NCBI GenBank assembly: GCA_030641525.1
Contig: DAOWHH010000016.1
Coordinates: 1,073 to 65,072, forward strand
Length of the DNA: 64,000 nucleotides
Direction of reading: 5' to 3'
Origin: a bacterium
GTDB lineage: Bacteria; Patescibacteriota; Minisyncoccia; Phycocordibacterales; UBA12079
Part shown: positions 1 through 64,000 of the stretch, piece by piece
How positions within the stretch are numbered: position 1 is the stretch's first letter
How the letters are laid out: each line of letters begins with the position of its first letter
Notes under the pieces: model-generated
Databases searched by the model: none
Seen by the model: only the letters and a program-made list of their open reading frames with translations
What the model was told of the DNA's origin: nothing
Position numbers and translations under genes: made by a program

Positions 1-745
1 CAGCAACAGCAATTAAAACAGAAGATGCTTGAGATTTACCTATCACCCCCTTTAAAATTATAGGAATACTTATATCTGAATATTTTACTTCAAAATTAAT
101 CCCAGTCGGAATTGAGTTTTCATAAATAACTTCAATATCTGACCCTAAAACATCAACTCCTTCCTTATACCCAAAAGAAATTGTTTGTATTCCTTCAGCT
201 ACTTGAATAGAATTCACATTTTCATCATCACTGTTTTTTACAAAAATTCCTCCTGCTTTTAAGTATTTCACTAATTTCTTTTTTTCATCCATAAGGGCTT
301 GTGGAGATTTAAAAAATTCTACATGAACAGGAATTTTCGCAAAACGAGTAATAACTGCAATATCTGGTTTAAGCCATTTTGCTAGATTTTCTATATCACC
401 AGGAGCATCAGCCCCAACTTCAAGCACCATCCATTTAGGATAATTACTTTTAAATAATAAAAGTTTCAATCCAATTAAAATATTCTTCAACCATAAAAAA
501 GGATTATTCCAAGCATTTTCACATCCCAAAATAGTCAAAGGTACTCCTATTTCACTATTAAAACTTTTTTCACTTTTTCTTACAAAAAAAGATGAACTTA
601 AAACTGTATAAATAGTATCTTTGGTAGTAGTTTTCCCAACACTCCCTGTAACGGCTACTATTTTGGGTTTGTATTTTTTTAAAACTAATTTAGCTTCTAA
701 TTGTATAATAGAAATCACAACCTTTTTAAATATATTTTTTAACAT
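1..745 (-). CDS. Mur ligase family protein (MurE/MurF-like), partial; C-terminus lies beyond the window start
   Basis: Minus-strand translation from the ATG at 743-745 gives MLKNIFKKVVISIIQLEAKLVLKKYKPKIVAVTGSVGKTTTKD..., containing the Mur ligase P-loop. It sits directly downstream of ftsI in a dcw-type cluster. It runs off the window, so it is absent from the ORF track. Confidence 0.6.
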   Translation of the reverse strand, partial: MLKNIFKKVVISIIQLEAKLVLKKYKPKIVAVTGSVGKTTTKDTIYTVLSSSFFVRKSEKSFNSEIGVPLTILGCENAWNNPFLWLKNILIGLKLLLFKSNYPKWMVLEVGADAPGDIENLAKWLKPDIAVITRFAKIPVHVEFFKSPQALMDEKKKLVKYLKAGGIFVKNSDDENVNSIQVAEGIQTISFGYKEGVDVLGSDIEVIYENSIPTGINFEVKYSDISIPIILKGVIGKSQASSVLIAVA

Positions 746-777
746 TACCTGTATTATAACTTATTTTCATAGAAAAA

Positions 778-806
778 GGCGCCTGCAAAGCAGGCGCCTT
801 TTTTTA
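778..806 (-). terminator. Intrinsic terminator hairpin after ftsI
   Basis: GGCGCCTGC-TTT-GCAGGCGCC hairpin followed by a T-run on the minus strand, immediately after the ftsI stop at 842. Confidence 0.6.
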
Positions 807-841
807 ACTTCCTCTCTAAAAAATTAAAATAAAATTTTATT

Positions 842-2563
842 TTAATTTTCCCTCCCATTCTCTCTGTCAGGAATAACTTCATAATAATTAATTAGAAATC
901 TGAAAATATCCATAAAAGGATGTGTAAGAGTTTGTGATGAATATTTAACTTCTTTTGGATCTATTATATACAAAAAAACCAAAAACTCTGGTTTACTTGC
1001 AGGAAAATAACCAAAAAAACTATGTAAATATTTATTTTCGTAATAACCCCCTATATTTTCTCTCACCATTTGAGCAGTTCCTGTCTTTGCAGCAATAAGA
1101 TAATCATCTGATTTTACAGTTCCACCCAATAAAGCATCATCAACCACAACAGATAACATTCTACTTATTTCCCTACTAGTTTCTTCTTTAAAAATTCTCT
1201 CATTTTCATAAAAAAGTTTTTCAGATGGCATTATGTCATATTCTATTTCCTTAACTAGATGAGGTGTAATTAAAAAACCTCCATTAGCTAAAGTACAAAG
1301 AGCTTTGACTGCACCAATTGGTGTTATCGCAATTCCCTGCCCAAATGATGCCGTGGCATATTCAATATCTCTATTACTTTCAAGATTTGAAAGTAATCCA
1401 TAGGTTTCGTTTGGTAAATCTATTCCTGTCTCCTCTCCTAAACCCAAATCAAATAAATATTTTGCGAATTTTTTATTACCAATTTCTTGAGCTACAAAAA
1501 CTGCCCCTAGATTTAAAGATTGATTCAAAATCTGTTGAAGCTCTACAACACCCCTAGCTTTTCCATCATAATTTGAAATAGTTTTTCCATCTAAAGTTAT
1601 AGACCCTTTGTCATTATAAATAGTATCAGCTGACACAGCTCCTGTATCAAGACCAATAGCTACAGTTAAAGCCTTTATAATAGATCCCATTTCATATACA
1701 TTTTCAACCATAGGATTCCCAAATTTTATACCTTCTGCTTTATTAAAATTATTTGAATCAAAGGTAGGAGAAAAACCTAAGGCGTAAATTTCTCCATTAT
1801 TGGGATTTATAATTATTCCTCCCGCCAATTCTGTTTTCCAATTATCAGAAAGTTCTTCCAGTCTATTTTCCAAATAATTTTGAACAGAAGGTTCAATAGT
1901 CATAATAATATCTCCCTCTTTTTTTATACCCTCTTCAAGAATAACTTGATTTAAATTAGAAAAAATTTCAGCAAAAAAATTAACAAAAAGATTTTTACTT
2001 TCTCTTTGTAATAAATAATCATAATATTTTTCCACCCCATAAATACCCTCTAAAGAATCTCCGTTATAAGCAACAAAACCTAATGTATGAGAAGCTAAAT
2101 TATTTCCAGGATAAAAACGCCATTTATCCATTTCTAAAGAAACACCTATTAAATCTAATTCCCTTATTTTTTCTGCTGACTCAAAATCAAGTCTATCTTT
2201 TATTTCTTCATAAGGATCACCTTTTTTATTAGCTCTGTATAAAAAGATATCTTTATCTATTTCTATAATATTTGATAGCTTTTCATAAACATCTTCAGCA
2301 TTTTCTATTAAATTAGGATTAATAGTTAATTTAAAACCAGAAATTGTCATTCCAGCAGAAAATTTTTTATCATCTTTATATTCAAAAAAAATATTACCTC
2401 TATTAAAGGTATTCTTGGGTTGAATATATTGTCTATTTGCTTCCCTACCATATTCCTCTCCTTTTACAATTTGCACTATATACAACTGAGCTATGATAAC
2501 GAAGAAAAATAAAAAAAACCCTAAACCTAAGAGTTTTATTCTAAAATTATATATATGCTTCAT
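842..2563 (-). CDS. ftsI: Class B penicillin-binding protein (peptidoglycan transpeptidase, FtsI/PBP2-like)
   Basis: 573 aa with an N-terminal TM segment, an SxxK motif (GSIIKAL) and a KTG motif (AAKTGTAQ). Position is after ftsL in the dcw cluster. Confidence 0.85.
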   Translation of the reverse strand: MKHIYNFRIKLLGLGFFLFFFVIIAQLYIVQIVKGEEYGREANRQYIQPKNTFNRGNIFFEYKDDKKFSAGMTISGFKLTINPNLIENAEDVYEKLSNIIEIDKDIFLYRANKKGDPYEEIKDRLDFESAEKIRELDLIGVSLEMDKWRFYPGNNLASHTLGFVAYNGDSLEGIYGVEKYYDYLLQRESKNLFVNFFAEIFSNLNQVILEEGIKKEGDIIMTIEPSVQNYLENRLEELSDNWKTELAGGIIINPNNGEIYALGFSPTFDSNNFNKAEGIKFGNPMVENVYEMGSIIKALTVAIGLDTGAVSADTIYNDKGSITLDGKTISNYDGKARGVVELQQILNQSLNLGAVFVAQEIGNKKFAKYLFDLGLGEETGIDLPNETYGLLSNLESNRDIEYATASFGQGIAITPIGAVKALCTLANGGFLITPHLVKEIEYDIMPSEKLFYENERIFKEETSREISRMLSVVVDDALLGGTVKSDDYLIAAKTGTAQMVRENIGGYYENKYLHSFFGYFPASKPEFLVFLYIIDPKEVKYSSQTLTHPFMDIFRFLINYYEVIPDRENGREN

Positions 2564-2574
2564 TATAGATTTTC

Positions 2575-2889
2575 TTAATTAACCAAAGAAAGCTTATCAT
2601 TAACAACCCTTCTATCTACGAACTTAATATTTGAAGCTTCAATAAAACCAATGGTTTTTGCCATATTAAAATTAATATCTTTTTTCAAGGACATATATTC
2701 AAATTCTAATTTCCCTATATTTGAATCCATATCCACCATCTCTTGTGCAATACTTTTATAAATAGCAATATTCATTGTTATTTGTGTAATAAAATATACA
2801 TACACCACAGACAATGACAATACAGAAAAAGACAAGAATATAAAAATCCTCTTTTTATTTAAATTATTTATTTGTGTTATTGCTTCCAT
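2575..2889 (-). CDS. ftsL: FtsL-like cell division protein
   Basis: 104 aa with a single N-terminal TM helix, located between rsmH and ftsI. Confidence 0.5.
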   Translation of the reverse strand: MEAITQINNLNKKRIFIFLSFSVLSLSVVYVYFITQITMNIAIYKSIAQEMVDMDSNIGKLEFEYMSLKKDINFNMAKTIGFIEASNIKFVDRRVVNDKLSLVN

Positions 2890-2894
2890 ATATT

Positions 2895-2982
2895 TAGCTT
2901 TCTAGCTTTTTAGCTTTTTAGCTTTTTAGCTGGCTAGCTTCTTAGGAGAAAAATCGCTTTGCGATTTTTCCTCTAAGAAGCT
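2895..2982. repeat. Tandem TAGCTTTTT repeats plus a long palindrome centred on GAAAAATCGCTTTGCGATTTTTC
   Basis: Four TAGCTTTT(T) units, then the inverted repeat AGCTTCTTAGGAG...CTCTAAGAAGCT around a perfect A5-TCGC-TTT-GCGA-T5 hairpin. One member of a family seen five or more times in the window. Confidence 0.7.
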
Positions 2983-2995
2983 AATTAGCTAATTC

Positions 2996-3883
2996 CTAAC
3001 TCCCTAATTTGATTGCTCTCAATTTAGCACTACGCGATCTTGGATTATTTTTTATTTCCTCTCTACTAGGAATAATTGGCTTTTTAGTTAAAATTAATCC
3101 TTCTTTATTTTCTTTTAATTTTCTAAAATAATTCTTTACTACTCTATCTTCCAAACTATGAAAAGAAACAATTGCTATTATTCCTCCTTCATTTAAAAGT
3201 CCAAAAGCTTTTTCTAATCCCATTTTTAAAGATCCTATCTCATCGTTTACAGTAATTCTTAAAGCCTGAAAAGTTTTAGTAGCATAATGTAGTCTTTTTG
3301 ATTGATACCATTTAGGTACCGCCTTTTTAATAATCTCTACTAATTCAAAAGTGCTTTCAATAGTTTTTTCTTTTCTTGCTAAAACAATTTCTTTAGCAAT
3401 TTCTTTAGCAAATCTTTCTTCTCCGTACCCAGAAATGATATCTGAAATATTGTCCTCGTCCCAATTATTTACAATTTCTTTAGCTATTAAATCGTCAGAG
3501 CTTGGTTTTTTTTTAAAGGTCATCAGAAGTGGTTCGTTTTTTTGAAAAGAAAAACCTCTTCCTGAATCTTCTAATTGATCAGAACTAAATCCTAAATCAA
3601 AAACTATTTTATCCACCTTTTTAATATCCAATTCTTTCAAAACCTTATCTAGATTTCTGAAATTTTCATTTACCAAATGTCTTCTACAATTTACTTTCAT
3701 TTCTCTCACTCTTTCAAGAGCTGAAATATCTTGATCTAAACCAATAACCATTCCTGATTTTCCAATCTTTTTACATATTTCATTTAGATAACCACCTCCA
3801 CCCACTGTTCCGTCTAAAACAATATCCTTTTCCTGAATATCTAATATATTTATTACCTCATTTAAAAGAACTGGTTTGTGCAT
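2996..3883 (-). CDS. rsmH: 16S rRNA (cytosine1402-N4)-methyltransferase RsmH (MraW)
   Basis: 295 aa. Conserved N-terminus MHKPVLLNEV...LDGTVGGGGY and the DLGFSS motif. Sits between mraZ and ftsL. Confidence 0.9.
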   Translation of the reverse strand: MHKPVLLNEVINILDIQEKDIVLDGTVGGGGYLNEICKKIGKSGMVIGLDQDISALERVREMKVNCRRHLVNENFRNLDKVLKELDIKKVDKIVFDLGFSSDQLEDSGRGFSFQKNEPLLMTFKKKPSSDDLIAKEIVNNWDEDNISDIISGYGEERFAKEIAKEIVLARKEKTIESTFELVEIIKKAVPKWYQSKRLHYATKTFQALRITVNDEIGSLKMGLEKAFGLLNEGGIIAIVSFHSLEDRVVKNYFRKLKENKEGLILTKKPIIPSREEIKNNPRSRSAKLRAIKLGS

Positions 3884-3884
3884 A

Positions 3885-4352
3885 TTAAATAACCCCTATT
3901 TCTCCTAATTTCTCAGCCAATATATCTGCCTGACCTTCAATTTTTTCTTTATAAGTTTTCCAAATCTTTTCATCCCAAATTTCAATATGATCACTCACTC
4001 CGGCAAAAACTACTTTCGTTTTTAATTTTCCATAACTCTTTAAAAAATCTGGAACCAAAACTCTACCAATAGAATCAAGTGATACTTCCGTAGCTCCGGC
4101 TACCATTAATCTTTTAAAACCTCGTTGATCTGCTTGACCCATAGAAAGTCCTGCTAATTTTTCTGATACTTTTTTCCATTCAGACATAGCGTAAACATAA
4201 ATACAATCATCAGAACCTTTTGTCATAATCATTTTTTTTCCCATAACACCACGAAATTTTGTAGGTAACGAAACCCTTTTTTTAGAATCTATAGTATGTG
4301 TATACTCTCCTATCAACATAATATTTAAAATGTATTTACCACCTTTTCCCAC
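3885..4352 (-). CDS. mraZ: Transcriptional regulator MraZ
   Basis: 155 aa. Begins MLIGEYTHTIDSKKRVSLP, the MraZ signature, with a duplicated MraZ domain. It is the first gene of the dcw operon. Confidence 0.85.
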   Translation of the reverse strand: MGKGGKYILNIMLIGEYTHTIDSKKRVSLPTKFRGVMGKKMIMTKGSDDCIYVYAMSEWKKVSEKLAGLSMGQADQRGFKRLMVAGATEVSLDSIGRVLVPDFLKSYGKLKTKVVFAGVSDHIEIWDEKIWKTYKEKIEGQADILAEKLGEIGVI

Positions 4353-4564
4353 TTAGATAATATTTTATAACACAAACGCCCACAACACAAATATAGTTAT
4401 CCACATATCCCCCTAAAACACTTTATTTTTTAAAATTGAAAATTTCAAAAATAAAGTGTTCGGGCGAACACTCTTGTTTTGCAAGAGTGTTTTAGCCATA
4501 AACACCTCACCAACCATATTTTCAAAAAACTTAGTAATCCAACTACTAAGTGAATGAAATATAC

Positions 4565-4593
4565 TAACTTATTCAAATATCCCTCCTATTTTG
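4565..4593 (+). promoter_or_regulatory. Sigma70-like promoter for rnr
   Basis: TTCAAA, then a 17-nt spacer, then TGcTATAAT (the -10 hexamer at 4588-4593), 14 nt upstream of the rnr start. Confidence 0.5.
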
Positions 4594-4606
4594 CTATAAT
4601 AAGAAT

Positions 4607-6576
4607 ATGAAAGAGAATGAAAAAACTAAAAAAACTCTTGAAGAAACAATAATTATTACTACTAAAAGAATAGGAATTATTAGACTTTCTGGTAACGATA
4701 AAATAGAAATACCAGAAAATAATCTAAATACTGCTTTAAACGGAGATTTAATTGAGGTATCTTTAGAAAAAAAACCTCGAGTAATAAATGTAATAAAAAG
4801 AGCTAAGAATAAATTCGTCGGAACAATCTATAGAAAAGATGATGTTTATTTCTTAACCCCAGATGATTTTAGATTTTATCCCCACCTAGAACTTGCTCGT
4901 CCAGTAAGTGGTGTTGGAATTCCTAGTGAATTCTCTAACTTAAAGGAAGATATCTCAAATGGAAATACTAAAGTATTAATTGAGATGTCTGAATGGACAA
5001 ATCCGAAAGAAAACCCTGTAGGAAAAATAATAAAAATATTGGGTAGAAAAGGAGAGAATAATACTGAAATGGAAGCTATTCTTTATGGAAAAGGTTTTGA
5101 CACAAGCTTTCCTCAAGAAGTTGAAGAAGAAGCCAATAAAATTAAAAATACAGCCACTAAAGAATTTGCAAAAGAAATTAAAAAAAGAAAAGATATAAGA
5201 AAAACCACAACCTTTACTATTGATCCTGATGATGCTAAAGATTTTGACGACGCCTTATCTTTTAAAAAACTAAAAGATGGTAATTATGAAATTGGTATTC
5301 ATATTGCAGATGTCACTCATTATGTAAAAATAAATTCAATTATTGATAAAGAAGCTATAAGTAGAGCCACTTCAGTTTATTTAGTAGACAGAACTATTCC
5401 AATGCTTCCAGAAATTCTATCTAATAACTTATGTTCTCTAAACCCCGATGAAGATAAACTTACCTATTCCGTTATTTTCACAATAAATAAAAATACTCAA
5501 ATAATAGATACTTGGTTTGGAGAAACTATTATCCATTCAGATAAAAGATTTACCTATAAGGAAGCTCAGGGTAATTTAGATAGAGGAAAAGGTGATTTTT
5601 ATGAAGAATTAAAAATTCTAGATGAATTGGCTAAAAAAATAAGAAAAGAACGAGCTAAAAAAGGAGCTATCTCTTTTGGAAGTAATGAATATAAATTCAC
5701 TCTTGATGAAGACGGAAAAGCTATTGATGTACATAAAAAAGAGCTAATGCAAACTAATGATTTAATTGAGGATTTTATGCTTTTAGCTAATAAAGCTGTA
5801 GCCGAATTTATTCATAATCAAGAAAAGAAATTAAAAATAGAAATACCTTTTGTTTATCGTATTCACGATATTCCTAAAGTAGATCAAATTAAAGAATTAG
5901 CCGATTTTCTTAAAAAGACAGGTTATCACTTAAGTATCAAAAAAATAAAGTATCCTCACGAGATTTAAATAATTTATTAGAAAAAATAGAAGGTGAGCCC
6001 GAAGAAAATCTAATCGCTACTGCTATGCTTAAATCAATGGCCAAAGCTATTTATTCCACTCAAAATATTGGACATTATGGTTTAGCTTTTGAACATTATA
6101 CTCATTTTACATCCCCTATTCGTCGTTATCCTGATATGATGGTTCATCGTTTAATGAAAAAATATTTAGCAGGTGAAAATATATCTCCTCGTTCAATCAA
6201 AAAATATAAAGAATTAACTTCCCGATCAACCCAACAAGAAATAGCAGCTGTAGATGCTGAAAGGAATTCTGTTAGATATAAATTTACAGAATTTATGTCA
6301 GATAAAATAGGAGAAGAATTTGAAGGTGTTATTTCTGGAATTACTAAATGGGGAGTATATGTTCAAATAGAAAACGGAGCTAATGGAATGATAAGTCTTA
6401 GAACTTTGAAAAACGATTATTATGATCTTGATACGAAAAATTATAGTTTAGTTGGACAAAAAACAAGAACTAAATATTCTCTTGGAGATAAAATAAAAGT
6501 CCGTTTAATAAAAACAAATATAGACCGACAATTAATCGATTTTGAAATCTCCGGAGGTTCAACCTCCGGAGGTTAA
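4607..6576 (+). pseudogene. rnr: Ribonuclease R (VacB), interrupted by a frameshift in an A7 run at 5939-5945
   Basis: ORF 4607-5968 carries the cold-shock and RNB domains and ends at a stop. Reading frame 1 from 5950 gives VSSRDLNNLLEKIEGEPEENLIATAMLKSMAKAIYS...HYGLAFEHYTHFTSPIRRYPD plus the S1 domain, through 6576. Adding one A (A8) gives a continuous ...GYHLSIKKNKVSSRDL... protein. Confidence 0.75.
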
Positions 6577-6590
6577 ATTTGAATGCTTAT

Positions 6591-8879
6591 TTATTTCGCT
6601 ACCTGTACTGCCTCACCAAATTGAATAGATAATAATTTTGATACCCCATCAGCCCCCATCGTCACACCATAAAGAATATTAGCTCGTGACATAGTTTCCC
6701 TATTATGGGTAATTAAAATTAATTGAGAAAGTTCCGATAATTTCTCAATCATATCTCCATATTTCTTTGAATTAGCTTCATCAAGAGCAGCGTCAGTTTC
6801 ATCTAAAACAATAAAAGGAGGTGGGTTTACTTGTGACATAGCAAAAAGTAATGCAATGGAGGTTAAAGACCTTTCTCCTCCTGATAACATTTGAAGACCT
6901 TTTGTCTTTTTGTTCGGCAAAGAAACATTAACCTCAATTCCTTTTTCATCATTTATTTCTTCTTCCTCTTCCACTTCAGCAATTAAATCTTCTTCATCCA
7001 AATTCAAATCCGTATCTTTTTTCCGACGAACAATTTTTTCCTTAACCAAACTCAGATTAGCTTTTCCCCCTCCAAACATAAGAGTAAAAAATTCTTGAAA
7101 TTGTTTATCAATTTTTTCTAACCCATCTTTAAATTCTACTTCTAGTTTTTCTTTAAGTTCTTCAATCAAAGCCACTAAAGATTCTGCTGATTTTTCTAGG
7201 TCTTCTATTTCATTAATCAAAAACTCATCTCTTTTTTGAACCTCTTCATATTCCTGAACTATATCCTCACCAGAACCTCCCCCTGAATCTTCTATTAAGA
7301 TCTTAATCCTTTCAATCTTCTTCAATCTTTCTGTTTGTGTTTCTCTCATCTCATTAACTATATCTGATATAGATAAAATATTCCTATTTTCATCTTCTAA
7401 TTTTAAATCCTTAATTTGTATAGCATCTCTCCCTACCAAAACATAAGATTCTGTCATTTCTTTTTTATAATTCTCATCAGCTAAGATTATTTTTTCTTCT
7501 AAGTTTTGTAGAGAATTTAATTCTGATTTAATCTCACTTTGTTTAGCAGATATCTCAAAAACTGCCAATTCAGCTCCCCTATTAGAATCTTTTTCTTTTT
7601 CTATTTCAGATTTAAGAATATTAAACTTAGATAAAATTCCAGTCTCTTGTTTCTTAATATCCATAACCTCTTTTTCAATCTTTTCTTTTTCTAAATTTAA
7701 TTCATTTAATTTATCATCTGTTTTAACATCACCTTCCTCTACTAATTCAGTATTGGAATATTTCTTAATAAATTGAGAAAAAGATTCTTTAATTCTTTTC
7801 AATACTCCTTTTATTTGGGCAATATCTTCTAGATTATCAGCTAATTTAATTTGGTCATTTATTTCTAACTCTAGATTTTTAACCTTCTCAAAATCAATCC
7901 TTATTTCATTATCATTATTCTTTAAGGAAGGTTTTACTTCTAAAACAGAAATTGTCCCCTCCACTCTTCCTAATTTTAATGTTAATTCGTCTTTTTGAGA
8001 TCTAAAATTAGTTAATTGTTTTTCTAACTCAACCAAAGATCCTGACTTATCGTTATCTTTTTCTGAATTTTCTAAAATAGATTTTGCTTCCTTCAAATCT
8101 TTTTCTAATTGAGTTAATTTTATCAATAGAGGACTTTTATCTTTTTCTATTTTTTCTTTCCAATATTTTAAATAAATATCTTCTCTCTTAAAATATTCTT
8201 GATAAAGAATTTTTAACTCATTCCTCATCTCAAGAGTTTTTTCTATTTTAATTATTTGTTTTTTCAAAAATTTAAGATGAGGTACATTTTCTTTTCTTAA
8301 AGATTGAACCGAATCTATATTTTCTCTAACCTTGTCCAATTTCTTTTCACTAGCAATTCTTTTATATTGATAAATTTTTAACCCTAGAGCTTCTTCTATA
8401 ATCAATTTTCTCTCTTTAGGGTTTACATTTAAAATTTTATCAGCTTCACCTTGTGAAATAATATGATGACCAGAAGAACCTATATTCGCCCCTGCTAATA
8501 ATTCCGAAACATCTTTTAAACGAACTGGACTTTTATTAATAAAATATTGATTAACACCATCACGATGAACCTGTCTTTCTATTATTACCTCGTCATAATC
8601 AATATCCAAAAAACGACCTCTATTATCAAAAACAATTTTAACACTCGCCCTATTTCCTCTAGGAATAGATTGTGAACCATTAAATATCAAATCTTCTCCT
8701 CTTTTACCTCTCATCGTCTTAATAGATTGTTCACCTAAAGCAAAACGAAAAGCCTCAACCACATTTGATTTACCAGAACCATTAGGGCCTACAACAGACG
8801 ATATATTTGTATTAAATTCTAAAAAAGTCTTCTTGGCAAAAGACTTAAAACCCGCTATTTCTAACGATTTTAGATGCAT
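6591..8879 (-). CDS. smc: SMC-family chromosome segregation ATPase (short form, 762 aa)
   Basis: N-terminal Walker A (GPNGSGKSN), long coiled-coil-type central region, and C-terminal LSGGERSLTSIALLFAM signature with a Walker B (FIVLDETDAALD). Confidence 0.75.
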   Translation of the reverse strand: MHLKSLEIAGFKSFAKKTFLEFNTNISSVVGPNGSGKSNVVEAFRFALGEQSIKTMRGKRGEDLIFNGSQSIPRGNRASVKIVFDNRGRFLDIDYDEVIIERQVHRDGVNQYFINKSPVRLKDVSELLAGANIGSSGHHIISQGEADKILNVNPKERKLIIEEALGLKIYQYKRIASEKKLDKVRENIDSVQSLRKENVPHLKFLKKQIIKIEKTLEMRNELKILYQEYFKREDIYLKYWKEKIEKDKSPLLIKLTQLEKDLKEAKSILENSEKDNDKSGSLVELEKQLTNFRSQKDELTLKLGRVEGTISVLEVKPSLKNNDNEIRIDFEKVKNLELEINDQIKLADNLEDIAQIKGVLKRIKESFSQFIKKYSNTELVEEGDVKTDDKLNELNLEKEKIEKEVMDIKKQETGILSKFNILKSEIEKEKDSNRGAELAVFEISAKQSEIKSELNSLQNLEEKIILADENYKKEMTESYVLVGRDAIQIKDLKLEDENRNILSISDIVNEMRETQTERLKKIERIKILIEDSGGGSGEDIVQEYEEVQKRDEFLINEIEDLEKSAESLVALIEELKEKLEVEFKDGLEKIDKQFQEFFTLMFGGGKANLSLVKEKIVRRKKDTDLNLDEEDLIAEVEEEEEINDEKGIEVNVSLPNKKTKGLQMLSGGERSLTSIALLFAMSQVNPPPFIVLDETDAALDEANSKKYGDMIEKLSELSQLILITHNRETMSRANILYGVTMGADGVSKLLSIQFGEAVQVAK

Positions 8880-8930
8880 TGAGATAAGTATATCATAATT
8901 ATTTTATTAAAAAATGATAAAAAATAAAAA

Positions 8931-9000
8931 AGATATCTGGGGAGGTTGGGCCTCCCCAGATTAAAAGTTGGCTATGCGATAGCCGACTTTTTTAAATTTT
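8931..9000. repeat. 70-bp double-hairpin element, copy 1
   Basis: AAAAGATATCTGGGGAGGTTGGGCCTCCCCAGATTAAAAGTTGGCTATGCGATAGCCGACTTTTTTAA, nearly identical to 9730-9800. Confidence 0.8.
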
Positions 9001-9116
9001 TAAACAATTTTCAATGCTCAAATACTTGACGAGATATGTACTATAATATATAATATAAATAAGTTTTTAAAGAGCAGTACCTTCCTAAATCAATTCCAAT
9101 TCAAAAGGAGAACAAG

Positions 9117-9659
9117 ATGAAAAAGCAAATAGTTAGTCTGTGTTTGTCCTTGTTTATTATGATGTTTTTGGTTGTAACTCAAGGATATGCACAGCAAACC
9201 AACAGAATGATATATCAAGATTCTTCAGTTAATATTTCTGTAGAGATTGATACTAAGGTTTGTTTAGATAAAGCATCGATAAAAACAAGTGGTGAAAAAA
9301 GGTGGACTCCATCAGCAGTCACTACTGATAATGTATCTTTCTATATCTCATTCCTGAAAAATGAAACAACTGGAATCGTTACCATTTTGTATAAAATAAC
9401 CTTTCCTTCATCATCGGGGAGTATGTTAATACTACCTCTGGTTTTTCTTGACACCAAAACAAAAGAAGAGCGATCTAAACTCATATCTGAATTACTTGAT
9501 TTCGCCAAAACAAGACTTACAAAAAAGGAGTTTGTTTGGTTTAAAACCAATATCAATGGGATACCCTCAATAAGAAACCGTTTGGATGTAGGTTGGGTCT
9601 ACTTCGGGAACTCTTCTGACAACATCCTCAATAAAACATGTTTAGGGGACGGAGAATAG
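9117..9659 (+). CDS. Secreted hypothetical protein (signal peptide)
   Basis: 180 aa. N-terminus MKKQIVSLCLSLFIMMFLVVTQGYAQQ is a signal peptide. The gene has its own terminator and is bracketed by the 70-bp repeat copies. Confidence 0.5.
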   Translation: MKKQIVSLCLSLFIMMFLVVTQGYAQQTNRMIYQDSSVNISVEIDTKVCLDKASIKTSGEKRWTPSAVTTDNVSFYISFLKNETTGIVTILYKITFPSSSGSMLILPLVFLDTKTKEERSKLISELLDFAKTRLTKKEFVWFKTNINGIPSIRNRLDVGWVYFGNSSDNILNKTCLGDGE

Positions 9660-9682
9660 ACACCCTGTTCCTTTTGAAAACC

Positions 9683-9728
9683 AAACCCTCACGAAACTGC
9701 AAAGTGTCGTGAGGGTTTTTCTATTTTT
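9683..9728 (+). terminator. Intrinsic terminator
   Basis: AAACCCTCACGA...TCGTGAGGGTTTTT hairpin followed by a T-run. Confidence 0.6.
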
Positions 9729-9729
9729 A

Positions 9730-9800
9730 ATAAAAAAGATATCTGGGGAGGTTGGACCTCCCCAGATTAAAAGTTGGCTATGCGATAGCCGACTTTTTTA
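9730..9800. repeat. 70-bp double-hairpin element, copy 2
   Basis: Near-identical direct copy of 8931-9000, with one G/A difference in the first hairpin. Confidence 0.8.
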
Positions 9801-9849
9801 AATTTTCACAGTTAAAATTTGCATTAAAATCAATTATGTTGTATTACTA

Positions 9850-12084
9850 TTGGCTATGACAAAGTTATTAATTGTTGAGTCACCAGCAAAATCAAAAACT
9901 ATTTCAAAATATCTTGGTAGCGACTATGTCGTGGAATCTTCTATTGGGCATATTCGTGATATTCCTAAATCAAATTCTAAAAAAGTTAATGCTGTTGATA
10001 TTGAAAATAATTTCAAACCAAATTACGAAACAATCAAAGGAAAAGAAAAGGTTATTGCTACTTTAAAAAGAGAAGCAACAAAGGCTGACGAGGTTCTACT
10101 TGCGATGGATCCAGACCGTGAAGGAGAAGCTATCGCTTGGCATATCGCTGAAGTTTTAAAAATGCCCAAAGCTCAAAGAGTGGTTTTTAACGAAATTACA
10201 GAAGAAGCTGTTCAAGAGGCAATAAAAAATCCTCGTGAAATTGACCAAAAATTAAGAAGGGCTCAAGAAGCCAGAAGAATTTTAGATAGATTATTTGGTT
10301 ATGGTTTAAGTGGATTAATTTGGAAAAAATTAAGATACGGACTTTCCGCAGGAAGAGTTCAATCCCCTGCTCTTAGAATTATAATGGAAAGAGAAAGATT
10401 AATTAGAGCTTTTATTCCAGAAAATTTCTGGGTAATTACAGCAGACCTTAAAACAAAAATAGGAAATATTTTAACCCTTACTTGTTCTGAAGAACCAAAA
10501 GATGAAAAAAGAGTGGCTAATATTTTAAAAATCGGAAAAAAAGAAAAATGGACAGTATCAGAAATTAAAGAAACAGAAACTAAAAGATCACCTCGTGCTC
10601 CATTTATTACTTCCACCTTACAACAAACAGCTAGTTCTCGTTTAGGATTTTCCCCTAGCCAAACTATGATGTTTGCTCAAAAGCTTTACGAAGCGGGATA
10701 TATCACCTATATGCGAACTGACAGTATTACTTTAAGTGCTAACGCCCAAAAACAAGCTCATTCTGTTATATCTAAAGAATACGGAAAGGAATATTTAAGT
10801 CCTAGAGTATTTAAGTCTAAAAGCAAAAATGCTCAAGAGGCTCACGAGGCAATCCGACCTTCTAATTTAAGTGTAGTCACTGCTGGAAAAACTCCCGAAC
10901 AAAATAAATTATATACTCTTATTCGTCAAAGAACTTTAGCTTCTCAAATGAGTGATGCTAAATTATTAAAAACAAAAATAATTACCCGTATTGGAAAAAG
11001 AGCTAAAAAAGACTTTAAACTTACGAGTGGACAAAGTGATGATTTTCCGTATTTTTTTATAAATGGTTCACGATTACTTTTTGATGGTTGGCTAAAAGTT
11101 GATCCATTAGCTCGTGGAGAAGATATTGAAGTTCCAGAGATTAAAAAAGGTGACGCTTTAGACCTATTAGAAATGAAAACTGAGGCTAAAGAAACTCAAC
11201 CGCCAACACGCTACTCAGAAGCATCTTTAATTAAAGAATTAGAAAAAAGAGGATTGGGTCGCCCAAGTACTTATGCTACAATAACTAAAACACTCTATAA
11301 TAGAGCTTATATTGAGAAAATAAATAAAGCTTTACACCCAACCGACACAGGAGATATTGTTAGTTCTTTTTTAGAAGATCATTTTACCAATTATATTAGT
11401 GATGATTTCACTGCCAAAATGGAAGATGAATTAGACGACATAGCTAACGGAGATGATACCTATGAAAATTTACTTAATAATTTTTATAAACCTTTTATAA
11501 AAACAATGAAAGAAAAAGAATCTATAGAAAAAATATCTAATTTAGGACCAGCTGATGAAAAATACAAATGTCCTAAATGTAAAGCCAAGATGGTAATCAA
11601 ATTAGGTAAAACTGGTAAATTTATAAGTTGTGAAAAATTCCCTGATTGTGATGGAGCTTTGACTATAGACGGAGAAGAAATGGCTGGACCTCAGGAAACA
11701 GGAGAAAAATGTCCTGATTGTGGAGAGAAAAAAGATGGTAAATTAGTTATCAGAGAAGGTCGTTTTGGAAAATTCATTTCCTGTTCCAATTATCCAAAAT
11801 GTAAATATATTAAAAATGATCCTGAAGAAGAAAAGAAAAAAATGACAGGAGTTAAATGTCCTGATTGTGGAAAGGGAGAAATGATGGAAAGAAATGGAAG
11901 ATTTGGAATCTTTTATAGTTGTTCAAATTACCCTAAATGTAAAAATGCTATTAAAGCCAAGCCAACCGGAAAATTATGTCCAATGTGTAGTAAATTAATG
12001 ATGGAAGGAACTAAAACCATCCCAGAAAGGTGTTCAGATAAAACTTGCCCTAACCATAGACCAGATAGATTAAAGCCTGTTTAG
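9850..12084 (+). CDS. topA: DNA topoisomerase I with four C-terminal zinc ribbons
   Basis: 744 aa. TOPRIM N-terminus (LLIVESPAKSKTISKYLG), the active-site region, and four CPxCx(n)CxxC motifs at the C-terminus. Confidence 0.9.
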   Translation: MAMTKLLIVESPAKSKTISKYLGSDYVVESSIGHIRDIPKSNSKKVNAVDIENNFKPNYETIKGKEKVIATLKREATKADEVLLAMDPDREGEAIAWHIAEVLKMPKAQRVVFNEITEEAVQEAIKNPREIDQKLRRAQEARRILDRLFGYGLSGLIWKKLRYGLSAGRVQSPALRIIMERERLIRAFIPENFWVITADLKTKIGNILTLTCSEEPKDEKRVANILKIGKKEKWTVSEIKETETKRSPRAPFITSTLQQTASSRLGFSPSQTMMFAQKLYEAGYITYMRTDSITLSANAQKQAHSVISKEYGKEYLSPRVFKSKSKNAQEAHEAIRPSNLSVVTAGKTPEQNKLYTLIRQRTLASQMSDAKLLKTKIITRIGKRAKKDFKLTSGQSDDFPYFFINGSRLLFDGWLKVDPLARGEDIEVPEIKKGDALDLLEMKTEAKETQPPTRYSEASLIKELEKRGLGRPSTYATITKTLYNRAYIEKINKALHPTDTGDIVSSFLEDHFTNYISDDFTAKMEDELDDIANGDDTYENLLNNFYKPFIKTMKEKESIEKISNLGPADEKYKCPKCKAKMVIKLGKTGKFISCEKFPDCDGALTIDGEEMAGPQETGEKCPDCGEKKDGKLVIREGRFGKFISCSNYPKCKYIKNDPEEEKKKMTGVKCPDCGKGEMMERNGRFGIFYSCSNYPKCKNAIKAKPTGKLCPMCSKLMMEGTKTIPERCSDKTCPNHRPDRLKPV

Positions 12085-12173
12085 GATCTTAGAGAAAAAA
12101 GAAAAAAGTCCGATTGTTAATATAATCGAACTTTTAAAATAATACCGACTCAATGATTTTAGAAAATTTTTGG

Positions 12174-12488
12174 TTAATCGTTCCAAAAAGCTGCAGCTGG
12201 ATTATCATAACCTTCTATTTTAGATGCCGAGCACCTATCTTCCAACTCCTGTATAAACTTATCAATTTCAGAATCGTTTTTTTCTTCAGCTAAATCTCTT
12301 GCCATCTTAGTTACTTTAGCAAACGCTTTATTAGCCTGAACAATTGCATCGCCTAATTGTTTTTTACGAAGCCATTTTTTAAAAAACTCTTCTATCATCC
12401 TATCTGTGATATATGTTTCAAATTCAGACGACCAAACCCTAAACACACGACCTTGACGATCAATAATAATATCTTTACTGATTTCCAT
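12174..12488 (-). CDS. Hypothetical protein
   Basis: 104-aa ORF with no recognisable motif. Confidence 0.35.
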   Translation of the reverse strand: MEISKDIIIDRQGRVFRVWSSEFETYITDRMIEEFFKKWLRKKQLGDAIVQANKAFAKVTKMARDLAEEKNDSEIDKFIQELEDRCSASKIEGYDNPAAAFWND

Positions 12489-12610
12489 AGAAACCCCTCG
12501 TTTTAAACGGTTATATATTTTCTTTCTGACTTAAACTTATGTATAGCAGATTACTTGTTTTTTAAAAATAAGTCAATAACGACTATTTTTATTTTTTATG
12601 ACATAATAAT

Positions 12611-12689
12611 TAAGTAGTAAGTATTAGGTATGTAAAATTCGCTTTGCGAATTTTAGCTTAATACTTACTACTTGATACTTAATACTTAT
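12611..12689. repeat. Palindromic intergenic element around AAAATTCGCTTTGCGAATTTT
   Basis: Arms TAAGTAGTAAGTATTAG and CTAATACTTACTACTT flank the CGC-TTT-GCG hairpin. Same family as 2936-2982. Confidence 0.7.
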
Positions 12690-12691
12690 CT

Positions 12692-13063
12692 ATGGATATT
12701 AAAAACACCACTAAACAAAATAATCCTCGCATCCCTGCACAAAAAATCAAAGACAAAATCTTAGGTAAAAATTATAAATTGTCTTTAGTTTTTTGTGGTG
12801 ATAAATTATCTAAAAGATTAAATAAAGAATATAGAAAAATTGACAAAGCTACAGACATTTTAAGTTTTCCTCTTTCAAAAGATGAGGGTGAGATTTTTAT
12901 AAATCTTAATTTAAGTAAAAAGAAAGCGAGTGAATATAATAGAAATTACACAAATTTTATCGCCTTTTTACTTATCCACGGTTTATTGCATTTGAAAGGT
13001 TACTCACATAGTAGTAAAATGGAGAAGGAAGAAGAAAAAATCCGAAAAGTTTTTAATATTTAG
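12692..13063 (+). CDS. ybeY: rRNA maturation endoribonuclease YbeY
   Basis: 123 aa with the HGLLHLKGYSH metal-binding motif. Confidence 0.8.
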   Translation: MDIKNTTKQNNPRIPAQKIKDKILGKNYKLSLVFCGDKLSKRLNKEYRKIDKATDILSFPLSKDEGEIFINLNLSKKKASEYNRNYTNFIAFLLIHGLLHLKGYSHSSKMEKEEEKIRKVFNI

Positions 13064-13186
13064 AGCCTGTCTATCAACAGGCGAGTTCATAAAGTTAAAA
13101 GTTTTTAAAATTTAAAGTAAAAATTTGCAGAGCAAATTTTTATAACTTTTAACTTTATAAACTTTACAAACTTTCTACTTATTTTT

Positions 13187-14355
13187 ATGTCAAAAAAATT
13201 GCAGTTGGAATAGATGTTGGATCATATCAAATAAAAGTAGTTGTCACCGAATTAGTCAAAAAGGACAACAAATATGTTCCTGAAGTGATAGGAAAGGGTC
13301 TTCATAAATCCAAAGGGTTAATGCATGGTTATATCATAAATAAAAATGAAGTGTCAAGAAGCATTATCAGTGCAGTAGAACAGGCTGAAACACAATCTGG
13401 AGTAAAAATTAAAAAAGCTTTCATATCAATAGGTGGTGTTAGTTTAGAAGGAATTAATTTAAAAAGTACTACCATTATTACCCGTGCTGATTTAGAAGTG
13501 ACTCAAATAGACTTAGACAATATAAACATAGAAAACGAAAAGAACCCAGCTCTCCTTAATAAAAAAATAATTAGTGCCATTCCGATTGAATACAAAATAG
13601 ATGATAAAAAAGTATTAGGTAATCCTATCGGAATGCAAGGATCAAAATTAAAATCAGAAATATTGTACATTACCTGTCTTAAACAACATCTCCATGACCT
13701 TATTCAAGCTATTGAAGAAGTAGATATAGAAGTGGAAGATGTTTACGCTTCTCCAATAGCTGGATCTTTTGTCACCCTAACAAAATCACAAAAAATAGCT
13801 GGTTGTGTATTAGCTAATTTAGGATCTGAAACAGTTTCAATCATTGTATTTGAAAATGATATCCCTATTTCTTTGGAAATACTTCCAATTGGATCAACTA
13901 ATATTACAAATAATATAGCTTTAGAATTAAAAACCACATTAGAAGAAGCAGAAAAGATTAAACACGGAATTTTAACTTCTACTATATATCCAAAAAAGAA
14001 ATTAGATGAAATTGTCAAAATTCAATTAGAAAATATTTTTAAATTAATAGAAGCTCATTTGAAAAAGATAAATAGAAATGCCTTATTACCAGCTGGAATT
14101 ATAATTTCAGGAGGAGGGTCAGGTATAACTACAATAAAAGATTTAGCTGAAGCTTATCTAAATATACCATCACGAATAGCTAATTTAAATTTTATAAATA
14201 ATTCAAGTGAAATTATTCATGATTCAACATGGGCAGTAGCCTATGGTTTATGTTTAATGGGCTTAAGTTCTGATAGAGAAAAATCTTCCTCATTTAATAG
14301 CATTTCAGGATTTATTAAACAGATCAAAAACTGGATAGCACAATATTTTGTATAG
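13187..14355 (+). CDS. ftsA: Cell division protein FtsA, with an apparent frameshift in an A7 run at 13192-13198
   Basis: ATG at 13187 gives MSKK and then runs out of frame. Frame 1 from 13189 gives KKIAVGIDVGSYQIKVVV, the phosphate-1 motif, and continues into ORF 13285-14355. Adding one A (A8) yields MSKKIAVGIDVGS.... The track ORF alone lacks this essential N-terminus. Confidence 0.75.
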
Positions 14356-14423
14356 ACTTGTGTTTTTTGTTAATATATATTAGAAATAATAGATAAATAA
14401 CTTATTATTATAAGGAAATCAAT

Positions 14424-15614
14424 ATGCCAAAAATTAACACAGATGTAGAAGCGTTCGCTAGAATAAAAATCATTGGAATTGGTGGTGCAGGAAAAAACGC
14501 TACTAATTATATGATAAAGTCAAAAGTACAAGGAGTAGAGTTTATAGCTATAAATACTGATGCTCAGGATCTTCATCATTCACTATCAAAAAAGAAAATT
14601 CACATTGGTAAGCATTTAACTAATGGCTTAGGAGCAGGAATGAATCCAGAAATAGGTAAAAAAGCAGCTGAAGAAACAGTTGAGGAAATTCAAGATATCT
14701 TGAAAGGAGCCAATATGGTTTTCATTACTGCTGGTATGGGTGGAGGTACTGGTACAGGTGCAGCCCCTATTATAGCTAAAACAGCTAAAGATTTAGGTGT
14801 ACTTACAGTAGCAGTTGTAACGAAACCGTTTTTATTTGAAGGAGCAAAAAGAATGTCAATTGCAGAACAAGGACTTGAAAAATTAAAAGAATCTGTGGAT
14901 GCATTGATAGTTATTCCTAATGATCGCATATTAAGTGTTGCTCCAGAAGGAACTACAATGGATAATGCTTTTGCTATGAGTGATAAAATACTGAAAGAAG
15001 CAGTTGAAGGTATCTCAGATCTTATTACCGTTCCTGGAAGAATTAATGTTGATTTCGCTGATATCTTGGCAATTATGGGTAATGCTGGTTCTGCACTTAT
15101 GGGTATAGGAAAAGCAATTGGAGAAAATAGAGCTGAGGAAGCAGCAAAAATGGCTATTAATTCCCCACTATTAGATATCTCCATAGCAGGAGCTAAAGGA
15201 GTTCTTCTTTCAGTTGCAGGAGGTGATGATCTAACAATAAATGAAATTCAAAATGCAGCTAAGATTATAACAGAATCAATTGATCCAGATGCTAAAGTTA
15301 TATTTGGAACATCAAAGACAGATAAATTAAAGAAGAATGAAATTAAAGTCACAGTTATTGCTACCGGTTTTAAAGACGGAGTAAAAAATACAGTCAATAC
15401 TGGAGGAATATTTCAAAAACCAATTAAAATTGAAGAAGAAAAAGGAGGTATTTTTGGAGGATCAAATAAAAAAACAGAAGCATCTGATAAAAATAAAACT
15501 GAAGAAAAGAAAAAGCCAGAATCCAAAAAGAATATAATTATAGAAGAAAACGAGGATGATGATGACACATGGGACGCAATTCCATCTTTTCTTAAACGAT
15601 CTAAGTTGAAATAG
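14424..15614 (+). CDS. ftsZ: Cell division GTPase FtsZ
   Basis: 396 aa with GGGTGTG and NTDAQ motifs and an acidic C-terminal tail. Confidence 0.95.
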   Translation: MPKINTDVEAFARIKIIGIGGAGKNATNYMIKSKVQGVEFIAINTDAQDLHHSLSKKKIHIGKHLTNGLGAGMNPEIGKKAAEETVEEIQDILKGANMVFITAGMGGGTGTGAAPIIAKTAKDLGVLTVAVVTKPFLFEGAKRMSIAEQGLEKLKESVDALIVIPNDRILSVAPEGTTMDNAFAMSDKILKEAVEGISDLITVPGRINVDFADILAIMGNAGSALMGIGKAIGENRAEEAAKMAINSPLLDISIAGAKGVLLSVAGGDDLTINEIQNAAKIITESIDPDAKVIFGTSKTDKLKKNEIKVTVIATGFKDGVKNTVNTGGIFQKPIKIEEEKGGIFGGSNKKTEASDKNKTEEKKKPESKKNIIIEENEDDDDTWDAIPSFLKRSKLK

Positions 15615-15620
15615 GAAATA

Positions 15621-15713
15621 GCTTACTAGCTTTTTGGCTTGTTAGAGAAAAAATCGCTTTGCGATTTTTTCCCTAATTAGCTAACCAGCTATAAGCTAGT
15701 AAGCTAAAATAAG
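15621..15713. repeat. Palindromic intergenic element around GAAAAAATCGCTTTGCGATTTTTTC
   Basis: Same conserved hairpin core with extended imperfect inverted arms (GCTTACTAGC / GCTAGTAAGC). Confidence 0.7.
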
Positions 15714-15833
15714 TAGTAAGTATTGAATATCAAGTATGAAAAACTTTACTTCGTAAAATTTTTACCTTTAATTATTAGTATAATAAATAAAAAGTAGAAA
15801 GTTAAAAGTAGAATATTGAGAAAAATTTGCTTC

Positions 15834-15962
15834 CTAAATTAAAACTTTGTTTTAATCCTAAATTAAAACTTTGTTTTAATCCTAAATTAAAACTTTGTTT
15901 TAATCGGACGAACATCAAAGATGTTTTAGTCGGACGAACATTCTTTAGAATGTTTTAGTCGC
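15834..15962. repeat. Array of five tandem palindromic units upstream of trxB
   Basis: Three copies of CCTAAATTAAAACTTTGTTTTAAT (24 bp, each containing the palindrome TTAAAAC-TTT-GTTTTAA). Then CGGACGAACATCAAAGATGTTTTAGT and CGGACGAACATTCTTTAGAATGTTTTAGT, each also palindromic. Confidence 0.8.
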
Positions 15963-15988
15963 AAATTTTTCCGCCTAATACTTAATAC

Positions 15989-16924
15989 TTGCTACTTAAT
16001 ACTATGTTGTTTGATTTAGTAATAATCGGCGGAGGGCCAGCTGGTGTAGCCGCTGGCGTTTACGCTTCAAGAAAAAAAATAAAAACACTTTTTATCGCCA
16101 AAAACTTTGAGGGACAAAGCACTGTTTCGTCTGAAATTCAAAATTGGATAGGCACAATCAAAATTTCTGGAGCAGAATTATCTAAAAATCTAGAAAATCA
16201 TCTATTAGCATATAAAAACGATGTTATAGATATAAAAAAAGAATTAGTTGAGAATATAGTAAAAAAAGACTCTATTTTTGAAATAAAAACAGATAAAGAT
16301 AATTACCAAGCCAAAACTATTCTTGTGAGCTCAGGAAGCAAAAGAAAAAAACTAGAAATTCCAGGAGCTGAAAAATACGAAGGAAAAGGAGTTGTTTATT
16401 GTGCCACTTGTGATGGTCCTCTATTTACAGATAAAGATGTCGTAGTAATAGGTGGAGGAAATGCGGGATTTGAAAGTGTTTTACAACTTTTAGCTTATGC
16501 TAAAAGTGTCACTTTATTACAAAGATCAGATAAGTTTCGTGCTGATGAAATAACAATTAAAAATATATCTAAGAATCCAAAATTCAAAGCAATATTAAAT
16601 GCCAAAATATCAGAAATTAAAGGAGATAATTTCGTAAAATCAATTGTTTACAAAAACCCCAAAACTGGAGAAGAAAAAGAAATTCAAACAGAAGGGGTAT
16701 TCATAGAAATAGGTTCTATCCCTACTACGGATATTGTTAAAGATTTAGTTAATTTAGATGATTATAGGGCTATTATTGTTGATCATATGACACAAAAAAC
16801 TTCATTAGAAGGAATTTGGGCAGCTGGAGACTGTACTAATGGATTATATAAACAAAATAATATTGCAGTTGGAGACGGAATCAAAGCTTTAGAGAATATT
16901 CATCAATGGCTACAAAATCATTAA
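15989..16924 (+). CDS. trxB: Thioredoxin-disulfide reductase
   Basis: 311 aa with FAD (GGGPAG) and NADPH (GGGNAG) binding motifs and the redox-active CATCDG. Confidence 0.9.
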   Translation: MLLNTMLFDLVIIGGGPAGVAAGVYASRKKIKTLFIAKNFEGQSTVSSEIQNWIGTIKISGAELSKNLENHLLAYKNDVIDIKKELVENIVKKDSIFEIKTDKDNYQAKTILVSSGSKRKKLEIPGAEKYEGKGVVYCATCDGPLFTDKDVVVIGGGNAGFESVLQLLAYAKSVTLLQRSDKFRADEITIKNISKNPKFKAILNAKISEIKGDNFVKSIVYKNPKTGEEKEIQTEGVFIEIGSIPTTDIVKDLVNLDDYRAIIVDHMTQKTSLEGIWAAGDCTNGLYKQNNIAVGDGIKALENIHQWLQNH

Positions 16925-16940
16925 TATGAAAGTAAAAAAT

Positions 16941-16970
16941 AGAGGGTATTTTACCTCCCTCTTTTTTTTA
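16941..16970 (+). terminator. Intrinsic terminator after trxB
   Basis: AGAGGG...CCCTCT hairpin followed by T8. Confidence 0.55.
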
Positions 16971-16985
16971 ATAAACCTCCCAGGT

Positions 16986-17123
16986 CTAGCTACATTTTGG
17001 TTCATCTGTTTTTTTAAAGAATTTTATTTTAGGAAAACCCTTTAAATATACATAAAGAACAAGTAATGATATTATCCCTACGAATATCTTACTTAAATCA
17101 CTATTAAAAAATAATTCCAACAT
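16986..17123 (-). CDS. Possible small hydrophobic protein (45 aa), below the ORF-track threshold
   Basis: Minus-strand ATG at 17121-17123 is preceded by AGGAGA with a 6-nt spacer. It encodes MLELFFNSDLSKIFVGIISLLVLYVYLKGFPKIKFFKKTDEPKCS. Confidence 0.3.
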   Translation of the reverse strand: MLELFFNSDLSKIFVGIISLLVLYVYLKGFPKIKFFKKTDEPKCS

Positions 17124-17316
17124 AATGTTTCTCCTATAAAAATTCACATTATATTATAAGTACAAATATACTTACATTAAATCACATATTATTTTATTTA
17201 CTAAAACCTTAGGTTGATAACTTTTATAGGATTATTATTTTCTAATTTATTTAGAATTACAAATTTGAAAAAACCAGCTATCGGATAGCTGGTTTTAGGG
17301 ACATTTTAATTATTTT

Positions 17317-18126
17317 TTAAACCTTCTTAAAAAACCCCTTCCCTTCTTGGCGAACTTTTTCATAAAGAATAATAGAAGTAGCCGAACCAACATTCAAAGA
17401 GTCAATCCCCCTTTTCATTGGAATAGATAATTTATTATCACAACGATTTGAAATATTATCTGATACCCCCTCTTTTTCAGAACCTAAAACAAAAGCCGTC
17501 GGACCTTTCAAATCTTCGTTTGAATAAATACTTCCTTCCATATCCAGAGTAAATATCTTAATACCATTTTTCTTAAGCTCTTTTAGGGCTTCAAAAATAT
17601 TCATTTTCACTAGGGGAATTCTAGCAATCGCTCCAATTGAAAACTGAATAGTATCTTCATTAAAAACCAAATTCATATCTTTTTGAAAAATTAAACCATT
17701 CACTCCTGCAGCAAAAGCTGTACGAGCAATAGTTCCAATATTAGTTGAATAATCAACCTTTTCAAGAAGCAAAAAGAAAGGTTCCTTATCTTTCTCGTAA
17801 AGATTACCTAATAATTTTTTTAAAGTAATAGATTCCTTTCGTTTTAAAATACCTAAAACAGCTTCTCTGCTTTCACGATCTCTTCTTTTAGCCATCTTAC
17901 TATAAGGTGTATTTTCAATTGGTATTTGTCTTTTATTAGCTTCCGATACAATTGCCTTGGTTAAATCATCTTGTTCAAGACCAGCCAATATTACTATTTT
18001 TTCAAAAGCAACATCGCCAATCAGCAATTCATAGATAGCATTTTTATTTCTTATTTTTATCATCTTTTTAGGATACAGGATTATAGAGGTTTTTTCAATG
18101 ATTTGATTTTTGAATAAAAAAATCAC
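17317..18126 (-). CDS. TrmH/SpoU-family RNA 2'-O-methyltransferase (RlmB-like)
   Basis: A SpoU methylase domain (VDYSTNIGTIARTAFAAGVNGLIF ... LGSEKEGVS) with an N-terminal substrate-binding region. The true start is probably an internal Met. Confidence 0.75.
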   Translation of the reverse strand: MIFLFKNQIIEKTSIILYPKKMIKIRNKNAIYELLIGDVAFEKIVILAGLEQDDLTKAIVSEANKRQIPIENTPYSKMAKRRDRESREAVLGILKRKESITLKKLLGNLYEKDKEPFFLLLEKVDYSTNIGTIARTAFAAGVNGLIFQKDMNLVFNEDTIQFSIGAIARIPLVKMNIFEALKELKKNGIKIFTLDMEGSIYSNEDLKGPTAFVLGSEKEGVSDNISNRCDNKLSIPMKRGIDSLNVGSATSIILYEKVRQEGKGFFKKV

Positions 18127-18170
18127 CGTTCATTTTCAATTACTAGGTGATTTGTGTTAAAAACCAAGGA

Positions 18171-18572
18171 TTAATCATCTCTACAAATTGTTGGTAGAAA
18201 TCGCCCTTTTAATCTTCTCGTATGAGAAAACAAAGGTGCGCCATCTTTATAAGAAGATATTTCAAAACCATCTTCTAGTTTTATCCATTTGGTTTTCGAC
18301 GTAATCTTAACAATATTATCTTTGATTTCAAGTGGATACTTTGATAAGTCAGAAACACGAATTTTATTCTTAACACATTCTGCAATAAGAATTACTTCTG
18401 TATTCCTTATAAGCCAAAGCCTTTTATCACATCCATTAGCTTTAAATTCTATTCTATCTACAGGTGTACTTCTTATTAGCTCATAACCATCAATACTTAC
18501 GATAAGAAGTAAACCACTTTTGTCATCTGAAACAATGCCATGTTGACAAAATTCCCAGTCGAACCAAGTCAT
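18171..18572 (-). CDS. Hypothetical protein
   Basis: 133-aa ORF with no motif recognised. Confidence 0.35.
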   Translation of the reverse strand: MTWFDWEFCQHGIVSDDKSGLLLIVSIDGYELIRSTPVDRIEFKANGCDKRLWLIRNTEVILIAECVKNKIRVSDLSKYPLEIKDNIVKITSKTKWIKLEDGFEISSYKDGAPLFSHTRRLKGRFLPTICRDD

Positions 18573-18705
18573 AATCCCCCTTTTCGATTTTTTTTATTTA
18601 AAATCAAATAACTTTAAACTTTATATTTTTTAACATATTTTTGATAAATTAGCAAGAGAAATATATTTAAATAAAAAAATCCCCAACAAAGTTGGGGTTT
18701 TTGTT

Positions 18706-18975
18706 TTACTTCGGCATCGGAAATGCTTCTTGAGCAATAGGAAGAATTAGGTTATGAGTAAACTCCTGAACTTCTTCTATTTTGATACCGAATCTTTTAG
18801 CAGTTAATCCAACCCAAATCTGAATAATTTCAGGATTAAATGAACCAAACCCTTCTTTCCGAACCAAATCCTGAAGTTGAGAATAACAATCTTTCTCCGA
18901 CCTTGGAATTAACTTTTGTTTTTTAAAAAGATATGAACGAGCTATCTCATTTTTTCGTTCTTCTGTCATAGCCAT
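18706..18975 (-). CDS. Hypothetical protein
   Basis: 89-aa ORF. Confidence 0.3.
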   Translation of the reverse strand: MAMTEERKNEIARSYLFKKQKLIPRSEKDCYSQLQDLVRKEGFGSFNPEIIQIWVGLTAKRFGIKIEEVQEFTHNLILPIAQEAFPMPK

Positions 18976-19165
18976 TGTAACCTCCTTTTAATGAACTTTT
19001 ACATAAATCTATAATTTGGTGAGATCAAATGATTTATGATTACGTTAATATGGTACTATAAAATAACAGGAATGTAAAGAATCTTTCTTTGCTCTTGTAA
19101 TTAATTTTTCTATAAAAAAACAGCTGATCAAATTAATCAACTGTTTAGAGGAAAAATGAAAGAGT

Positions 19166-19438
19166 TTAGATATGTTTGTAGCACACCACCACCTGAACAT
19201 CTCCGTACTTACCTTTTTCATTATATACGTCTTTTTTAATCAAGTTGTTCTTTTTTCTTCGTCTATCTTCACCTTCTTGTTGAACTTCCAAAGATACAGA
19301 AGATAGACAAGCACTAACAACTTCAATTGACTTTTGTTCATCAATCCATTTTTGAGCAACTTCTAAGGCTTTACTTGCACTCTCATAGAAACATGTCCTA
19401 TGAACAAGGATCTCTTCACTCATTTTTAATTCCTTCAA
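19166..19438 (-). CDS. Hypothetical protein
   Basis: 90-aa ORF. Confidence 0.3.
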   Translation of the reverse strand: MKELKMSEEILVHRTCFYESASKALEVAQKWIDEQKSIEVVSACLSSVSLEVQQEGEDRRRKKNNLIKKDVYNEKGKYGDVQVVVCYKHI

Positions 19439-19533
19439 TTATATTCAAATTTAAATTTGTCATAACACGAAATGATATACAAATATAAAATATATATATC
19501 ATAAACTGGTATTGAAAACAAATATCACAAAAA

Positions 19534-19938
19534 TCAATATTTATAATAATACTCATATCCATAACCCCATCTCCATGGAGCAGGAATTAAAGGGTGTCCA
19601 AAAGGTCTTATACCTAAATACATAATACTTCCCATTGGATATAGAATTTTATTTACTTCGTTTTTCAACTCTATGTCAGAGTTTTTTCTCTCTTCTGCAC
19701 TTCCTCCCGCCCAATATTGCATATCATGATTAATGCAAATATTTGTAAAATCAACTCCCAAAAAACCATTAGGCCAAAGGGAGCAACCATCTGTTGTGAA
19801 TCTTTTAGGAGGAATAACTTCTCTATTCTCTACGGATAATTTAATTAAATCTTCCATATTTGTTGGTTTGAATTTTTGATCGATGAGAACAATAATCAGG
19901 AAAATTATTAGGATTGTTATGAGGGATATCTTTTTCAT
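19534..19938 (-). CDS. Membrane-anchored or secreted protein with a prokaryotic phospholipase A2-like motif
   Basis: N-terminal TM or signal segment. Then GCSLWPNGF...CINHDMQYWAGG, resembling the C-x-x-H-D-x-x-Y catalytic signature of bacterial PLA2. Confidence 0.4.
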   Translation of the reverse strand: MKKISLITILIIFLIIVLIDQKFKPTNMEDLIKLSVENREVIPPKRFTTDGCSLWPNGFLGVDFTNICINHDMQYWAGGSAEERKNSDIELKNEVNKILYPMGSIMYLGIRPFGHPLIPAPWRWGYGYEYYYKY

Positions 19939-20092
19939 AAGGTTATTATAATATTTTTTTAATGTTGAGGTAAGGGTTATTGAAATAAAAAATCGCTAAA
20001 GTTTTGTTTTTAGCGATCTCGTCATAATAATCGGTTATTTAGAAATTTTGGATTATTACCCCATCTCCACCGTTAGCCATATCCATTATTGA

Positions 20093-20557
20093 TTACTCAA
20101 TTATAGTTGGTCTTCGATGAACTTTACCTTTACCATCTTCATCTGGTATCCATTGTCCTGCATAATCTGCTCCTGTCTCAGCACAAGTTGTTCTACCACA
20201 ACCTACAACAGCCATTCTCTCTTTGTCATAAATAACGGCATTTTCAGGCAATTCAAACTCATCTTTGTTTCTCGGAGAATAAAGAGTAATTGAGCTTCCG
20301 ATAAAAATCGGTTTTTTACACCAAGCACAGAGAATCGCCATTTTACCAATACACTCAAGACAATACTCAACTGAACCGTCTTTATTCACTAGCATTTTCA
20401 TTGTGATTGTTTCTCCAAAAGCTGAAATTTTTCCTTTGATTCTAGTCTTATGTCCACATTTAGCTATGAAATTCTTTTTGCGGATTGAATAAATAGCCCA
20501 CATTAAACACAAAAGTCCTAATATAGGAAATGCAATCCATATAGCTTGATTTTCCAT
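20093..20557 (-). CDS. Membrane protein with cysteine-rich zinc-ribbon-like motifs
   Basis: N-terminal TM segment. Cysteine pairs CGHK, CLEC, CAWC and CGRTTC. Confidence 0.35.
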   Translation of the reverse strand: MENQAIWIAFPILGLLCLMWAIYSIRKKNFIAKCGHKTRIKGKISAFGETITMKMLVNKDGSVEYCLECIGKMAILCAWCKKPIFIGSSITLYSPRNKDEFELPENAVIYDKERMAVVGCGRTTCAETGADYAGQWIPDEDGKGKVHRRPTIIE

Positions 20558-20801
20558 TCTGTACTCCTTTCGTTTGTTATATAAGGTACTTCTATTAAGA
20601 GGTCTTAATAATAAAACAAAATAACCATAAAATCAAGAAAAAGATTTTATGGTTATTTTAAATTTTATATATAATTTAATTTACTTCTCCCAAACTATGT
20701 TCTCTACCAGTTTTTCCATCAGTTATCATTCTATCAAAATTGGGGTAGATTTTGATAGAATATAGGATATTTATGTAAAATATACCTCAATTTTGATAGA
20801 A

Positions 20802-21188
20802 TTAGATGTTCAAAGTGTAATAAACACCTTTGCCTGATTCTCCTATTTGAGTGATTTTTTCTTCATCCTCCAATTCATTTAAATATTTTCTAGCTGTTGC
20901 ACCTGACACATCAAGTAATTCTTCAACATCATTACAAGTAATCCCTTTTTTAGTATTATCTAAATTACAAGTTTTTAATTCTTCTTGGTGAATAGCTTCG
21001 CTATTCATTAGATTCAAAATCTTTTCTTTTCGATTTTCCATTCTTTCATCCAAAGATTTTTTAGCTTCAACTCGCATATCACTTAATTCAACCTCTGATT
21101 TTGGGGTAAAGGTTTTTTGTCTTTTAACACTTTTTCTTCCGATGAAGAAACTTATTATGGCGATGGTTATTAAGATTAGATAGTTCAT
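20802..21188 (-). CDS. Membrane-anchored winged-HTH protein
   Basis: N-terminal TM segment. C-terminal region CNDVEELLDVSGATARKYLNELEDEEKITQIG resembles a wHTH domain. Confidence 0.35.
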   Translation of the reverse strand: MNYLILITIAIISFFIGRKSVKRQKTFTPKSEVELSDMRVEAKKSLDERMENRKEKILNLMNSEAIHQEELKTCNLDNTKKGITCNDVEELLDVSGATARKYLNELEDEEKITQIGESGKGVYYTLNI

Positions 21189-21267
21189 GAGGTTATTATA
21201 CTATTTTTTGGGATAAAAAAATCGATTAAACATACATATGTTTAACTGATTATAGAAACAAATGAAA

Positions 21268-21681
21268 TTATTTATTTTCGTTCACTATAACTCTTACTAT
21301 AGATTCTTCATAATCATTTATCACGACTATTGCTCCAAAATCATATTTTAAATTAGATTGAAACCAAAAACTTTTAATTTTATCTAACTCTTGTTCAACA
21401 TCTTGTCTTTTTCTTTTTACTTCAACAATAAGAAAATTATGATCATGATTACCTCTCTTATGCACAACAATATCAGGTCTTTTATTTTCTAAATTTGGTT
21501 TTGATATATCAACATCACAACTATAGTCATGAAAAACTTTTTGGATTTCACTTGAATAATGATGTGTAATATTCCATTCGGTCTGGTTTGTAGCAGATGT
21601 AAATTCAAAAAAATCTTTTTGACTTTCCAAAAGATTTTTTACTGCTTTTTTTAATATTTCTTCAATTTTAATTTTATCCAC
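21268..21681 (-). CDS. Small PD-(D/E)xK-like protein; fourth gene of the type III R-M operon
   Basis: 137 aa with RPDIVVHKRGNHDHNFLIVEVKRK (a PD ... E-x-K arrangement). Clear paralogue of 54917-55408. Starts 10 bp after the res stop. Confidence 0.5.
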   Translation of the reverse strand: MDKIKIEEILKKAVKNLLESQKDFFEFTSATNQTEWNITHHYSSEIQKVFHDYSCDVDISKPNLENKRPDIVVHKRGNHDHNFLIVEVKRKRQDVEQELDKIKSFWFQSNLKYDFGAIVVINDYEESIVRVIVNENK

Positions 21682-21691
21682 CTTTTTTGTT

Positions 21692-24448
21692 TTAAGAAAT
21701 CAAATATTTCTGAATCTTAGTCAATATATTATCCACCGTCAATTTATTCTTTGGTGAACAACCAACAATATGATCAACATACTTTTTATTTTTTAGTTCT
21801 GTTAGTAAATTAGCACTTACATTTCCTTTCCCAGAATGATGATGAATTTGAGCAGTAATAATAACACTATATTTACTTTGTCCACTTTTCAATTTTCCCA
21901 TAATGCCGCTATTTTTAAGTTTTATATTATTGAAAAAATCAATATCCCATTCAGTCGCATTAATTCCAAATTTTGAAAAGTAGTTATTTAATTCTTGTTT
22001 AATTGTGTTTTCATCAACAACCTCACCTAAAACACAAATATTGAATGGTTTTTGTATTTTTAATTCTCTTTGTTGTGTTTGGGTTGTGTTATCCTGATAT
22101 TGTAAAACTGCTTCAAGATTGCTTTTTGCATCTCCTAATTGCATTGTCAAAAGTTCATTTTTCTCTTTTTCATTTTCGAGATCTTTTAATGCTTTTTCCC
22201 ATTCTTTGCCAATTTCTTCTAAAAATTTTTCATCACCAACTACTTTTTTACTCTGTGCAACTTTTCTCAATCCTTTTTCATAAATTGAGGAAAAGCTACC
22301 TAAATCTTGCTCCTTTAGACTTTTGAAAAAATTTAAATAATCTATTGGTGAAATTATCCAAAAATGTAATTTTTCTTTCCCCTTATATTTTTTTAAATAA
22401 GATTTTCCAGCATTAAGTTTAAGAATATTTTCATTTTTGAAATCTTTATCATCTTTAATTTCAACTACTAAAATATCTTTTTTTGTTTTTATAACAAAAT
22501 CAGGGTAAAAACCATAAAAGTGGTTATCTTCCTTTTTGTAAGAAATCCCGAAATACTTACTTTCTCGCTCACCATTTTTCCACCACCACAAAATATCATC
22601 ATCTGTCTTTTCTAATTCATTAATAAATATTTCTTCCGGTTTAGATTGTATTAATTTTCCGTTTTTATTTTTCTTGATTGAATATGGTTTCAGAATTGAT
22701 TTTTTAACATCTGTTATAGTTTGATAGTTATCAAATACACTTAAAAACTCAGGTACTTGCCAATTTTTATTTTTATTTACAATATCAATTTTTTCTGGAA
22801 GTTGCTTATATTCTTCCTTAGCAAGTTCAATTAATTGTTCAATTTCACTTCTATTTTTTGGATTAAGGACTATGTTAGCAATTATGTCTTCATCATCAAT
22901 TTTTAACCTCCTTTTGAAAAGTGAGCGTACGCTACTTTTTAAAATTTCTGTTGAACGAGTGGGAGCAAATGGAGAAGTTTTAGATCGTAAAAATTTTGTG
23001 TATTCAGCACAAATTTCTTCTCTATCTTTCAAAATATCTGTTGTTTCATCAAAATTAACTGTTTGTACGATGTCAATATCTACAATTTCTCCATCCACAC
23101 CGATTTTCTTTTGAAGAGGAACAATATTAGCATTGATAGCTTTCTTTAGATTTTTATCTTCAGCAACTTTCAACAAACATTTTCTAAATTCGCCCGAAAG
23201 TCTTGTTTTCTCTCTTTTTCTGCGAATATGTTCACTTGGTAAATAAATATTTCCATAAACAGTATTATCTCGTTGCATTATTTCCTTACTTACATAATCT
23301 TTTGCTAAATCTTCTACTATACTAAAATTGTCAGAAGCAGTGTAAACATAACCAATATTTAAATCTGGATTATTCTCATAGTACTTATGTTCTGGCATTC
23401 GCATAATTCGTCCAAGTGTTTGAACATTGAAAATATAGTTATCTACATTCCATTCTCTCTGTAAGAGTAAAATACTTGCTCGAGGACAATCCCAGCCCAA
23501 AGCTATAGCTTCTTTGAAAACTAAAACATTGACATCACTATCATTGTTTTCTAAATAATCTAGATTCTTTTTTTTATCTTTTTCCGAGAGCCAAATGGCT
23601 AATTTTTTGTTTTGTGTTGTAATTCCTTGTTTACTCAATACTTCTAAAATCCTATCTTCAGGATCTCTCACATCTCCAGGACTTTTTCTCGGAATTTGAA
23701 TAAGTAAAAGTGGATTTACTTTCGAGCCAATTTCTTCATATTGTTTCTTGAGTTGTTTTTGTCTGCGAAGTGCAGCTTCAACAACATCTTTATTCGTTTC
23801 TGCTTTTTTCAAACCAAGATTTATCTGAATTCCTGACTTAATCATTTCTTCAACAATTACATCTGATCGCTTTACAGATATTTTATGATTACTTGCCATT
23901 TCTTTCGGTGTTGCCGAAACTTCAATTGTTAAATTTGGAGAAATAATATTAATAATCTCTTTTGATTTACTCGTCTTAGCATTCCTATGGCTTTCGTCAA
24001 TAATTAAAACAATTTTTCGATCTTCTTCTTTTGTATTATCAATTATTTTGCTCAAATTCCAATCCCTCTCATTATCAAGCATAAAAACATTTCCTTTTTT
24101 GTTAAGACTTTCCCAATTAACAAAGAGAATTTGATTTTCTTCAATTTCATTGTTTTGAATTTCGTTTACTGAAATACATTCAAGTAATCTTTCGTTTTCA
24201 AAATATCCTTCTAATTTTTCTTTACTTTGTTTGTGCAGATAATTTACAGAAATCCAAACAAAAGATAATTCTTTCTTTCCTTGAGCTTTTTTTGTAATCT
24301 GCGACAAACTTTCAGCAAGCATAATTGTTTTTCCTGCTCCTGTCGGAGCCTGAAAAACAATTACACCGTTATCTTCCTCTTCTAATAATTCTGTGGAGTA
24401 ATCAACTAGTTTTTTTACCGCCTTATTTTGATAGTTTAATTCTTTCAT
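21692..24448 (-). CDS. res: Type III restriction enzyme Res subunit (SF2 helicase plus nuclease)
   Basis: 918 aa. Motif I FQAPTGAGKT, motif II IIDESHR, and a PDFVIKTKKDILVVEIK PD-(D/E)xK block, plus an extra roughly 200-aa C-terminal region. Its start overlaps the mod stop by 4 bp. Confidence 0.85.
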   Translation of the reverse strand: MKELNYQNKAVKKLVDYSTELLEEEDNGVIVFQAPTGAGKTIMLAESLSQITKKAQGKKELSFVWISVNYLHKQSKEKLEGYFENERLLECISVNEIQNNEIEENQILFVNWESLNKKGNVFMLDNERDWNLSKIIDNTKEEDRKIVLIIDESHRNAKTSKSKEIINIISPNLTIEVSATPKEMASNHKISVKRSDVIVEEMIKSGIQINLGLKKAETNKDVVEAALRRQKQLKKQYEEIGSKVNPLLLIQIPRKSPGDVRDPEDRILEVLSKQGITTQNKKLAIWLSEKDKKKNLDYLENNDSDVNVLVFKEAIALGWDCPRASILLLQREWNVDNYIFNVQTLGRIMRMPEHKYYENNPDLNIGYVYTASDNFSIVEDLAKDYVSKEIMQRDNTVYGNIYLPSEHIRRKREKTRLSGEFRKCLLKVAEDKNLKKAINANIVPLQKKIGVDGEIVDIDIVQTVNFDETTDILKDREEICAEYTKFLRSKTSPFAPTRSTEILKSSVRSLFKRRLKIDDEDIIANIVLNPKNRSEIEQLIELAKEEYKQLPEKIDIVNKNKNWQVPEFLSVFDNYQTITDVKKSILKPYSIKKNKNGKLIQSKPEEIFINELEKTDDDILWWWKNGERESKYFGISYKKEDNHFYGFYPDFVIKTKKDILVVEIKDDKDFKNENILKLNAGKSYLKKYKGKEKLHFWIISPIDYLNFFKSLKEQDLGSFSSIYEKGLRKVAQSKKVVGDEKFLEEIGKEWEKALKDLENEKEKNELLTMQLGDAKSNLEAVLQYQDNTTQTQQRELKIQKPFNICVLGEVVDENTIKQELNNYFSKFGINATEWDIDFFNNIKLKNSGIMGKLKSGQSKYSVIITAQIHHHSGKGNVSANLLTELKNKKYVDHIVGCSPKNKLTVDNILTKIQKYLIS

Positions 24449-26229
24449 GATTGTTTTAATTTATGAATGTTTTTATAAATTTTTCGGTATACATTCAAAA
24501 TTACTTCTGGAATTGGTTTTATTTCCACGATACTTGATATGTCGTCAAAATCTTCTTTATTGAAAGTGTGATCATAACTGAATACATAAACTGTAAGTGG
24601 TTTCTTTAATTTTTTAACCACCTTGATAAAATTATCAATTGCATCTTCATCATAAATAATACCTGTCATTTTTTCTGAATTCTCAAAAATTACAAAAAAA
24701 TCTTTTTTCTCTAACACTTTATCAAAAGTATCTTCAGTTAAACAGAGCATTTCGGTACTTTTACTTACTAATTTCCTTTTATCATTATCTGTTCTTATTT
24801 GATTAACAAAAGCAGTTTCATAGTAGCGTAGACTTCCACCCAAACCATCAATTTTCTTCATTTTAGAATTTTTATAACCATTGATAATTTTTTCTATTCG
24901 TGGATATGTAACTCTCTGACATATACCAATTTGATCTTTATTAAGTTTTGGGTTTTCCTTTACTAATTTACTACCAACACCGTTTAATTCGTTGTTAGTA
25001 CATAAAATAAATTTTCTATTTCCTTTGTCTTCACTATTCAAAAGTAGGGTAGCGACTCCAGTCGTTCCACTTCCAGCCATAAAATCTAAAATAATTGAAT
25101 TTTTATCACTTGTCAAATAAAGAATATCTTTTATAAGTTCCAGTGGTTTAGGGTTGTCAAACACCTTGTCTCCAAACATATCTTTTAATTGAGCTGTTCC
25201 ATTTCCGCTACTGTATTCTGGCTTATAAAATAAAGTTTTTGGTTTTTTTGTGGGTAAATCCCTAAGTTGTGGTCGTTGTTTTTTGTATAAACTATATTCA
25301 CCATTTAGTGAAACAATTATATTGTGATTTTCTTCATTTAATTTCTTTTTACTCCATCTCCACGACATTTCTTTTTTTTCTGTAATTGGCAAAATAATTT
25401 TATCCTTTTTATTCAAAGGTTTATCATTTATTGTTGTATAAAAACTTCCGTTAGATTTAAAAAATATTGGATAAAAAAGATTTGGTCTTTTTTCTCTTGG
25501 TGCATTTGTACCGGTTGCTTTTAAGTTTGCCCCTTTTTTATAATAGCCGTATTCATCTTCATCCCATTCTTCCATTATTTTTTCTTCATCAACATCAAAC
25601 TCATTTATATTCGCCAAAGATTTATTTTTAGCATAAATAAGAGTATATTCGTGAGTCCCTGCAAATCCAAATTGATCATTATTACCTTTTAGGTTCATTA
25701 CTGTTGGAAGCATGGCAATAAAATTATTTTCACCAAAAAAGTTTGGATCATCCATTAATACTCTTAGTTGCCCAATTTCATTATCATCAATACTGATAAC
25801 AATAATTCCAGTATCTTTGAGTAAATATTTTGCTAGTTTTAATCTTTTAGCAATAAAAGATAACCATTTTGAATGACGAAATCTATTTTCTTTATCGATA
25901 TAGTCATCATTATATACAAAGTCCTTATTTCCAGTATTATATGGCGGATCAATATAAATCACATCTACTTTCTTTTTGTGTGTATAACACAAAGTTGAAA
26001 GAGCATGATAATTATCACCTTTAATTAAAATATGTTTTAAATCATCTTTATTATTTTCAATTCTTTTCTTTTTTATTTCACTTAAAATAGGTAAAAAATC
26101 TTTACATTTATCTGCGACATTCTCATCTTTATCCTCCCAAACAAGACCAAATTTCTTTCTTTGTAAAAGAGCCTTAATCTCATGGACAAGTTTGTCTTTT
26201 GACCATTTGTGATAATCTTTTTTCACCAT
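24445..26229 (-). CDS. mod: Type III N6-adenine DNA methyltransferase Mod subunit
   Basis: 594 aa with the DPPY motif (IYIDPPYNTG) and an AdoMet motif (FMAGSGTTG). Confidence 0.85.
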   Translation of the reverse strand: MVKKDYHKWSKDKLVHEIKALLQRKKFGLVWEDKDENVADKCKDFLPILSEIKKKRIENNKDDLKHILIKGDNYHALSTLCYTHKKKVDVIYIDPPYNTGNKDFVYNDDYIDKENRFRHSKWLSFIAKRLKLAKYLLKDTGIIVISIDDNEIGQLRVLMDDPNFFGENNFIAMLPTVMNLKGNNDQFGFAGTHEYTLIYAKNKSLANINEFDVDEEKIMEEWDEDEYGYYKKGANLKATGTNAPREKRPNLFYPIFFKSNGSFYTTINDKPLNKKDKIILPITEKKEMSWRWSKKKLNEENHNIIVSLNGEYSLYKKQRPQLRDLPTKKPKTLFYKPEYSSGNGTAQLKDMFGDKVFDNPKPLELIKDILYLTSDKNSIILDFMAGSGTTGVATLLLNSEDKGNRKFILCTNNELNGVGSKLVKENPKLNKDQIGICQRVTYPRIEKIINGYKNSKMKKIDGLGGSLRYYETAFVNQIRTDNDKRKLVSKSTEMLCLTEDTFDKVLEKKDFFVIFENSEKMTGIIYDEDAIDNFIKVVKKLKKPLTVYVFSYDHTFNKEDFDDISSIVEIKPIPEVILNVYRKIYKNIHKLKQS

Positions 26230-26231
26230 AA

Positions 26232-26441
26232 CTATTTAATCAAATTATCAATTTTAATTTCTAAACCTTTTGCTATTTTTTCCACAGTTTGAATTGAAGG
26301 TTTAGTAATAACATTAGATTCTAATTTCGTGAGAGTTGTATAGGGAACATTTGATTTTCGGGCGAGTGTATCTTGAGTTATACCAAGTTTTGCTCTTCGA
26401 GCCTTTATTTTATCCCCGATAGTTATTTTTTTACTTTCCAT
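26232..26441 (-). CDS. XRE-family HTH regulator (possible controller protein of the R-M operon)
   Basis: 69 aa with the HTH LGITQDTLARKSNVPYTTLTKLE. It is the first gene of the operon. Confidence 0.7.
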   Translation of the reverse strand: MESKKITIGDKIKARRAKLGITQDTLARKSNVPYTTLTKLESNVITKPSIQTVEKIAKGLEIKIDNLIK

Positions 26442-26443
26442 AG

Positions 26444-26455
26444 TATGATATCATA
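26444..26455 (-). promoter_or_regulatory. Perfect 12-bp palindrome TATGATATCATA abutting the HTH start codon
   Basis: It sits 3 nt upstream of the regulator's ATG, making it a candidate auto-operator. Confidence 0.35.
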
Positions 26456-26713
26456 AATATACTAGTTGGGTAATTCCCTAAATATTAATATCATTATAGC
26501 ACATTAAAAAATTCCACCAACAACCCACCAAATCAACCTGCAGTAAGCAGTCAGTATCTCCAAGCATTCAATACTGGCTATTTGTAGAAACCACCCTCAA
26601 AAAATTTCTTTTCCTTTTCTCTAAAAAAAATTTGGGGGGCGAAAAAAAAGGAAAAAATGCAAAGAAAGTTTTTTGAGGTGGTCAAAGGAACACTTCGTAT
26701 GCATAATCTATGT

Positions 26714-26789
26714 GGTCACAAATCACTAAATATTTTTTTCGTCCTTTGGACTCAAAAATATCTAAGTGTTTGCCGACCCCGGCTCACGG
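26714..26789 (+). repeat. Family-B element, copy 1 (GGTCACAAATCACTAA...TAAGTGTT...GACCCCG...TCA)
   Basis: A roughly 75-nt element with two small hairpins. Related copies are at 26894-26967 and 53513-53590. Confidence 0.7.
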
Positions 26790-26873
26790 TTTTTACTTCT
26801 TTGTGGGAAGCAAAAACATCGCTCCGCCTTCACAAAACTAAAAAAGTAAAGCAGTTTACTTTTTCTTAACGTT

Positions 26874-26894
26874 TTGTGACCCTACCGGGAATCG
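26874..26894 (-). repeat. Partial copy of the tRNA-Glu 3' end (about 20 nt)
   Basis: TGTGACCCTACCGGGAATCG matches 27061-27080. Confidence 0.75.
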
Positions 26895-26967
26895 GTCACA
26901 AATCACTAATGATTTTGTTCGTGCTTCGCACTCCAAAATCATAAGTGTTCGCGACCCCGTCTCAGAA
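26894..26967 (+). repeat. Family-B element, copy 2
   Basis: GGTCACAAATCACTAATGATTTTGTTCGTGCTTCGCACTCCAAAATCATAAGTGTTCGCGACCCCGTCTCAG. The first hairpin is GTGC-TTC-GCAC here versus GTCC-TTT-GGAC in copy 1, a compensatory change. Confidence 0.7.
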
Positions 26968-27062
26968 AATTTCGAATTTTCTTCCGACTTTCGATTATCT
27001 CCATAAGAGATTCACTAGAATTTAAAAAGAGATAGTTGAAAAACTATCTCTTTTTAAATTTG

Positions 27063-27134
27063 TGACCCTACCGGGAATCGAACCCGGATTGCCGGCTTGA
27101 AAAGCCGATGTCCTAACCATTAGACGATAGGGCC
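27063..27134 (-). tRNA. tRNA-Glu (anticodon UUC)
   Basis: Minus strand reads GGCCCTATCGTCTAATGGTTAGGACATCGGCTTTTCAAGCCGGCAATCCGGGTTCGATTCCCGGTAGGGTCA. Cloverleaf folds, with the anticodon loop TTTTCAA giving anticodon TTC. Confidence 0.85.
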
Positions 27135-27475
27135 ATTATTTATTATTTTAAACTAATTACATTTCTTATATTTTACACGAACATCGGCTTTTACAAAGCC
27201 TTACCCTATTTTCTATCTCACTACCGCTCGATAACGAAAATTTTTTCTTCCAGAAAAATCGGATAAAAAACAAAGAAATTTGTTTTTTATTCCAATAACC
27301 ATTAGACGATAGGGCCATTATTTATTATTTTAAACTAATTACATTTCTTATATTTTACACGAACATCGACTTTTGAAAAGCCGCCTATTTCCTATTTCGC
27401 CCTACTCAATAACGGAAATTTTTTACTTCGTAAAAATCGGATTAAAAGCAAAATGTTTTAGCCATATTACTCCAA
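27115..27475. repeat. Tandem duplication of a roughly 182-bp unit that begins inside the 5' end of tRNA-Glu
   Basis: 27115-27295 and 27297-27475 are about 80% identical. Each starts AACCATTAGACGATAGGGCCATTATTTATTATTTTAAACTAATTAC..., so the second copy holds a 20-nt fragment of the tRNA 5' end. Confidence 0.8.
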
Positions 27476-27530
27476 TATTATACCAATTTTTGTGAAAAAA
27501 GCAAAAAAATGGTAAATTGTTTAATATATT

Positions 27531-27618
27531 GGAGGTGTGGCTGAGTGGTTGAAGGTACCGCTTTCGAAAAGCGGCATGCGGGAAACTGCATCAGAGGTTC
27601 GAATCCTCTCACCTCCGC
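27531..27618 (+). tRNA. tRNA-Ser (anticodon CGA), long variable arm, CCA not encoded
   Basis: GGAGGTGTGGCTGAGTGGTTGAAGGTACCGCTTTCGAAAAGCGGCATGCGGGAAACTGCATCAGAGGTTCGAATCCTCTCACCTCCG. Anticodon loop is TTCGAAA. Confidence 0.85.
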
Positions 27619-27631
27619 AATATAAATTATT

Positions 27632-28843
27632 ATGAAAATATTATCCATAGAAACAAGTTGTGATGAAACTGCTATCAGTATTTTAGAAGCTGAGGGTGAT
27701 TTTTATAATGAAGATAACCCAATTAAATTTAAAATTCTAGCCAATAATTTAATCTCCCAAATTGATATTCACAAGGAATATGGAGGAGTTTTCCCAGCTC
27801 TAGCTAAAAGAGAACATAGTAAAAATCTCATTCCTCTTCTAACAAAAACCCTCAAAGATTCTTCACTTAGTGCTCCAAGGTCTAAGTACAAGGACATAAA
27901 TGATGATATAAGTAAAATATTAGAAAGAGAACCTGAATTACTTAAATTATTTTTGAAATATATCCCTACAATTGAAATCCCTGATATTGATATAATCACA
28001 GTCACCCAAGGCCCAGGATTAGAACCAGCTTTATGGGTAGGAATTAATTTTGCTAAAGCTCTAAGTTTAGTATGGGATAAACCATTAATTCCTGTTAATC
28101 ATATGGAAGGACACCTTCTTGCTTCACTCGCAAGTTCAAAAATAGAAAATATTGAGTTCCCAGCTATCGCATTATTAATTTCAGGAGGACATACTGAATT
28201 AATTTTAATGAAAGATTGGAATAAGTATGAAAAAATAGGACAAACTAGAGACGATGCAGTAGGTGAAGCTTTTGATAAAGTAGCTCGAATGATAGATCTC
28301 CCCTACCCAGGAGGACCTGAAATATCAAAATTAGCTGAAATAGAAAGAATACTTAGTAATCCAACTACTAAGTTTGATATTTCTTTACCAAGACCTATGT
28401 TAAATACTAATGATTTGGACTTTTCTTTTTCGGGACTCAAAACCGCTGTTCTGTATTTAGTCAAAAATTTGAAAAAAGAAATTAATCAAGATTATCTACC
28501 AATAGAGATAAAACAAAAAATAGCTTTGGAATTTGAAAATGCTGTTATTGAAATTTTACTCAAAAAAACCCAAAAAGCACTTCAACAATATAATGCTAAA
28601 ACTCTAATCTTAGGTGGTGGCGTCACAGCCAATAATCAAATACGAAAAGAATTCCAAAAACTTAGTGCTCCAAGGTCTAAGTTAGAGGTTTTGATACCTG
28701 AAAAAGAATTTTCAACTGATAATGCTGTGATGATAGGAATCGCTGGATATTTTAGATATCTAAATCTATCTATAAAAGGAGAAAAACTTTTCGCAACAAA
28801 AATCCTTGAATTCTCAGCCGATGGAAATTTAAGTCTTAATTAA
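27632..28843 (+). CDS. tsaD: tRNA N6-adenosine threonylcarbamoyltransferase TsaD (Kae1/YgjD family)
   Basis: 403 aa with the SIETSCDET N-terminus and ASKH-fold motifs. It carries insertions relative to typical TsaD. Confidence 0.85.
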   Translation: MKILSIETSCDETAISILEAEGDFYNEDNPIKFKILANNLISQIDIHKEYGGVFPALAKREHSKNLIPLLTKTLKDSSLSAPRSKYKDINDDISKILEREPELLKLFLKYIPTIEIPDIDIITVTQGPGLEPALWVGINFAKALSLVWDKPLIPVNHMEGHLLASLASSKIENIEFPAIALLISGGHTELILMKDWNKYEKIGQTRDDAVGEAFDKVARMIDLPYPGGPEISKLAEIERILSNPTTKFDISLPRPMLNTNDLDFSFSGLKTAVLYLVKNLKKEINQDYLPIEIKQKIALEFENAVIEILLKKTQKALQQYNAKTLILGGGVTANNQIRKEFQKLSAPRSKLEVLIPEKEFSTDNAVMIGIAGYFRYLNLSIKGEKLFATKILEFSADGNLSLN

Positions 28844-29051
28844 TCTTAAAAAAATTCTTCGTAATCTAAGCATCGAAGGGTGCTAAGAAAACAACGACCC
28901 CCAGGGAAAACAAACTCACTTAATAAGTGGATTTTTTAATTAAATTTAAAACCTCCGGAGGTTCAACCTCCGGAGATAATTAAATAATTTTATACTACTG
29001 AAAACAAAAAGTAAAATAAATATAATTCGTGCTATAATACGATATATCACT

Positions 29052-31202
29052 ATGAACGACAAATTTTTAAAACCCTATAATCCGCAAGAAACTGAAAAAA
29101 GAATCTATGAATTTTGGGAAAAAAGTGGATTTTTTAATCCTGATAATCTTCCCCAAAGACACAAAGATCCTTTTACTATTATTATGCCCCCTCCTAATGC
29201 TAATGGTTCCCTTCATTCGGGACATGCTCTTTTTGTAGCTCTTGAAGACCTGATGGTTAGGTATAAAAGAATGAGAGGATATAAAACTTTATGGCTTCCT
29301 GGAGCAGATCATGCTGGTTTTGAAACTCAAGTAGTTTACGAAAAGAAATTGGAAAAAGAAGGTCGTTCTCGTTTCAAAATGGATCCAAAAGAACTTTATG
29401 ACGAAATAATGGAATTCACTTTGAGTAATAAAAGTTTTATGGAAGGACAAGTGCGTTCTCTTGGAGCTTCCTGTGATTGGTCACGAGAAAGATTTACTTT
29501 AGAACCTGAAATCAAAAAAATTGTTTACGGTACTTTCAAAAAACTTTCTGATGATAAATTACTTTATCGTGGAAAAAGAATTGTAAATTGGTGTTCTAAA
29601 CATCAAACCTCCTTATCAGAATTAGAAACTGAATCAATAGAACAAGAAGATAAATTCTATTATTTTCAATATGGACCTTTCCAAATAGGAACCACCCGAC
29701 CTGAAACTAAATTTGGCGATAAATACGTTGTGGTTCATCCTGATGATGAAAGATATAAACAATATAAAGATGGACAGAAATTTGATTTAGAATGGGTAAA
29801 TGGACCAATTACAGCCACTCTCATTAAAGATGATGTAATAGATATGGAATTTGGAACAGGAGCTATGACTATCACACCTTGGCATGATCCTGTTGATTTT
29901 GAAATTGCCCAAAGACATAATTTAGAATACGAACAAATTATTGATTTTCATGGAAAAATGCTTCCGATTGCAGGACAAGAATTTGAAGGTAAAAATATCA
30001 AAGACGCCCGAGAATTGATAATTAAAAAATTAGATGAAAAAGGTTTATTAGTAAAAACCGACGAAAATTTTAAGCACAGTATTAAAATTTGTTATAAATG
30101 TAACCGCCCCATAGAACCTCAAATAAAAGCTCAATGGTTTATTAAAATGCAACCATTGGCTCAAAAAGCAATGGAAGCTGTGAAAAATAAAAAAATTAAT
30201 TTCGTTACAGAAAGACACGAAAAAATATTTTTCCATTGGCTAGAAAATATAAGAGATTGGAATATCTCTAGACAAATAATTTGGGGAATTCCTATTCCTG
30301 CTAAAATTTGCAAAAAATGCAACGAAGGAATCGTTGATTTAGATAATATTATTTCAAAATGTCCAAAATGTAATAATGAAGTAGAAAAAGACCCTGACAC
30401 TTTTGATACATGGTTTTCCTCCGGACAATGGCCTTTTGCTACTCTTAATTACCCAGATGGAGATGATTTCAAAAACTTCTATCCTACCGATGTAATGGAA
30501 ACAGGTCATGATATCCTATTCTTTTGGGTAGCTAGAATGATTATGTTAGGGATTTACCGTACCAATGAAATTCCATTCAAAAACATTTATTTACACGGAA
30601 TGGTTAGAGATGCTAAAGGTAAGAAAATGAGTAAATCCAAAGGAAATGTAATCAATCCCCTAGATATGAGCGAAAAATTTGGAACAGACGCCTTGAGAAT
30701 GTCACTAATTGTTGGCAACACCCCTGGAACAGATATGAATCTTTCCGAAGACAAAATCCGAGCTTACAAAAAATTTGCTAATAAATTATGGAATATTAGT
30801 CGTTTTATTCTTGAAAATATTGATGATTCCAAAGAAATTGATTTACAATCTGATGAATTAAATAAATTAAGAAAGACAGATTCTGAATTACAAAAACTTC
30901 AAAAATTAACTTTGGATATCACTGATGATATGGAAAATTATCGTTTCTATATGGCTAGTGAAAAGATTTATCATTATGTATGGCATGAATTTGCAGATAA
31001 AATAATAGAAGAAAGTAAATTAAAGATAAATAACCAAAAAGATGAAAACATAAATGAAATTAAATTAATATTATTAGAAATATTGCAAAATGTGTTAAAA
31101 TTACTACATCCTTTTATGCCCTTTATCACAGAAGAAATTTGGACCGAATTACCTATTAAAAATAAGAAATATCTAATTATTGAAGAATGGACTAATGTTT
31201 AA
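29052..31202 (+). CDS. valS: Valine--tRNA ligase (compact form)
   Basis: 716 aa. N-terminus YNPQETEKRIYEFWEKSGFF and HIGH-type PPPNANGSLHSGHAL, plus KMSKS. Matches ValRS architecture without the C-terminal coiled coil. Confidence 0.85.
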   Translation: MNDKFLKPYNPQETEKRIYEFWEKSGFFNPDNLPQRHKDPFTIIMPPPNANGSLHSGHALFVALEDLMVRYKRMRGYKTLWLPGADHAGFETQVVYEKKLEKEGRSRFKMDPKELYDEIMEFTLSNKSFMEGQVRSLGASCDWSRERFTLEPEIKKIVYGTFKKLSDDKLLYRGKRIVNWCSKHQTSLSELETESIEQEDKFYYFQYGPFQIGTTRPETKFGDKYVVVHPDDERYKQYKDGQKFDLEWVNGPITATLIKDDVIDMEFGTGAMTITPWHDPVDFEIAQRHNLEYEQIIDFHGKMLPIAGQEFEGKNIKDARELIIKKLDEKGLLVKTDENFKHSIKICYKCNRPIEPQIKAQWFIKMQPLAQKAMEAVKNKKINFVTERHEKIFFHWLENIRDWNISRQIIWGIPIPAKICKKCNEGIVDLDNIISKCPKCNNEVEKDPDTFDTWFSSGQWPFATLNYPDGDDFKNFYPTDVMETGHDILFFWVARMIMLGIYRTNEIPFKNIYLHGMVRDAKGKKMSKSKGNVINPLDMSEKFGTDALRMSLIVGNTPGTDMNLSEDKIRAYKKFANKLWNISRFILENIDDSKEIDLQSDELNKLRKTDSELQKLQKLTLDITDDMENYRFYMASEKIYHYVWHEFADKIIEESKLKINNQKDENINEIKLILLEILQNVLKLLHPFMPFITEEIWTELPIKNKKYLIIEEWTNV

Positions 31203-31917
31203 TATATTAATAACAAATCACTTAATTCTTTATCCATTATTAGGAGGTCTTTTACCAACAATTATTTGGCTTTGGTTTTGGTTAAAAGAAGATAAACTCA
31301 ACCCTGAACCTAAAAAATATATCTTTTATTCATTTATTATTGGAATGATAACAGCTCTTTTAGTTTTACCACTAGAAGGACTTATTATAAAATATTTTCC
31401 TTATACCGGTCTATTAACAATTATATTATTATCATCCTCCGAAGAATTATTTAAGTATTTTGGAGCATATTTCAGCGCTCTTAGAAAGAAATATATGGAT
31501 GAACCTATTGATGCTGTTGTGTATTTAATCACAGTAGCTCTTGGATTTGCTGCTTTAGAAAATTCACTTTTTGTAATAAGTACCATAAAATCCATTGATT
31601 TTAATCTTACTAAAACAATTTTAGTAAGCGATATGCGCTTTATGGGAGCTACTTTACTCCATATTCTATCTTCTGGAGTTATAGGTTTATTTATTGCTTT
31701 ATCTTTTTATAAAAGTAAAATCCTTAAAATTAGTTATTTATTTTTTGGACTTATCCTCTCTATAATATTGCACTCAACTTTTAACTTTTTTATAATTAAA
31801 GAAGGTGATGATGGTATATTTATTATTTTTATGATTACATGGATAGCAATAATTATTCTAATTCTTTCTCTAGAAAAAGTTAAACGCCTAGGTAGAAATA
31901 ATTTAAAACTAAATTAA
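31180..31917 (+). CDS. PrsW-family intramembrane protease-like protein
   Basis: 245 aa, polytopic. SSSEELFKYFGAYF and AALENSLF resemble PrsW motifs. Confidence 0.55.
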   Translation: MKNGLMFNILITNHLILYPLLGGLLPTIIWLWFWLKEDKLNPEPKKYIFYSFIIGMITALLVLPLEGLIIKYFPYTGLLTIILLSSSEELFKYFGAYFSALRKKYMDEPIDAVVYLITVALGFAALENSLFVISTIKSIDFNLTKTILVSDMRFMGATLLHILSSGVIGLFIALSFYKSKILKISYLFFGLILSIILHSTFNFFIIKEGDDGIFIIFMITWIAIIILILSLEKVKRLGRNNLKLN

Positions 31918-31959
31918 TAAAATCTAATACTTTTATAAATAATTGATTAAAAAAAATAT

Positions 31960-32418
31960 ATGAAATCTTTTTTTGACAAATTAACCGGTACAAATAATTT
32001 AGACAAAGAAATAGATGAGTTAATAGATTTTGAAAATGATAATAATGGAAACAATAACTCATCTCTATCTTCTAAAGAAGAAGATAATTATAAAGAAGGA
32101 GAATTGGCTGTGGATATTTATGACGAAGGAGAAAATATAATTGTAAAAGCAATGATAGCAGGAGTTAAACCCGAAGATTTAGATGTGTCTATAACAAGAG
32201 ATATGATAACCATCCACGGTTCTCGTCATGAAGAAAAAGAAATGTCTAAAGATAATTATCATCAACAAGAATTATATTGGGGCTCTTTTTCTAGAACAAT
32301 AATGCTACCAGCTGAAGTTGATATAAGTGAATCAGAAGCACATGAAAAACACGGACTTTTAATCCTAACATTACCAAAGGTAGATAAAGAAAAGAGAACA
32401 AAATTAAAAATTAGATAA
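31960..32418 (+). CDS. Hsp20/alpha-crystallin family small heat shock protein
   Basis: 152 aa. Alpha-crystallin domain (ELAVDIYDEGENIIVKAMIAGVKPEDLDVSI ... GLLILTLPK). Confidence 0.8.
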   Translation: MKSFFDKLTGTNNLDKEIDELIDFENDNNGNNNSSLSSKEEDNYKEGELAVDIYDEGENIIVKAMIAGVKPEDLDVSITRDMITIHGSRHEEKEMSKDNYHQQELYWGSFSRTIMLPAEVDISESEAHEKHGLLILTLPKVDKEKRTKLKIR

Positions 32419-32450
32419 ATAGAAATTTAAACAAAGAGTAAAATTGAAAA

Positions 32451-32480
32451 GGCGACCGCTTTGCGGTCGCCTTTTTGTTT
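32451..32480 (+). terminator. Intrinsic terminator after hsp20
   Basis: GGCGACCGC-TTT-GCGGTCGCC hairpin followed by a T-run. Confidence 0.65.
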
Positions 32481-32506
32481 TAGACAAAACAAACTTTCTT
32501 TTGAAA

Positions 32507-33559
32507 TTAATATATGTATAACCTCTTATACCGTTTATGCTCTTCAAAATCTTCGGAATAATACATATTCCCCTGCCTATCAGATAGATAAAACAAATAA
32601 TTTGATTCAATAGGTGTCACAGCAGCCAAAAGCGAATATATACTAGGATTAGCAATTGGACCTATCGGTAAACCCTTATTAGCATAAGTATTATAAGGAG
32701 AATCCACTTTAAGATCCTCTAAAGATAATTGATAAGTATTTTTTCCGTTAATATATGGAAAAACAGCATCTACTTGAAGAGGCATATTAATATCTATTCT
32801 TTTCCATAGAATACCAGAAATTATTTGTTTTGATTTTAAGGTTCTTGCTTCTTTTTCCAAAAGAGAAGCCATTATTACAATCTCTTCTAATGTTTTTCCT
32901 GAGTCTTCAATCTGTTCAGCAATCTCTTCTATCCTGGTATCAAAATTATCTTTCATAGTTTTAATTACAGTTCTAGGAGTAACATTTGGTAAAAAATAAT
33001 ATGTATCAGGAAACAAAAAACCTTCTTCATCTTCAGCTAATCTAATAAATTTATCTTTATTGAATTTATCAAATTTATTACTTAAAACATCAGCAATATC
33101 ATAAATAGTATAGCCTTCTAAAATAGTCACTCTAGTAGGGCTTATACCCCACACACCCCGTATTGTTTTCCAAACTATTGAAATCACAGAATAGTCCTTA
33201 CCGAAAACATAATCCCCTGCCATCACTCCTTTTCCTCTTATAGACAATCTAGTCAAGAACATATACATAGAAGTTGATTTTATTACATTCTCTTCCTTAA
33301 GATGTTCAGCAATCTCACTTAAAGTCTTTCCCTCTTCTATACTTACAAAAGAACCTTTAGGAAAATCAGACGGGGCTTTAATAAGATAAAAATTTAATAA
33401 AGTAATAGTCGTTAAAATAACAATAATTGATATCAATCTTTTTCTTGTTAATTTTGGAGCACACCAATTTATACAAAAAGAAACACACCTATTTTTAATA
33501 TAGGGTTTATTAAAAAGACTTTTTAAGTTTCTTGGGTTATAATTTTTAAAATTAATCAT
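32507..33559 (-). CDS. mltG: Endolytic murein transglycosylase MltG (YceG-like)
   Basis: 350 aa. N-terminal TM segment and a YceG-like domain. The true start may be an internal Met. Confidence 0.7.
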   Translation of the reverse strand: MINFKNYNPRNLKSLFNKPYIKNRCVSFCINWCAPKLTRKRLISIIVILTTITLLNFYLIKAPSDFPKGSFVSIEEGKTLSEIAEHLKEENVIKSTSMYMFLTRLSIRGKGVMAGDYVFGKDYSVISIVWKTIRGVWGISPTRVTILEGYTIYDIADVLSNKFDKFNKDKFIRLAEDEEGFLFPDTYYFLPNVTPRTVIKTMKDNFDTRIEEIAEQIEDSGKTLEEIVIMASLLEKEARTLKSKQIISGILWKRIDINMPLQVDAVFPYINGKNTYQLSLEDLKVDSPYNTYANKGLPIGPIANPSIYSLLAAVTPIESNYLFYLSDRQGNMYYSEDFEEHKRYKRLYIY

Positions 33560-33574
33560 ACTATAGATTAGTTA

Positions 33575-33720
33575 AAAGTTCATAAAGTTCATAAAGCTGA
33601 AAGTCCGCCTCAGGAGGGTCAAAAGTTTTTTAAGAAAAATCGCTTTGCGATTTTTCTTACCTGCCTGCCGGTAGGCAGGCTTTATGAACTTTCAACTTTT
33701 TACTTTTAACTTGACTTAAT
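33575..33720. repeat. Large palindromic intergenic element around AAGAAAAATCGCTTTGCGATTTTTCTT
   Basis: Arms built of CATAAAGTT and CATAAAGCT words (left) and AAGCCTGCCTACCGGCAGGCAGG...CTTTATGAACTTT (right), with a second hairpin CCTGCCTGCCGGTAGGCAGG. Confidence 0.7.
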
Positions 33721-33731
33721 TTTTACAAAAA

Positions 33732-34988
33732 TTAAGTCGGTAAATCAAAAGGTGCTTCTGCTTTCTTTGACATCAAACGAGAAAAAGTAGGTGTTTGCGA
33801 TACCCCTCCTGGAAAATGAAAAATTGTGGCTAATTCTTCTGTATTGAGAACAAAGGATCCACGATCACCTGAAAATGCTCTTCGTTTATACTCATTTACT
33901 ATTTTTCTTTGATTATTACGCTCTCTAATACCTCTAAAATCTTCCCATGGGTAATCAAAGCCAGTTGCCCATGCAGGACTAAAGCCATTCAAATCTAATG
34001 AATTATATTGCTTAAAAGCTCCTAATAATCCCATAATATTAATAGGATCAAATTTCCCATTTTCAGCAAAATAAATTCCACGAATATTACAATCAAAACT
34101 TAATTTTGAAATATTCCTTTCTATAGCTCCTATAATATTAGCCTCTCCTTTTGTCGGAATCCTCATACCTTTGCTGGGATCCTTTGGATCAAGATAAGTT
34201 TTTTTCATTAAATTTTTAATCTCTTCTTCTCCTTGTTCTTTCCAAGATTCTGTTTTAGTTAATTCTAATTTACTTAATCTTTCATTCCAAGCTAATTTTA
34301 CTCTTCTTTCTTTTTTATGAGCTTTCACAATAATCTGAAACCAAACTTGCTGACCTTGACCAATAGAACCTAAAAATTCAATGATAGGGGTAATAGGATC
34401 AACTTTTTCCTCTTCTTTCACCCCAGGTTTTTCCATACTATAATCAACATAAGTTTTTATAGGATAAAAATCCGCCTTACTTAATTTATATTCCAAACCC
34501 CATAAAGCCAATGATTTAGGATCAAATTTAATAAAATTAGTGTAATTAGGAACTTCAAATATTTCTATATCAGGATATTGAGCATAAATTTGAGATTCAA
34601 TTAAATTTTTCCATATACCTCTTGTCCATATAAAAAATTTAACTTGACCTTCAAAAGACACCATTTCCAAAGAAAAAGTTGGTCTGGATTTACCATTAAT
34701 ATATTTAGCTATCCAAGTACTTTCTCCTGATGTCACAAAAAGAGTATTCAAAAAAAGTTCCATCGCCTGAGGTGTCTTTCTTATCTCTGTCGGTAACCTT
34801 ATCTCAAGAAGTTTATAATTCTGCTTATTAGAAAATTTTGTCGTAATATAATCCATCCATTTGTTCCACAGAATAATCACTAAAAAAAACGGTAACCATA
34901 AAGGTAATAATAAATACAATATATTTATAGTTTCACCTACTAAACCTTCAAAAGTATTAGGTAAAATTGCTACAAAAGTTTCTAACAT
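33732..34988 (-). CDS. Hypothetical membrane-associated protein
   Basis: 418 aa with an N-terminal hydrophobic region and no motif recognised. Confidence 0.4.
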   Translation of the reverse strand: MLETFVAILPNTFEGLVGETINILYLLLPLWLPFFLVIILWNKWMDYITTKFSNKQNYKLLEIRLPTEIRKTPQAMELFLNTLFVTSGESTWIAKYINGKSRPTFSLEMVSFEGQVKFFIWTRGIWKNLIESQIYAQYPDIEIFEVPNYTNFIKFDPKSLALWGLEYKLSKADFYPIKTYVDYSMEKPGVKEEEKVDPITPIIEFLGSIGQGQQVWFQIIVKAHKKERRVKLAWNERLSKLELTKTESWKEQGEEEIKNLMKKTYLDPKDPSKGMRIPTKGEANIIGAIERNISKLSFDCNIRGIYFAENGKFDPINIMGLLGAFKQYNSLDLNGFSPAWATGFDYPWEDFRGIRERNNQRKIVNEYKRRAFSGDRGSFVLNTEELATIFHFPGGVSQTPTFSRLMSKKAEAPFDLPT

Positions 34989-35050
34989 ATAATTTATATT
35001 TTACTATAAAAACAAAATTAAAAATAACTAAACTGTATATAGTAAAAACA

Positions 35051-35103
35051 AAAATCGGCTATACGATAGCCATAGGCTATCGTATAGCCGATTTTTGTTT
35101 TTT
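35051..35103. terminator. Bidirectional terminator-like palindrome (GGCTATACGATAGCC / GGCTATCGTATAGCC)
   Basis: A5-TCGGCTATACGATAGCC-ATA-GGCTATCGTATAGCCGA-T5. Related hairpins are at 17267-17298, 39919-39970 and 43128-43178. Confidence 0.6.
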
Positions 35104-35106
35104 ATA

Positions 35107-36252
35107 TTATTTAGAAATTAAAGAATATTTTCCATTAGAATTTTTCTTGAAAAAATCACTATTTTGAAGATTAACCAAAATTGTATTTTCTTTAACATAT
35201 CTTTCTCTCAAAACCTTTTCTATAATATCTTCTTTAGCTAAAGGACCATTTTTCTTTAAAATATCCCTAACAACATCTTTTACTATCCCTTTAGAATAAC
35301 CCCATTCTGATAGACCATAAAGACCTCGTCCTACCAAAACAAATCTTTCATCTTTTATCAACTCATTATGACAAGTAGCAGTATGTACTTTTTTACCAAA
35401 ATGTTTACTTATCATTTTAGCTACTTCTGTAAAATGCATAGGTGAACCATTCTGTCTAACAATTAAATAAGCATGACCTCTAACTCCTCTAATTTTTATA
35501 TTTTGAGACATTGCTAACCCCCATTCACCAAAAGGATTTTTTGCTATAACTTTAGATAAATCTAACCATCTATTTACATATTCTTGATTAAATTCCTTTA
35601 TATTTTTAGATTTTTTAATTTCTTTTTTAACTAGAGACATTAAATCATCTTCGTTCATAAGATCATCACCATTAAATTTTTTATGAACATTATTTAAAAC
35701 ATCAGTAACATTATTTGATAATGTTTTATCAAGAAACCATCTTGCTTCAAATTCAGGTATATTTTTCTCTTTTATAAAAGAATTACTTAATATTAAGAAA
35801 AAATATAAATTATTTTGCTCTGACTTATTTTCTGATAAATATTCAAGCAAAGAATCTTCTGCCACAATACCTCCAATAGATTCAATAATAGTCATTAATT
35901 CTTTAAAAACATATTCGGCATCATTAAAACTTCCAGAATTACAAATATTCTTTAATGATTGGTTTTCTATCTGTCTTACTCTTTCTCTTGTAATATTATA
36001 TTTTTGACCTATAGATTCAAGAGTGTATCTTTTAGGATTATTACCTAAACCATATCTCTGTGTAATAATATCACGAGACCTTTCTGGTAGCTCAGAAAGA
36101 AATTGTTTAACTATTTGTTTTGAATTAAAATTCAACATAATTCTTATATTTTTATCATTTTTTATAGAAAAAGTCAAGAGTTTATTTAAACATCTTAGAA
36201 TTCCAATAAAATTTAATATTATATTAATATCATAACTTATGATATAAGTCAA
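35107..36252 (-). CDS. Protein with an N-terminal sigma-70 region-4-like HTH and an unknown C-terminal domain
   Basis: ERSRDIITQRYGLGNNPKRYTLESIGQKYNITRERVRQIENQSLKNI matches sigma-70 region 4. About 250 aa follow with no match. The real start is likely Met39 (about 36138). Confidence 0.5.
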   Translation of the reverse strand: MTYIISYDINIILNFIGILRCLNKLLTFSIKNDKNIRIMLNFNSKQIVKQFLSELPERSRDIITQRYGLGNNPKRYTLESIGQKYNITRERVRQIENQSLKNICNSGSFNDAEYVFKELMTIIESIGGIVAEDSLLEYLSENKSEQNNLYFFLILSNSFIKEKNIPEFEARWFLDKTLSNNVTDVLNNVHKKFNGDDLMNEDDLMSLVKKEIKKSKNIKEFNQEYVNRWLDLSKVIAKNPFGEWGLAMSQNIKIRGVRGHAYLIVRQNGSPMHFTEVAKMISKHFGKKVHTATCHNELIKDERFVLVGRGLYGLSEWGYSKGIVKDVVRDILKKNGPLAKEDIIEKVLRERYVKENTILVNLQNSDFFKKNSNGKYSLISK

Positions 36253-36258
36253 GAAATT

Positions 36259-38772
36259 TTAAATTACAATACTAAAGAGTTTATTTTCCACATAAATCGT
36301 CTTTTTAACCTTATTCTCTCCTATCCATTTTTGTATCTTTTCATCAGCTAAAACCACCTTTTCCAGATCTTTTTCGCTCGTTCCAGCCTTAATTTCCACT
36401 TCTGAGCGTATTTTTCCGTTTACTTGAATAGCAATCATATAAGTATCATCTTTAGCTAATTTAGCATCATATTTTGGCCATTCTTCCAAATGGATTGAAT
36501 TTGTATGTCCTAATTGATTCCAAATCTCTTCCGTAATATGAGGAGCAAAAGGAGCAAGAATTTTCAAAAATACTTCAAAAGATTCTTTAGAAATATTTTT
36601 CTTTTGTCCGACCGAAGGTTTAGGATTTTCTTCAATTACATTCACCAATTTCATCATTGAACTCACAGCAGTATTCAATTTAAATTCTTCTATATCTTCC
36701 TCAACTTTTTTAATAGTCTTATGTAATTCTCGGATAAGGTCTTCACCTGATTTAGAATCTTCTTTCCTAAAACATTTCCTATCGGAAATGTTCGGACGAA
36801 CCTCTTTGCTTTGCAAAGATGTTTTAGTCAGATTTTCAGAAATTTTCCAAATTTTTTCTAAAAATCTTCTAGCTCCTACCAAACCATTGGTACTCCAAGA
36901 TCCTGATTGACTAAAAGGTCCCATAAACATTTCATACACTCTCATTGAATCAGCCCCGAAAATTTCTACTATTTCATCTGGGTTAATTACATTCCCCCAC
37001 CTCTTACTCATCTTTCTTCCATCTTCAGCTAAAATCAAACCCACATGTTGTAATCTTTCAAATGGTTCATCATAATTTAACACTCCAATATCAAAAAGGA
37101 ATTTATGCCAAAATCGTGCATAAATTAAATGTCTAGTAGCATGTTCCGCTCCTCCTACATAAAAATCTACAGGTGACCAATATTTATCTTTATCTTTAGA
37201 TATTAATTCTTTATCATTTTTCGGATCAATATATCTTAAATAATACCAAGATGATCCGGCCCATTGAGGCATTGTATTTGTTTCTCTTTTTCCTTCTCCT
37301 CCACATTTTGGACAAGCCGTGTTTACCCATTCATCAATCCCAGCCAAAGGAGATTCCCCTGTCCCGGTTGGTTCATAATTTTTCACATCAGGTAATTCTA
37401 TCGGAAGTTCTTCTTCGGGAATAGGTACTGCTCCACATTTTTCACAGTGAATAATCGGAATTGGTTCTCCCCAATATCTTTGTCTAGAAAATACCCAATC
37501 TTGCAAACGATAATTTGTTGTTAATTTCCCTCCTACAAATTCTGTAATTTTTTGTTTAGCTTCTTCTGAAGATAGCCCATCAAATTGAGCTGAGTTTACT
37601 AATTCTCCATCTCCAGTATAAACTTTATTTTCCTCATCAGTCTGTGAAGATATAACCTGAGTGATAGGAAGATTATATTTTATTGCAAATTCGTTGTCTC
37701 GCTCGTCGTGAGCTGGCACAGCCATAATTGCTCCAGTTCCGTAACTACTTAAAACATAATCGGCAATGAAAATTGGAATTTCTTCATTATTTGCCCTAAA
37801 CCCTTCGGATCGGACGACAGCTGGATTGATAGCCGAAATTCCTTTAAGCTGAACTCCTGTTTTTTCTTTGGTTAAGTCTAACCTATCTATTTCTGATTTT
37901 TTCTGAGATTCTTTTTGATATTTTTCAACTTCCTCCCAATTTTTGATTTGATCTTTTAGTTCTTCAACCAATTTGTGTTCGGGAGACAAAACCATATAAG
38001 TTGCACCAAACAAAGTATCCGGTCTAGTTGTAAATACTTCTATTTCCTTTTCTAAATCTTTAATTTGGAATTTTATTCTAGCTCCTTCAGATTTTCCAAT
38101 CCAATTTCTCTGCATTTCTTTTATAGATTTATCCCAATTTGGTAATTTATCCAAATCCTGCAATAATCTTTCTGCGTAATCAGTAATTTTCAAAACCCAT
38201 TGTCGCATTGGTTTTTTTTCAATTTCACTATCGCATCTTTCACATCGCCCGTTTTCCAAATCTTCATTAGCCAAACCTGTTTTACAACTTGGACACCAAT
38301 TTATTGGTTCATAAGATTCATAAGCTAAACCTTTTTTAAACATTTGGATAAAAGCCCATTGAGTCCATTTATAAAATTTTGGATCAGTGGTATTTATTTC
38401 TCTATCCCAGTCATAAGAAAAACCTAATTTTCCTAATTGTTCTTTGAAAGTAGCTATATTTTTCTCAGTACTAGTTCGAGGATGTTCTTTATTTTTCAAA
38501 GCAAAATTTTCAGCTGGCAAGCCAAAAGCATCCCACCCCATCGGATGAAGCACATTAAAACCTTTCATTCTTTTGACTCGAGCAAAAATATCAGTTGCAA
38601 TATATCCCTTAGGATGTCCTACATGTAAACCAGCTCCAGATGGGTACGGAAACATATCTAGAATATAAAATTTTTCTTTATCAGAATCTTCAGAAGTTTT
38701 ATAAATCCCTTTTTCCTCCCAATCTTTAGCCCATTTTTTTTCTATTTTTTTATGATCGTATTTTTTCATCAA
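36259..38772 (-). CDS. leuS: Leucine--tRNA ligase
   Basis: 837 aa. FPYPSGAGLHVGHP HIGH region, editing domain and KMSKR. Confidence 0.9.
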   Translation of the reverse strand: MMKKYDHKKIEKKWAKDWEEKGIYKTSEDSDKEKFYILDMFPYPSGAGLHVGHPKGYIATDIFARVKRMKGFNVLHPMGWDAFGLPAENFALKNKEHPRTSTEKNIATFKEQLGKLGFSYDWDREINTTDPKFYKWTQWAFIQMFKKGLAYESYEPINWCPSCKTGLANEDLENGRCERCDSEIEKKPMRQWVLKITDYAERLLQDLDKLPNWDKSIKEMQRNWIGKSEGARIKFQIKDLEKEIEVFTTRPDTLFGATYMVLSPEHKLVEELKDQIKNWEEVEKYQKESQKKSEIDRLDLTKEKTGVQLKGISAINPAVVRSEGFRANNEEIPIFIADYVLSSYGTGAIMAVPAHDERDNEFAIKYNLPITQVISSQTDEENKVYTGDGELVNSAQFDGLSSEEAKQKITEFVGGKLTTNYRLQDWVFSRQRYWGEPIPIIHCEKCGAVPIPEEELPIELPDVKNYEPTGTGESPLAGIDEWVNTACPKCGGEGKRETNTMPQWAGSSWYYLRYIDPKNDKELISKDKDKYWSPVDFYVGGAEHATRHLIYARFWHKFLFDIGVLNYDEPFERLQHVGLILAEDGRKMSKRWGNVINPDEIVEIFGADSMRVYEMFMGPFSQSGSWSTNGLVGARRFLEKIWKISENLTKTSLQSKEVRPNISDRKCFRKEDSKSGEDLIRELHKTIKKVEEDIEEFKLNTAVSSMMKLVNVIEENPKPSVGQKKNISKESFEVFLKILAPFAPHITEEIWNQLGHTNSIHLEEWPKYDAKLAKDDTYMIAIQVNGKIRSEVEIKAGTSEKDLEKVVLADEKIQKWIGENKVKKTIYVENKLFSIVI

Positions 38773-38774
38773 TA

Positions 38775-38999
38775 TTATTTTCTATAAATTTTATTTAAAT
38801 CTATATCCTTTCCAATATAACAAGGAATTCCATAATAATCACAAGATGATTTATGTTCTTCAATAAATTTTTTATCTAACACTTGCTTTTTAGTCATTAC
38901 CCCAATTTCATCTCCACAAAAAGAAATATCTTCGGAAGTAATTTCATCCTTTATCACAAAATGTTTTCCTTTATAATTACTTAATTTAAATTCTTCCAT
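38775..38999 (-). CDS. Hypothetical small protein
   Basis: 74-aa ORF ending 2 bp before the leuS start. It contains a CGDE...C...C pattern. Confidence 0.3.
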   Translation of the reverse strand: MEEFKLSNYKGKHFVIKDEITSEDISFCGDEIGVMTKKQVLDKKFIEEHKSSCDYYGIPCYIGKDIDLNKIYRK

Positions 39000-39138
39000 A
39001 TTTTTACATATTTTACTTAATTAATTCAAAATTAGATACAATTCGAGGAGACGAGGAAAAATATTCTGAGCCTTACCACTGGTAAGGTGAAGAATATTTT
39101 TCCGAAGACGACAAAGAAGTGTGCTAATTTTAATTTAA

Positions 39139-39687
39139 TTATTCAGTGAATTTTTTTATTGCTAAGTACATCAATACAGCTAAAGCAATCCCAAGAATTA
39201 TCAAATGCAACCAATCACTTGCGTATTGCCAATACCTAATAGAAGCAATTACAAAAGATAGAACTCCACCTAAGGATAGAGCGATAGAAACTACTTCTTT
39301 ACCAATAGTTAAGAAACCAGCCACAACAGAAACTACACCTAATATAATCAACATTATGAAAACATTTTTCTCATAATTTTCTCTTGCTTCATCATATTCG
39401 TTATTACAAACGAAATTTAAATTACAATAACCTTTTGTTCTTCCTTCAATTCCAATAGGTATCTCTATACCTCTATCATAAATAACACCTATATTTTCAT
39501 CCCATTGACCTCCTTTTTCTAAACATTGTTCTTGATTATCTATTCTTTCAATTACTTGTTCTTTTTGACAAAAATCTTCATAAACAGGTTTAGGATAAGC
39601 AACTTTAATTGCATACAAAAAGAATAAATTTAACACTATTACTATTCCCACAATAAGAGGCCATTTTAAAATTTGTTTTGTTTTCAT
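39139..39687 (-). CDS. Hypothetical membrane protein
   Basis: 182 aa with N- and C-terminal TM helices and a Cys-containing central domain. Confidence 0.4.
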   Translation of the reverse strand: MKTKQILKWPLIVGIVIVLNLFFLYAIKVAYPKPVYEDFCQKEQVIERIDNQEQCLEKGGQWDENIGVIYDRGIEIPIGIEGRTKGYCNLNFVCNNEYDEARENYEKNVFIMLIILGVVSVVAGFLTIGKEVVSIALSLGGVLSFVIASIRYWQYASDWLHLIILGIALAVLMYLAIKKFTE

Positions 39688-39918
39688 AATATTATTTTAA
39701 TTAGTATTAATTAATCTAATATTATCAAATACACCCTTTTATTACAATAAATATATTGATTAACCAATAATTAATTAATATTCGGAGGCTCAGCCTCCGG
39801 ATATAGAAAAACCCAATTTGTTGTTAAAAAAGCCTCGCAGACACAATGTGTTTTGCGGGGATTAATTTTGTCTAAAAAACTAAAACTTGGACCTCCAAGG
39901 TCCAAGTAATAATAAATA

Positions 39919-39970
39919 AAAAAATCAGCTATCCTATAGCTAGTAGCTATAGGATAGCTGATTTTTTTAT
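39919..39970. terminator. Bidirectional terminator-like palindrome (CAGCTATCCTATAGC / GCTATAGGATAGCTG)
   Basis: A7-TCAGCTATCCTATAGC-TAGTA-GCTATAGGATAGCTGA-T8, sitting between ychF and the upstream gene. Confidence 0.6.
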
Positions 39971-39973
39971 TTA

Positions 39974-41068
39974 TTAAATTTTAAACTCAATCACATCTCC
40001 ATCTTTTACTATATATTCTTTTCCTTCCATACGAATAAACCCCTTTTCTCGTGCTTCAGATCTAGACCCTGATTTTAATAATTCTTCCCAATTAATTACA
40101 TCTGCTTTAATAAATTTCTCCATAAAATCTGTATGAATAGATGCCCCTGCTTCAGGAGTTGTAGAATCTCTTTTAGTTGTCCAAGCCCGAGATTCCTCCT
40201 CCCCTGTTGTGAAATAAGTAATCAAATTTAATAAATCATATCCCTTATGAATTAAATAATCTATATCATCACTAGAACCACCTAAGGATTGTTTATAATC
40301 CAATCGCTCATCTTCTGGTAAATCTTTTAATTCATGTTCAATTTGAGTATCTATCTTAACCCATTTAGAATTAGATTCCTCTAAAAACCTTTCAACCTTG
40401 ATCCATCTTTCATCATCTGTTTCGTCTAAATTTTCAGCTCCCATTTTTTTATTAAAAGCATACAAAATTGGCTTCATAGTTAATAAATGTAATCCTTTAA
40501 TTACTTCTAATTCTTTTTCTGATAAATCCAAAGAATTTGCAAATTTCCCTGCATCAAGAATTTTCTCAATTTTTTCTAAAACTTCTTTTTCTAAAACAGA
40601 ATCTTTATCTCCTCTTTTCACATCTTTAATTAAATTAGCAATTCTTTTAGAAACAGTCTGAAAATCAGCCATTATTAACTCAAGATTAATAACCTCAATA
40701 TCATTCATAGGGTCTACTTTTCCTTTTACATGAATCACATCATTATCCTCAAATATCCTAACTACCTGTAATATAGCATCTGTTTCTCTAATATTAGCTA
40801 AAAACTTATTACCCAAACCTTCACCAGAATGTGCCCCTTCCACCAACCCAGCAATATCCACAAATTCAATAGCAGTATAAATAGTTTTTTTAGAATTAGA
40901 AAATTTACTCAATTTATCCAAACGAGTATCACACACAGAAACAACCCCTACTGAGGGATCTATTGTACAAAAGGGATAATTCTCCGCAGAAACACTCTTC
41001 TCTGTTAGAGCATTAAAGAGAGTTGATTTCCCTACATTTGGTAATCCTACTATTCCAATTGAAAGCAT
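39974..41068 (-). CDS. ychF: Ribosome-binding ATPase YchF
   Basis: 364 aa. [16 protein letters not shown]1 motif and a C-terminal TGS domain. Confidence 0.9.
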
Positions 41069-41139
41069 TTTTTGATTAAATTTAAATAATAAAAATCTAT
41101 TATGACATATTTTAAAGGTAATTTCTAGAAATTTAAATT

Positions 41140-41640
41140 TTAATCTTTCAATCTCAAAGCTTTTTCAATTATCTTTTCACCTATTCCACCCCAATCAAAA
41201 TATTTTTTATAATCTTTTGGATTAATACAAAGAATTTTATCAATAGACCCATCTGGATCAGATTCAAATTCTCCTATTTTTTCAACAACAGTAAAGTATC
41301 TTAATTGGTAAAATGGCTTTTGAATTCCTCTTGTATCGATAACTTTTTGGTAACCGAGAGGCTTAAACTCAACAACTTTCATATTAGATTCTTCCTGTAC
41401 CTCTCTAATTAAAGTCTCTTCAGGATGTTCACCTTTTTCAACAGAACCGCCAACCAACCCCCAAGTATCTTTTTTACCATTATGAACTATAACCATCTTT
41501 TCATTATAAAAAGCTGTTGAATAGCATTGTCTTAAACTTTCTTTTGGTAAATGATCAAAAGAATCACATTCATAATATTCAAAAATATATTTAACTCCAA
41601 CATTACCGATGTATTCTTCTGAAATAATTAGTTTTTTCAT
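41140..41640 (-). CDS. NUDIX hydrolase
   Basis: 166 aa with the Nudix box GGSVEKGEHPEETLIREVQEESNM. Confidence 0.8.
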   Translation of the reverse strand: MKKLIISEEYIGNVGVKYIFEYYECDSFDHLPKESLRQCYSTAFYNEKMVIVHNGKKDTWGLVGGSVEKGEHPEETLIREVQEESNMKVVEFKPLGYQKVIDTRGIQKPFYQLRYFTVVEKIGEFESDPDGSIDKILCINPKDYKKYFDWGGIGEKIIEKALRLKD

Positions 41641-41944
41641 TTTTTATTTTTTAGCAATTCCCAAACAATTTCTTTGGGGCGGGTAGTTTTATGGTGAATT
41701 CAAGGGGAATTTTTATATTACTTATATTATGTCGTTTAGTGTTCCTACCGTGCCAATTGAAAGCATTTTTTGATTAAATTTAAAAACTTAAAGATTAATA
41801 AAAACCCATTATCACATATTTTTAAGTTAATTTCTAGAGATTTTGCAAATAAAATCCTTTACTTAATACTTTAACTATTGTATTATATTCACAGTTGTAT
41901 TAAAGGAAAAAAACATAAACCTCAAAAAAAGGAGAGTAATTACA

Positions 41945-42433
41945 ATGAGACTTAAGGACTTAACTTCCAGAGACATCAAGAAAGTGTTTTGGGAATCTGC
42001 AAAAAGTGGTTATGGTAGCAATAAAGTTGAAAAAATAAGAATTGATGAATTGCCAGGATACAAATGTATCCTTTTCAAATCAGGAAAATTTTCTGTTTTA
42101 GATGCATATTGTGTCACCCCTCTCAGCAACAAATCCCTTGGAACAATAACTATCTGGCTTGATAATGTTCCTGTTTGGGTTATGCAATACGGAGGATTTT
42201 ACCCAAAAAAGGTAGTTCCGTTTTTGAAACTTGCTCTTCAATCAACCATACTGAATGAAAAATTCATCGGGGGTCGTGGACCATCTTTATTTAAACATAA
42301 GGATTACCCAAATTTAAGCTATGTGAACAACCCAGAGGTAAATGACTTTACTATTTTTTGGGGGAAAGAATGGATCACTGAAGATGCTCAACCTCTCGGC
42401 TATCATTATTATAATGGTATAATTCTTATATAA
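41945..42433 (+). CDS. Hypothetical protein
   Basis: 162-aa ORF with a plausible SD (AAAGGAGAG) upstream. Confidence 0.4.
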   Translation: MRLKDLTSRDIKKVFWESAKSGYGSNKVEKIRIDELPGYKCILFKSGKFSVLDAYCVTPLSNKSLGTITIWLDNVPVWVMQYGGFYPKKVVPFLKLALQSTILNEKFIGGRGPSLFKHKDYPNLSYVNNPEVNDFTIFWGKEWITEDAQPLGYHYYNGIILI

Positions 42434-42489
42434 TCCCGCTCAATAGGAAACCGTTCCTATCTGAGCGGTTTTCTTATTATTTAAGTATA

Positions 42490-42714
42490 TTACTTCAATA
42501 TATCTTTAAGTTCGTTTTGATAATTACTCATAACTTCCATAGTGGCTGACATTTGATCTTTTCCTTCTTTTATTTTAGCTTGTACTTCTAGACCAATTTT
42601 TTGAAATAATTCTGGATTACTCTCAACTACTTTTAAAATTTTTTCTTGTTCTGCTTCAGGTACATCTTTTAATTGTGACTTAAGCATCTTTTTCATTAAC
42701 ATATTTTTAAACAT
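42490..42714 (-). CDS. Hypothetical small protein
   Basis: 74-aa ORF. Confidence 0.3.
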   Translation of the reverse strand: MFKNMLMKKMLKSQLKDVPEAEQEKILKVVESNPELFQKIGLEVQAKIKEGKDQMSATMEVMSNYQNELKDILK

Positions 42715-43208
42715 AATAAGTTAGTCGAAAGTCAAAAGTCCATAAAGTCCAAAGTTGGGAAAAATCGCTTTACGATTTTTTCTACCACCTTCCACTTACC
42801 ACTTTCTACCTTCTATTCATTAATTAATCTTATAAAATTATTATCGACCATACGATAGCCACAGGCTATCGTATAGATATAGTTGTAATAATATTATCAC
42901 TTTAGAATGAAAATATAAATACTCAATACTTAGTTCTACTTAGTCCTCCAAGGTCTAAGTATTTTGGCAATGAAAAACACCACCCGAAGGCGATGTTTTT
43001 CATTGTACTCAGATTGTAGCAAGCTACGATCCGAGTACAATTTATATATTATCAAAACTGATTTTAAAGTCAATTAAAATTGTGGATAAACTATATAAAT
43101 AATTAATTGTCAAATAATTAAAAAATTAATGAAATCAGCTATCCTATAGCCAGTGGCTATAGGATAGCTGATTTTCTTAATTTTTATATGATATAATATT
43201 CTTAATGA

Positions 43209-43327
43209 ATCCCGTTAGAGGCCACGGTCACATATGGGAGATAAAATATTAAATTAGAAATGTCGAACTTCTTATTAAAAAATTAATTAAGCAAGTCGTA
43301 ATGATCGCGACCTGCCTCTAACGGGAT
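43209..43327 (+). promoter_or_regulatory. Structured 5' leader of the PfkB kinase gene
   Basis: A perfect 14-bp long-range helix, ATCCCGTTAGAGGC (43209-43222) paired with GCCTCTAACGGGAT (43314-43327). It encloses about 90 nt and overlaps the GGGA SD-like site and the AT of the start codon. Confidence 0.45.
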
Positions 43328-44351
43328 GAATAATGAATTTGATTTTATTGCTATTGGAGATATAGTTATTGATGCTTTTATAAAAATAAACAATGCTAAG
43401 GTAAGGAACGAAAAAGGAAGTCCTGAACTTTGTATTTCTTTTGCCAACAAAGTCCCTTACGAATGGCTAGAGGTTGTTTCAGCTGTAGGTAATAGTCCAA
43501 ACGCTAGTGTATCGGCTAGTCGTTTAGGATTAAAATCCGCTTTGGTGACAAATATAGGAGATGACGACCATGGTCGTAATTGCCAAAGAGTTTTAGAAAA
43601 AGAAAATGTAGCTACTAATTTTGTTAAAATCCACCCTAATGATAATACAAATTATCATTTCGTATTATTATATGAAGCTGATAGAACTATTTTAGTAAAA
43701 CATACTGAATTTGATTATAAATTACCTAATATAGGTACACCTAAATGGATCTATTTCAGTTCTGTAGCTAAAAACTCTCTTTCTTATCATAAAGAAATTG
43801 CAAAATATTTAAAAAACAATCCTGAAGTAAAATTAGCTTTTCAGCCAGGAACTTTTCAAATGGAATTAGGATATGAAAAATTAAAAGAAATTTATGAACA
43901 AAGTGAAGTTTTTTTCTGTAATGTTCAAGAAGCCAAAAGAATCTTAAACCCTATCAAACCAGAAATATTAAATAAAATAATTGGAAAAAACAAAAAAGAG
44001 ACTGTAATTGAATTATTAAAAGAAATGAGAAATTTGGGACCAAAAATTGTTGCTATAACTGATGGACCAGAGGGGGCTTATACCTATGATGGTAAAAAAA
44101 TACTTTATACTCCAATGTATCCTGATATACAAAAACCATTAGATAGAACAGGAGCAGGAGATGCTTTTGCTTCAGCTTTTACAAGCGCTTTAGCTATTGG
44201 AAAAAATATAGAAGAAGCCCTTCAATGGGGACCTATAAATTCTATGAGTGTGGTCCAATTTGTAGGAGCTCAAAAAGGTCTTTTAACTCAAGCAAAATTA
44301 AAAGAATATTTAGAAAAAGCTCCTGAGCATTATAAAGTTACTGAACTTTAA
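43326..44351 (+). CDS. PfkB-family carbohydrate/nucleoside kinase (ribokinase-like)
   Basis: 341 aa with the TGAGDAFASAF anion-hole motif. Confidence 0.75.
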   Translation: MNNEFDFIAIGDIVIDAFIKINNAKVRNEKGSPELCISFANKVPYEWLEVVSAVGNSPNASVSASRLGLKSALVTNIGDDDHGRNCQRVLEKENVATNFVKIHPNDNTNYHFVLLYEADRTILVKHTEFDYKLPNIGTPKWIYFSSVAKNSLSYHKEIAKYLKNNPEVKLAFQPGTFQMELGYEKLKEIYEQSEVFFCNVQEAKRILNPIKPEILNKIIGKNKKETVIELLKEMRNLGPKIVAITDGPEGAYTYDGKKILYTPMYPDIQKPLDRTGAGDAFASAFTSALAIGKNIEEALQWGPINSMSVVQFVGAQKGLLTQAKLKEYLEKAPEHYKVTEL

Positions 44352-44400
44352 TAAAAAAAATCCCAGTAATAAAACTGGGAGAGTAAATTATTTGATGATT

Positions 44401-44679
44401 TTACTTTTTTTCATCAAGTTTTTTATAAAAAATCATAACAAATTGAGCTATTAGCTTGTCAATTGATTTTCCACAACACTCTATAACGATTTTTATTCCC
44501 ATCACCTCAACCACATGACAAGGATTCGGAACTTTACTAGAATGATTAGGAAAATTCTCTGTAGTATGTACCAAACCACAATACTCACAAATTACAGGAA
44601 ATGGAGTTTCTATTCCCCCTAATTCCTCTACACTAAAAATCTTTGATGCTCCAACTGATATTATAGATTTTTTCAGCAT
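44401..44679 (-). CDS. Hypothetical Cys-rich small protein
   Basis: 92 aa with CEYCG ... CHVVE ... CCGK. Confidence 0.3.
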   Translation of the reverse strand: MLKKSIISVGASKIFSVEELGGIETPFPVICEYCGLVHTTENFPNHSSKVPNPCHVVEVMGIKIVIECCGKSIDKLIAQFVMIFYKKLDEKK

Positions 44680-44742
44680 TTCTATCTCCTAAAAGGTTAA
44701 CTTCTAAACTTGATAGTACCAAAACAAACATTAAAAAACAAT

Positions 44743-45717
44743 TTAATTTTTAATCTCTGTATTCAATTCATAAACAACATTTTTAATTGCCTTTGCATCA
44801 AGTTTATAATATTTCAACAATTCTTCTGGGGTTCCTGATTGTCCATATTGATCCCTTACCGCTATAAATTTAATTTTAGTGGGATAATTTTCAGATAAAA
44901 ATTCAGCAATAGCTGACCCCATTCCTCCCGCTAATTGATGGTCCTCAACTGTTATGATCCCCTTAGATTCTTTTGCTAAAGAAAGAATCATTTTTTCGTC
45001 AAGAGGTTTTATTCTAGATAAATTAATTACTTTTGTATTTATTCCTTCCTTTCTTAATTCCTGTGAAGCTGTAATCGCTTGATGAACTAAATGACCTGTG
45101 GCAATAATCACAATATCCCCTTCTTTTGATAATTCTTCTTTATCTAATTCAGGAACAGATATTCTAGCAAGACGGATATATACAGGTCCTTTTATTTTCA
45201 CAGCTTCAAGTGTCATTTGCTTAGCTTCTTCATAATCGGCAGGGGAAAAAACAGTCATTCTCGGTAATACACGAGCAAGAGCTATATCCTCAAGAGCTTG
45301 ATGACTTCCCCCGTCAGCTCCTGTGACGACTCCTCCATGGGAACCAATGATTTTAACATTAGCATCATTATAAGTAATAGTTGTCCGAATTTGCTCCCAA
45401 TTCCTACCTGGACTAAAAACAGCATAAGAGGTTGCAAAAGGTATTTTACCCATAGCCGCCATACCTGAAGCTACACTAGCTAAATTTTGCTCAGCCACTC
45501 CCACTTCAATAAATCTTTCAGGAAATTTCTCTGCAAACATATCAGATTTAGTTGAATCTCTTAAATCGGCAGATAAAACAACCACATTTTCATTTTCTAT
45601 CCCTGCTTGAACAAGACCTTCTCCAAAACCTTCCCTAATTGATTTTAAATTTTTAGTTGACATAATATTTTGACTTGTTATAATTGAACTAATCACGCCC
45701 CCCCTATGTGTTCGCAT
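44743..45717 (-). CDS. Transketolase, C-terminal (pyrimidine-binding) subunit; no adjacent N-terminal subunit
   Basis: Conserved FIEVGVAEQNLASVASGMA and C-terminal domain. The real start is likely the internal MSTKNLKS. The track's N-terminal extension reads through a GC hairpin repeat. Confidence 0.75.
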   Translation of the reverse strand: MRTHRGGVISSIITSQNIMSTKNLKSIREGFGEGLVQAGIENENVVVLSADLRDSTKSDMFAEKFPERFIEVGVAEQNLASVASGMAAMGKIPFATSYAVFSPGRNWEQIRTTITYNDANVKIIGSHGGVVTGADGGSHQALEDIALARVLPRMTVFSPADYEEAKQMTLEAVKIKGPVYIRLARISVPELDKEELSKEGDIVIIATGHLVHQAITASQELRKEGINTKVINLSRIKPLDEKMILSLAKESKGIITVEDHQLAGGMGSAIAEFLSENYPTKIKFIAVRDQYGQSGTPEELLKYYKLDAKAIKNVVYELNTEIKN

Positions 45718-45846
45718 ATAGGGGGGGGCATTTTTATATAAAAAGTTTTAAATTTAATCTTTTCATCAATTGATATAAAATTTTAATTTGTTACAATTAA
45801 TCTAATCACGCCTCCTCTGTATTATTATACAGAGGATGGATTATTT

Positions 45847-46371
45847 TTACAGACCCATTAACTTACTTAAACTAAGTTTATACAAACCTTTCTTCATACA
45901 ATAAACTTCTTTACCTAAATGACCGTGTTCGAAAACAACAATAACTTGTTTTCTTTTTTTAATTAAATACTCATATATCGGAGCAAAGTCTCCGTCTCCA
46001 CTCATAAATATATATGAGTCATAATTTTTGTCTAAACAACCATAAACTGACATACAAATTTCAATATCAAAATCACATTTTCTTTGTTCTATATCTGTAT
46101 TTTCTATTTTAATATACTTAACTGGTTTTGTAGATAGTTTATAACCTATTTTTTCAATTGTCTTTAAGAATTTTTTAGATTTTGGATGTTCATCTAATCC
46201 GTAATAGAAATTGATTTCTTTTATATTTTTATAATTTTTAAGATATTTAAAAATAATTTTTGGGTTAGGTTCTTTTTTGATAGATTTTTTCCAATTGTAA
46301 ACATTTGCCCAATCTACAAAAACTGCTGTATCACCATTCAATTTTAAAATTTGTTTTTTAAAATTAAACAC
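45847..46371 (-). CDS. NYN-domain (LabA-like, PIN-fold) protein
   Basis: 174 aa with AVFVDWANVY ... FMSGDGDFAPIYEYL. Confidence 0.5.
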   Translation of the reverse strand: MFNFKKQILKLNGDTAVFVDWANVYNWKKSIKKEPNPKIIFKYLKNYKNIKEINFYYGLDEHPKSKKFLKTIEKIGYKLSTKPVKYIKIENTDIEQRKCDFDIEICMSVYGCLDKNYDSYIFMSGDGDFAPIYEYLIKKRKQVIVVFEHGHLGKEVYCMKKGLYKLSLSKLMGL

Positions 46372-46407
46372 TACTTAAATTTTAACATATTTTCTTACAA
46401 CTTATTT

Positions 46408-47214
46408 TTATATTTCAATTGATATTGGACAATGATCTGAACCAAAAATATCATCATGAATTTCGGCTTTTTTAATTTTTTTCATTAATTTTTTAGAGAC
46501 TACAAAATAATCCAATCTCCATCCTATATTTCTTTCCCTCACCACCCCTCTATATGACCACCAAGAATAACGAATTGTTTCAGGGTAAAGTTCTCTAAAA
46601 GTATCAATCATATTATCTTCCAAAAAATTAGAAATCCATTTTCTCTCCTCAAAAGTAAATCCAGCATTTCCAATATTATCTTTTGGTCGAGCTAAATCAA
46701 TTTCATTATGAGCTACATTGAAATCCCCTGTTATAATTACAGACTTTTTCTTTTCCAATTTCTTGGTTAATTTATGTATTTTTTGATTATATTCAATTTT
46801 ATAATTTAAACGAGAAAGTTCATGATTTGAATTAGGAAAATAATTATTAATTAAATAAAAATCTTTAAATTCTAAGATTTGAGTTCTTCCTTCCTTATCA
46901 AATTTTTCATCTCCAAGACCATTTTTATGAATTAAAACTTTTTTTTCTAATTCTTTTTTTACTAAAATTAAAGTTCCACTATAACCAGGTCTTTGAGCTG
47001 AATTCCAATATTCTATATAGCCAAATTCTGAAAAAATATTTTCTCCAGACAAAGTTAAAGGAAATTCTTTATTTCGAGCTTCTTTAGAAATTTTAACCTC
47101 TTGCAGGCATAAAATATCAGGAAATTCTTTCTTTAAAAAATTTTTAACTTCTGGTTTTTTCAACCAAGCTCTTATTCCATTTATATTCCATGAGTAGATT
47201 TTCATTATGAACAC
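46408..47214 (-). CDS. xth: Exodeoxyribonuclease III (AP endonuclease)
   Basis: MKIYSWNINGIRA N-terminus and EEP-fold motifs. Probable start at the second Met (47205). Confidence 0.85.
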   Translation of the reverse strand: MFIMKIYSWNINGIRAWLKKPEVKNFLKKEFPDILCLQEVKISKEARNKEFPLTLSGENIFSEFGYIEYWNSAQRPGYSGTLILVKKELEKKVLIHKNGLGDEKFDKEGRTQILEFKDFYLINNYFPNSNHELSRLNYKIEYNQKIHKLTKKLEKKKSVIITGDFNVAHNEIDLARPKDNIGNAGFTFEERKWISNFLEDNMIDTFRELYPETIRYSWWSYRGVVRERNIGWRLDYFVVSKKLMKKIKKAEIHDDIFGSDHCPISIEI

Positions 47215-47251
47215 ATTGTATCATAACTGGATTTAGATTTATTCTAATTTA

Positions 47252-47509
47252 TTATTTAGATTTAATTCTTTTAATTAATTTTATGATTTGATAAATAATA
47301 ATTCCTAAAATTCCGCCAAAAATTGCACCCATAATTGAAAATAGGATTAATATAAAGGGTAAAACAGCAATGATACTTAAACCAACCTCATCAGAGTTCA
47401 TAGGAAGCCAAATTGCAAGAATATAAATAACCGAAATTATAATTCCTATAATAGAACCCATTAGTCCTATTAATAAGTTTTTTCCAATTTTTTTGAGGAT
47501 TTTTTTCAT
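47252..47509 (-). CDS. Small membrane protein
   Basis: 85 aa with two TM helices. Confidence 0.35.
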   Translation of the reverse strand: MKKILKKIGKNLLIGLMGSIIGIIISVIYILAIWLPMNSDEVGLSIIAVLPFILILFSIMGAIFGGILGIIIYQIIKLIKRIKSK

Positions 47510-47536
47510 TGTAGTTATAAAGAGAACAGGATATTA

Positions 47537-48295
47537 TTATGGACAGTTTGTGGCTTTACGAAAACCAGCAGATTGAGCTTCTTGTTCGGTGCAGAAATAA
47601 GACTCTCCTTTTCTAGTGTCTATAATGGTTCTTTTGTAATTATCACAACCTGGTAATAAATAGATTTTTCCGTATCCGGCATCGGAGATATTACCTTTAA
47701 TAATGCATTCTGGATCTATTGGTTCGGTGCTTTGTTCTCTCAGGGCTGCGGCTCCTTCACTCACTTGTTCTTGATAATCGCAGTCTTTCCATAATCCTAG
47801 ATTGTCTTCTTGGGCTTGTCTTTGAGCGGTAATGAATAAGTCTCGATATCTATTATCTGGCGGGCTAGATTGGTAAAAGGCAAAGCCATTTCGTATCATA
47901 TAATAATTGACTGGGATATTGTCTTGTTCTGGGTCTTCATAGATGACTATGACATAACGAAGCAATCGTTTATATTTATCTAAACCAGAAATATCTTTTT
48001 CAATATTGATGTTTTTGTCTTTGGTAATTTCAGTTAGAGCTTCTTTTGATTCTTCATAATAGCAGGCTCCTTTTTCGGGGGCATTAATTCCTATGAGTCT
48101 GATTTTTCGTGTTTTTAAAATTCCGGTTTTGATTTTTAAGGTATCACCATCAATGATTTTGGTAATTTTGTGTTCTTGAGTTTCAAAATTAGGCTGTTGT
48201 ATATCAGTGGTTTTAACAATAGTATAGCCAGTTAAACCGCTGGCGGCTAGAAGGGTTGTTATGGCTGAGAGAATAGCTTTTTTCTTTTTTGACAT
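47537..48295 (-). CDS. Secreted thermonuclease (SNase-like)
   Basis: Signal peptide MSKKKKAILSAITTLLAASG and the SNase motif LIGINAPEKG. GC-richer than the core. Confidence 0.7.
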   Translation of the reverse strand: MSKKKKAILSAITTLLAASGLTGYTIVKTTDIQQPNFETQEHKITKIIDGDTLKIKTGILKTRKIRLIGINAPEKGACYYEESKEALTEITKDKNINIEKDISGLDKYKRLLRYVIVIYEDPEQDNIPVNYYMIRNGFAFYQSSPPDNRYRDLFITAQRQAQEDNLGLWKDCDYQEQVSEGAAALREQSTEPIDPECIIKGNISDAGYGKIYLLPGCDNYKRTIIDTRKGESYFCTEQEAQSAGFRKATNCP

Positions 48296-48347
48296 TGGGG
48301 TTATTGTAGCATGAATTGGGTGTTATGTATGAAAAAGTAAATTAAGA

Positions 48348-48953
48348 TTAAAGATTACTTGAAGTGGAACCAGAAATAAACATATTTAATCCAGTAATAG
48401 CTCCTCCCAAAGCATTTTCCAAATCTTGTACAGAAGATAGATTATTGATATTATTTTCTACATTTCTAGTTTTAGTCGGATTGATATTATTAACTATATC
48501 TTCAAACCATTTATCTAAACCTTGCAAAATTTCATCTGTCATATTACGAACATCAAGTATTAAAACATCATTAAATAGACAACGATGAATTATATTCCCA
48601 TTCAGATCAGGAGAACTAACAAATTTGTAACTCACATATCTTCTACTACTTAAAGTAATTCCTTGATGTAAAATTTTACATCTTATTTCATACCACTCAT
48701 CATCTAATAAAAACGGGCTTGCAACATAATCAGATGCCCACTTTTTATAACGACTTGAATTAGCTAATCCATTTGTTGATTCTAATGCCCCACAGATATC
48801 TGGAAAAATAATAATATAATGTAGTAATGCCCAATAAGCACCAGCTCCTCGCATTAAGGAAATCTGGTCAGTATATACAGAAAATTTTTCTTCAAGTTCT
48901 TCTTTATTCATGGTCTTATTTTTGCTTAATTTTATTAATATATTTTTTATCAA
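48348..48953 (-). CDS. Hypothetical protein, translationally coupled to the upstream helicase (38-bp overlap)
   Basis: 201-aa ORF with no motif. It is the last gene of the AbiH-like/helicase operon. Confidence 0.4.
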   Translation of the reverse strand: MIKNILIKLSKNKTMNKEELEEKFSVYTDQISLMRGAGAYWALLHYIIIFPDICGALESTNGLANSSRYKKWASDYVASPFLLDDEWYEIRCKILHQGITLSSRRYVSYKFVSSPDLNGNIIHRCLFNDVLILDVRNMTDEILQGLDKWFEDIVNNINPTKTRNVENNINNLSSVQDLENALGGAITGLNMFISGSTSSNL

Positions 48954-50544
48954 TAAATTCTAAAATCTTGGGATTTTCATCTTCTAAAGAAATCAATGTT
49001 AGTTTTTCTTTTGCTCTAGTTATACCAACCAAAAATTCGCATATCTTTTGATCAGTAAAATCTGATGTTTCTCGATCTAATATAATTTTATCATTTATAC
49101 CTACATAATAAACAAAATCCATTGAAAGCCCTTTCGAACTCATAACTGTTGTTATCTCTATTTCTGTTGCATCTTTTTTAATTGAGTCAAAACCATTTAT
49201 CATTTTTGAAAGTATATTTTTTAAATTAAAAATCTCACTAAATCTTTTTAACTCTTTGTTATTTAATTTATCTCTACCACTTTTAACTTTTTTAAAAATT
49301 TTAATATCTTCTTCTATATTTTCTTTTATATCTTTTTCTAGACAACTCCAAATTCCTTTTTTTTCTTGATTACTTTGAATTATTATATTTTTCACTTTAT
49401 CCTCAGAAGAAAAATATAGAAACAGAACCTTTCTTAATGATAAATTATCAGTTTTTCTCTCAAAAAGTATCTCAAAAATTTCTACTAAATTTTTGTGCTT
49501 TATTTTATTACATTTTTCTTCTGAAAATAATTCAAAATTAATAACATTAAATCCTTTTTTTATTAAACCTTCATATATTGTTTGTTTTAAATAACTAGGT
49601 ACCAAAACCAAAATCTTTTTTTTAACTCCTTTTTCAATATCTTTTTTTATAGCTTCTGATAATTGATAAATCAACAAGTGGCCTCCACAAGGTACAGAAG
49701 GTATAAAATCAATTTTAGGGTATTTTTCACTAATTTTGTTCTTTTCTTTTATACTATTTGGATATAAAAACTTTTTGTCTAATCGATCTTCTAAATAACC
49801 AGCACCCTTTGAGTTTCTAATTAAATCATTTGTAGTATTAACAATAACTTCCGTGCATCTAAAACAATAATCAAGAGAAAATTCTTCTGTACTAACGTCA
49901 CTATACAAATTTCTTATTTGTTCTGGTTTCGCATTTTTCCAATCATATAGAGATTGATCATCGTCACCAACTAAAACAACTTTATTTTTTTTATTGAGTA
50001 ACTTAATTAATTCATATTCAGATTTATTAAAATCTTGAAATTCGTCTATTAAAATTAAATCGTATTTCGGAATACAAGATTCTTGTTCTGAAAAAATTAA
50101 ATTGATAAGATAAATAATGGAATTAAATGAGTATAATCTTTCTCCATATTTATAAAAAAGAATTCGTTCTTTATAAAAATTTAACTCGTCCTCAGTCAAG
50201 TTATTTTCATGAAATCTTTCTTCATAATTAATATTATCTTTTTTTATAAAAAAATAATCTTCACTTATAACACAATCTAAATTTGAATCAAAATCTACAT
50301 CCCCTATCTTTTTTTTAGCAAAAGCATGTAAAGTCGAAACTTCTACATTTTTAAAATCTTTAAATTCTTGAGATAAATCATCTATCAATTTATTTATAAA
50401 AGAAAGAATTAGTATTTTTTTACCTTTATATTCATCTGATTCTATAATAGTTTTAAAGGTATAACTTTTACCTGTTCCTGGACCAGCTAATCCAACAAAT
50501 AAATTCTTTTCAGATTTTCTTATTTTTTCTAAAATATCAGTCAT
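48916..50544 (-). CDS. Compact UvrD/Rep-type SF1 helicase-like ATPase
   Basis: 542 aa. Walker A LAGPGTGKSYT, motif II ILIDEFQDFN, motif V SSKGLSMDFV, motif VI VGITRAKEKL. Confidence 0.7.
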   Translation of the reverse strand: MTDILEKIRKSEKNLFVGLAGPGTGKSYTFKTIIESDEYKGKKILILSFINKLIDDLSQEFKDFKNVEVSTLHAFAKKKIGDVDFDSNLDCVISEDYFFIKKDNINYEERFHENNLTEDELNFYKERILFYKYGERLYSFNSIIYLINLIFSEQESCIPKYDLILIDEFQDFNKSEYELIKLLNKKNKVVLVGDDDQSLYDWKNAKPEQIRNLYSDVSTEEFSLDYCFRCTEVIVNTTNDLIRNSKGAGYLEDRLDKKFLYPNSIKEKNKISEKYPKIDFIPSVPCGGHLLIYQLSEAIKKDIEKGVKKKILVLVPSYLKQTIYEGLIKKGFNVINFELFSEEKCNKIKHKNLVEIFEILFERKTDNLSLRKVLFLYFSSEDKVKNIIIQSNQEKKGIWSCLEKDIKENIEEDIKIFKKVKSGRDKLNNKELKRFSEIFNLKNILSKMINGFDSIKKDATEIEITTVMSSKGLSMDFVYYVGINDKIILDRETSDFTDQKICEFLVGITRAKEKLTLISLEDENPKILEFIDKKYINKIKQK

Positions 50545-50550
50545 TTTATT

Positions 50551-51402
50551 TCATTTTGTTAGCTTAGAGATATCAATTTTTTCCAAAAAAACTGATTGTA
50601 GAAAGTCAGCCAAATTACTATTGGTTAATTGATCCATTCTATAATCTAGTTCATCCTTAGAATTCTCACCAAAATAATATAAGTCCATATGTAATTTTGA
50701 TATATTTTCGTTTTGACTAAGCCAATTAAATGGGTTTTTAAAGTACATCTCATCAGAAACACCTAATGAATATCCAAATATCGCAATATCGTATCCTTTT
50801 TTTAAATTTTCTGGTAAATCACATCTCTGAAATCCTTCACCTGTTGTCTTTTTAATAAACGTGTGAAATTTAGTTGACTTAGTATCGTCTTGAATTCCAA
50901 ATATTATATTCGACTCAAGATCACCATGAACGTGAATGTGTTTCTCTGCGATATCATTAGAACTCCATCCTTGATTAGCTAAAATATTCTTAACAGTTGA
51001 AGTATAGTTGAAATTATAAATTAAGATGTCAGTAGTTTTGTTGTACTTATCTACCGAGTTATTAGTAATAAAGTTGTATGCTTTTGACTTTTTATTAATT
51101 TTATCATATTTAATACTCTTCAAATATTCTAAAAATTGTTTAGCCAATTCTTTATATTCTTCCTTAAAAGAAGAAAGGATTTTACTACCAAGATTATTGA
51201 TATTGTCTGCGTAATCTTTTAACGCAACTTCTACATCTACCCAATTTTCGAGTTCCGACCGATTTTTTAAATTATTTGCAATTTGATTTCCGTCTTCTAA
51301 GAGTTCATCAAAATATAGACTTTTCAAAAAATGTGAATAAGAGGTTGGTAATCCTAGATTTAAATCAAATCCATTGCCTATGATGATAATTTTCTTTTTC
51401 AT
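50551..51402 (-). CDS. AbiH-like abortive-infection family protein
   Basis: Starts MKKKIIIIGNGFDLNLGLPTSYSHF, the GNGFD N-terminal signature recalled for the AbiH family. The track ORF extends further, from a GTG at 51510, and that extension reads into repeat A1. Ends 6 bp before the helicase start. Confidence 0.55.
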   Translation of the reverse strand: MKKKIIIIGNGFDLNLGLPTSYSHFLKSLYFDELLEDGNQIANNLKNRSELENWVDVEVALKDYADNINNLGSKILSSFKEEYKELAKQFLEYLKSIKYDKINKKSKAYNFITNNSVDKYNKTTDILIYNFNYTSTVKNILANQGWSSNDIAEKHIHVHGDLESNIIFGIQDDTKSTKFHTFIKKTTGEGFQRCDLPENLKKGYDIAIFGYSLGVSDEMYFKNPFNWLSQNENISKLHMDLYYFGENSKDELDYRMDQLTNSNLADFLQSVFLEKIDISKLTK

Positions 51403-51413
51403 TTTTATTTTTT

Positions 51414-51510
51414 TAATGCGGGCAACCTCGTGCTGGAACCGTGGATGGTTAAACTCTGTGAGGTCATTTTTCAATAGATTTATTTTATCAAAATTAAGGT
51501 CTTCGTGCAC
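51414..51510 (-). repeat. Family-A intergenic element, copy 1 (AATGCGGGCAACCTCGTGCTGGAACCGTGG...CGTGCAC)
   Basis: A roughly 95-nt element filling the spacer between the 145-aa gene and the AbiH-like gene. Confidence 0.75.
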
Positions 51511-51516
51511 TTAATT

Positions 51517-51954
51517 TCAATCAAAAAAGAAAGTGATATCAGAACAAATCAAAAAAATAATTATTCCAACAATAATCTTATTTTTGTTATTTTTTATCCA
51601 TCCAATAATATCTATCCAAACCATTCTAAAAAATTGTCTATACGGATTGTTTAAATGCGTTATGTTGATGGTAGTATTTAAATAGAGGGAAAAATTATCT
51701 ACATGAAATTTAAATATATATCCGTTTATAATTTTATTTTTAGGAAGTCTATGCTTATTTATATCTTTATCATCATAATCTGAATCCGAATTGTTTATAA
51801 GTGTATCCAACATTTTATGATATCTGACTAAAAAATACTTATCAACTGATTTTTCCTCAGGAAAAGAAGCGGCCGAACTGAGTAAAGCCTTGATCTCTGA
51901 TTGACATCCCTCCATAACATTTTGTATTTTTATATTATTAATTTTATGATGCAT
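51517..51954 (-). CDS. Hypothetical protein with a C-terminal TM helix
   Basis: 145-aa ORF. Confidence 0.35.
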   Translation of the reverse strand: MHHKINNIKIQNVMEGCQSEIKALLSSAASFPEEKSVDKYFLVRYHKMLDTLINNSDSDYDDKDINKHRLPKNKIINGYIFKFHVDNFSLYLNTTINITHLNNPYRQFFRMVWIDIIGWIKNNKNKIIVGIIIFLICSDITFFFD

Positions 51955-52348
51955 TTGTTTTATTTGGGTGCTTGTCCCACAAATCCCAATAAGATTTCTT
52001 GTCTCTAGGATTACCGGGATCTTTTTTTAAATAAGAATATAAAGTACCTTGTATTTGATGTGCCTGTAGCCAAATCCATCTATCGGTCATGTCTTCAGGA
52101 AATCCAGATTCAAGCAATCTTATTTCTAATCCCTCAATAATTTCAGGTGTTGTTATTTTACATTTTTTTATCCAAAGATATCTTCTTTCTTTGTGTACTC
52201 CATTCACGAAAGAATCCAAAGGACCGAGAACTTTATCCCAAAGTTCTACTGTAATTTTAAGTTGATGGGACGATAGAAACTCTTCTATTTTATTGCAGAA
52301 TCTGTCAATAGTTTCTTTCGATGGTTTTTCTTTATACTTTATTTTCAT
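51944..52348 (-). CDS. Hypothetical protein
   Basis: 134-aa ORF overlapping the next gene by 11 bp. Confidence 0.35.
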   Translation of the reverse strand: MKIKYKEKPSKETIDRFCNKIEEFLSSHQLKITVELWDKVLGPLDSFVNGVHKERRYLWIKKCKITTPEIIEGLEIRLLESGFPEDMTDRWIWLQAHQIQGTLYSYLKKDPGNPRDKKSYWDLWDKHPNKTNAS

Positions 52349-52377
52349 ATATTTAATTATCTTCGTGATAGCTCTAA

Positions 52378-52472
52378 AATGCGGGCAATCTCGAGCTAGA
52401 ACTGTGGGCGGTTAAGTTTGGTAAGGTTGTTTTTAATAAATTCATTCTATCCTTTTGAAGGCCCTCGTGCAC
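52378..52472 (-). repeat. Family-A intergenic element, copy 2
   Basis: AATGCGGGCAATCTCGAGCTAGAACTGTGGGCGGTTAAG...CCCTCGTGCAC, lying between the HNH gene and the 134-aa gene. Confidence 0.75.
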
Positions 52473-52500
52473 TTCTCTTTAATTAAAAATTTTTTGGCGA

Positions 52501-53421
52501 CTATTTAGAATGTCTATTTCCTTTTCCTAAATTACATTTTTCGCAAAGTGTTTGTAAGTTGTCTAGAATTGTTTTACCGCCTTTTGAAAATGGAATTATA
52601 TGATCGATGTGTAATTTACATTTCGGGTCGGTAGCGGGGCTTGTACCACACTTAATACATTTGAACTTATCCCTACTCAAAATTTTATAACGTAAGCCTA
52701 GTTTAATTTCATGGCGATCTTCGCTTGGTACACTAATTTTTTTAATTTCTTCTTCTGGCTCTTTGACAACTGATGTAATCTCTTTTTGTTCTAACTCGTC
52801 GTCTTTTTTATCCATTTTATTAATAAATGCTTCGAGTGCTTTTCTCCAACTTCCAAAACGTGATTCATATGCTGATGGGGTAATTGCCGATGGATGTTCT
52901 GCCATTTCTCTTAAAAAAGGCTGTCGTCCACAATGTGTCCAGACGTTTAACAGGTTTTCATAATATTCATTTTCGGTAAATCTTTTTCCGTAAGGTGACA
53001 ATTGTAATCCTGCCTTTTTAAGTCCTTTGGACCAAGAACCAAATCTGTAAATAACAGTTGAAGCACTAATCATTTCTGAATTATCCTTTATTTCTTCTTG
53101 GGATATATAATTTTTATCGAGTTTCTCAGCAGCCGTTCGTAATTCTTTCAAAATTTCTTTGTCAGTTAAATTTTTATTTTGCTTGCGCATTTTTTCAGAG
53201 ACTGTACGTCCAGAATATTTATGTCCAAGTTTTGCAACATTAAGAGCTTTTTGCCAACCACCTAATCTTTTTTGAATAGTACCAGAAGTTATTTTCCCAT
53301 GCTCATCATAGTCTTTCCTAGTTAATAATTCTTTACCCACAATTACATCAACACGTTTAATCTCATCTATTATTTCTTTGTCGGAGCAATTTCTTGTTAA
53401 GTTTTTTAGTTCAAATTTCAT
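52501..53421 (-). CDS. HNH endonuclease with three N-terminal helix-repeat modules (homing-endonuclease-like)
   Basis: C-terminal HNH (HIDHIIPFSKGGKTILDNLQTLCEKCNLGKGN). Three repeats of the xFGSWxKAL motif (RLGGWQKALNVAKL, RFGSWSKGLKKAGL, RFGSWRKALEAF). Confidence 0.7.
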   Translation of the reverse strand: MKFELKNLTRNCSDKEIIDEIKRVDVIVGKELLTRKDYDEHGKITSGTIQKRLGGWQKALNVAKLGHKYSGRTVSEKMRKQNKNLTDKEILKELRTAAEKLDKNYISQEEIKDNSEMISASTVIYRFGSWSKGLKKAGLQLSPYGKRFTENEYYENLLNVWTHCGRQPFLREMAEHPSAITPSAYESRFGSWRKALEAFINKMDKKDDELEQKEITSVVKEPEEEIKKISVPSEDRHEIKLGLRYKILSRDKFKCIKCGTSPATDPKCKLHIDHIIPFSKGGKTILDNLQTLCEKCNLGKGNRHSK

Positions 53422-53512
53422 GTTTTTATCCTAACGTAATTACTGGTTTTATAATAGTAAGTTACTAACAAACTACTTCGTGCTAGCACGATGTTGCGGA
53501 GAGGACAGGATT

Positions 53513-53590
53513 GGTCACGAATCACTAAGTATATTTCTTCGCTATCGCTCAAAATCTACTAAGTGTTCTCGACCCCGACTCAGCGACAAG
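53513..53590 (+). repeat. Family-B element, copy 3
   Basis: GGTCACGAATCACTAAGTATATTTCTTCGCTATCGCTCAAAATCTACTAAGTGTTCTCGACCCCGACTCAG. Confidence 0.65.
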
Positions 53591-53696
53591 CACTCGCTCC
53601 GCTCGTCTTGTGTACCGCTTCCGTCTTTCGAATCCTGTCTTCTCTTCTGTATGTTTGAAATCAGGAATACCACTCAATGTGGTATTCCTAATTTCA

Positions 53697-53791
53697 AATG
53701 CGGGCAACCTCGTGCTGGAACCGTGGGGTATCAAGCCCTGTAAGGCGGTTTTAAGCTTTTTAGGACTACTAATCGAAGGATCCTCGTGCAC
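53697..53791 (-). repeat. Family-A intergenic element, copy 3
   Basis: AATGCGGGCAACCTCGTGCTGGAACCGTGGGGTATCAAG...TCCTCGTGCAC, preceded by the hairpin CAGGAATACCAC-TCAA-TGTGGTATTCCT at 53661-53690. Confidence 0.75.
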
Positions 53792-53807
53792 CTTTGTTTT
53801 TTCAAAA

Positions 53808-53847
53808 AGTGACAAAAGTGACACATAATTGATATATAAAATTACAG
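53808..53847. repeat. Family-C 40-nt direct repeat, copy 1 (downstream of the EEP gene)
   Basis: AGTGACAAAAGTGACACATAATTGATATATAAAATTACAG. Confidence 0.7.
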
Positions 53848-53903
53848 TCAATTGTAACTTTTGTGATAAATTATGACTCTAAATTCATTAGTTTCAATAA
53901 CCT

Positions 53904-54833
53904 CTAATCATCATCACCCAAATCCGTTCTAAATCTCGCATATATAGGATAATGATCTGAAACTTTAACAACAAAATCTTGATCGGTAATTCCATATTCT
54001 TGATCGAAATAAAATACTTCGGCGCTGTTCGGAATATATTCATAATTTAATGTACTGTCTCTAATTACAATTCTGTCATATGTCCAGCCAGTTTTAGTCA
54101 TTGTGTCCATATCGTTGGTGATTATCCAATGGTAAGGAAAAGATTTGAAAGTATTAGAGGTGGTGTCTTCGTCAAAATAACTACCGTCAGCATTGAAATC
54201 ACCCATAACAATTATGTCTTTTTCATTAGGATTTTTGTTTAAGATTGAATCAACAACATCTGCAAGATGAGCAATTTCTGAATCAGCATCATCCGGTTTT
54301 ATATGAATTCCTGCAAGTGTGAAATCAAAGTCTTCAGCCCGAAAAGAAGCGATATACGGTTCTCTTTCAAAAATATCATTTAAATCTTCATAAACATAAT
54401 CAGAATTTTCTAAAAATTCCACTTGGCAAGTGTTATAGAAATATGCATAAGCCTCTTTACTACTTGTTCTTCCCAGCCTCTGGCTTTTAATAAAGTTAAA
54501 TTTAGGATATTCAAAATCTTCGTTTATTTTAGTTAGATAATATGAAGCAGTTTCTTCTTTTGAGTCTCTTATTTCTTGAACTAATACAACATCAAACTCT
54601 TTGGTAATTTTCTTTAAGACCTTCATGACATCTTCTTTCGCTCTTTTTGTTTTGCCGAATACTTGAATATTAAAAGATGCTATTTTTATTTCTGATTTCG
54701 GGATTTCATTACATGAAGTAGAAGGAGAAGTGCTGATACCATTACCGTTACCAGACAATATAATAATTAAACCTACCACCAACAGAACAAGTAAGTTAAG
54801 GATATTCTTTTTTGATAAGTGTTTTGTAGACAT
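53904..54833 (-). CDS. Secreted or membrane-anchored endonuclease/exonuclease/phosphatase (EEP, DNase I-like) family nuclease
   Basis: Signal/TM N-terminus. EEP motifs (SFNIQVF, VLVQEIRD, MGDFNAD, SDHYPI). Confidence 0.7.
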   Translation of the reverse strand: MSTKHLSKKNILNLLVLLVVGLIIILSGNGNGISTSPSTSCNEIPKSEIKIASFNIQVFGKTKRAKEDVMKVLKKITKEFDVVLVQEIRDSKEETASYYLTKINEDFEYPKFNFIKSQRLGRTSSKEAYAYFYNTCQVEFLENSDYVYEDLNDIFEREPYIASFRAEDFDFTLAGIHIKPDDADSEIAHLADVVDSILNKNPNEKDIIVMGDFNADGSYFDEDTTSNTFKSFPYHWIITNDMDTMTKTGWTYDRIVIRDSTLNYEYIPNSAEVFYFDQEYGITDQDFVVKVSDHYPIYARFRTDLGDDD

Positions 54834-54881
54834 GAGTTTATTTTAACATATATAAATTAAAGGATTCTTGAGTATCTTTGT

Positions 54882-54922
54882 AGTGACAAAAAGTGACACA
54901 TAATCGATATATAAAGTTACAG
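54882..54922. repeat. Family-C direct repeat, copy 2 (upstream of the EEP gene)
   Basis: AGTGACAAAAAGTGACACATAATCGATATATAAAGTTACAG. Confidence 0.7.
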
Positions 54923-55408
54923 CTTCATGTCACTTTTAATTTCGTTATTATCAAGTACCCAACCGTAAACCTCGACTATGCCAATCTTACTTTTATCAAA
55001 GTCTGGCAACACATTTGGTAGCTTTCCTATTGAGATTAATATTCCAAATTTATAAAAATAAGGATCTTTAAAAAAAGTTTCATTAATCTTGTCGAGATCT
55101 TCTTGAAGATCTTTAGTTTTTGGATTTTTCTTTGCTTGAAAAACAACTAAGTTGTCTGAATGATTACTCCTCTTGTGAATAGCAATATCAGGACGTTTTC
55201 TGTCATTCTTTATAAGTTCAACATCAACATTATGTTTAGAAAACATTTCATTAAGTTTACTCTGAAGATGTGAGCATATATTCCACTCTGTTGTTTTCCA
55301 TATCTCGGGCTCAGTATCTGATATTTGTTTACAAGCAAGTGTTGTTTTGTTTAGAATTTCTTGGATTTCCATATTTTTGTTTTGAATTAAATATTTCTTT
55401 TCATCCAA
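54917..55408 (-). CDS. Small PD-(D/E)xK-like protein, paralogue of 21268-21681
   Basis: Shares TEWNI..H ... VDV ... KRPDI.IHKR.NH.DN ... LDKI with the R-M-linked paralogue. Confidence 0.5.
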   Translation of the reverse strand: MDEKKYLIQNKNMEIQEILNKTTLACKQISDTEPEIWKTTEWNICSHLQSKLNEMFSKHNVDVELIKNDRKRPDIAIHKRSNHSDNLVVFQAKKNPKTKDLQEDLDKINETFFKDPYFYKFGILISIGKLPNVLPDFDKSKIGIVEVYGWVLDNNEIKSDMKL

Positions 55409-55668
55409 TCAGTAACCTTTTTATCAACTCCCATAGTTCCCCAATCATCATCTGTAACATTCATTACTAATAATTCATCATTAGAGTCAATAAATTTCTT
55501 GAGATGATCTCTGATTTCAGAAGCTGAACTTTCAGAAACAACAAACCAAGTAGACTCTAGTGGTTTTGCCCATGAACCAAGCTTTTTAATTTGATCAATA
55601 AGACGTTTATATTCTGATGATGTTTCTCCTTTGTTTAAATCGTAAGCGATTAAAAATGTTTGTAACAT
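55387..55668 (-). CDS. Hypothetical small protein with a Cas2/VapD-like sequence pattern (weak)
   Basis: 93 aa. FLIAYDL ... LGSW ... STWFVVSE ... DELLVMNV resembles the Cas2 pattern hhhYDh...G.R.Q.SVF.C...DS.hhY.h. No cas1 and no array nearby. Confidence 0.3.
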   Translation of the reverse strand: MLQTFLIAYDLNKGETSSEYKRLIDQIKKLGSWAKPLESTWFVVSESSASEIRDHLKKFIDSNDELLVMNVTDDDWGTMGVDKKVTDWMKRNI

Positions 55669-55673
55669 AGTTT

Positions 55674-55919
55674 TTAAAATTTAGTATCTTTAGGTGGGCA
55701 TGGATCATTGCCTGGTTTTACTGTGTCACTATCACGAATAGGACCACCGTTTGGTTTATGAATTCTTACTTCACCACCACCAGATTTAGCTGATAATTCT
55801 TTTGCGATTTTTTCGGCTTCTTTTTGGGTGCTAGCTGTAGCAGAAGCACGATTTGCTCCGGCTTTGATAGCTTTCCAAACGCCAGAACCTTTTGGATTTG
55901 TTACATGGTAATTTGCCAT
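55674..55919 (-). CDS. DUF2188 (YjzC-like) family protein
   Basis: MANYHVTNPKGSGVWKAIKAGANRASATASTQKEAEKIAKELSAKSGGGEVRIHKPNGGPIRDSDT matches the DUF2188 consensus. Confidence 0.65.
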   Translation of the reverse strand: MANYHVTNPKGSGVWKAIKAGANRASATASTQKEAEKIAKELSAKSGGGEVRIHKPNGGPIRDSDTVKPGNDPCPPKDTKF

Positions 55920-55925
55920 ATGTTT

Positions 55926-56543
55926 TTAATATAGATCTTCTGGAAGTACTGCAACAACTACCCCTTGGATCATACAATTATCTGTTAATACGATAGGTCT
56001 GTGTTCTTTGTTCTTTGATTTTGGTCGAAGAATAATAGCATCACGAGTCCTCTCAAAAATTTTGACAGTTGCTTCATCATTAATAAGAGCAACTACCTTA
56101 TCTCCATTGTCTGCTGTATTTTGCTGTCTTATAAGAAGCAAGTCGCCATTATTGATTCCATCTGCATCCATTGAATCACCTAACGCTCGGAGAAAAAAAT
56201 ATTTTGATCCCTTTTGAACCATTCTTGTTGAAACAGGAATGTAGGTCTGTATATTTTCTTCTGCAAAGATTGGAGTTCCGCAGGCAACAGAGCCAACGAG
56301 GGGGACATCTACAATACTTACAGAATTTTCTTTATAAGTATTCACGAGTACTAAGTTTCTCCCTTTTTTCTTTATAAGACCAGATGCAATAAGTCGATTA
56401 ATTACAAGACTTGCTGACCTTGGAGATCTTCCACCCGTTACTTCGTTAATTTCACGAAGGGTAGGGCTTTCACCATAATGGATAATCTTGTTGCGGATAA
56501 GGGCAAAAGCTTTTTTGTCTTTGTCACTAAGGTTATTTGTCAT
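55926..56543 (-). CDS. lexA: LexA repressor (S24 peptidase)
   Basis: N-terminal LexA wHTH (LIRNKIIHYGESPTLREINEVTGGRSPRSASLVINRLIASGLIKKKG), cleavage-site region VACG, and catalytic Ser/Lys (GDSM ... K). Start taken at the MTNNLSDK Met; the track ORF begins at 56600. Confidence 0.85.
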   Translation of the reverse strand: MTNNLSDKDKKAFALIRNKIIHYGESPTLREINEVTGGRSPRSASLVINRLIASGLIKKKGRNLVLVNTYKENSVSIVDVPLVGSVACGTPIFAEENIQTYIPVSTRMVQKGSKYFFLRALGDSMDADGINNGDLLLIRQQNTADNGDKVVALINDEATVKIFERTRDAIILRPKSKNKEHRPIVLTDNCMIQGVVVAVLPEDLY

Positions 56544-56616
56544 GGTATAAATAGTATAAATTATTTTATATAATAATGCAAGTATTTTGTTTAAAACCAA
56601 CTCTGTTAAACCACAA

Positions 56617-57309
56617 CTAAGTATTATTTTCTTCTACAACATAATCAATTTTCGTTCTTGCTCCATCTAATACAGGATCATCAAGAGAATACTTTTGGAC
56701 AGGCACAATACCCCTTCCTGAGTATTCTAGTGTTTTATACAAATACCCAAGAAAAGATCCTGTGTACCGATAACAACGTATACATCCTTTTATTTTATCC
56801 TCTACATCATCAGTATAACCTTTCCATTTTTTCAGATAATAATAACGATCAATCCAATCATCAACTGTGTACGTGAGCAAACCAACTAATTCTTGTTGAG
56901 CTAAGACATTACCTTTTTGATACAATCTTACAAGTTTAACTAGAATTTTGTCCCTAGAGGCAAAATCTTTCTCATCAAGTGAAGTAATAAAAGTATATAG
57001 CTTATCTTTATGTTTAGTTAAGATAAGATTAACCTCGTCTTTGTTTTCATATGGTTTTACTACTTTTCGCCTGTACCTTACCCAACGTCTCTGAAATTCT
57101 CTTTCTAGAAGACTGGTAACTCTATCCCAATCTATTTCATCTGTTTCAGTTCTGATATTTTTATGTATAAATCTATATGCACGAGGTACATGTTGAACTA
57201 TCCATGAGCTACTGATTTTTTTAGGTTGTTTTTCACGAATAGTTTTATTTAATTCTTTTATAATACAATTAAGATTCATTGTGAAATTATACACGGGATT
57301 GATTGACAT
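56617..57309 (-). CDS. Hypothetical protein
   Basis: 230-aa ORF upstream of lexA with no motif recognised. Confidence 0.35.
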   Translation of the reverse strand: MSINPVYNFTMNLNCIIKELNKTIREKQPKKISSSWIVQHVPRAYRFIHKNIRTETDEIDWDRVTSLLEREFQRRWVRYRRKVVKPYENKDEVNLILTKHKDKLYTFITSLDEKDFASRDKILVKLVRLYQKGNVLAQQELVGLLTYTVDDWIDRYYYLKKWKGYTDDVEDKIKGCIRCYRYTGSFLGYLYKTLEYSGRGIVPVQKYSLDDPVLDGARTKIDYVVEENNT

Positions 57310-57354
57310 AATATATGGACCCTATATTATTAAAGGTAAGAGTTCTTGAAGAAA

Positions 57355-57585
57355 ACCACATATTGAGCGCATCTCCTCGAGCGCTACCATGTAATCGGCA
57401 GTACCAATTACATTAACGAGGCCGTCTAAGGAAAAACCTAAGACGAAGAGATTTACATCGGCAGAACCGGAGTGAATCTAGGTAACAAAAAGTAATAGTC
57501 TGATATTTCAGACTAGGTGTTTTTGTTTTCTAGATTTGTTCCGGACAAAATGAAAACACCATTTAAGGGGTGTTTTTTTTCGTTT
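57355..57585 (+). ncRNA. Candidate structured non-coding RNA with two tandem intrinsic terminators
   Basis: GC-richer 230-nt ORF-free stretch containing AGCGC-(n10)-GCGCT and repeated ATCGGCAG(T/A)ACC segments. It ends with TAGTCTGATATTTCAGACTA+T-run (57496-57530) and AACACC-ATTTAAGG-GGTGTT+T8 (57555-57580), just upstream of the ParB-MTase gene. Confidence 0.35.
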
Positions 57586-57618
57586 ACTCTTAATATTAAA
57601 AATTAAGAAATAAACAAC

Positions 57619-58902
57619 ATGTATAAATTAAAATGGACAACGGAAAAACGTCGGATTAATGATTTGGTGCCTTTCGAGAGAAACCCTAGGTCAATTAGCC
57701 CAAAACAATTAAAAGATTTAACAAAGAGTCTTAAAAAATTCAATCTTGTTGAGATTCCTGCAATTGATATAGACAACAAAATACTTGCAGGACACCAACG
57801 CCTAAAAGTATTGCAATTACTTGGACGAGGTGACGAGGAAATAGATGTACGAATTCCAAACCGTAAACTCACTAAAAAAGAATCGGAACAATACCTTATA
57901 TCAAGCAACGTTCTTGGTGGTGATTGGGATTTTGAAAAACTTAAATCATTTGATCTAGATTTGTTGATTGATATTGGTTTTGACCAAGTCGACCTCTCTC
58001 ATCTTTGGAATGATGAGTTAGAAGTGCAAGACGAAGATTTTGAAGTTGAAAAAGAATTAAAGCAGATTAAGAAACCTAAAACAAAAATAGGTGATCTTAT
58101 TTATCTTGGCCCCCATAAATTAATTTGTGGTGATTCCACTGATCCAAAAAATTTAAAAAGATTATTTGGTAACGAACAAGCTTCAATGATTTATTCTGAT
58201 CCTGTATACAACATCTCAATTGATTACAACAAAGGTATTGGGGGAAAACAGAGTTATGGTGGGACCGTTAATGACAACAAGTCTGAAGTTGATTATAGGG
58301 ATCTCATCAAACAAAGTCTTGAGAACGCACTGTCGGTAGCAAAGAAGGATACACATATTTTCTACTGGTGTGATCAAACATACATTTGGTTAATTCAAGA
58401 ACTATATCGAGAACTTGGGATAACAAACAAAAGAGTGTGTTTATGGATTAAAAACGGACACAACCCTGTTCCGAGTGTGGCATTTAATAAGTGCTACGAA
58501 CCATGTACTTATGGTGTGCGAGGAAAACCATACATTACTAAGAATATTCAAAACCTCAATGAAGTTTTGAATAAAGAGATTACTACAGGTAATAACTTAC
58601 TTGAAGAAACTCTTGATGAACTCGATGTATGGCTTGTTAAACGTCTTTCTCACAAAGACTATGAACATGCAACAAGCAAGCCACCAAAGTTACACGAAAA
58701 GGCAATTCGTAGATGTACAAAACCCGGAGATATTATTCTTGATTCATTTTCAGGATCAGGAAGTACTTTAATTGCAGGAGAGCAATTAAAACGCAAAGTC
58801 TACGCGGTCGAACTAGAACCTATCTTTTGTGATCTTGTGATTAAAAGATATGAAAAATTAACAGGCGTTAATGCAAAAATAGAAAATGTCAAAGAAAAAT
58901 AA
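57619..58902 (+). CDS. ParB-like nuclease domain fused to a DNA (N4/N6) methyltransferase
   Basis: N-terminal ParB/Srx domain (FERNPRSISPKQLKDL ... AGHQRLKV). C-terminal methylase motifs (SDPVYNI; DSFSGSGST). This is a phage-typical architecture. Confidence 0.75.
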   Translation: MYKLKWTTEKRRINDLVPFERNPRSISPKQLKDLTKSLKKFNLVEIPAIDIDNKILAGHQRLKVLQLLGRGDEEIDVRIPNRKLTKKESEQYLISSNVLGGDWDFEKLKSFDLDLLIDIGFDQVDLSHLWNDELEVQDEDFEVEKELKQIKKPKTKIGDLIYLGPHKLICGDSTDPKNLKRLFGNEQASMIYSDPVYNISIDYNKGIGGKQSYGGTVNDNKSEVDYRDLIKQSLENALSVAKKDTHIFYWCDQTYIWLIQELYRELGITNKRVCLWIKNGHNPVPSVAFNKCYEPCTYGVRGKPYITKNIQNLNEVLNKEITTGNNLLEETLDELDVWLVKRLSHKDYEHATSKPPKLHEKAIRRCTKPGDIILDSFSGSGSTLIAGEQLKRKVYAVELEPIFCDLVIKRYEKLTGVNAKIENVKEK

Positions 58903-59290
58903 AGTTAGAGATTCCTTTCTTGATGAATTAAAGAAAATTCCTATTGTTCAAGTTGCCTGTGAAAAAACAAGAGTTTCTCGCAATAGTATTTATAGGTGGA
59001 AAAAGGAAGATAAGGAGTTTTGCAAAGAAATGGAAGAAGCTTTAGCTGAAGGTGAAGCATTAGTTAACGATATGAGTGAAAGTCAATTACTGACACTTAT
59101 TAAAGAGAAAAACTTCTCTGCTATAAGCTTCTGGCTTCGACATAGAAATTCAAAGTTTAAAAACAAAGTTGAAGTTACCACAAAAATAGGAATTGATGAC
59201 GACGATCTTACGCCCGAACAAGAAACTATTGTAAAAAGAGCTTTAGAGCTTGCAACTTCAACTAAACCTAATGAAAAAAATCATGACTGA
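58886..59290 (+). CDS. Terminase small subunit-like HTH protein
   Basis: 134 aa. HTH (VACEKTRVSRNSIYRWKKEDKEF). Overlaps the upstream and downstream genes. Confidence 0.55.
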   Translation: MSKKNKVRDSFLDELKKIPIVQVACEKTRVSRNSIYRWKKEDKEFCKEMEEALAEGEALVNDMSESQLLTLIKEKNFSAISFWLRHRNSKFKNKVEVTTKIGIDDDDLTPEQETIVKRALELATSTKPNEKNHD

Positions 59291-60788
59291 TGAAACGCAA
59301 AAAATTATTGAAATAATGCTAAAGGATATAAAAGTGAGAAGAAGTATTGCGAGAGAAAATCACTTATTATTTTTCAGTGCTTACTTTGGACATTATATGG
59401 AATATGAATTTGCAGATTTTCACCGAGAAATGTTTGATTTAAGCTCTAATGAAAATATTCAAACACTTGTAATCACCGCGGCTCGAGGAATTGGTAAATC
59501 AACTATTCTTAATATGAGTTTAGCTATTTGGTCGATACTTGGAAGACGAAGAAAAAAGTTTGTTATTATCCTCAGTCATACTCAAGCAAAAGCACGACAA
59601 CATTTCAATAACTTAAGAAAAGAGTTTGAAGAAAATAAATTACTTCAAAGTGATTTAGGACCTTTCAAAGAAGACAGTGGTGAATGGGGATCATCTTTGG
59701 TCCTTCCTCATTACGATGCTCGTATAACTTTTGCTTCAACCGAGCAAAGTATCCGTGGGATGCGTCACAAACAACATAGACCTGATTTGATTATTGCAGA
59801 CGACTTAGACGATAATGATTCGATAAAGACATTGGACGGAAGAAATAAAACATATGACTGGCTAACGAAAGATATTATTCCTGCAGGAGAAACAAATACA
59901 AAGTTGGTTATAGTTGGAACACTTCTTCATGAAGATTCAATCATGATGAGACTAAAGAAAGAAATATTAGAAGGAAAAAGAACTGGTGAGTATAGAGAAT
60001 ATCCACTTGTCGATGATAATGGATTAATACTTTGGAAAAGTAAGTACCCAAATAAATTAGCTTTGGAAGCAGAGAGGTTAAGAATTGGTAATGAAAAGTC
60101 TTGGTGCCAAGAATATCTTTTAAAGATTGTTTCTGATGCTGATAGGGTTATCCACCCAGAATGGATTCGATATCATGAAGAAATTCCTAGTAGGACACCA
60201 GAAAATAGTTATCGCTATACTTTTACAGCAATTGACTTAGCAATTTCAGAAAGAGAACGGGCTGATTGTACTGCTATGGTTTCAGCTAGTGTGTATGGTT
60301 ATGGTGAAAATATGAGAATATATATTTTGCCAAATCCAATTAATGAGCGTTTGGATTTTCCAAGTGCAATAGAAAAAGCTAAATTACTTTCATTAAGTCT
60401 TTCTCATAATGGAAAGAAAACAAGACTTGTTATTGAGGATAATATGTATCAAAGGGCTTTTCCACAAATGCTACAAAAAGATAGATACCCTGCAGAGGGA
60501 GTCCAGTCTGTCGGAGATAAGCGAACTCGCTTAACACTCATAAACCCAACAGTGAAAGCGGGGCAAGTATTATTTCCAAAAGAAGGAACTGAAACTTTGA
60601 TTCAACAACTTATTGGTTTTGGAGTAGAGCGATACGATGACTTAGCTGATGCTTTTGCAATTCTTGTTGGAGAAGTTATGAAAAATAACCCCAACAGATC
60701 ATTTAGTGAAAGTGCTCAAAAAATGATAGAGATAAATGGGTGGGATAAAGAAGATGGAGAGATTCCGATTCTTTATAAGCAATATTAA
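59250..60788 (+). CDS. Terminase large subunit
   Basis: 512 aa. ATPase Walker A-like LVITAARGIGKST and Walker B DLIIADDLDD. C-terminal RNase-H-like nuclease (TAIDLAISERERADCTAM). Confidence 0.8.
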   Translation: MQLQLNLMKKIMTDETQKIIEIMLKDIKVRRSIARENHLLFFSAYFGHYMEYEFADFHREMFDLSSNENIQTLVITAARGIGKSTILNMSLAIWSILGRRRKKFVIILSHTQAKARQHFNNLRKEFEENKLLQSDLGPFKEDSGEWGSSLVLPHYDARITFASTEQSIRGMRHKQHRPDLIIADDLDDNDSIKTLDGRNKTYDWLTKDIIPAGETNTKLVIVGTLLHEDSIMMRLKKEILEGKRTGEYREYPLVDDNGLILWKSKYPNKLALEAERLRIGNEKSWCQEYLLKIVSDADRVIHPEWIRYHEEIPSRTPENSYRYTFTAIDLAISERERADCTAMVSASVYGYGENMRIYILPNPINERLDFPSAIEKAKLLSLSLSHNGKKTRLVIEDNMYQRAFPQMLQKDRYPAEGVQSVGDKRTRLTLINPTVKAGQVLFPKEGTETLIQQLIGFGVERYDDLADAFAILVGEVMKNNPNRSFSESAQKMIEINGWDKEDGEIPILYKQY

Positions 60789-61151
60789 TTATTTTTTACA
60801 AATATGATCTCGTATATGATTTACGAGTTTCTTTACGCTATCATCTTGTCTTATAATCCATTTCATTTTTACTTTATTACCAGAAGCAAAAAATGAAATA
60901 GTATGACCCATTATTCCTTTACCTACTTCAATTGAAGATATGTTCGAGTATGGAAATACTTCAAGTTCGTAACCAATAAGTTTTTTTGCAAAGAAGACCA
61001 AGCGATCATCTGTTGTTAAAAAAATACCTTTCCGTGCTGTTTTTTGACCAAACCTTTCAATTTCATATGAGCCAAGAACTACAGTAAGAATATTTTCATT
61101 TATATCTAAATGTTCTTTTACCTTTTCTGTTAACTTGTTTATTTTTGACAT
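60789..61151 (-). CDS. Bacterial PH-domain-like protein
   Basis: 120-aa ORF whose pattern resembles bPH family proteins. Confidence 0.35.
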   Translation of the reverse strand: MSKINKLTEKVKEHLDINENILTVVLGSYEIERFGQKTARKGIFLTTDDRLVFFAKKLIGYELEVFPYSNISSIEVGKGIMGHTISFFASGNKVKMKWIIRQDDSVKKLVNHIRDHICKK

Positions 61152-61155
61152 ATTT

Positions 61156-61304
61156 CTTTAGCGGATTTAAAAACGGTGGAAGTCTTTAGAATTACAAAAG
61201 ACTCCTCGCCATCGCGAATGAACCGAAGCTCATCCCATATGGGTTTCCCCACATGACCGCTAAAGTGACTCTGGACGAGGAGTCTTTTATACTTTAGCGG
61301 ATTT
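61156..61304. repeat. Structured element bounded by 13-bp direct repeats CTTTAGCGGATTT, with a 13-bp long-range inverted repeat
   Basis: AAAAGACTCCTCG (61196-61208) pairs with CGAGGAGTCTTTT (61276-61288), enclosing the hairpin CCCATATGGG. Followed by a (TA)6 tract before the recombinase gene. Confidence 0.6.
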
Positions 61305-61507
61305 TTCAACCATGCCTTATAAAAATTTTATAAGGGTTAGGTCTACTACTAATATTCAATTGTTAATTAACATAATACCGTATCTTTACAGTATTATCCA
61401 TACACCTTATCGCAAATCCTTTGTTTTGCTAAGGGAAGTTGCCAACAAGTTGTCGACGCCACATCGCTTAGCAAGAGACTCTTTCTCTGTCATTAATATA
61501 TATATAT

Positions 61508-62827
61508 ATGGAAACGAATACATTTTCACAACAAACCAAGTCGGCAGTAATTCCAGACATTAAGATGAAGTATTGCCTATATGCTCGAAAAAGTACTGAA
61601 TCAGACGAACGACAAGCCCTGTCTATTGATTCTCAAGTCAAAGAGATGTTACAGATAGCAGAAAGAGAGGGTCTCGAGATTATAGATATTAGAAGAGAAT
61701 CAAAATCAGCTAAAGACTCGAATAATAGACCTGTATTTAAAGAATTACTTCGTGATATATCGGAAGGACGATTTAACGCTATCCTCACATGGGCACCTGA
61801 TAGATTATCAAGAAATGCAGGTGATCTTGGTTCTGTTGTTGATTTAATGGATGCAAAAAAACTTATAGGTATTCGTACTTATGGGCAAACTTTTTCTAAT
61901 TCTCCAAACGAAAAATTTCTCTTGATGATTCTTTGTTCTCAGGCAAAACTAGAAAATGATAATAGAGGTATAAATGTAAAAAGAGGATTACGAACAAGAT
62001 GTGAAATGGGATTATGGCCGACCTGTCCACCCACTGGGTATTTTAAAGAAAAAAGAATGGATCGAAAATGTGAATGTCTTATTGATGAAGAAAGAGCCCC
62101 TGTTATAAAACAAATATTTGAGAAAGTGGCTTATGAGAAATGGTCTGGAAGAAAAATTTATCACTGGCTTAGGTTTGATTTGAATTTTAGAACAGAAGCT
62201 GGAAAGAAACATTTTAGTCTAGGTAATATTTATCGGATGTTAGAGAATCCATTTTATTATGGAACTTTTGAATATCCCAGAGGATCAGGCAATTGGTACA
62301 AAGGAAAACACGAGCCAATAATCACCAAAGAACTTTTTGATTTAGTACAAGGTCAAGTAAAGAATTCTCAACTTGTTAGAAAAGAAAATATTGAATTTGC
62401 CTTTACCAAAATTATGAAATGCGGACTTTGTGGATCTGGAATTTCAGCAACTGAAAAATTCAAAAAATTAAAAAGTGGAGATTTTAATCGACATGTTTAC
62501 TATGGTTGTACAAAAGCGAAAGATAAATATTGTAAATGTGGGTTTATAAACGAAAACAATCTTATTCAACAGCTACAGAACTTGGTTGATGAGATACAGA
62601 TGGACGAAACAGGCGTTCTTAAGAAAATAAAAGCGGAGGTGGCTCGCTATAAAAAATTCCAAGCAACCCTATTGGGGAATGAGATGGATACCGTGGTGTC
62701 TGACGTAGATACTAGGGATTATGTGAAATTCCTGATTAAGAACGGCACTCTTGAAGAGAAGCGAGAGATTATGTTGTGCTTCACGTCTAGTATTAGCTTA
62801 AAAAATGGAAAAATTGGCTTAAAATAA
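61508..62827 (+). CDS. Large serine recombinase (integrase/resolvase family)
   Basis: N-terminal resolvase catalytic domain (YARKSTESDERQALSIDSQ ... LTWAPDRLSRN). Recombinase domain and zinc ribbon (CGLCGS ... YYGCTKAKDKYC). Probable start at MKYCLYARKST. Confidence 0.85.
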   Translation: METNTFSQQTKSAVIPDIKMKYCLYARKSTESDERQALSIDSQVKEMLQIAEREGLEIIDIRRESKSAKDSNNRPVFKELLRDISEGRFNAILTWAPDRLSRNAGDLGSVVDLMDAKKLIGIRTYGQTFSNSPNEKFLLMILCSQAKLENDNRGINVKRGLRTRCEMGLWPTCPPTGYFKEKRMDRKCECLIDEERAPVIKQIFEKVAYEKWSGRKIYHWLRFDLNFRTEAGKKHFSLGNIYRMLENPFYYGTFEYPRGSGNWYKGKHEPIITKELFDLVQGQVKNSQLVRKENIEFAFTKIMKCGLCGSGISATEKFKKLKSGDFNRHVYYGCTKAKDKYCKCGFINENNLIQQLQNLVDEIQMDETGVLKKIKAEVARYKKFQATLLGNEMDTVVSDVDTRDYVKFLIKNGTLEEKREIMLCFTSSISLKNGKIGLK

Positions 62828-62844
62828 GCCCTATAAAGTTTTCC

Positions 62845-63966
62845 ATGCAACAGTTTTCCACATTTTGTCCCTTTTATCTATATATTTGTCCCACATTATG
62901 CTACAATACTAGTATGAAAGAGCAAATACAAAAAAAAAATATCCTCAATCTTATTAAATATCACGCCGAGAAGAACGATTCTGGCTTCAAAAAAGAAGCG
63001 TACGATATGGCCAGATATTTTGACTCCATCGGTGACTCGGAGCTAGCTCAGTATATCATGGCGTTACTCTCTGGTACCAATACCTTCGTTCCTCAAGACA
63101 ACGAGTATAACCTACCGTTTTTTAGCAAGATAAATCTTTCAGCTAGCAGTACTCTACCGCTCCCGTCACAGATACAGAAAGACGTGATAGGCATCATTAA
63201 TTCAATTGGCCACAAAGCTGATATTACCAAGTTCCTATTCGAAGGTGAGCCTGGTACTGGTAAGACTGAGACGGTTAAGCAAGTGGCTCGTATTCTTGAG
63301 CGTGAGTTGTATATTATCGACTTTGATACAGTAATTGATAGCAAGCTCGGTCAAACGTCAAAAAACCTCGCTTCGGTTTTTGTAGAATTAAAAAATCTAC
63401 CACAACCAGAGCGAGTTATTGTACTATTTGATGAGATAGATGCTATTGCTCTTGATCGAGTAAACTCAAACGACTTACGAGAAATGGGCCGAGTGACTTC
63501 TTCGATGCTTAAAGGCCTTGATGGTCTGAGTGATGATGTTGTTCTTATCGCCACCACTAATTTGTATAGCCAATTCGACAAGGCATTATTTCGACGTTTT
63601 GACATGATTGTCAATTTCAACCGATACAGTGATGAAGACTTGGTTGAGGTTGCTGAGTCCATCCTTGGTCAGTTTCTAACGAAATTTAAATCGGCAGGTC
63701 GTAATAAACGACTATTCCGTAAAATTCTCCTGACCATGGAGCATATACCGTACCCTGGCGATCTCAAGAACATGATTAAAATCGCTTTAGCTTTTAGTGA
63801 CCCTCAGAGTGAGTATGATTATTTAAAGAAAATGTATGAAGCGATACATTCTGAGAAAGATGCACTTGATTTGAAAGTACTTCAGAGTAAAGGATTCACT
63901 GTTCGTGATATTGAAATTCTTACCGATAAATCGAAGAGTCAAGTGGCCAGAGATTTAAATATATAA
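62845..63966 (+). CDS. AAA+ ATPase
   Basis: Walker A GEPGTGKTE, Walker B VLFDEIDAIALDR, sensor-1 IATTN. Highest local GC. Probable start at MKEQIQKK. Confidence 0.75.
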   Translation: MQQFSTFCPFYLYICPTLCYNTSMKEQIQKKNILNLIKYHAEKNDSGFKKEAYDMARYFDSIGDSELAQYIMALLSGTNTFVPQDNEYNLPFFSKINLSASSTLPLPSQIQKDVIGIINSIGHKADITKFLFEGEPGTGKTETVKQVARILERELYIIDFDTVIDSKLGQTSKNLASVFVELKNLPQPERVIVLFDEIDAIALDRVNSNDLREMGRVTSSMLKGLDGLSDDVVLIATTNLYSQFDKALFRRFDMIVNFNRYSDEDLVEVAESILGQFLTKFKSAGRNKRLFRKILLTMEHIPYPGDLKNMIKIALAFSDPQSEYDYLKKMYEAIHSEKDALDLKVLQSKGFTVRDIEILTDKSKSQVARDLNI

Positions 63967-64000
63967 GATTATGAATGATATTCTCCAATTAAAAGGAAAT

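Follow-up and report, generated by a model that had tools for sequence, protein, structure and literature searches.

In phage lambda, the promoter PRM drives an operon in which the gene of an S24 repressor comes first and accessory genes follow, all carried on a leaderless-type transcript. A second point of reference is given by the small DUF2188 proteins, which have been reported in operons regulated by CapH/CapP and are also found beside CBASS and Thoeris systems. The Patescibacteria (CPR) are uncultured bacteria with tiny genomes, reported to be unusually defense-rich; how they acquire and control their defense genes is largely obscure. Here, we analyze a stretch of bacterial DNA of 64,000 nucleotides (GCA_030641525.1, DAOWHH010000016.1:1073-65072), hereafter the window, in which a preliminary description had placed, at positions 53904-56600, a LexA-headed operon ending in a secreted nuclease. 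Our reading, to which we give a probability of about 70%, is that this locus is part of a satellite-like integrative element of the Patescibacteria (CPR), in which a self-cleaving LexA-type repressor heads a hotspot of defense cargo.

Organization of the lexA-headed unit

The five co-directional ORFs initially proposed for the region 53904-56600 are all present on the minus strand, and four of the family calls made for them are upheld. The short spacing described earlier is found among the first four genes, with 6 nt between lexA and the DUF2188 gene, 5 nt between the latter and the Cas2-like gene, and 14 nt before the gene of a 151-aa protein; the nuclease gene lies 83 nt further on, behind a gap containing a conserved palindrome and repeat, and the overlap at 55408/55387 disappears with the revised gene start given below. 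No terminator-like site was found between lexA and the 151-aa gene. The GC shift is real though modest (0.33-0.39 across 52-64 kb versus about 0.24-0.31 nearby), and when the DNA of the five genes was compared with 50,697 phage records, no match was obtained.

The first gene (55926..56543, minus strand) encodes a LexA-type self-cleaving repressor composed of a wHTH domain and an S24 peptidase, with a Cys-Gly cleavage site and a Ser/Lys dyad. The peptidase is recognized as Peptidase_S24 (PF00717, 1.3e-29), the DNA-binding domain passes the LexA_DNA_bind model (PF01726) marginally, with 24.2 bits for a cutoff of 23.7, and the whole protein scores 145.7 bits with the lexA equivalog model TIGR00498, whose curated cutoff is 110.95. 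When aligned to E. coli LexA (7b5g; 8e-21, residues 6-200), the cleavage site, the Ser, and the Lys are in register: C88-G89, S124, and K161, which correspond to E. coli A84-G85, S119, and K156, are invariant in an alignment of 13 element repressors. The LexA call first made thus holds. The start proposed with it, TTG 56600, only lengthens a mechanical ORF; gene callers choose ATG 56543, which also agrees with the position of the conserved promoter.

The second gene (55674..55919, minus strand) codes for a DUF2188 small protein, a call supported by PF09954 (2.7e-18) and by the PADLOC candidate PDC-S16 (1.5e-17). It is followed by the gene of a stand-alone Cas2-fold protein of the phrog_1090 family (55387..55668, minus strand; 8e-24), a family with 2,715 representatives that is found in prophage lysogeny modules and defense islands. 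The Cas2/VapD-like pattern noticed earlier is borne out, as testified by an AF2 model (pLDDT 83) for which 27 of the 30 best PDB matches are Cas2 structures and by a PF09827 score of 24.5 bits, barely over the cutoff of 23.8. The Y9-D10-L11 motif, in which D10 is the acidic residue after strand 1, is invariant. No cas1 gene is annotated near the Cas2-like gene at any fetched locus that carries annotation, and a search of the 64-kb window revealed no CRISPR-type tandem array.

The fourth gene (54917..55372, minus strand) had been described as coding for a 163-aa PD-(D/E)xK-like protein. A length of 151 aa is more likely, judging from its homologs: all 19 have 141-158 aa, mostly 150-151. With the start at ATG 55372, this gene does not overlap the Cas2-like gene. 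The protein has no family match and no Pfam match. Its model contains the alpha-beta-beta-beta-alpha-beta core, and Foldseek gives weak matches (E 0.02-0.1) that include the PD-(D/E)xK nucleases Cap4, EcoRV, BbvCI, and EndoMS; a candidate motif, RPD62...Q79-x-K81, is conserved among the homologs, with E in one of them. Taken with the modeled topology, which agrees with the earlier call, these matches weakly support a PD-(D/E)xK-like fold. A paralog is present at 21268-21681. Elsewhere, the gene has other partners and is never found together with the DNase I gene described below; as judged from its neighborhoods, it is an independent cargo gene. The DUF2188 and Cas2-like pair recurs, among the inspected relatives, only in the closest one (L009). 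A toxin-antitoxin pairing of the Cas2-like and 151-aa genes was considered and is unsupported because their partners differ elsewhere: the genes found upstream of the 151-aa gene are unrelated, and in most cases no 151-aa gene accompanies the Cas2-like one.

The DNase I gene is a separate cassette

The fifth gene (53904..54833, minus strand) encodes a DNase I homolog of the EEP type with an N-terminal signal or anchor. Its EEP domain is detected with PF03372 (6e-11), and the similarity to human and bovine DNase I (7.5e-41) covers the whole mature enzyme, with human DNase I aligned over residues 48-298. The motifs SFNIQ, QEIRD, GDFNA, and SDHYP, readable in the sequence, are presumably those of DNase I. 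The N-terminus is K-rich and continues with about 17 hydrophobic residues; by its sequence, the protein thus appears to be the signal-peptide EEP nuclease that was first suggested, with a hydrophobic N-terminal anchor. More exported-type nucleases are encoded nearby: an SNase, a second EEP protein, and an NYN protein.

The gene forms a single-gene cassette between two copies of a boundary repeat. Copy 1 (54882..54936, minus strand) comprises part A only, part B being decayed; part A is made of the palindrome AAAGTGACA-N6-TGTAACTTT and GTCAC repeats, and the left palindrome arm runs into the 151-aa gene, over its stop codon. Copy 2 (53694..53861, minus strand) is complete, with part A at 53803-53861 and part B at 53694-53791. 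Since copy 1 stands between the DNase I gene and the 151-aa gene, the nuclease belongs to a separate cassette; an operon ending in a secreted nuclease is not supported, and the DNase I gene is, from its position between the repeats, a second cassette.

CPR bacteria depend on external nucleotides. The DNase I could be nutritional or host-interaction cargo that degrades DNA at the cell surface for nucleotide scavenging and is neither anti-phage nor under LexA control. The separation of its cassette from lexA by a hairpin and a repeat, the adjacent exported-type nucleases, and a weak match to the membrane nuclease MnuA point in this direction. However, the gene sits inside the array, between two repeats, where sister elements hold defense genes, and read-through from lexA could occur since the hairpin is weak and AU-rich. 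We regard the nutritional role as quite possible and lean only slightly against it.

Promoter and candidate operator of lexA

The lexA promoter (56553..56581, minus strand) consists of TTGCAT, a 17-nt spacer, and TATACT, which is followed after 9 nt by the ATG, an arrangement of the leaderless type. The approximately 42 nt preceding the ATG are conserved in 7 elements irrespective of what lies upstream. Indeed, the upstream position is variable: in the window it holds a 230-aa ORF with no family match (56617..57309, minus strand), and unrelated genes are found there in other elements. The spacer and the -10 are overlapped by an 18-bp near-palindrome, GTATAAA-N4-TTTATAC (56554-56571, minus strand), which we consider a candidate operator only. 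A second copy of it was sought across the 64-kb window, including the region before the methyltransferase operon, and none was found. The palindrome of repeat part A, GTTACA-N6-TGTAAC, was rejected as a LexA operator: the promoter regions lack it, and it occurs across the window as often as chance would predict.

These features are compatible with the following mechanism. The LexA-type repressor would be transcribed from its own conserved leaderless-type promoter, divergently from the element backbone, as the first gene of a polycistronic unit that would also carry the DUF2188, Cas2-like, and 151-aa nuclease-like genes. The position downstream of lexA would act as a cargo hotspot, closed by a repeat of about 160 nt. 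RecA-ssDNA, arising from DNA damage or phage replication, is predicted to provoke LexA self-cleavage as in SOS induction; loss of the repressor from the palindrome overlapping the -10 would then relieve repression and increase cargo expression. The same cleavage may also turn on the recombination and packaging genes of the element. The DUF2188, Cas2-like, 151-aa, and DNase I genes of the window are candidates for a defense function, none being a proven defense gene.

The same anatomy could be used with the opposite regulatory sign. Following the logic of lambda cI-rexAB, the LexA-like protein would be an immunity repressor and the cargo would be expressed from the sole transcript of the quiescent state, which cleavage would switch off. 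Such a regime would suit an S24 repressor heading an accessory-gene operon from a leaderless-type promoter, as at PRM, and in the temperate phages phiFL1A, phiSP44-1, and Pmp11 the Cas2-like gene belongs to the lysogeny module and lies on the repressor strand, a placement that also speaks for our main reading. Against it, the candidate operator overlaps the lexA -10, which predicts negative autoregulation, no upstream activating site is seen at the lexA promoter, and the score of the protein is that of a LexA equivalog, not of a CI type. We consider this sign of regulation unlikely, at perhaps one chance among several, and retain derepression upon cleavage as the preferred scheme.

Boundary repeats and stacked cassettes

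Of the 13 element types, 12 have their cargo closed by the conserved repeat of about 160 nt. In the window, it is present in four copies that delimit stacked cassettes, each copy closing a one- or two-gene unit. Beyond copy 2, the next cassette encodes an HNH endonuclease with three homing-endonuclease-associated repeats (52501..53421, minus strand) and is closed by copy 3 (part B; 52375..52472, minus strand). Copy 4 (part B; 51412..51510, minus strand) comes after two ORFs of 134 and 145 aa and before a pair of genes for an AbiH-family protein (PF14253) and a GajB-like UvrD helicase (48916..51405, minus strand; GC 0.24-0.27), which is either the last cargo unit or a neighboring island. Two repeat copies are also found in each of the elements L009, L038, and L046, and in L034 parts A and B are separated by inserted genes.

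Part B does not behave as a structured RNA: RNAalifold found zero pairs on both strands, with 12 and then 17 copies. It contains a pair of direct repeats that co-vary, spaced by about 74 nt, and probably carries a signal at the DNA level. In the GC-rich gap 53300-54000, even permissive E-values brought up no Rfam match other than a chance miRNA. A HEARO/omega-RNA-like guide for the HNH gene was rejected, with no Rfam match and an HNH score of 43 bits for an IscB model cutoff of 175.

Stacked units, insertion between the two parts, and the unstructured, directly repeated part B could together suggest integron-like behavior, in which the A/B repeats would be recombination sites and the serine recombinase would move single cassettes behind a LexA-controlled promoter. 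Yet a tyrosine IntI and an attC-type extended hairpin are both lacking, sites of only about 40-50 bp suffice for serine recombinases, no circular cassette was seen, and tandem integrations, or homologous recombination between conserved flanks, could produce such arrays just as well. We find the integron-like interpretation improbable and, likewise, put little weight on the idea that cassettes move singly by site-specific recombination at the repeat.

The element backbone and its relatives

Divergent from lexA, with the 230-aa ORF in between, is an operon encoding a ParB-N6/N4 DNA methyltransferase, TerS, and TerL (57619..60788, plus strand; phrog_498 4e-83, phrog_4044, and phrog_38 5e-73), conserved in related elements, in line with the divergence from terminase genes noted at the outset. 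It is followed by a variable slot, occupied here by a gene for a bacterial PH domain (60789..61151, minus strand) downstream of the LOOT RNA (RF03000; 61216..61343, minus strand). LOOT is divergent from the gene of a large serine recombinase (61508..62827, plus strand), which lies at the element end and is conserved in related elements. The RNA has the same position in 7 other elements, and 2 more carry it between the methyltransferase gene and lexA. The backbone, divergent from lexA, thus reads serine recombinase, LOOT RNA, variable slot, TerL/TerS, and ParB-methyltransferase. The size of the element can be put at about 11-14.5 kb, with one limit at roughly 48.3-51.4 kb and the other at 62.8 kb; neither an excised form nor an empty site was seen.

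The window element has no capsid, portal, or tail genes, and L043/L047, a whole element flanked by host genes and a tRNA, has no structural genes either; among the scanned element genes, none with a primase or replication domain was recognized. TerL is missing from more distant elements. Because of this, and since no replication gene was recognized, the satellite lifestyle is proposed by analogy only. No TerL relatives were found in IMG/VR, where a LexA scan detected a single contig.

The comparison covers 13 element types, counting that of the window, and the LexA relatives inspected for it, about a dozen out of 1,334, show 31-94% identity. As far as the sequence around them extends, all the fetched relatives adjoin one backbone made up of methyltransferase, TerS (in some cases with TerL), and serine recombinase, and each time the host flanks are different. 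In the MAG GCA_035323965.1, two such elements are present with repressors that are 32% identical, so LexA belongs to the element. Within the lexA-headed unit, only lexA is constant across the inspected elements. Depending on the element, it is followed by CBASS, Pycsar-like, TIR/Thoeris-like, or Shedu genes, or by genes of no recognized kind: the annotated cargo includes a CBASS cyclase (3.6e-139) with a 2TM effector (1.2e-69), Shedu SduA, a CD-NTase with Cap15, a cyclase with PycTM, SIR2, and ThsB-TIR with 8xMP. The constant backbone, the varying host flanks, and the two elements in one MAG support the early suspicion that this LexA serves the circuit of a mobile element rather than chromosomal SOS regulation. 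A conserved five-gene SOS module is rejected by the synteny: the neighbors of lexA prove to be unconserved among the inspected relatives, an outcome that the preliminary description had itself named among those refuting its proposal. On the synteny compared here, the five genes are real and form no fixed SOS operon.

A decayed prophage, whose backbone genes would be relics and whose LexA would have been kept as the local regulator of a chromosomal defense island, would account for the lack of structural genes and for the absence of TerL from some elements. Nevertheless, elements from different hosts and sites, with 31-94% identity between repressors and 52-57% between backbones, share one compact arrangement of intact, full-length ORFs, which decay would not preserve; we hold this origin to be distinctly improbable. 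Finally, the reading as a host SOS module, in which the cell's own LexA would control four conserved SOS-induced genes ending in a secreted nuclease, has in its favor the equivalog score and the absence of any other lexA or S24 gene from the 64-kb window (this LexA could double as the cell's only one), and is largely refuted, to the point of being very improbable, by the unconserved neighbors, the constant backbone in varied host flanks, the two heteroimmune copies in one MAG, and the boundary repeat before the nuclease gene.

Discussion

In the searched literature, we found no description of this element family, no paper linking LexA to Patescibacteria defense, nothing on CPR elements with a serine recombinase and terminase, and no functional study of the LOOT RNA. 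We are evenly divided on the broader proposal that the elements form a large, Patescibacteria-specific satellite-like family (>1,000 LexA relatives) in which LexA gates a cassette-structured immune locus and a dedicated site of about 160 nt bounds the cassettes. If true, CPR bacteria would possess an SOS-wired, exchangeable immune organ, and the LOOT RNA would gain its first biological context: this orphan Rfam family is now placed beside the recombinase gene of a defined mobile element. The family would provide a concrete vehicle for defense acquisition in these bacteria and a concrete switch for its control, a LexA-type repressor directly before CBASS, Pycsar-like, TIR, or Shedu genes. In addition, the slot after lexA and before the boundary repeat could serve as a filter for new defense genes, among which the stand-alone Cas2-fold family, DUF2188/DUF3892, the 151-aa nuclease-like protein, and the uncharacterized gene pairs of L009, L044, and L046 are candidates.

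Among described systems, the locus resembles lambda cI-rexA-rexB in that an S24 self-cleaving repressor is followed by accessory or exclusion genes on a leaderless-type mRNA and the operon is divergent from the other genes of the element. It differs by its repressor, a LexA equivalog with a wHTH where lambda has a CI-type HTH, by its hypervariable, repeat-closed cargo, and by belonging to an element without virion genes. As with CapH/CapP (and BrxR/CapW), a DNA-damage-responsive, proteolysis-based repressor would stand beside CBASS and DUF2188/DUF3892 operons; here, the DUF2188 protein or, in a sister element, a DUF3892-like 69-aa protein directly follows LexA, recalling the CapH/CapP operons. 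Unlike in these, a single self-cleaving S24 repressor replaces the pair of HTH protein and metallopeptidase, no ImmA/IrrE-type metallopeptidase being found at the LexA locus, and the repressor is co-directional with the cargo, not divergent, and lies within a mobile-element backbone. The Cas2-like protein shares its fold and the acidic residue after strand 1 with the Cas2/VapD/GhoS ferredoxin-fold nucleases; it differs from Cas2 in having neither Cas1 nor a CRISPR array and forms a separate family of ~90-aa proteins.

With integrons, the locus has in common stacked, promoterless-looking cassettes, each closed by a repeat, downstream of a LexA-linked control region. In contrast to integrons, it has a large serine recombinase instead of an IntI tyrosine recombinase, no attI, and no attC fold; its repeat, of about 160 nt with direct sub-repeats, shows no consensus fold on either strand, and LexA is encoded in cis, whereas in integrons it acts on intI. 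In gene content, the element also resembles phage satellites (PICI, P4-like). From these, it departs by its serine recombinase in place of a tyrosine integrase, the frequent presence of TerL, the ParB-methyltransferase and LOOT RNA in its backbone, the lack of a recognized primase or replication module, and its CPR host phylum, for which no helper phage is known. It shares with them a small integrative form in which an integrase, a master repressor, and the packaging gene TerS occur without capsid or other virion structural genes and, with the P2/P4 defense hotspots, a fixed locus at which anti-phage systems are exchanged.

The LexA-headed gene cluster

Five co-directional ORFs occupy positions 53904-56600, as the preliminary description had reported; they lie on the minus strand. 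The first is a LexA in all sequence tests available: it matches Peptidase_S24 (1.3e-29), LexA_DNA_bind (24.2 bits, slightly over the cutoff) and the NCBIfam lexA equivalog (145.7 bits, cutoff 110.95), and it can be aligned over its entire length with E. coli LexA, the nucleophilic Ser (GDSM) and the Lys (ATVK) being in register. Its cleavage site is Cys-Gly, as in UmuD. Its assignment as a bona fide LexA, with a winged helix and an S24 peptidase, is thereby confirmed. The start had been placed at a TTG (56600); the real start is ATG 56543, which the gene callers use and which lies 9 nt past the end of a conserved promoter. The second ORF is a DUF2188 protein, as proposed, with a solid Pfam match (2.7e-18) and a further match to the PADLOC candidate PDC-S16. 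The Cas2-like pattern noticed in the third, a 93-aa protein, holds as well: it barely exceeds the Pfam Cas2 cutoff, matches phrog_1090 at 8e-24 and carries an invariant Tyr-Asp-Leu motif after strand 1, and its AlphaFold model (pLDDT 83) matches almost exclusively Cas2 structures, plus the Cas2-fold antitoxin GhoS.

The fourth protein, described as a 163-aa PD-(D/E)xK-like protein, is more likely 151 aa long, with ATG 55372 as its start codon. No known family matches it; the model contains a restriction-endonuclease core and RPD...QxK is conserved, but Cap4, EcoRV, BbvCI and EndoMS are only weak structural hits (E 0.02-0.1). The last ORF, taken for a signal-peptide EEP nuclease, is a true homologue of DNase I (7.5e-41 against the human and bovine enzymes, over their whole mature length), and its lysine-rich N-terminus followed by about 17 hydrophobic residues predicts that it is exported or membrane-anchored. 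The junctions from lexA through the DUF2188 and Cas2-like genes to the 151-aa gene measure 6, 5 and 14 nt, and 83 nt separate the 151-aa gene from the DNase I gene. Those relatives of LexA and the 151-aa protein that carry a taxon name come from Patescibacteria (Paceibacterota, Nomurabacteria). Elsewhere in the window, the stretch at 45847-48295 (minus strand) abounds in nuclease genes, with an SNase (252 aa), a second EEP-family protein (268 aa) and an NYN RNase of 174 aa shortly ahead of transketolase; SNase and NYN genes likewise lie near the element at the related loci L038 and L040.

LexA probably belongs to a family of mobile elements

Genomic context was compared for LexA relatives at 94, 86, 85, 80, 77, 74 and 73% identity and for distant S24 repressors at 51, 47, 33, 32 and 31%. 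A ParB-N6/N4 methyltransferase and the small terminase subunit are divergent from the repressor at every locus whose sequence reaches that side; in the L034 group, the contig starts just upstream of lexA and the divergent arm lies outside the sequence. The closer relatives usually possess the large terminase subunit also, and in most loci compared the element ends with a large serine recombinase. The host flanks differ in every case compared, with ABC transporters, type IV pilus genes, copper ATPases, zinc transporters, the dcw cluster and an aminoacyl-tRNA synthetase as examples. The sole element traced through its whole length between host genes (L043/L047) has about 15 kb between recombinase and tRNA, with no portal, capsid or tail genes in that interval; in its second variable slot, a diversity-generating retroelement occurs together with a type III restriction-modification system. 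Two elements were present on separate contigs of a single MAG, GCA_035323965.1; their repressors, recombinases and methyltransferases share 32, 57 and 53% identity, respectively. Because of this synteny and this double occurrence, the window's LexA is best read as part of a mobile-element family and not as a single-copy chromosomal regulator. The earlier suggestion of a mobile-element circuit is thus supported, and the main value of the finding is the element family that it reveals.

The slot between recombinase and TerL can carry other cargo, namely a diversity-generating retroelement that comprises RT, bAvd and a 317-aa target-like gene, and also a type III restriction-modification system (L031, 932-3847; L043, 3041-5952; L047, 8288-12325).

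LOOT RNA and other non-coding features

LOOT RNA (RF03000) is a component of the element backbone, detected in ten elements at 61-88 bits (cutoff 46.4). It lies at 61216-61343 (minus strand) in the window and, among the sister elements, at 1722-1847 in L009, 3150-3275 in L037, 1980-2112 in L038, 6673-6805 in L028, 5965-6091 in L024, 4728-4850 in L044, 5456-5584 in L046, 7591-7720 in L006 and 7822-7949 in L010. Eight elements have it just upstream of the serine recombinase gene and divergent from it, with a variable-slot gene directly after LOOT on the same strand; in L006 and L010 it sits inside the methyltransferase-lexA intergenic region. The literature searched, with incomplete coverage such that absence is not proof, contained no functional study of LOOT.

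Further repeats occur elsewhere in the window: a perfect 24-nt tandem unit in 3.1 copies (TCCTAAATTAAAACTTTGTTTTAA) at 15832-15905, intergenic and upstream of an ORF at 15989, and two direct repeats of about 80 nt at 45657-45736 and 45770-45849 (plus strand), each with a promoter-like TTGACA...TATAAT and a G/C-rich perfect hairpin.

The genes after lexA vary between elements

The genes downstream of lexA are cargo, which turns over between loci. In the window, lexA is followed by the DUF2188, Cas2-like and 151-aa genes and then by further cassettes; in L009, by DUF2188, Cas2-like and two unknown proteins. The other elements carry a CD-NTase and Cap15 (L031), these two preceded by a DUF3892-like 69-aa protein (L034), a DUF3892-like protein, a cyclase with PycTM, DUF2726 and SIR2 (L037), two ThsB-type TIR proteins and an 8xMP membrane protein (L043), a metallo-beta-lactamase-fold protein, an unknown and Shedu (L044), two unknowns (L046), a Cas2-like protein, SMODS cyclase and 2TM effector (L006, L010, L028), Cas2-like and Shedu (L024), or a 650-aa protein, a membrane protein and the 151-aa protein (L038). 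Strong PADLOC scores back the CBASS assignments (cyclase 3.6e-139, effector 1.2e-69). DUF2188 and DUF3892 are two small families reported in operons under the DNA-damage-sensing CapH/CapP pair, and for DUF2188, locations next to CBASS and within a Thoeris defence island have been described as well.

Each cargo gene behaves as a unit of its own. At other loci, the 151-aa gene has three different upstream partners and never, among those compared, adjoins a DNase I gene; its paralogue in the window neighbours the type III restriction-modification genes of the 21-26 kb region. The Cas2-like family (2,715 representatives at 50% clustering) occurs as a lone gene in the lysogeny region of Enterococcus and Staphylococcus temperate phages, on the repressor's strand, and as a lone gene in Pasteurella phage Pmp11, with the annotated CI-like repressor about 3 kb off on the opposite strand; in Bacteroidota it adjoins TIR, GmrSD or SMODS genes. 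An Agriterribacter MAG (Bacteroidota; L019, 9221-11300) has a SMODS (CBASS-type) cyclase directly after a distant Cas2-like gene, so that the Cas2-like and CBASS pairing of L006, L010 and L028 (CPR) recurs across phyla.

A second defence-type cluster, near tRNA genes at 20802-26229 (minus strand), comprises an N6/N4 methyltransferase (594 aa), a ResIII helicase-nuclease (918 aa), a wHTH protein and a 137-aa paralogue of the 151-aa protein (7e-20).

A boundary repeat divides the cargo into cassettes

The cargo ends, in 12 of the 13 element types, in a boundary repeat of about 160 nt on the lexA strand; no copy was detected in L010. Its part A is a palindrome with 9-bp arms, AAAGTTACA-N6-TGTAACTTT, followed by TGTGTCACTTTTGTCACTTTTT. 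Part B, about 95 nt, contains two direct sub-repeats some 74 nt apart, which co-vary between elements as GCACGAGG twice, CTCGAGAAGG twice, or CGAGACGCG with CGAGACCGC. Since no consensus RNA fold was found for part B on either strand, we read it as a DNA-level site.

The window holds four copies, all on the lexA (minus) strand, and an independent repeat finder recovered the same four. Copy 1, with part A at 54882-54936 and a decayed part B, separates the 151-aa gene from the DNase I gene; copy 2 (53694-53861) is complete and lies past the DNase I gene, copy 3 (part B 52375-52472) past an HNH gene, and copy 4 (part B 51412-51510) ahead of AbiH. L009, L038 and L046 have two copies each, and in L034 two genes lie between part A and part B. 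These copies between genes indicate that the apparent operon is a stack of cassettes: lexA with the DUF2188, Cas2-like and 151-aa genes; DNase I; HNH; two small ORFs; and AbiH with a GajB-like helicase. The reading of the five genes as an SOS module that ends in a nuclease is not supported, given this repeat ahead of the DNase I gene and the variation of the post-lexA genes.

The AbiH-family gene and the GajB-like UvrD helicase gene behind it (PADLOC GajB 2.4e-29; no GajA) span 48916-51405 (minus strand), the stretch with the window's lowest GC (0.24-0.27), and may form a two-gene system. Past copy 2, a non-coding stretch of about 45% GC continues for about 215 nt (53478-53693, minus strand), with a 20-bp perfect hairpin (~53647-53703) and a terminator-like stem at its end (53478-53491). 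The whole 401-nt non-coding region (fold z = -7.1) has no Rfam match but has a conserved counterpart at L009 9739-10092, and it may encode an RNA ahead of the HNH endonuclease gene; short matches to its 3' part occur at 26713-26965, beside tRNA-Glu.

Predicted regulation by LexA

The 42 nt ahead of the lexA ATG are conserved in seven elements independently of the upstream gene. They read TTGCAT, 17 nt, TATACT, 9 nt, ATG with no Shine-Dalgarno sequence, a layout predictive of a leaderless transcript. An 18-bp near-palindrome, GTATAAA-N4-TTTATAC, overlaps the spacer and the -10 element, with a second TTTATAC behind it; it occurs once in the window and is an obvious operator candidate. Together with the lack of a terminator-like site between lexA and the 151-aa gene, this layout leads us to infer negative autoregulation: LexA would repress its own promoter, and its self-cleavage would induce the cargo. 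The opposite, lambda-like logic may apply instead, with cargo expressed only while the repressor is made.

On the divergent side, the 57303-57618 region has a strong promoter-like site (TTGACA, 16 nt, TATTAT; 11/12 matches) directed at the methyltransferase-terminase operon and similar to the promoter part of the 45657-45849 repeats. Behind it, a leader of about 290 nt includes two bidirectional terminator-like hairpins (57496-57515 and 57552-57577), which could exert attenuation or antitermination control over the backbone operon.

Comparison with known systems

Neither LexA-headed defence loci in CPR nor CPR elements with this recombinase, LOOT, terminase, ParB-methyltransferase and LexA backbone are described in the literature searched, the coverage of which is incomplete, so that absence is not proof. 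Membership of the Cas2 adaptation family was rejected because cas1 and a CRISPR array are absent, and identity with integrons because the recombinase is of the serine type and an attC fold is lacking. The window locus resembles CapH/CapP-controlled CBASS, but it lacks a metallopeptidase and is therefore not itself a CapH/CapP system. The closest in working is the lambda cI-rexAB immunity operon, and as a vehicle the element is like phage satellites with defence hotspots.

Follow-up and report, generated by a model that had tools for sequence, protein, structure and literature searches.

The window, ie the whole 64-kb stretch of DNA that was analysed, contains one element (Table 1); its remainder consists of housekeeping genes, and the relatives of its LeuRS are Patescibacteria. 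The six genes named in the first-pass annotation of positions 57619-63966 (ParB-methyltransferase, TerS, TerL, a PH-like gene, a large serine recombinase and an AAA+ ATPase) were all present by Pfam and PHROG matches. The 10 kb upstream of them is, as had been stated, free of virion genes, with nucleases and a LexA-like gene in their place; AbiH and a UvrD/GajB-like helicase are also found there. LexA had been regarded as the surroundings of the module, but it is part of the element, as are the genes as far back as 53.5 kb; the element begins 4 kb upstream of the flagged interval. The GC content is 0.349 in that interval, 0.352 in the whole island and 0.299 in the housekeeping part of the window, where the highest value for a 6.3-kb host segment is 0.315. 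The rise noted earlier is thus real (35% against 30%) but, at 5 points, modest and not marked. The earlier description lacked the LOOT RNA, the att repeat (53474-53512), the identification of the AAA ATPase as IetA and the upstream start of the element.

Table 1. Features of the island in order of position. Coordinates above 64000 are window equivalents, beyond the window.
Feature	Position	Strand	Evidence or remark
attL, 39-bp direct repeat	53474-53512		final 17 nt of tRNA-Ser(GGA) and the 22 nt that follow
Conserved ~95-nt non-coding DNA element, island left end	53697-53790	+	two GC[A/T]CGAG boxes ~75 nt apart
Operator/promoter-like motif	53805-53865	+	AAAAGTGACAAAAGTGACAC-N11-TATAAA-(A/G)TTACAG-N5-TGTAAC
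Endonuclease/exonuclease/phosphatase-family nuclease	53904-54833	-	Pfam Exo_endo_phos 6e-11; cargo
Degenerate second copy of operator/promoter-like motif	54882-54937		86% identical over 58 bp
163-aa protein	54917-55408	-	no assigned function
Cas2-like small protein	55387-55668	-	Pfam CRISPR_Cas2 3e-5, phrog_1090 8e-24
DUF2188 small protein	55674-55919	-	Pfam 2.7e-18
LexA/CI-like repressor	55926-56600	-	N-terminal LexA-type winged HTH and S24 autopeptidase; Peptidase_S24 1.3e-29, LexA_DNA_bind 2.8e-5, phrog_4 5.6e-23
230-aa protein, CPR bacteria only	56617-57309	-	divergent from packaging operon
Promoter-like site TTGACA-16-TATTAT and ~290-nt leader	57303-57618	+	ahead of ParB-MTase start codon; consensus scan
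ParB-N (nuclease-like) domain fused to N6/N4 DNA methyltransferase (ParB-MTase)	57619-58902	+	first gene of packaging operon; Pfam N6_N4_Mtase 2.5e-27, phrog_498 4e-83, ParB-like phrog_620 1e-21
Small terminase subunit-like (TerS) HTH protein	58886-59290	+	weaker profile support and position; four TerS PHROGs, 6e-9 (phrog_4044) to 7e-4; Pfam HTH_Tnp_1_2 just under cut-off
Large terminase subunit TerL (ATPase and nuclease)	59250-60788	+	phrog_38 5e-73, full length
Bacterial PH-domain (bPH) protein	60789-61151	-	bPH_3 1.2e-16; variable cargo led by LOOT
LOOT RNA (Rfam RF03000)	61216-61343	-	64 nt upstream of bPH gene, co-stranded
Large serine recombinase	61508-62827	+	Resolvase 4.7e-21, Recombinase 3.3e-17, Zn_ribbon_recom 1.3e-6, phrog_95 1e-65
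IetA (AAA ATPase), Iet anti-phage pair	62845-63966	+	PADLOC IetA 5.9e-41
IetS (S8 peptidase, 747 aa)	63971-66214		PADLOC IetS 1e-61; gene order from L001
attR	66670-66708		overlaps intact tRNA-Ser(GGA)
tRNA-Ser(GGA)	66692-66779	-	ARAGORN, L001 7178-7265 (-); 2.7 kb past window

Contig L001 is 100% identical to positions 59515-64000 and runs 9.8 kb further, through IetS, a 52-aa ORF, tRNA-Ser, radical SAM, GNAT, serpin and M48 peptidase genes and an IS200-type transposase. The att repeat proposed earlier as a check was found: window positions 53474-53512 and L001 positions 7156-7194 are identical at 38 of 39 positions (blastn), and the window has one occurrence of the 33-nt core of the repeat, where 0 are expected. 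This direct repeat bounds a 13.2-kb island, from 53474 to the window equivalent of 66708, at the 3' end of tRNA-Ser(GGA) in the chromosome of a Patescibacteria (CPR) bacterium, and it regenerates the tRNA. Analogous repeats lie at tRNA 3' ends in loci L037, L046 and L057, and the tRNA-overlapping repeats give island sizes of 13.2, 16.6, 17.0 and 13.7 kb. Family islands lie beside a minus-strand tRNA-Ser, tRNA-Gln or tRNA-Glu in about 24 loci, the flanking genes vary from locus to locus, and some contigs or MAGs hold two copies. Searches for an excised circle, an attP junction, an empty attB and a terminally redundant contig yielded none.

The large serine recombinase is the only recombinase in the island and is presumed to be its integrase/excisionase. 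A homologue is present in 63 of 83 loci, usually right after TerL or one or two genes on and often beside a tRNA. An identity of 19-39 bp at the 3' end of a tRNA is what tyrosine integrases typically give, while the attP and attB sites of large serine integrases usually have only a few bases in common; the recombinase was therefore assigned to insertion by elimination. The LexA/CI-like repressor has a GDSM serine and a TVK lysine, with ACG read from the sequence at the LexA cleavage-site position, and homologues occur in 30 of 83 loci, approximately 3 kb upstream of TerL. No Pfam domain was found in the 230-aa protein. Those of its 494 homologues that have source names are all from Patescibacteria. 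Its AF2 model (pLDDT 82) gave as best local Foldseek matches the sigma2 domains of sigmaE and SigC (probability 0.8-0.9, target TM 0.6-0.7, E>1), and tentatively it may be a sigma-region-2-like transcription regulator.

The packaging operon opens with the ParB-MTase, which has a homologue in 77 of 83 loci; this precedes TerS in most loci with upstream sequence, and is sometimes split or followed by an extra gene. The second product, present in 81 of 83 loci and nearly always immediately before TerL, appears TerS-like from weak profile matches and its position. Translation of TerL probably starts at the ATG at 59271, giving 505 aa, and its Walker A Lys, Walker B DD and C-terminal acidic residues are invariant in an alignment of 16 sequences. 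The dN/dS ratio was 0.12 for TerS (against L003), 0.12 for TerL and 0.10 for the recombinase, with dS saturated; at about 0.1, purifying selection acts on the core genes. L167, closely related and located at the same tRNA, has kept ParB-MTase, TerS and recombinase and lost TerL, which is therefore dispensable for persistence. Two tandem TerL paralogues are present in some family members.

The variable anti-phage cargo of this island comprises IetA/IetS, the nuclease and the bPH protein. The nuclease at the left end carries an N-terminal hydrophobic segment and is probably exported, and the 163-aa protein had no Pfam, PHROG or PADLOC match. The Cas2-like protein (phrog_1090) is found in six family loci, window included, and the DUF2188 protein recurs in 12 with its relative position unchanged. 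The AAA+ ATPase gene is where it had been placed, but it encodes IetA, half of the Iet defence pair, ie it is cargo; a role as a phage replication or packaging gene was rejected on the PADLOC match. As in the known Iet (IetAS) system, an AAA ATPase and an S8 protease are adjacent, and nothing notable differs. The related island L003 has a similar pair in the opposite orientation, that of L037 carries Gabija and a restriction-modification system, and defence cargo across the family includes CBASS cyclases, type III REase, Gabija and a Sie-like gene behind LOOT.

The LOOT motif was reportedly described from metagenomic or candidate-phyla sequences. In the window the match is full-length and scores 82.3 bits, well above the gathering score (46.4), and the RNA leads the PH-like gene, which is indeed present but proved to be variable cargo. 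Elsewhere the LOOT-led slot is filled by a Sie-like membrane protein (cluster c4, phrog_8545 1e-13; 13 of 29 tabulated LOOT loci) or by other small genes. The RNA was found in 29 of 82 family loci, every one inside the element. Pairing is kept in 94% of cells, compared to 62% for shuffled sequences and 30-40% for slid controls, and covariation is strong within the island family. In Rfam LOOT (RF03000; Weinberg et al. 2017, PMC5737381) is an orphan motif filed as an sRNA gene of unknown function, whereas here it lies inside islands, ahead of cargo ORFs. Because it is no more than 90 nt upstream of the next co-oriented ORF, and beside TerL or the recombinase, in 24 of 28 loci checked, its placement points to a cis-acting leader of cargo genes.

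Three further non-coding sites were identified. A profile of the 95-nt element (nhmmer) matched 27 other loci in unchanged orientation, mostly 4-7 kb upstream of TerL where TerL was tabulated; three weak matches are closer, at 2-4 kb, and L082 and L084 each have another copy downstream. Neither strand gave a consensus RNA structure, and the element is a candidate pac, regulatory or recombination-accessory site. The operator/promoter-like motif is nearly invariant in 14 aligned loci; its inverted repeat shows no covariation and is therefore a DNA-level site. The leader before ParB-MTase has two terminator-like hairpins, at 57496-57515 and 57552-57577, and is conserved only in the closest relative, L003; we infer a regulatory role for it.

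The order ParB-MTase > TerS > TerL, usually then the serine recombinase, was found in at least 584 species-representative genomes, nearly all Patescibacteria. Homologues of TerL number more than 2499; identity is at least 49% for the 120 listed, of which those with names are Patescibacteria/CPR. TerL identity is flat at about 50% across CPR classes. The sampled family comprised 132 loci, of which 50 came from IMG/VR and 82, with this window among them, from genomes. The order and strand of the three packaging genes are conserved in about 80 of 83 loci, and when 1480 neighbouring ORFs were clustered the only near-universal families were these three and the recombinase. The fixed core of the family is [LexA/CI-like <] ParB-MTase > TerS > TerL > [LOOT-led cargo] serine recombinase >. 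A scan of every island ORF revealed no virion, lysis or recognisable replication gene. No portal homologue was found among the 2023 ORFs of the 132 loci, and the 25 PHROG families that recur most among 108 large neighbours include no structural one. The same layout is seen in 51 'viral' contigs of IMG/VR whose TerL is 40% or more identical, all without virion genes; contigs with TerL at most 33% identical resemble ordinary phages. Only TerL and ParB/MTase were common to those 2023 ORFs and 496 ORFs from 30 true-phage loci.

The nearest true phage is the metagenomic L126, with TerL 41% identical and the portal right after it. It was the only related true phage among 52 close TerL relatives in IMG/VR, and no helper phage was identified. 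Acinetobacter phage Bphi-R1888 has ParB-MTase > TerS > TerL > portal > head morphogenesis, its ParB-MTase homologue being 30% identical. The gene order is as in the island, except that portal and/or head genes follow TerL in these phages whereas a cargo gene and the recombinase do so in the island. Temperate tailed phages with ParB-MTase > TerS > TerL were probably the ancestral source of the module, and the island looks like a temperate-phage genome reduced to regulatory, packaging and integration functions.

We lean, without great confidence, towards the island being a phage satellite of a new kind, one that supplies a complete terminase of its own and no capsid. The first-pass annotation had offered a satellite-like element with its own terminase, and this is the best reading of the anatomy, ie a repeat-bounded 13.2-kb island with a terminase, no virion genes and a conserved layout; the hijacking of a helper is a proposal only. 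The recombinase would integrate and excise the island at tRNA 3' ends, and the S24 autopeptidase repressor would silence it until DNA damage or a helper phage lifted repression. The divergent operon, with its two-terminator leader and perhaps helped by the sigma-like 230-aa protein, would then express ParB-MTase, TerS and TerL. TerS would recognise a site on the island, for which the conserved 95-nt element is one candidate, and TerL would dock on procapsids of a co-resident or infecting CPR phage and package island DNA into them; its spread would thus be that of a phage satellite. Its cargo would protect host and island against other phages. Counted against the satellite model were the failure to find a helper and the sole related true phage in IMG/VR, the lack of an excised form and of a replication module, the repeat length more usual for tyrosine integrases, the loss of TerL in L167, the flat TerL identity and the weak TerS profiles.

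A close comparison is with phage-inducible chromosomal islands (PICIs, eg SaPIs). Like the island these are 10-17 kb, with an integrase, a phage-type repressor, divergent operons, their own TerS to redirect packaging, anti-phage cargo and no tail or lysis genes (satellite packaging strategies are summarised in PMC10690885 and PMC10085698). PICIs rely on the TerL of the helper, whereas the island family has its own; they normally encode a primase/replicase and AlpA or Stl-type regulators, none of which was found in the island. The large serine recombinase as integrase and Patescibacteria as host phylum also set the island apart, and a literature search found no reported satellites in that phylum. 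Of the satellites described, only capsid-forming PICIs (cfPICI) and the Streptomyces satellites MiniFlayer/MulchRoom have TerS as well as TerL (PMC10085698; PMC10690885). These also encode major capsid protein, portal, protease or scaffold and head-tail adaptors, none of which was found in the island or sampled family loci. Most known satellites have a replication module, which was not recognised in the island; the defence cargo of the family is as in known satellites.

The terminase may serve an end other than self-transfer, either as an anti-phage competitor or saboteur of procapsids or in packaging in situ (lateral-transduction/GTA-like) with the structural genes elsewhere. We consider this unlikely, but it deserves attention: the module is embedded among defence genes, some members have tandem TerL paralogues, no replication genes or excised form were seen, and TerL is conserved to an unusually even degree. 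Docking of TerL on the portal is as a rule specific, yet the identity of TerL is flat across CPR classes, which could point away from helper capsids to a conserved function unrelated to them. However, no precedent can be cited for a terminase holoenzyme as defence effector, and the module is always accompanied by an integrase in islands bounded by repeats at tRNA genes, as fits a selfish mobile element.

It is improbable that the island is a decaying cryptic prophage remnant, its functionless terminase kept by chance beside an active integrase and defence cargo. The layout is what a temperate phage would have without its structural, lysis and replication blocks, L167 has no TerL, and the window from 45.8 to 53.4 kb may contain relics of earlier islands. 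Against this, about 80 species-level genomes and 51 IMG/VR contigs, drawn from many CPR classes, have all four core genes intact, dN/dS is low even with saturated dS, the catalytic residues of TerL do not vary, and independent decay would not halt at the same point each time. Slightly harder still to credit is a phage-independent integrative island that has co-opted the trio, with no capsid, for processing its own DNA, for example in partition or in resolving replication products. DNA processing is in principle within reach of a ParB-N domain and an ATPase-nuclease, and a helper is not known; but TerL matches phage terminases over its full length, nuclease domain included, its nearest relative outside the islands is a phage TerL with a portal after it, and the four fully bounded islands contain no replication initiator or conjugation gene.

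Hardly any weight is left for the left edge of an ordinary prophage with portal, capsid, tail and lysis genes just past 64 kb, which the first-pass annotation had also suggested: the three packaging genes are the canonical start of a phage late operon and the window stops 3.2 kb after TerL, but the 9.8 kb of L001 past the window, where structural genes would have indicated an ordinary prophage, holds IetS, the tRNA with its att repeat and host-type genes and no portal, capsid or tail gene, so that the reading is refuted, and moreover a reverse cargo gene and the recombinase directly follow TerL and the same truncation is seen throughout the 132 sampled loci. A second independent contig, L002, shows the same AAA > S8 junction, which argues against L001 being a chimeric assembly.

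The contig L001 (14.3 kb), a public sequence 100% identical to window 59515-64000, extends 9.8 kb beyond the window. After the AAA gene it carries an S8 peptidase, a 52-aa ORF, tRNA-Ser(GGA) on the minus strand, radical SAM and GNAT genes, a serpin, an M48 peptidase and an IS200-type transposase. The att repeat that the first-pass annotation proposed to look for past 64 kb was found at the tRNA-Ser, where L001 7156-7194 matches window 53474-53512 at 38 of 39 positions (blastn, L001 against the window). This 39-bp repeat consists of the final 17 nt of the tRNA and 22 nt downstream, and its core occurs only once in the window. Between them the two copies delimit 13,235 bp (window 53474 to window-equivalent 66708, ie projected beyond 64 kb along L001). 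Tandem islands are not supported, as there is no further tRNA-fragment repeat to the left. On the other side of the tRNA, L001 7528-11717 (window-equivalent 67042-71231) holds the radical SAM and GNAT genes, a 128-aa ORF and the serpin, between tRNA-Ser and the M48 peptidase. In two metagenomic relatives, L166 and L167, the M48 peptidase follows the tRNA directly, and these genes are therefore a second insertion. Two sequences of about 75 nt (26713-26786 and 26891-26965), near tRNA-Glu (27062-27134), are about 77% similar to 53510-53583, just inside attL, and may represent a small dispersed repeat.

All the ORFs between the att repeats were scanned with Pfam, PHROGs and PADLOC. Their order is exported EEP nuclease, 163-aa protein, Cas2-like protein, DUF2188, LexA/CI-like protein, 230-aa protein, ParB-methyltransferase (ParB-MTase), TerS, TerL, bPH gene, recombinase, IetA and IetS. 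The six genes named in the first-pass annotation are all where it had placed them, and the rise in GC content that it described is real: 0.349 in the interval 57619-63966 compared to 0.299 in the housekeeping part of the window, and higher than in any host stretch of equal length.

Principal features of the island, in window coordinates
Feature	Position	Strand	Evidence
95-nt DNA element, left end	53697-53790		
Operator-like motif	53805-53865		GTGACA direct repeats, TATAAA, GTTACA-N6-TGTAAC
Exported EEP nuclease	53904-54833		
Cas2-like gene	55387-55668	-	phrog_1090
ParB-N domain fused to N6/N4 DNA methyltransferase	57619-58902	+	Pfam 2.5e-27; phrog_498 4e-83
TerS-like HTH protein, 134 aa	58886-59290	+	weak matches to four TerS PHROGs, best 6e-9
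TerL, full length	59250-60788	+	phrog_38 5e-73, residues 22-491
Bacterial PH-domain (bPH) protein	60789-61151	-	
LOOT RNA (RF03000)	61216-61343	-	82.3 bits; gathering threshold 46.4
Large serine recombinase	61508-62827	+	all three diagnostic domains
IetA (AAA ATPase)	62845-63966	+	PADLOC 5.9e-41
IetS (S8 peptidase, 747 aa)	on L001, past window end	same as IetA	PADLOC 1e-61

The PHROG match and the invariant catalytic residues indicate a TerL with both its ATPase and its nuclease domains; database entries start the protein at the ATG at 59271. No public record of an identical TerL (512-aa or 505-aa form) was found by exact look-up, and the exact IetA protein is encoded on two public contigs. 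The Resolvase, Recombinase and zinc ribbon Pfam domains of the recombinase all score above their cut-offs and the YARKST serine motif is present. The LexA/CI-like protein is an S24 repressor in which both the Ser and the Lys motif are intact. The IetA and IetS genes, adjacent on one strand with a gap of 4 bp, constitute an Iet defence system, a known anti-phage pair, and are accordingly regarded as cargo. Neither the island, nor the 64-kb window as a whole, nor the further 9.8 kb contains a portal, major capsid, tail or lysis gene, and there is no phage structural gene in the 74 kb of this chromosome examined; structural genes just past 64 kb were the finding that the first-pass annotation held would count against a satellite. 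Nor was a primase, helicase or Rep domain found among the island ORFs by Pfam, PHROGs or PADLOC, the 163-aa and 230-aa ORFs being without an assigned domain. The 230-aa protein, whose gene is divergent from the packaging operon, has 494 homologues, of which those with a named source are all from Patescibacteria. Its AF2 model is confident, and the sole local PDB matches, to sigma-factor region 2 domains, fall below significance. The Cas2-like gene is a stand-alone gene which recurs in six family loci, including the window; that it might belong to a CRISPR locus was rejected, there being no match to an Rfam CRISPR repeat family in the window and no other cas domain among the scanned ORFs.

Ordinary chromosome makes up the other 45 kb of the window, encoding PBP2, SMC, TopA, FtsA/FtsZ, TsaD, YchF, transketolase and two class-I aminoacyl-tRNA synthetases, among them a LeuRS whose nearest named relatives are without exception from Patescibacteria. 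A type III restriction-modification pair lies within this housekeeping part, at 21692-26229 on the minus strand (ResIII helicase-nuclease, 918 aa, and N6/N4 methyltransferase, 594 aa). As the first-pass annotation had said, no virion gene lies in the 10 kb upstream of the flagged genes, where nucleases and a LexA-like gene are found; AbiH and a GajB-like helicase are there too. Outside attL, 45847-53421 is a dense nuclease and defence run comprising NYN, an EEP nuclease, a staphylococcal-nuclease homologue, AbiH, a GajB-like UvrD helicase without its GajA partner, and an HNH endonuclease with three HNH-associated repeats.

The island belongs to a large family. Its TerL is no more than 26% identical to the TerL of catalogued phages, and there are more than 2499 homologues in metagenomes, with identities of at least 49% among the 120 matches listed. 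The named sources of these listed homologues are Patescibacteria/CPR or unclassified 'bacterium' MAGs, many of them on contigs of 200-600 kb. A scan of one genome per GTDB species gave at least 584 loci, the titles of which, among the matches listed, include Paceibacteria, Microgenomates, Saccharimonadia and Berkel-, Doudna-, Kuenen- and Peribacteria. Some third-party (TPA) locus records are labelled Gammaproteobacteria or Bdellovibrionales, labels which we suspect to be wrong. In the 83 loci studied a TerS-like gene was present in 81 and the ParB-MTase in 77, invariably upstream of TerL and in the same order and strand; 63 had a homologous large serine recombinase, mostly starting 1.5-3.5 kb past the TerL start, and 30 a LexA-like gene, usually about 3 kb upstream on the opposite strand. 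When the 1480 ORFs of these loci were clustered, the only near-universal families were TerL, TerS, ParB-MTase and the recombinase type, and the other clusters were host genes, defence genes and small island-specific proteins. The trio is flanked by housekeeping or defence genes both in L003 (TerL 79% identical, 438-kb contig) and in L004 (TerL 54% identical, 237-kb Patescibacteria contig). Both ends could be defined for four islands, those of the window, L003, L037 and L046, which are 12.9-17.0 kb long and contain no structural genes. The cargo of L037 is Gabija and a MutH-type restriction-modification pair. PADLOC found CBASS cyclases, type III REase and Gabija among the large non-core neighbours, and none of the 25 PHROG families most recurrent among 108 such neighbours was structural.

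The same layout is found among sequences catalogued as viruses. An alignment-based scan of IMG/VR (a single-protein pattern scan gave no match) yielded 52 contigs with a TerL at least 40% identical, and 51 of them have the island layout. The sole exception, L126 (TerL 41%), has a portal after TerL (phrog_12, 3e-72), and contigs whose TerL is 33% identical or less are ordinary phages in which the downstream genes are co-directional. No homologue of the portal of L126, the nearest phage, occurs in the 132 sampled family loci, and a phmmer comparison of 496 ORFs from 30 phage loci with the 2023 ORFs of these 132 found only TerL and ParB/MTase in common. The 51 UViGs (among L085-L136) are catalogued as viruses and are of the virion-less island type; a TerL match alone seems to have flagged them. 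Five IMG/VR contigs (L088, L090, L092, L096 and L099) appear to have tandem TerL paralogues of about 520-560 aa each before the recombinase, three confirmed by PHROGs and two assigned from ORF size and position. Two tandem TerL genes would be unusual for any phage or satellite.

Flanking genes vary between loci, and some MAGs or contigs carry two copies of the island. A gene for tRNA-Ser (any anticodon), tRNA-Gln or tRNA-Glu follows the recombinase at a distance of 0.1-8 kb in about 24 loci; it is encoded on the minus strand, and its 3' end points towards the island. Significant repeats overlap the tRNA 3' end in the window (35-39 bp), L037 (17-23 bp), L046 (19 bp) and L057 (18 bp); many family loci have no repeat of 16 bp or more. 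A metagenome scan with the att core returned three contigs, either occupied or with unrelated cargo by the tRNA, and no empty attB or attP junction; no circular contigs with terminal repeats were present in the family. The attP and attB sites of large serine recombinase elements usually share only a short central core. Since it is tyrosine integrases that more typically show long identity at the 3' end of a tRNA, we can only infer, by elimination and from its position next to the tRNA, that the serine recombinase is the integrase.

The LOOT RNA lies inside the island and was found in 29 of 82 loci with a covariance model built in this analysis. Its covariation is strong: 94% of cells are paired, where shuffles reach 62% and slid controls 30-40%, and double-change cells number 280, compared to 78 after shuffling. 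The five-helix covarying structure is present. In 24 of the 28 loci checked LOOT is 90 nt or less upstream of the next co-oriented ORF, most gaps being 43-90 nt. Two layouts dominate: either cargo and LOOT are together on the strand opposite to TerL and recombinase, which they separate, or TerL, recombinase, LOOT and cargo follow one another on one strand. The gene behind LOOT is most often a membrane-anchored protein of 160-215 aa whose PHROG match (1e-13) is to Sie-like superinfection exclusion; 13 of the 29 tabulated LOOT loci have such a gene, and in the window it is the bPH gene. A conserved G-rich/U-rich tract, GGCGUGGGGCUUUGUGUUU, is found past the 3' end of the model. We read LOOT as the cis-acting leader of a variable exclusion/defence cassette, which differs from its Rfam classification as an sRNA. 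A literature search for LOOT gave nothing beyond the 2017 discovery paper and a methods paper.

We have high confidence in the boundaries of the island, in its family, in the lack of virion genes, in the association with LOOT and in the defence cargo. In phage Bphi-R1888 the order is ParB-MTase, TerS, TerL, portal, head, and the trio therefore corresponds to a phage packaging operon of which only the 5' part is kept, the cut falling exactly behind TerL. An SOS-cleavable-type repressor, an integrase, a complete terminase, conserved cis elements and defence cargo, together with the lack of virion, lysis and replication genes, fit a helper-dependent satellite. A satellite-like element with its own terminase, the second option of the first-pass annotation, is the best available reading, and we hold with moderate confidence, somewhat above an even chance, that the island packages itself in this way; its own terminase would fill the procapsids of a helper. 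Three points weigh most against the satellite reading: it lacks a known helper phage, neither an excised nor a packaged form was seen, and the island has no recognised replication module.

Among the alternatives, a terminase-based defence or a lateral-transduction/GTA-like device fares best, although we consider it unlikely. That the island is an inert remnant is less probable again. Between the window and L003 dS is saturated, with dN/dS values of 0.12 for TerS, 0.12 for TerL and 0.10 for the recombinase, and in 16 diverse aligned members the Walker A Lys, Walker B DD and nuclease acidic residues of TerL are invariant; the core is maintained, not decaying, which argues against a remnant. One close relative at the same tRNA-Ser(GGA), L167 (metagenome contig Ga0222637_1000633, 4208-7362), has a ParB-MTase, TerS and recombinase 81-85% identical and is without TerL, the recombinase directly following TerS. 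A capsid-independent role of the terminase in DNA processing is given slightly less weight than a remnant. The edge of a prophage continuing past 64 kb, the other option of the first-pass annotation, is refuted by the L001 continuation, which has no portal, capsid or tail gene.

As in classical PICIs, which are islands of about 10-15 kb with an integrase at one end, the satellite proposed here is bounded by att repeats (13.2 kb) and has an integrase, but its recombinase is of the serine type, the cargo lies between recombinase and island end, and no primase or replicase of its own is recognised. The TerS-like gene is also shared with PICIs, but the island adds its own TerL instead of relying on that of the helper. 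In cfPICIs, TerL and TerS occur along with major capsid, portal, protease and head-tail adaptor/connector genes (PMC10085698), whereas the island has only TerS and TerL. Known satellites use the helper terminase, or contribute TerS or an adaptor only, or encode TerS and TerL plus capsid and portal (PMC10085698; PMC10690885). None of these three packaging modes matches, and the gene set is thus a new variant. In the literature searched, coverage of which was incomplete, there was no description of this island family, of a CPR terminase/serine-recombinase element or of CPR satellites. It is our tentative proposal, just short of evenly balanced, that these are the first satellites of Patescibacteria and of a new, 'terminase-only' type, having TerS/TerL and ParB-MTase without capsid genes, filling helper procapsids with their own DNA, integrating at a tRNA by means of a serine recombinase and carrying LOOT-led exclusion/defence cargo.

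Much of bacterial diversity belongs to the CPR/Patescibacteria, which have tiny genomes, few CRISPR systems and poorly known phages and mobile elements. With at least 584 species-level genomes carrying it, an island type of this kind would be a major route by which they exchange defence genes, and would supply a function and context for LOOT, an orphan Rfam RNA. It would also extend satellite hijacking strategies, since a full terminase without capsid genes is absent from the four described satellite families. Where a TerL match alone is used, virus catalogues would mis-count islands as CPR phages; if the satellite reading is true, dozens of IMG/VR 'viruses' with CPR hosts are in fact satellites. 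In CPR, which lack genetic tools, serine recombinases that have defined tRNA targets could be of practical use.

At the left end of the island, 180-330 bp inside attL, the 95-nt element and the operator-like motif are conserved in the subfamily with TerS at least 60% identical, and no RNA covariation was found in either. The GC-rich left-end region (53.5-53.9 kb) was rejected as a structured RNA and is treated as a DNA-level element because it matched no Rfam family and neither strand showed covariation. A second copy of the GTGACA-repeat/GTTACA-N6-TGTAAC motif, at 54882-54937, brackets the exported EEP nuclease gene with the first; the gene looks like an inserted cassette, or one with its own operator. 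Extra copies of the 95-nt element lie outside the left repeat at 51415-51509 and 52378-52471, one just upstream of the AbiH gene (minus strand) and the other between the HNH gene and a 134-aa gene. The stretch from 45.8 to 53.4 kb, in which no further tRNA-fragment repeat was found, may hold what remains of the left arms of older islands; alternatively, the element may serve as a promoter or mark the junction of a cassette. The ParB-MTase is preceded by a near-consensus promoter and, after it, a leader of 290 nt that contains two terminator-like hairpins; L003 is the only other locus in which the leader is conserved, and it matches no Rfam family. This arrangement of promoter and hairpins suggests a possible antitermination-type control.
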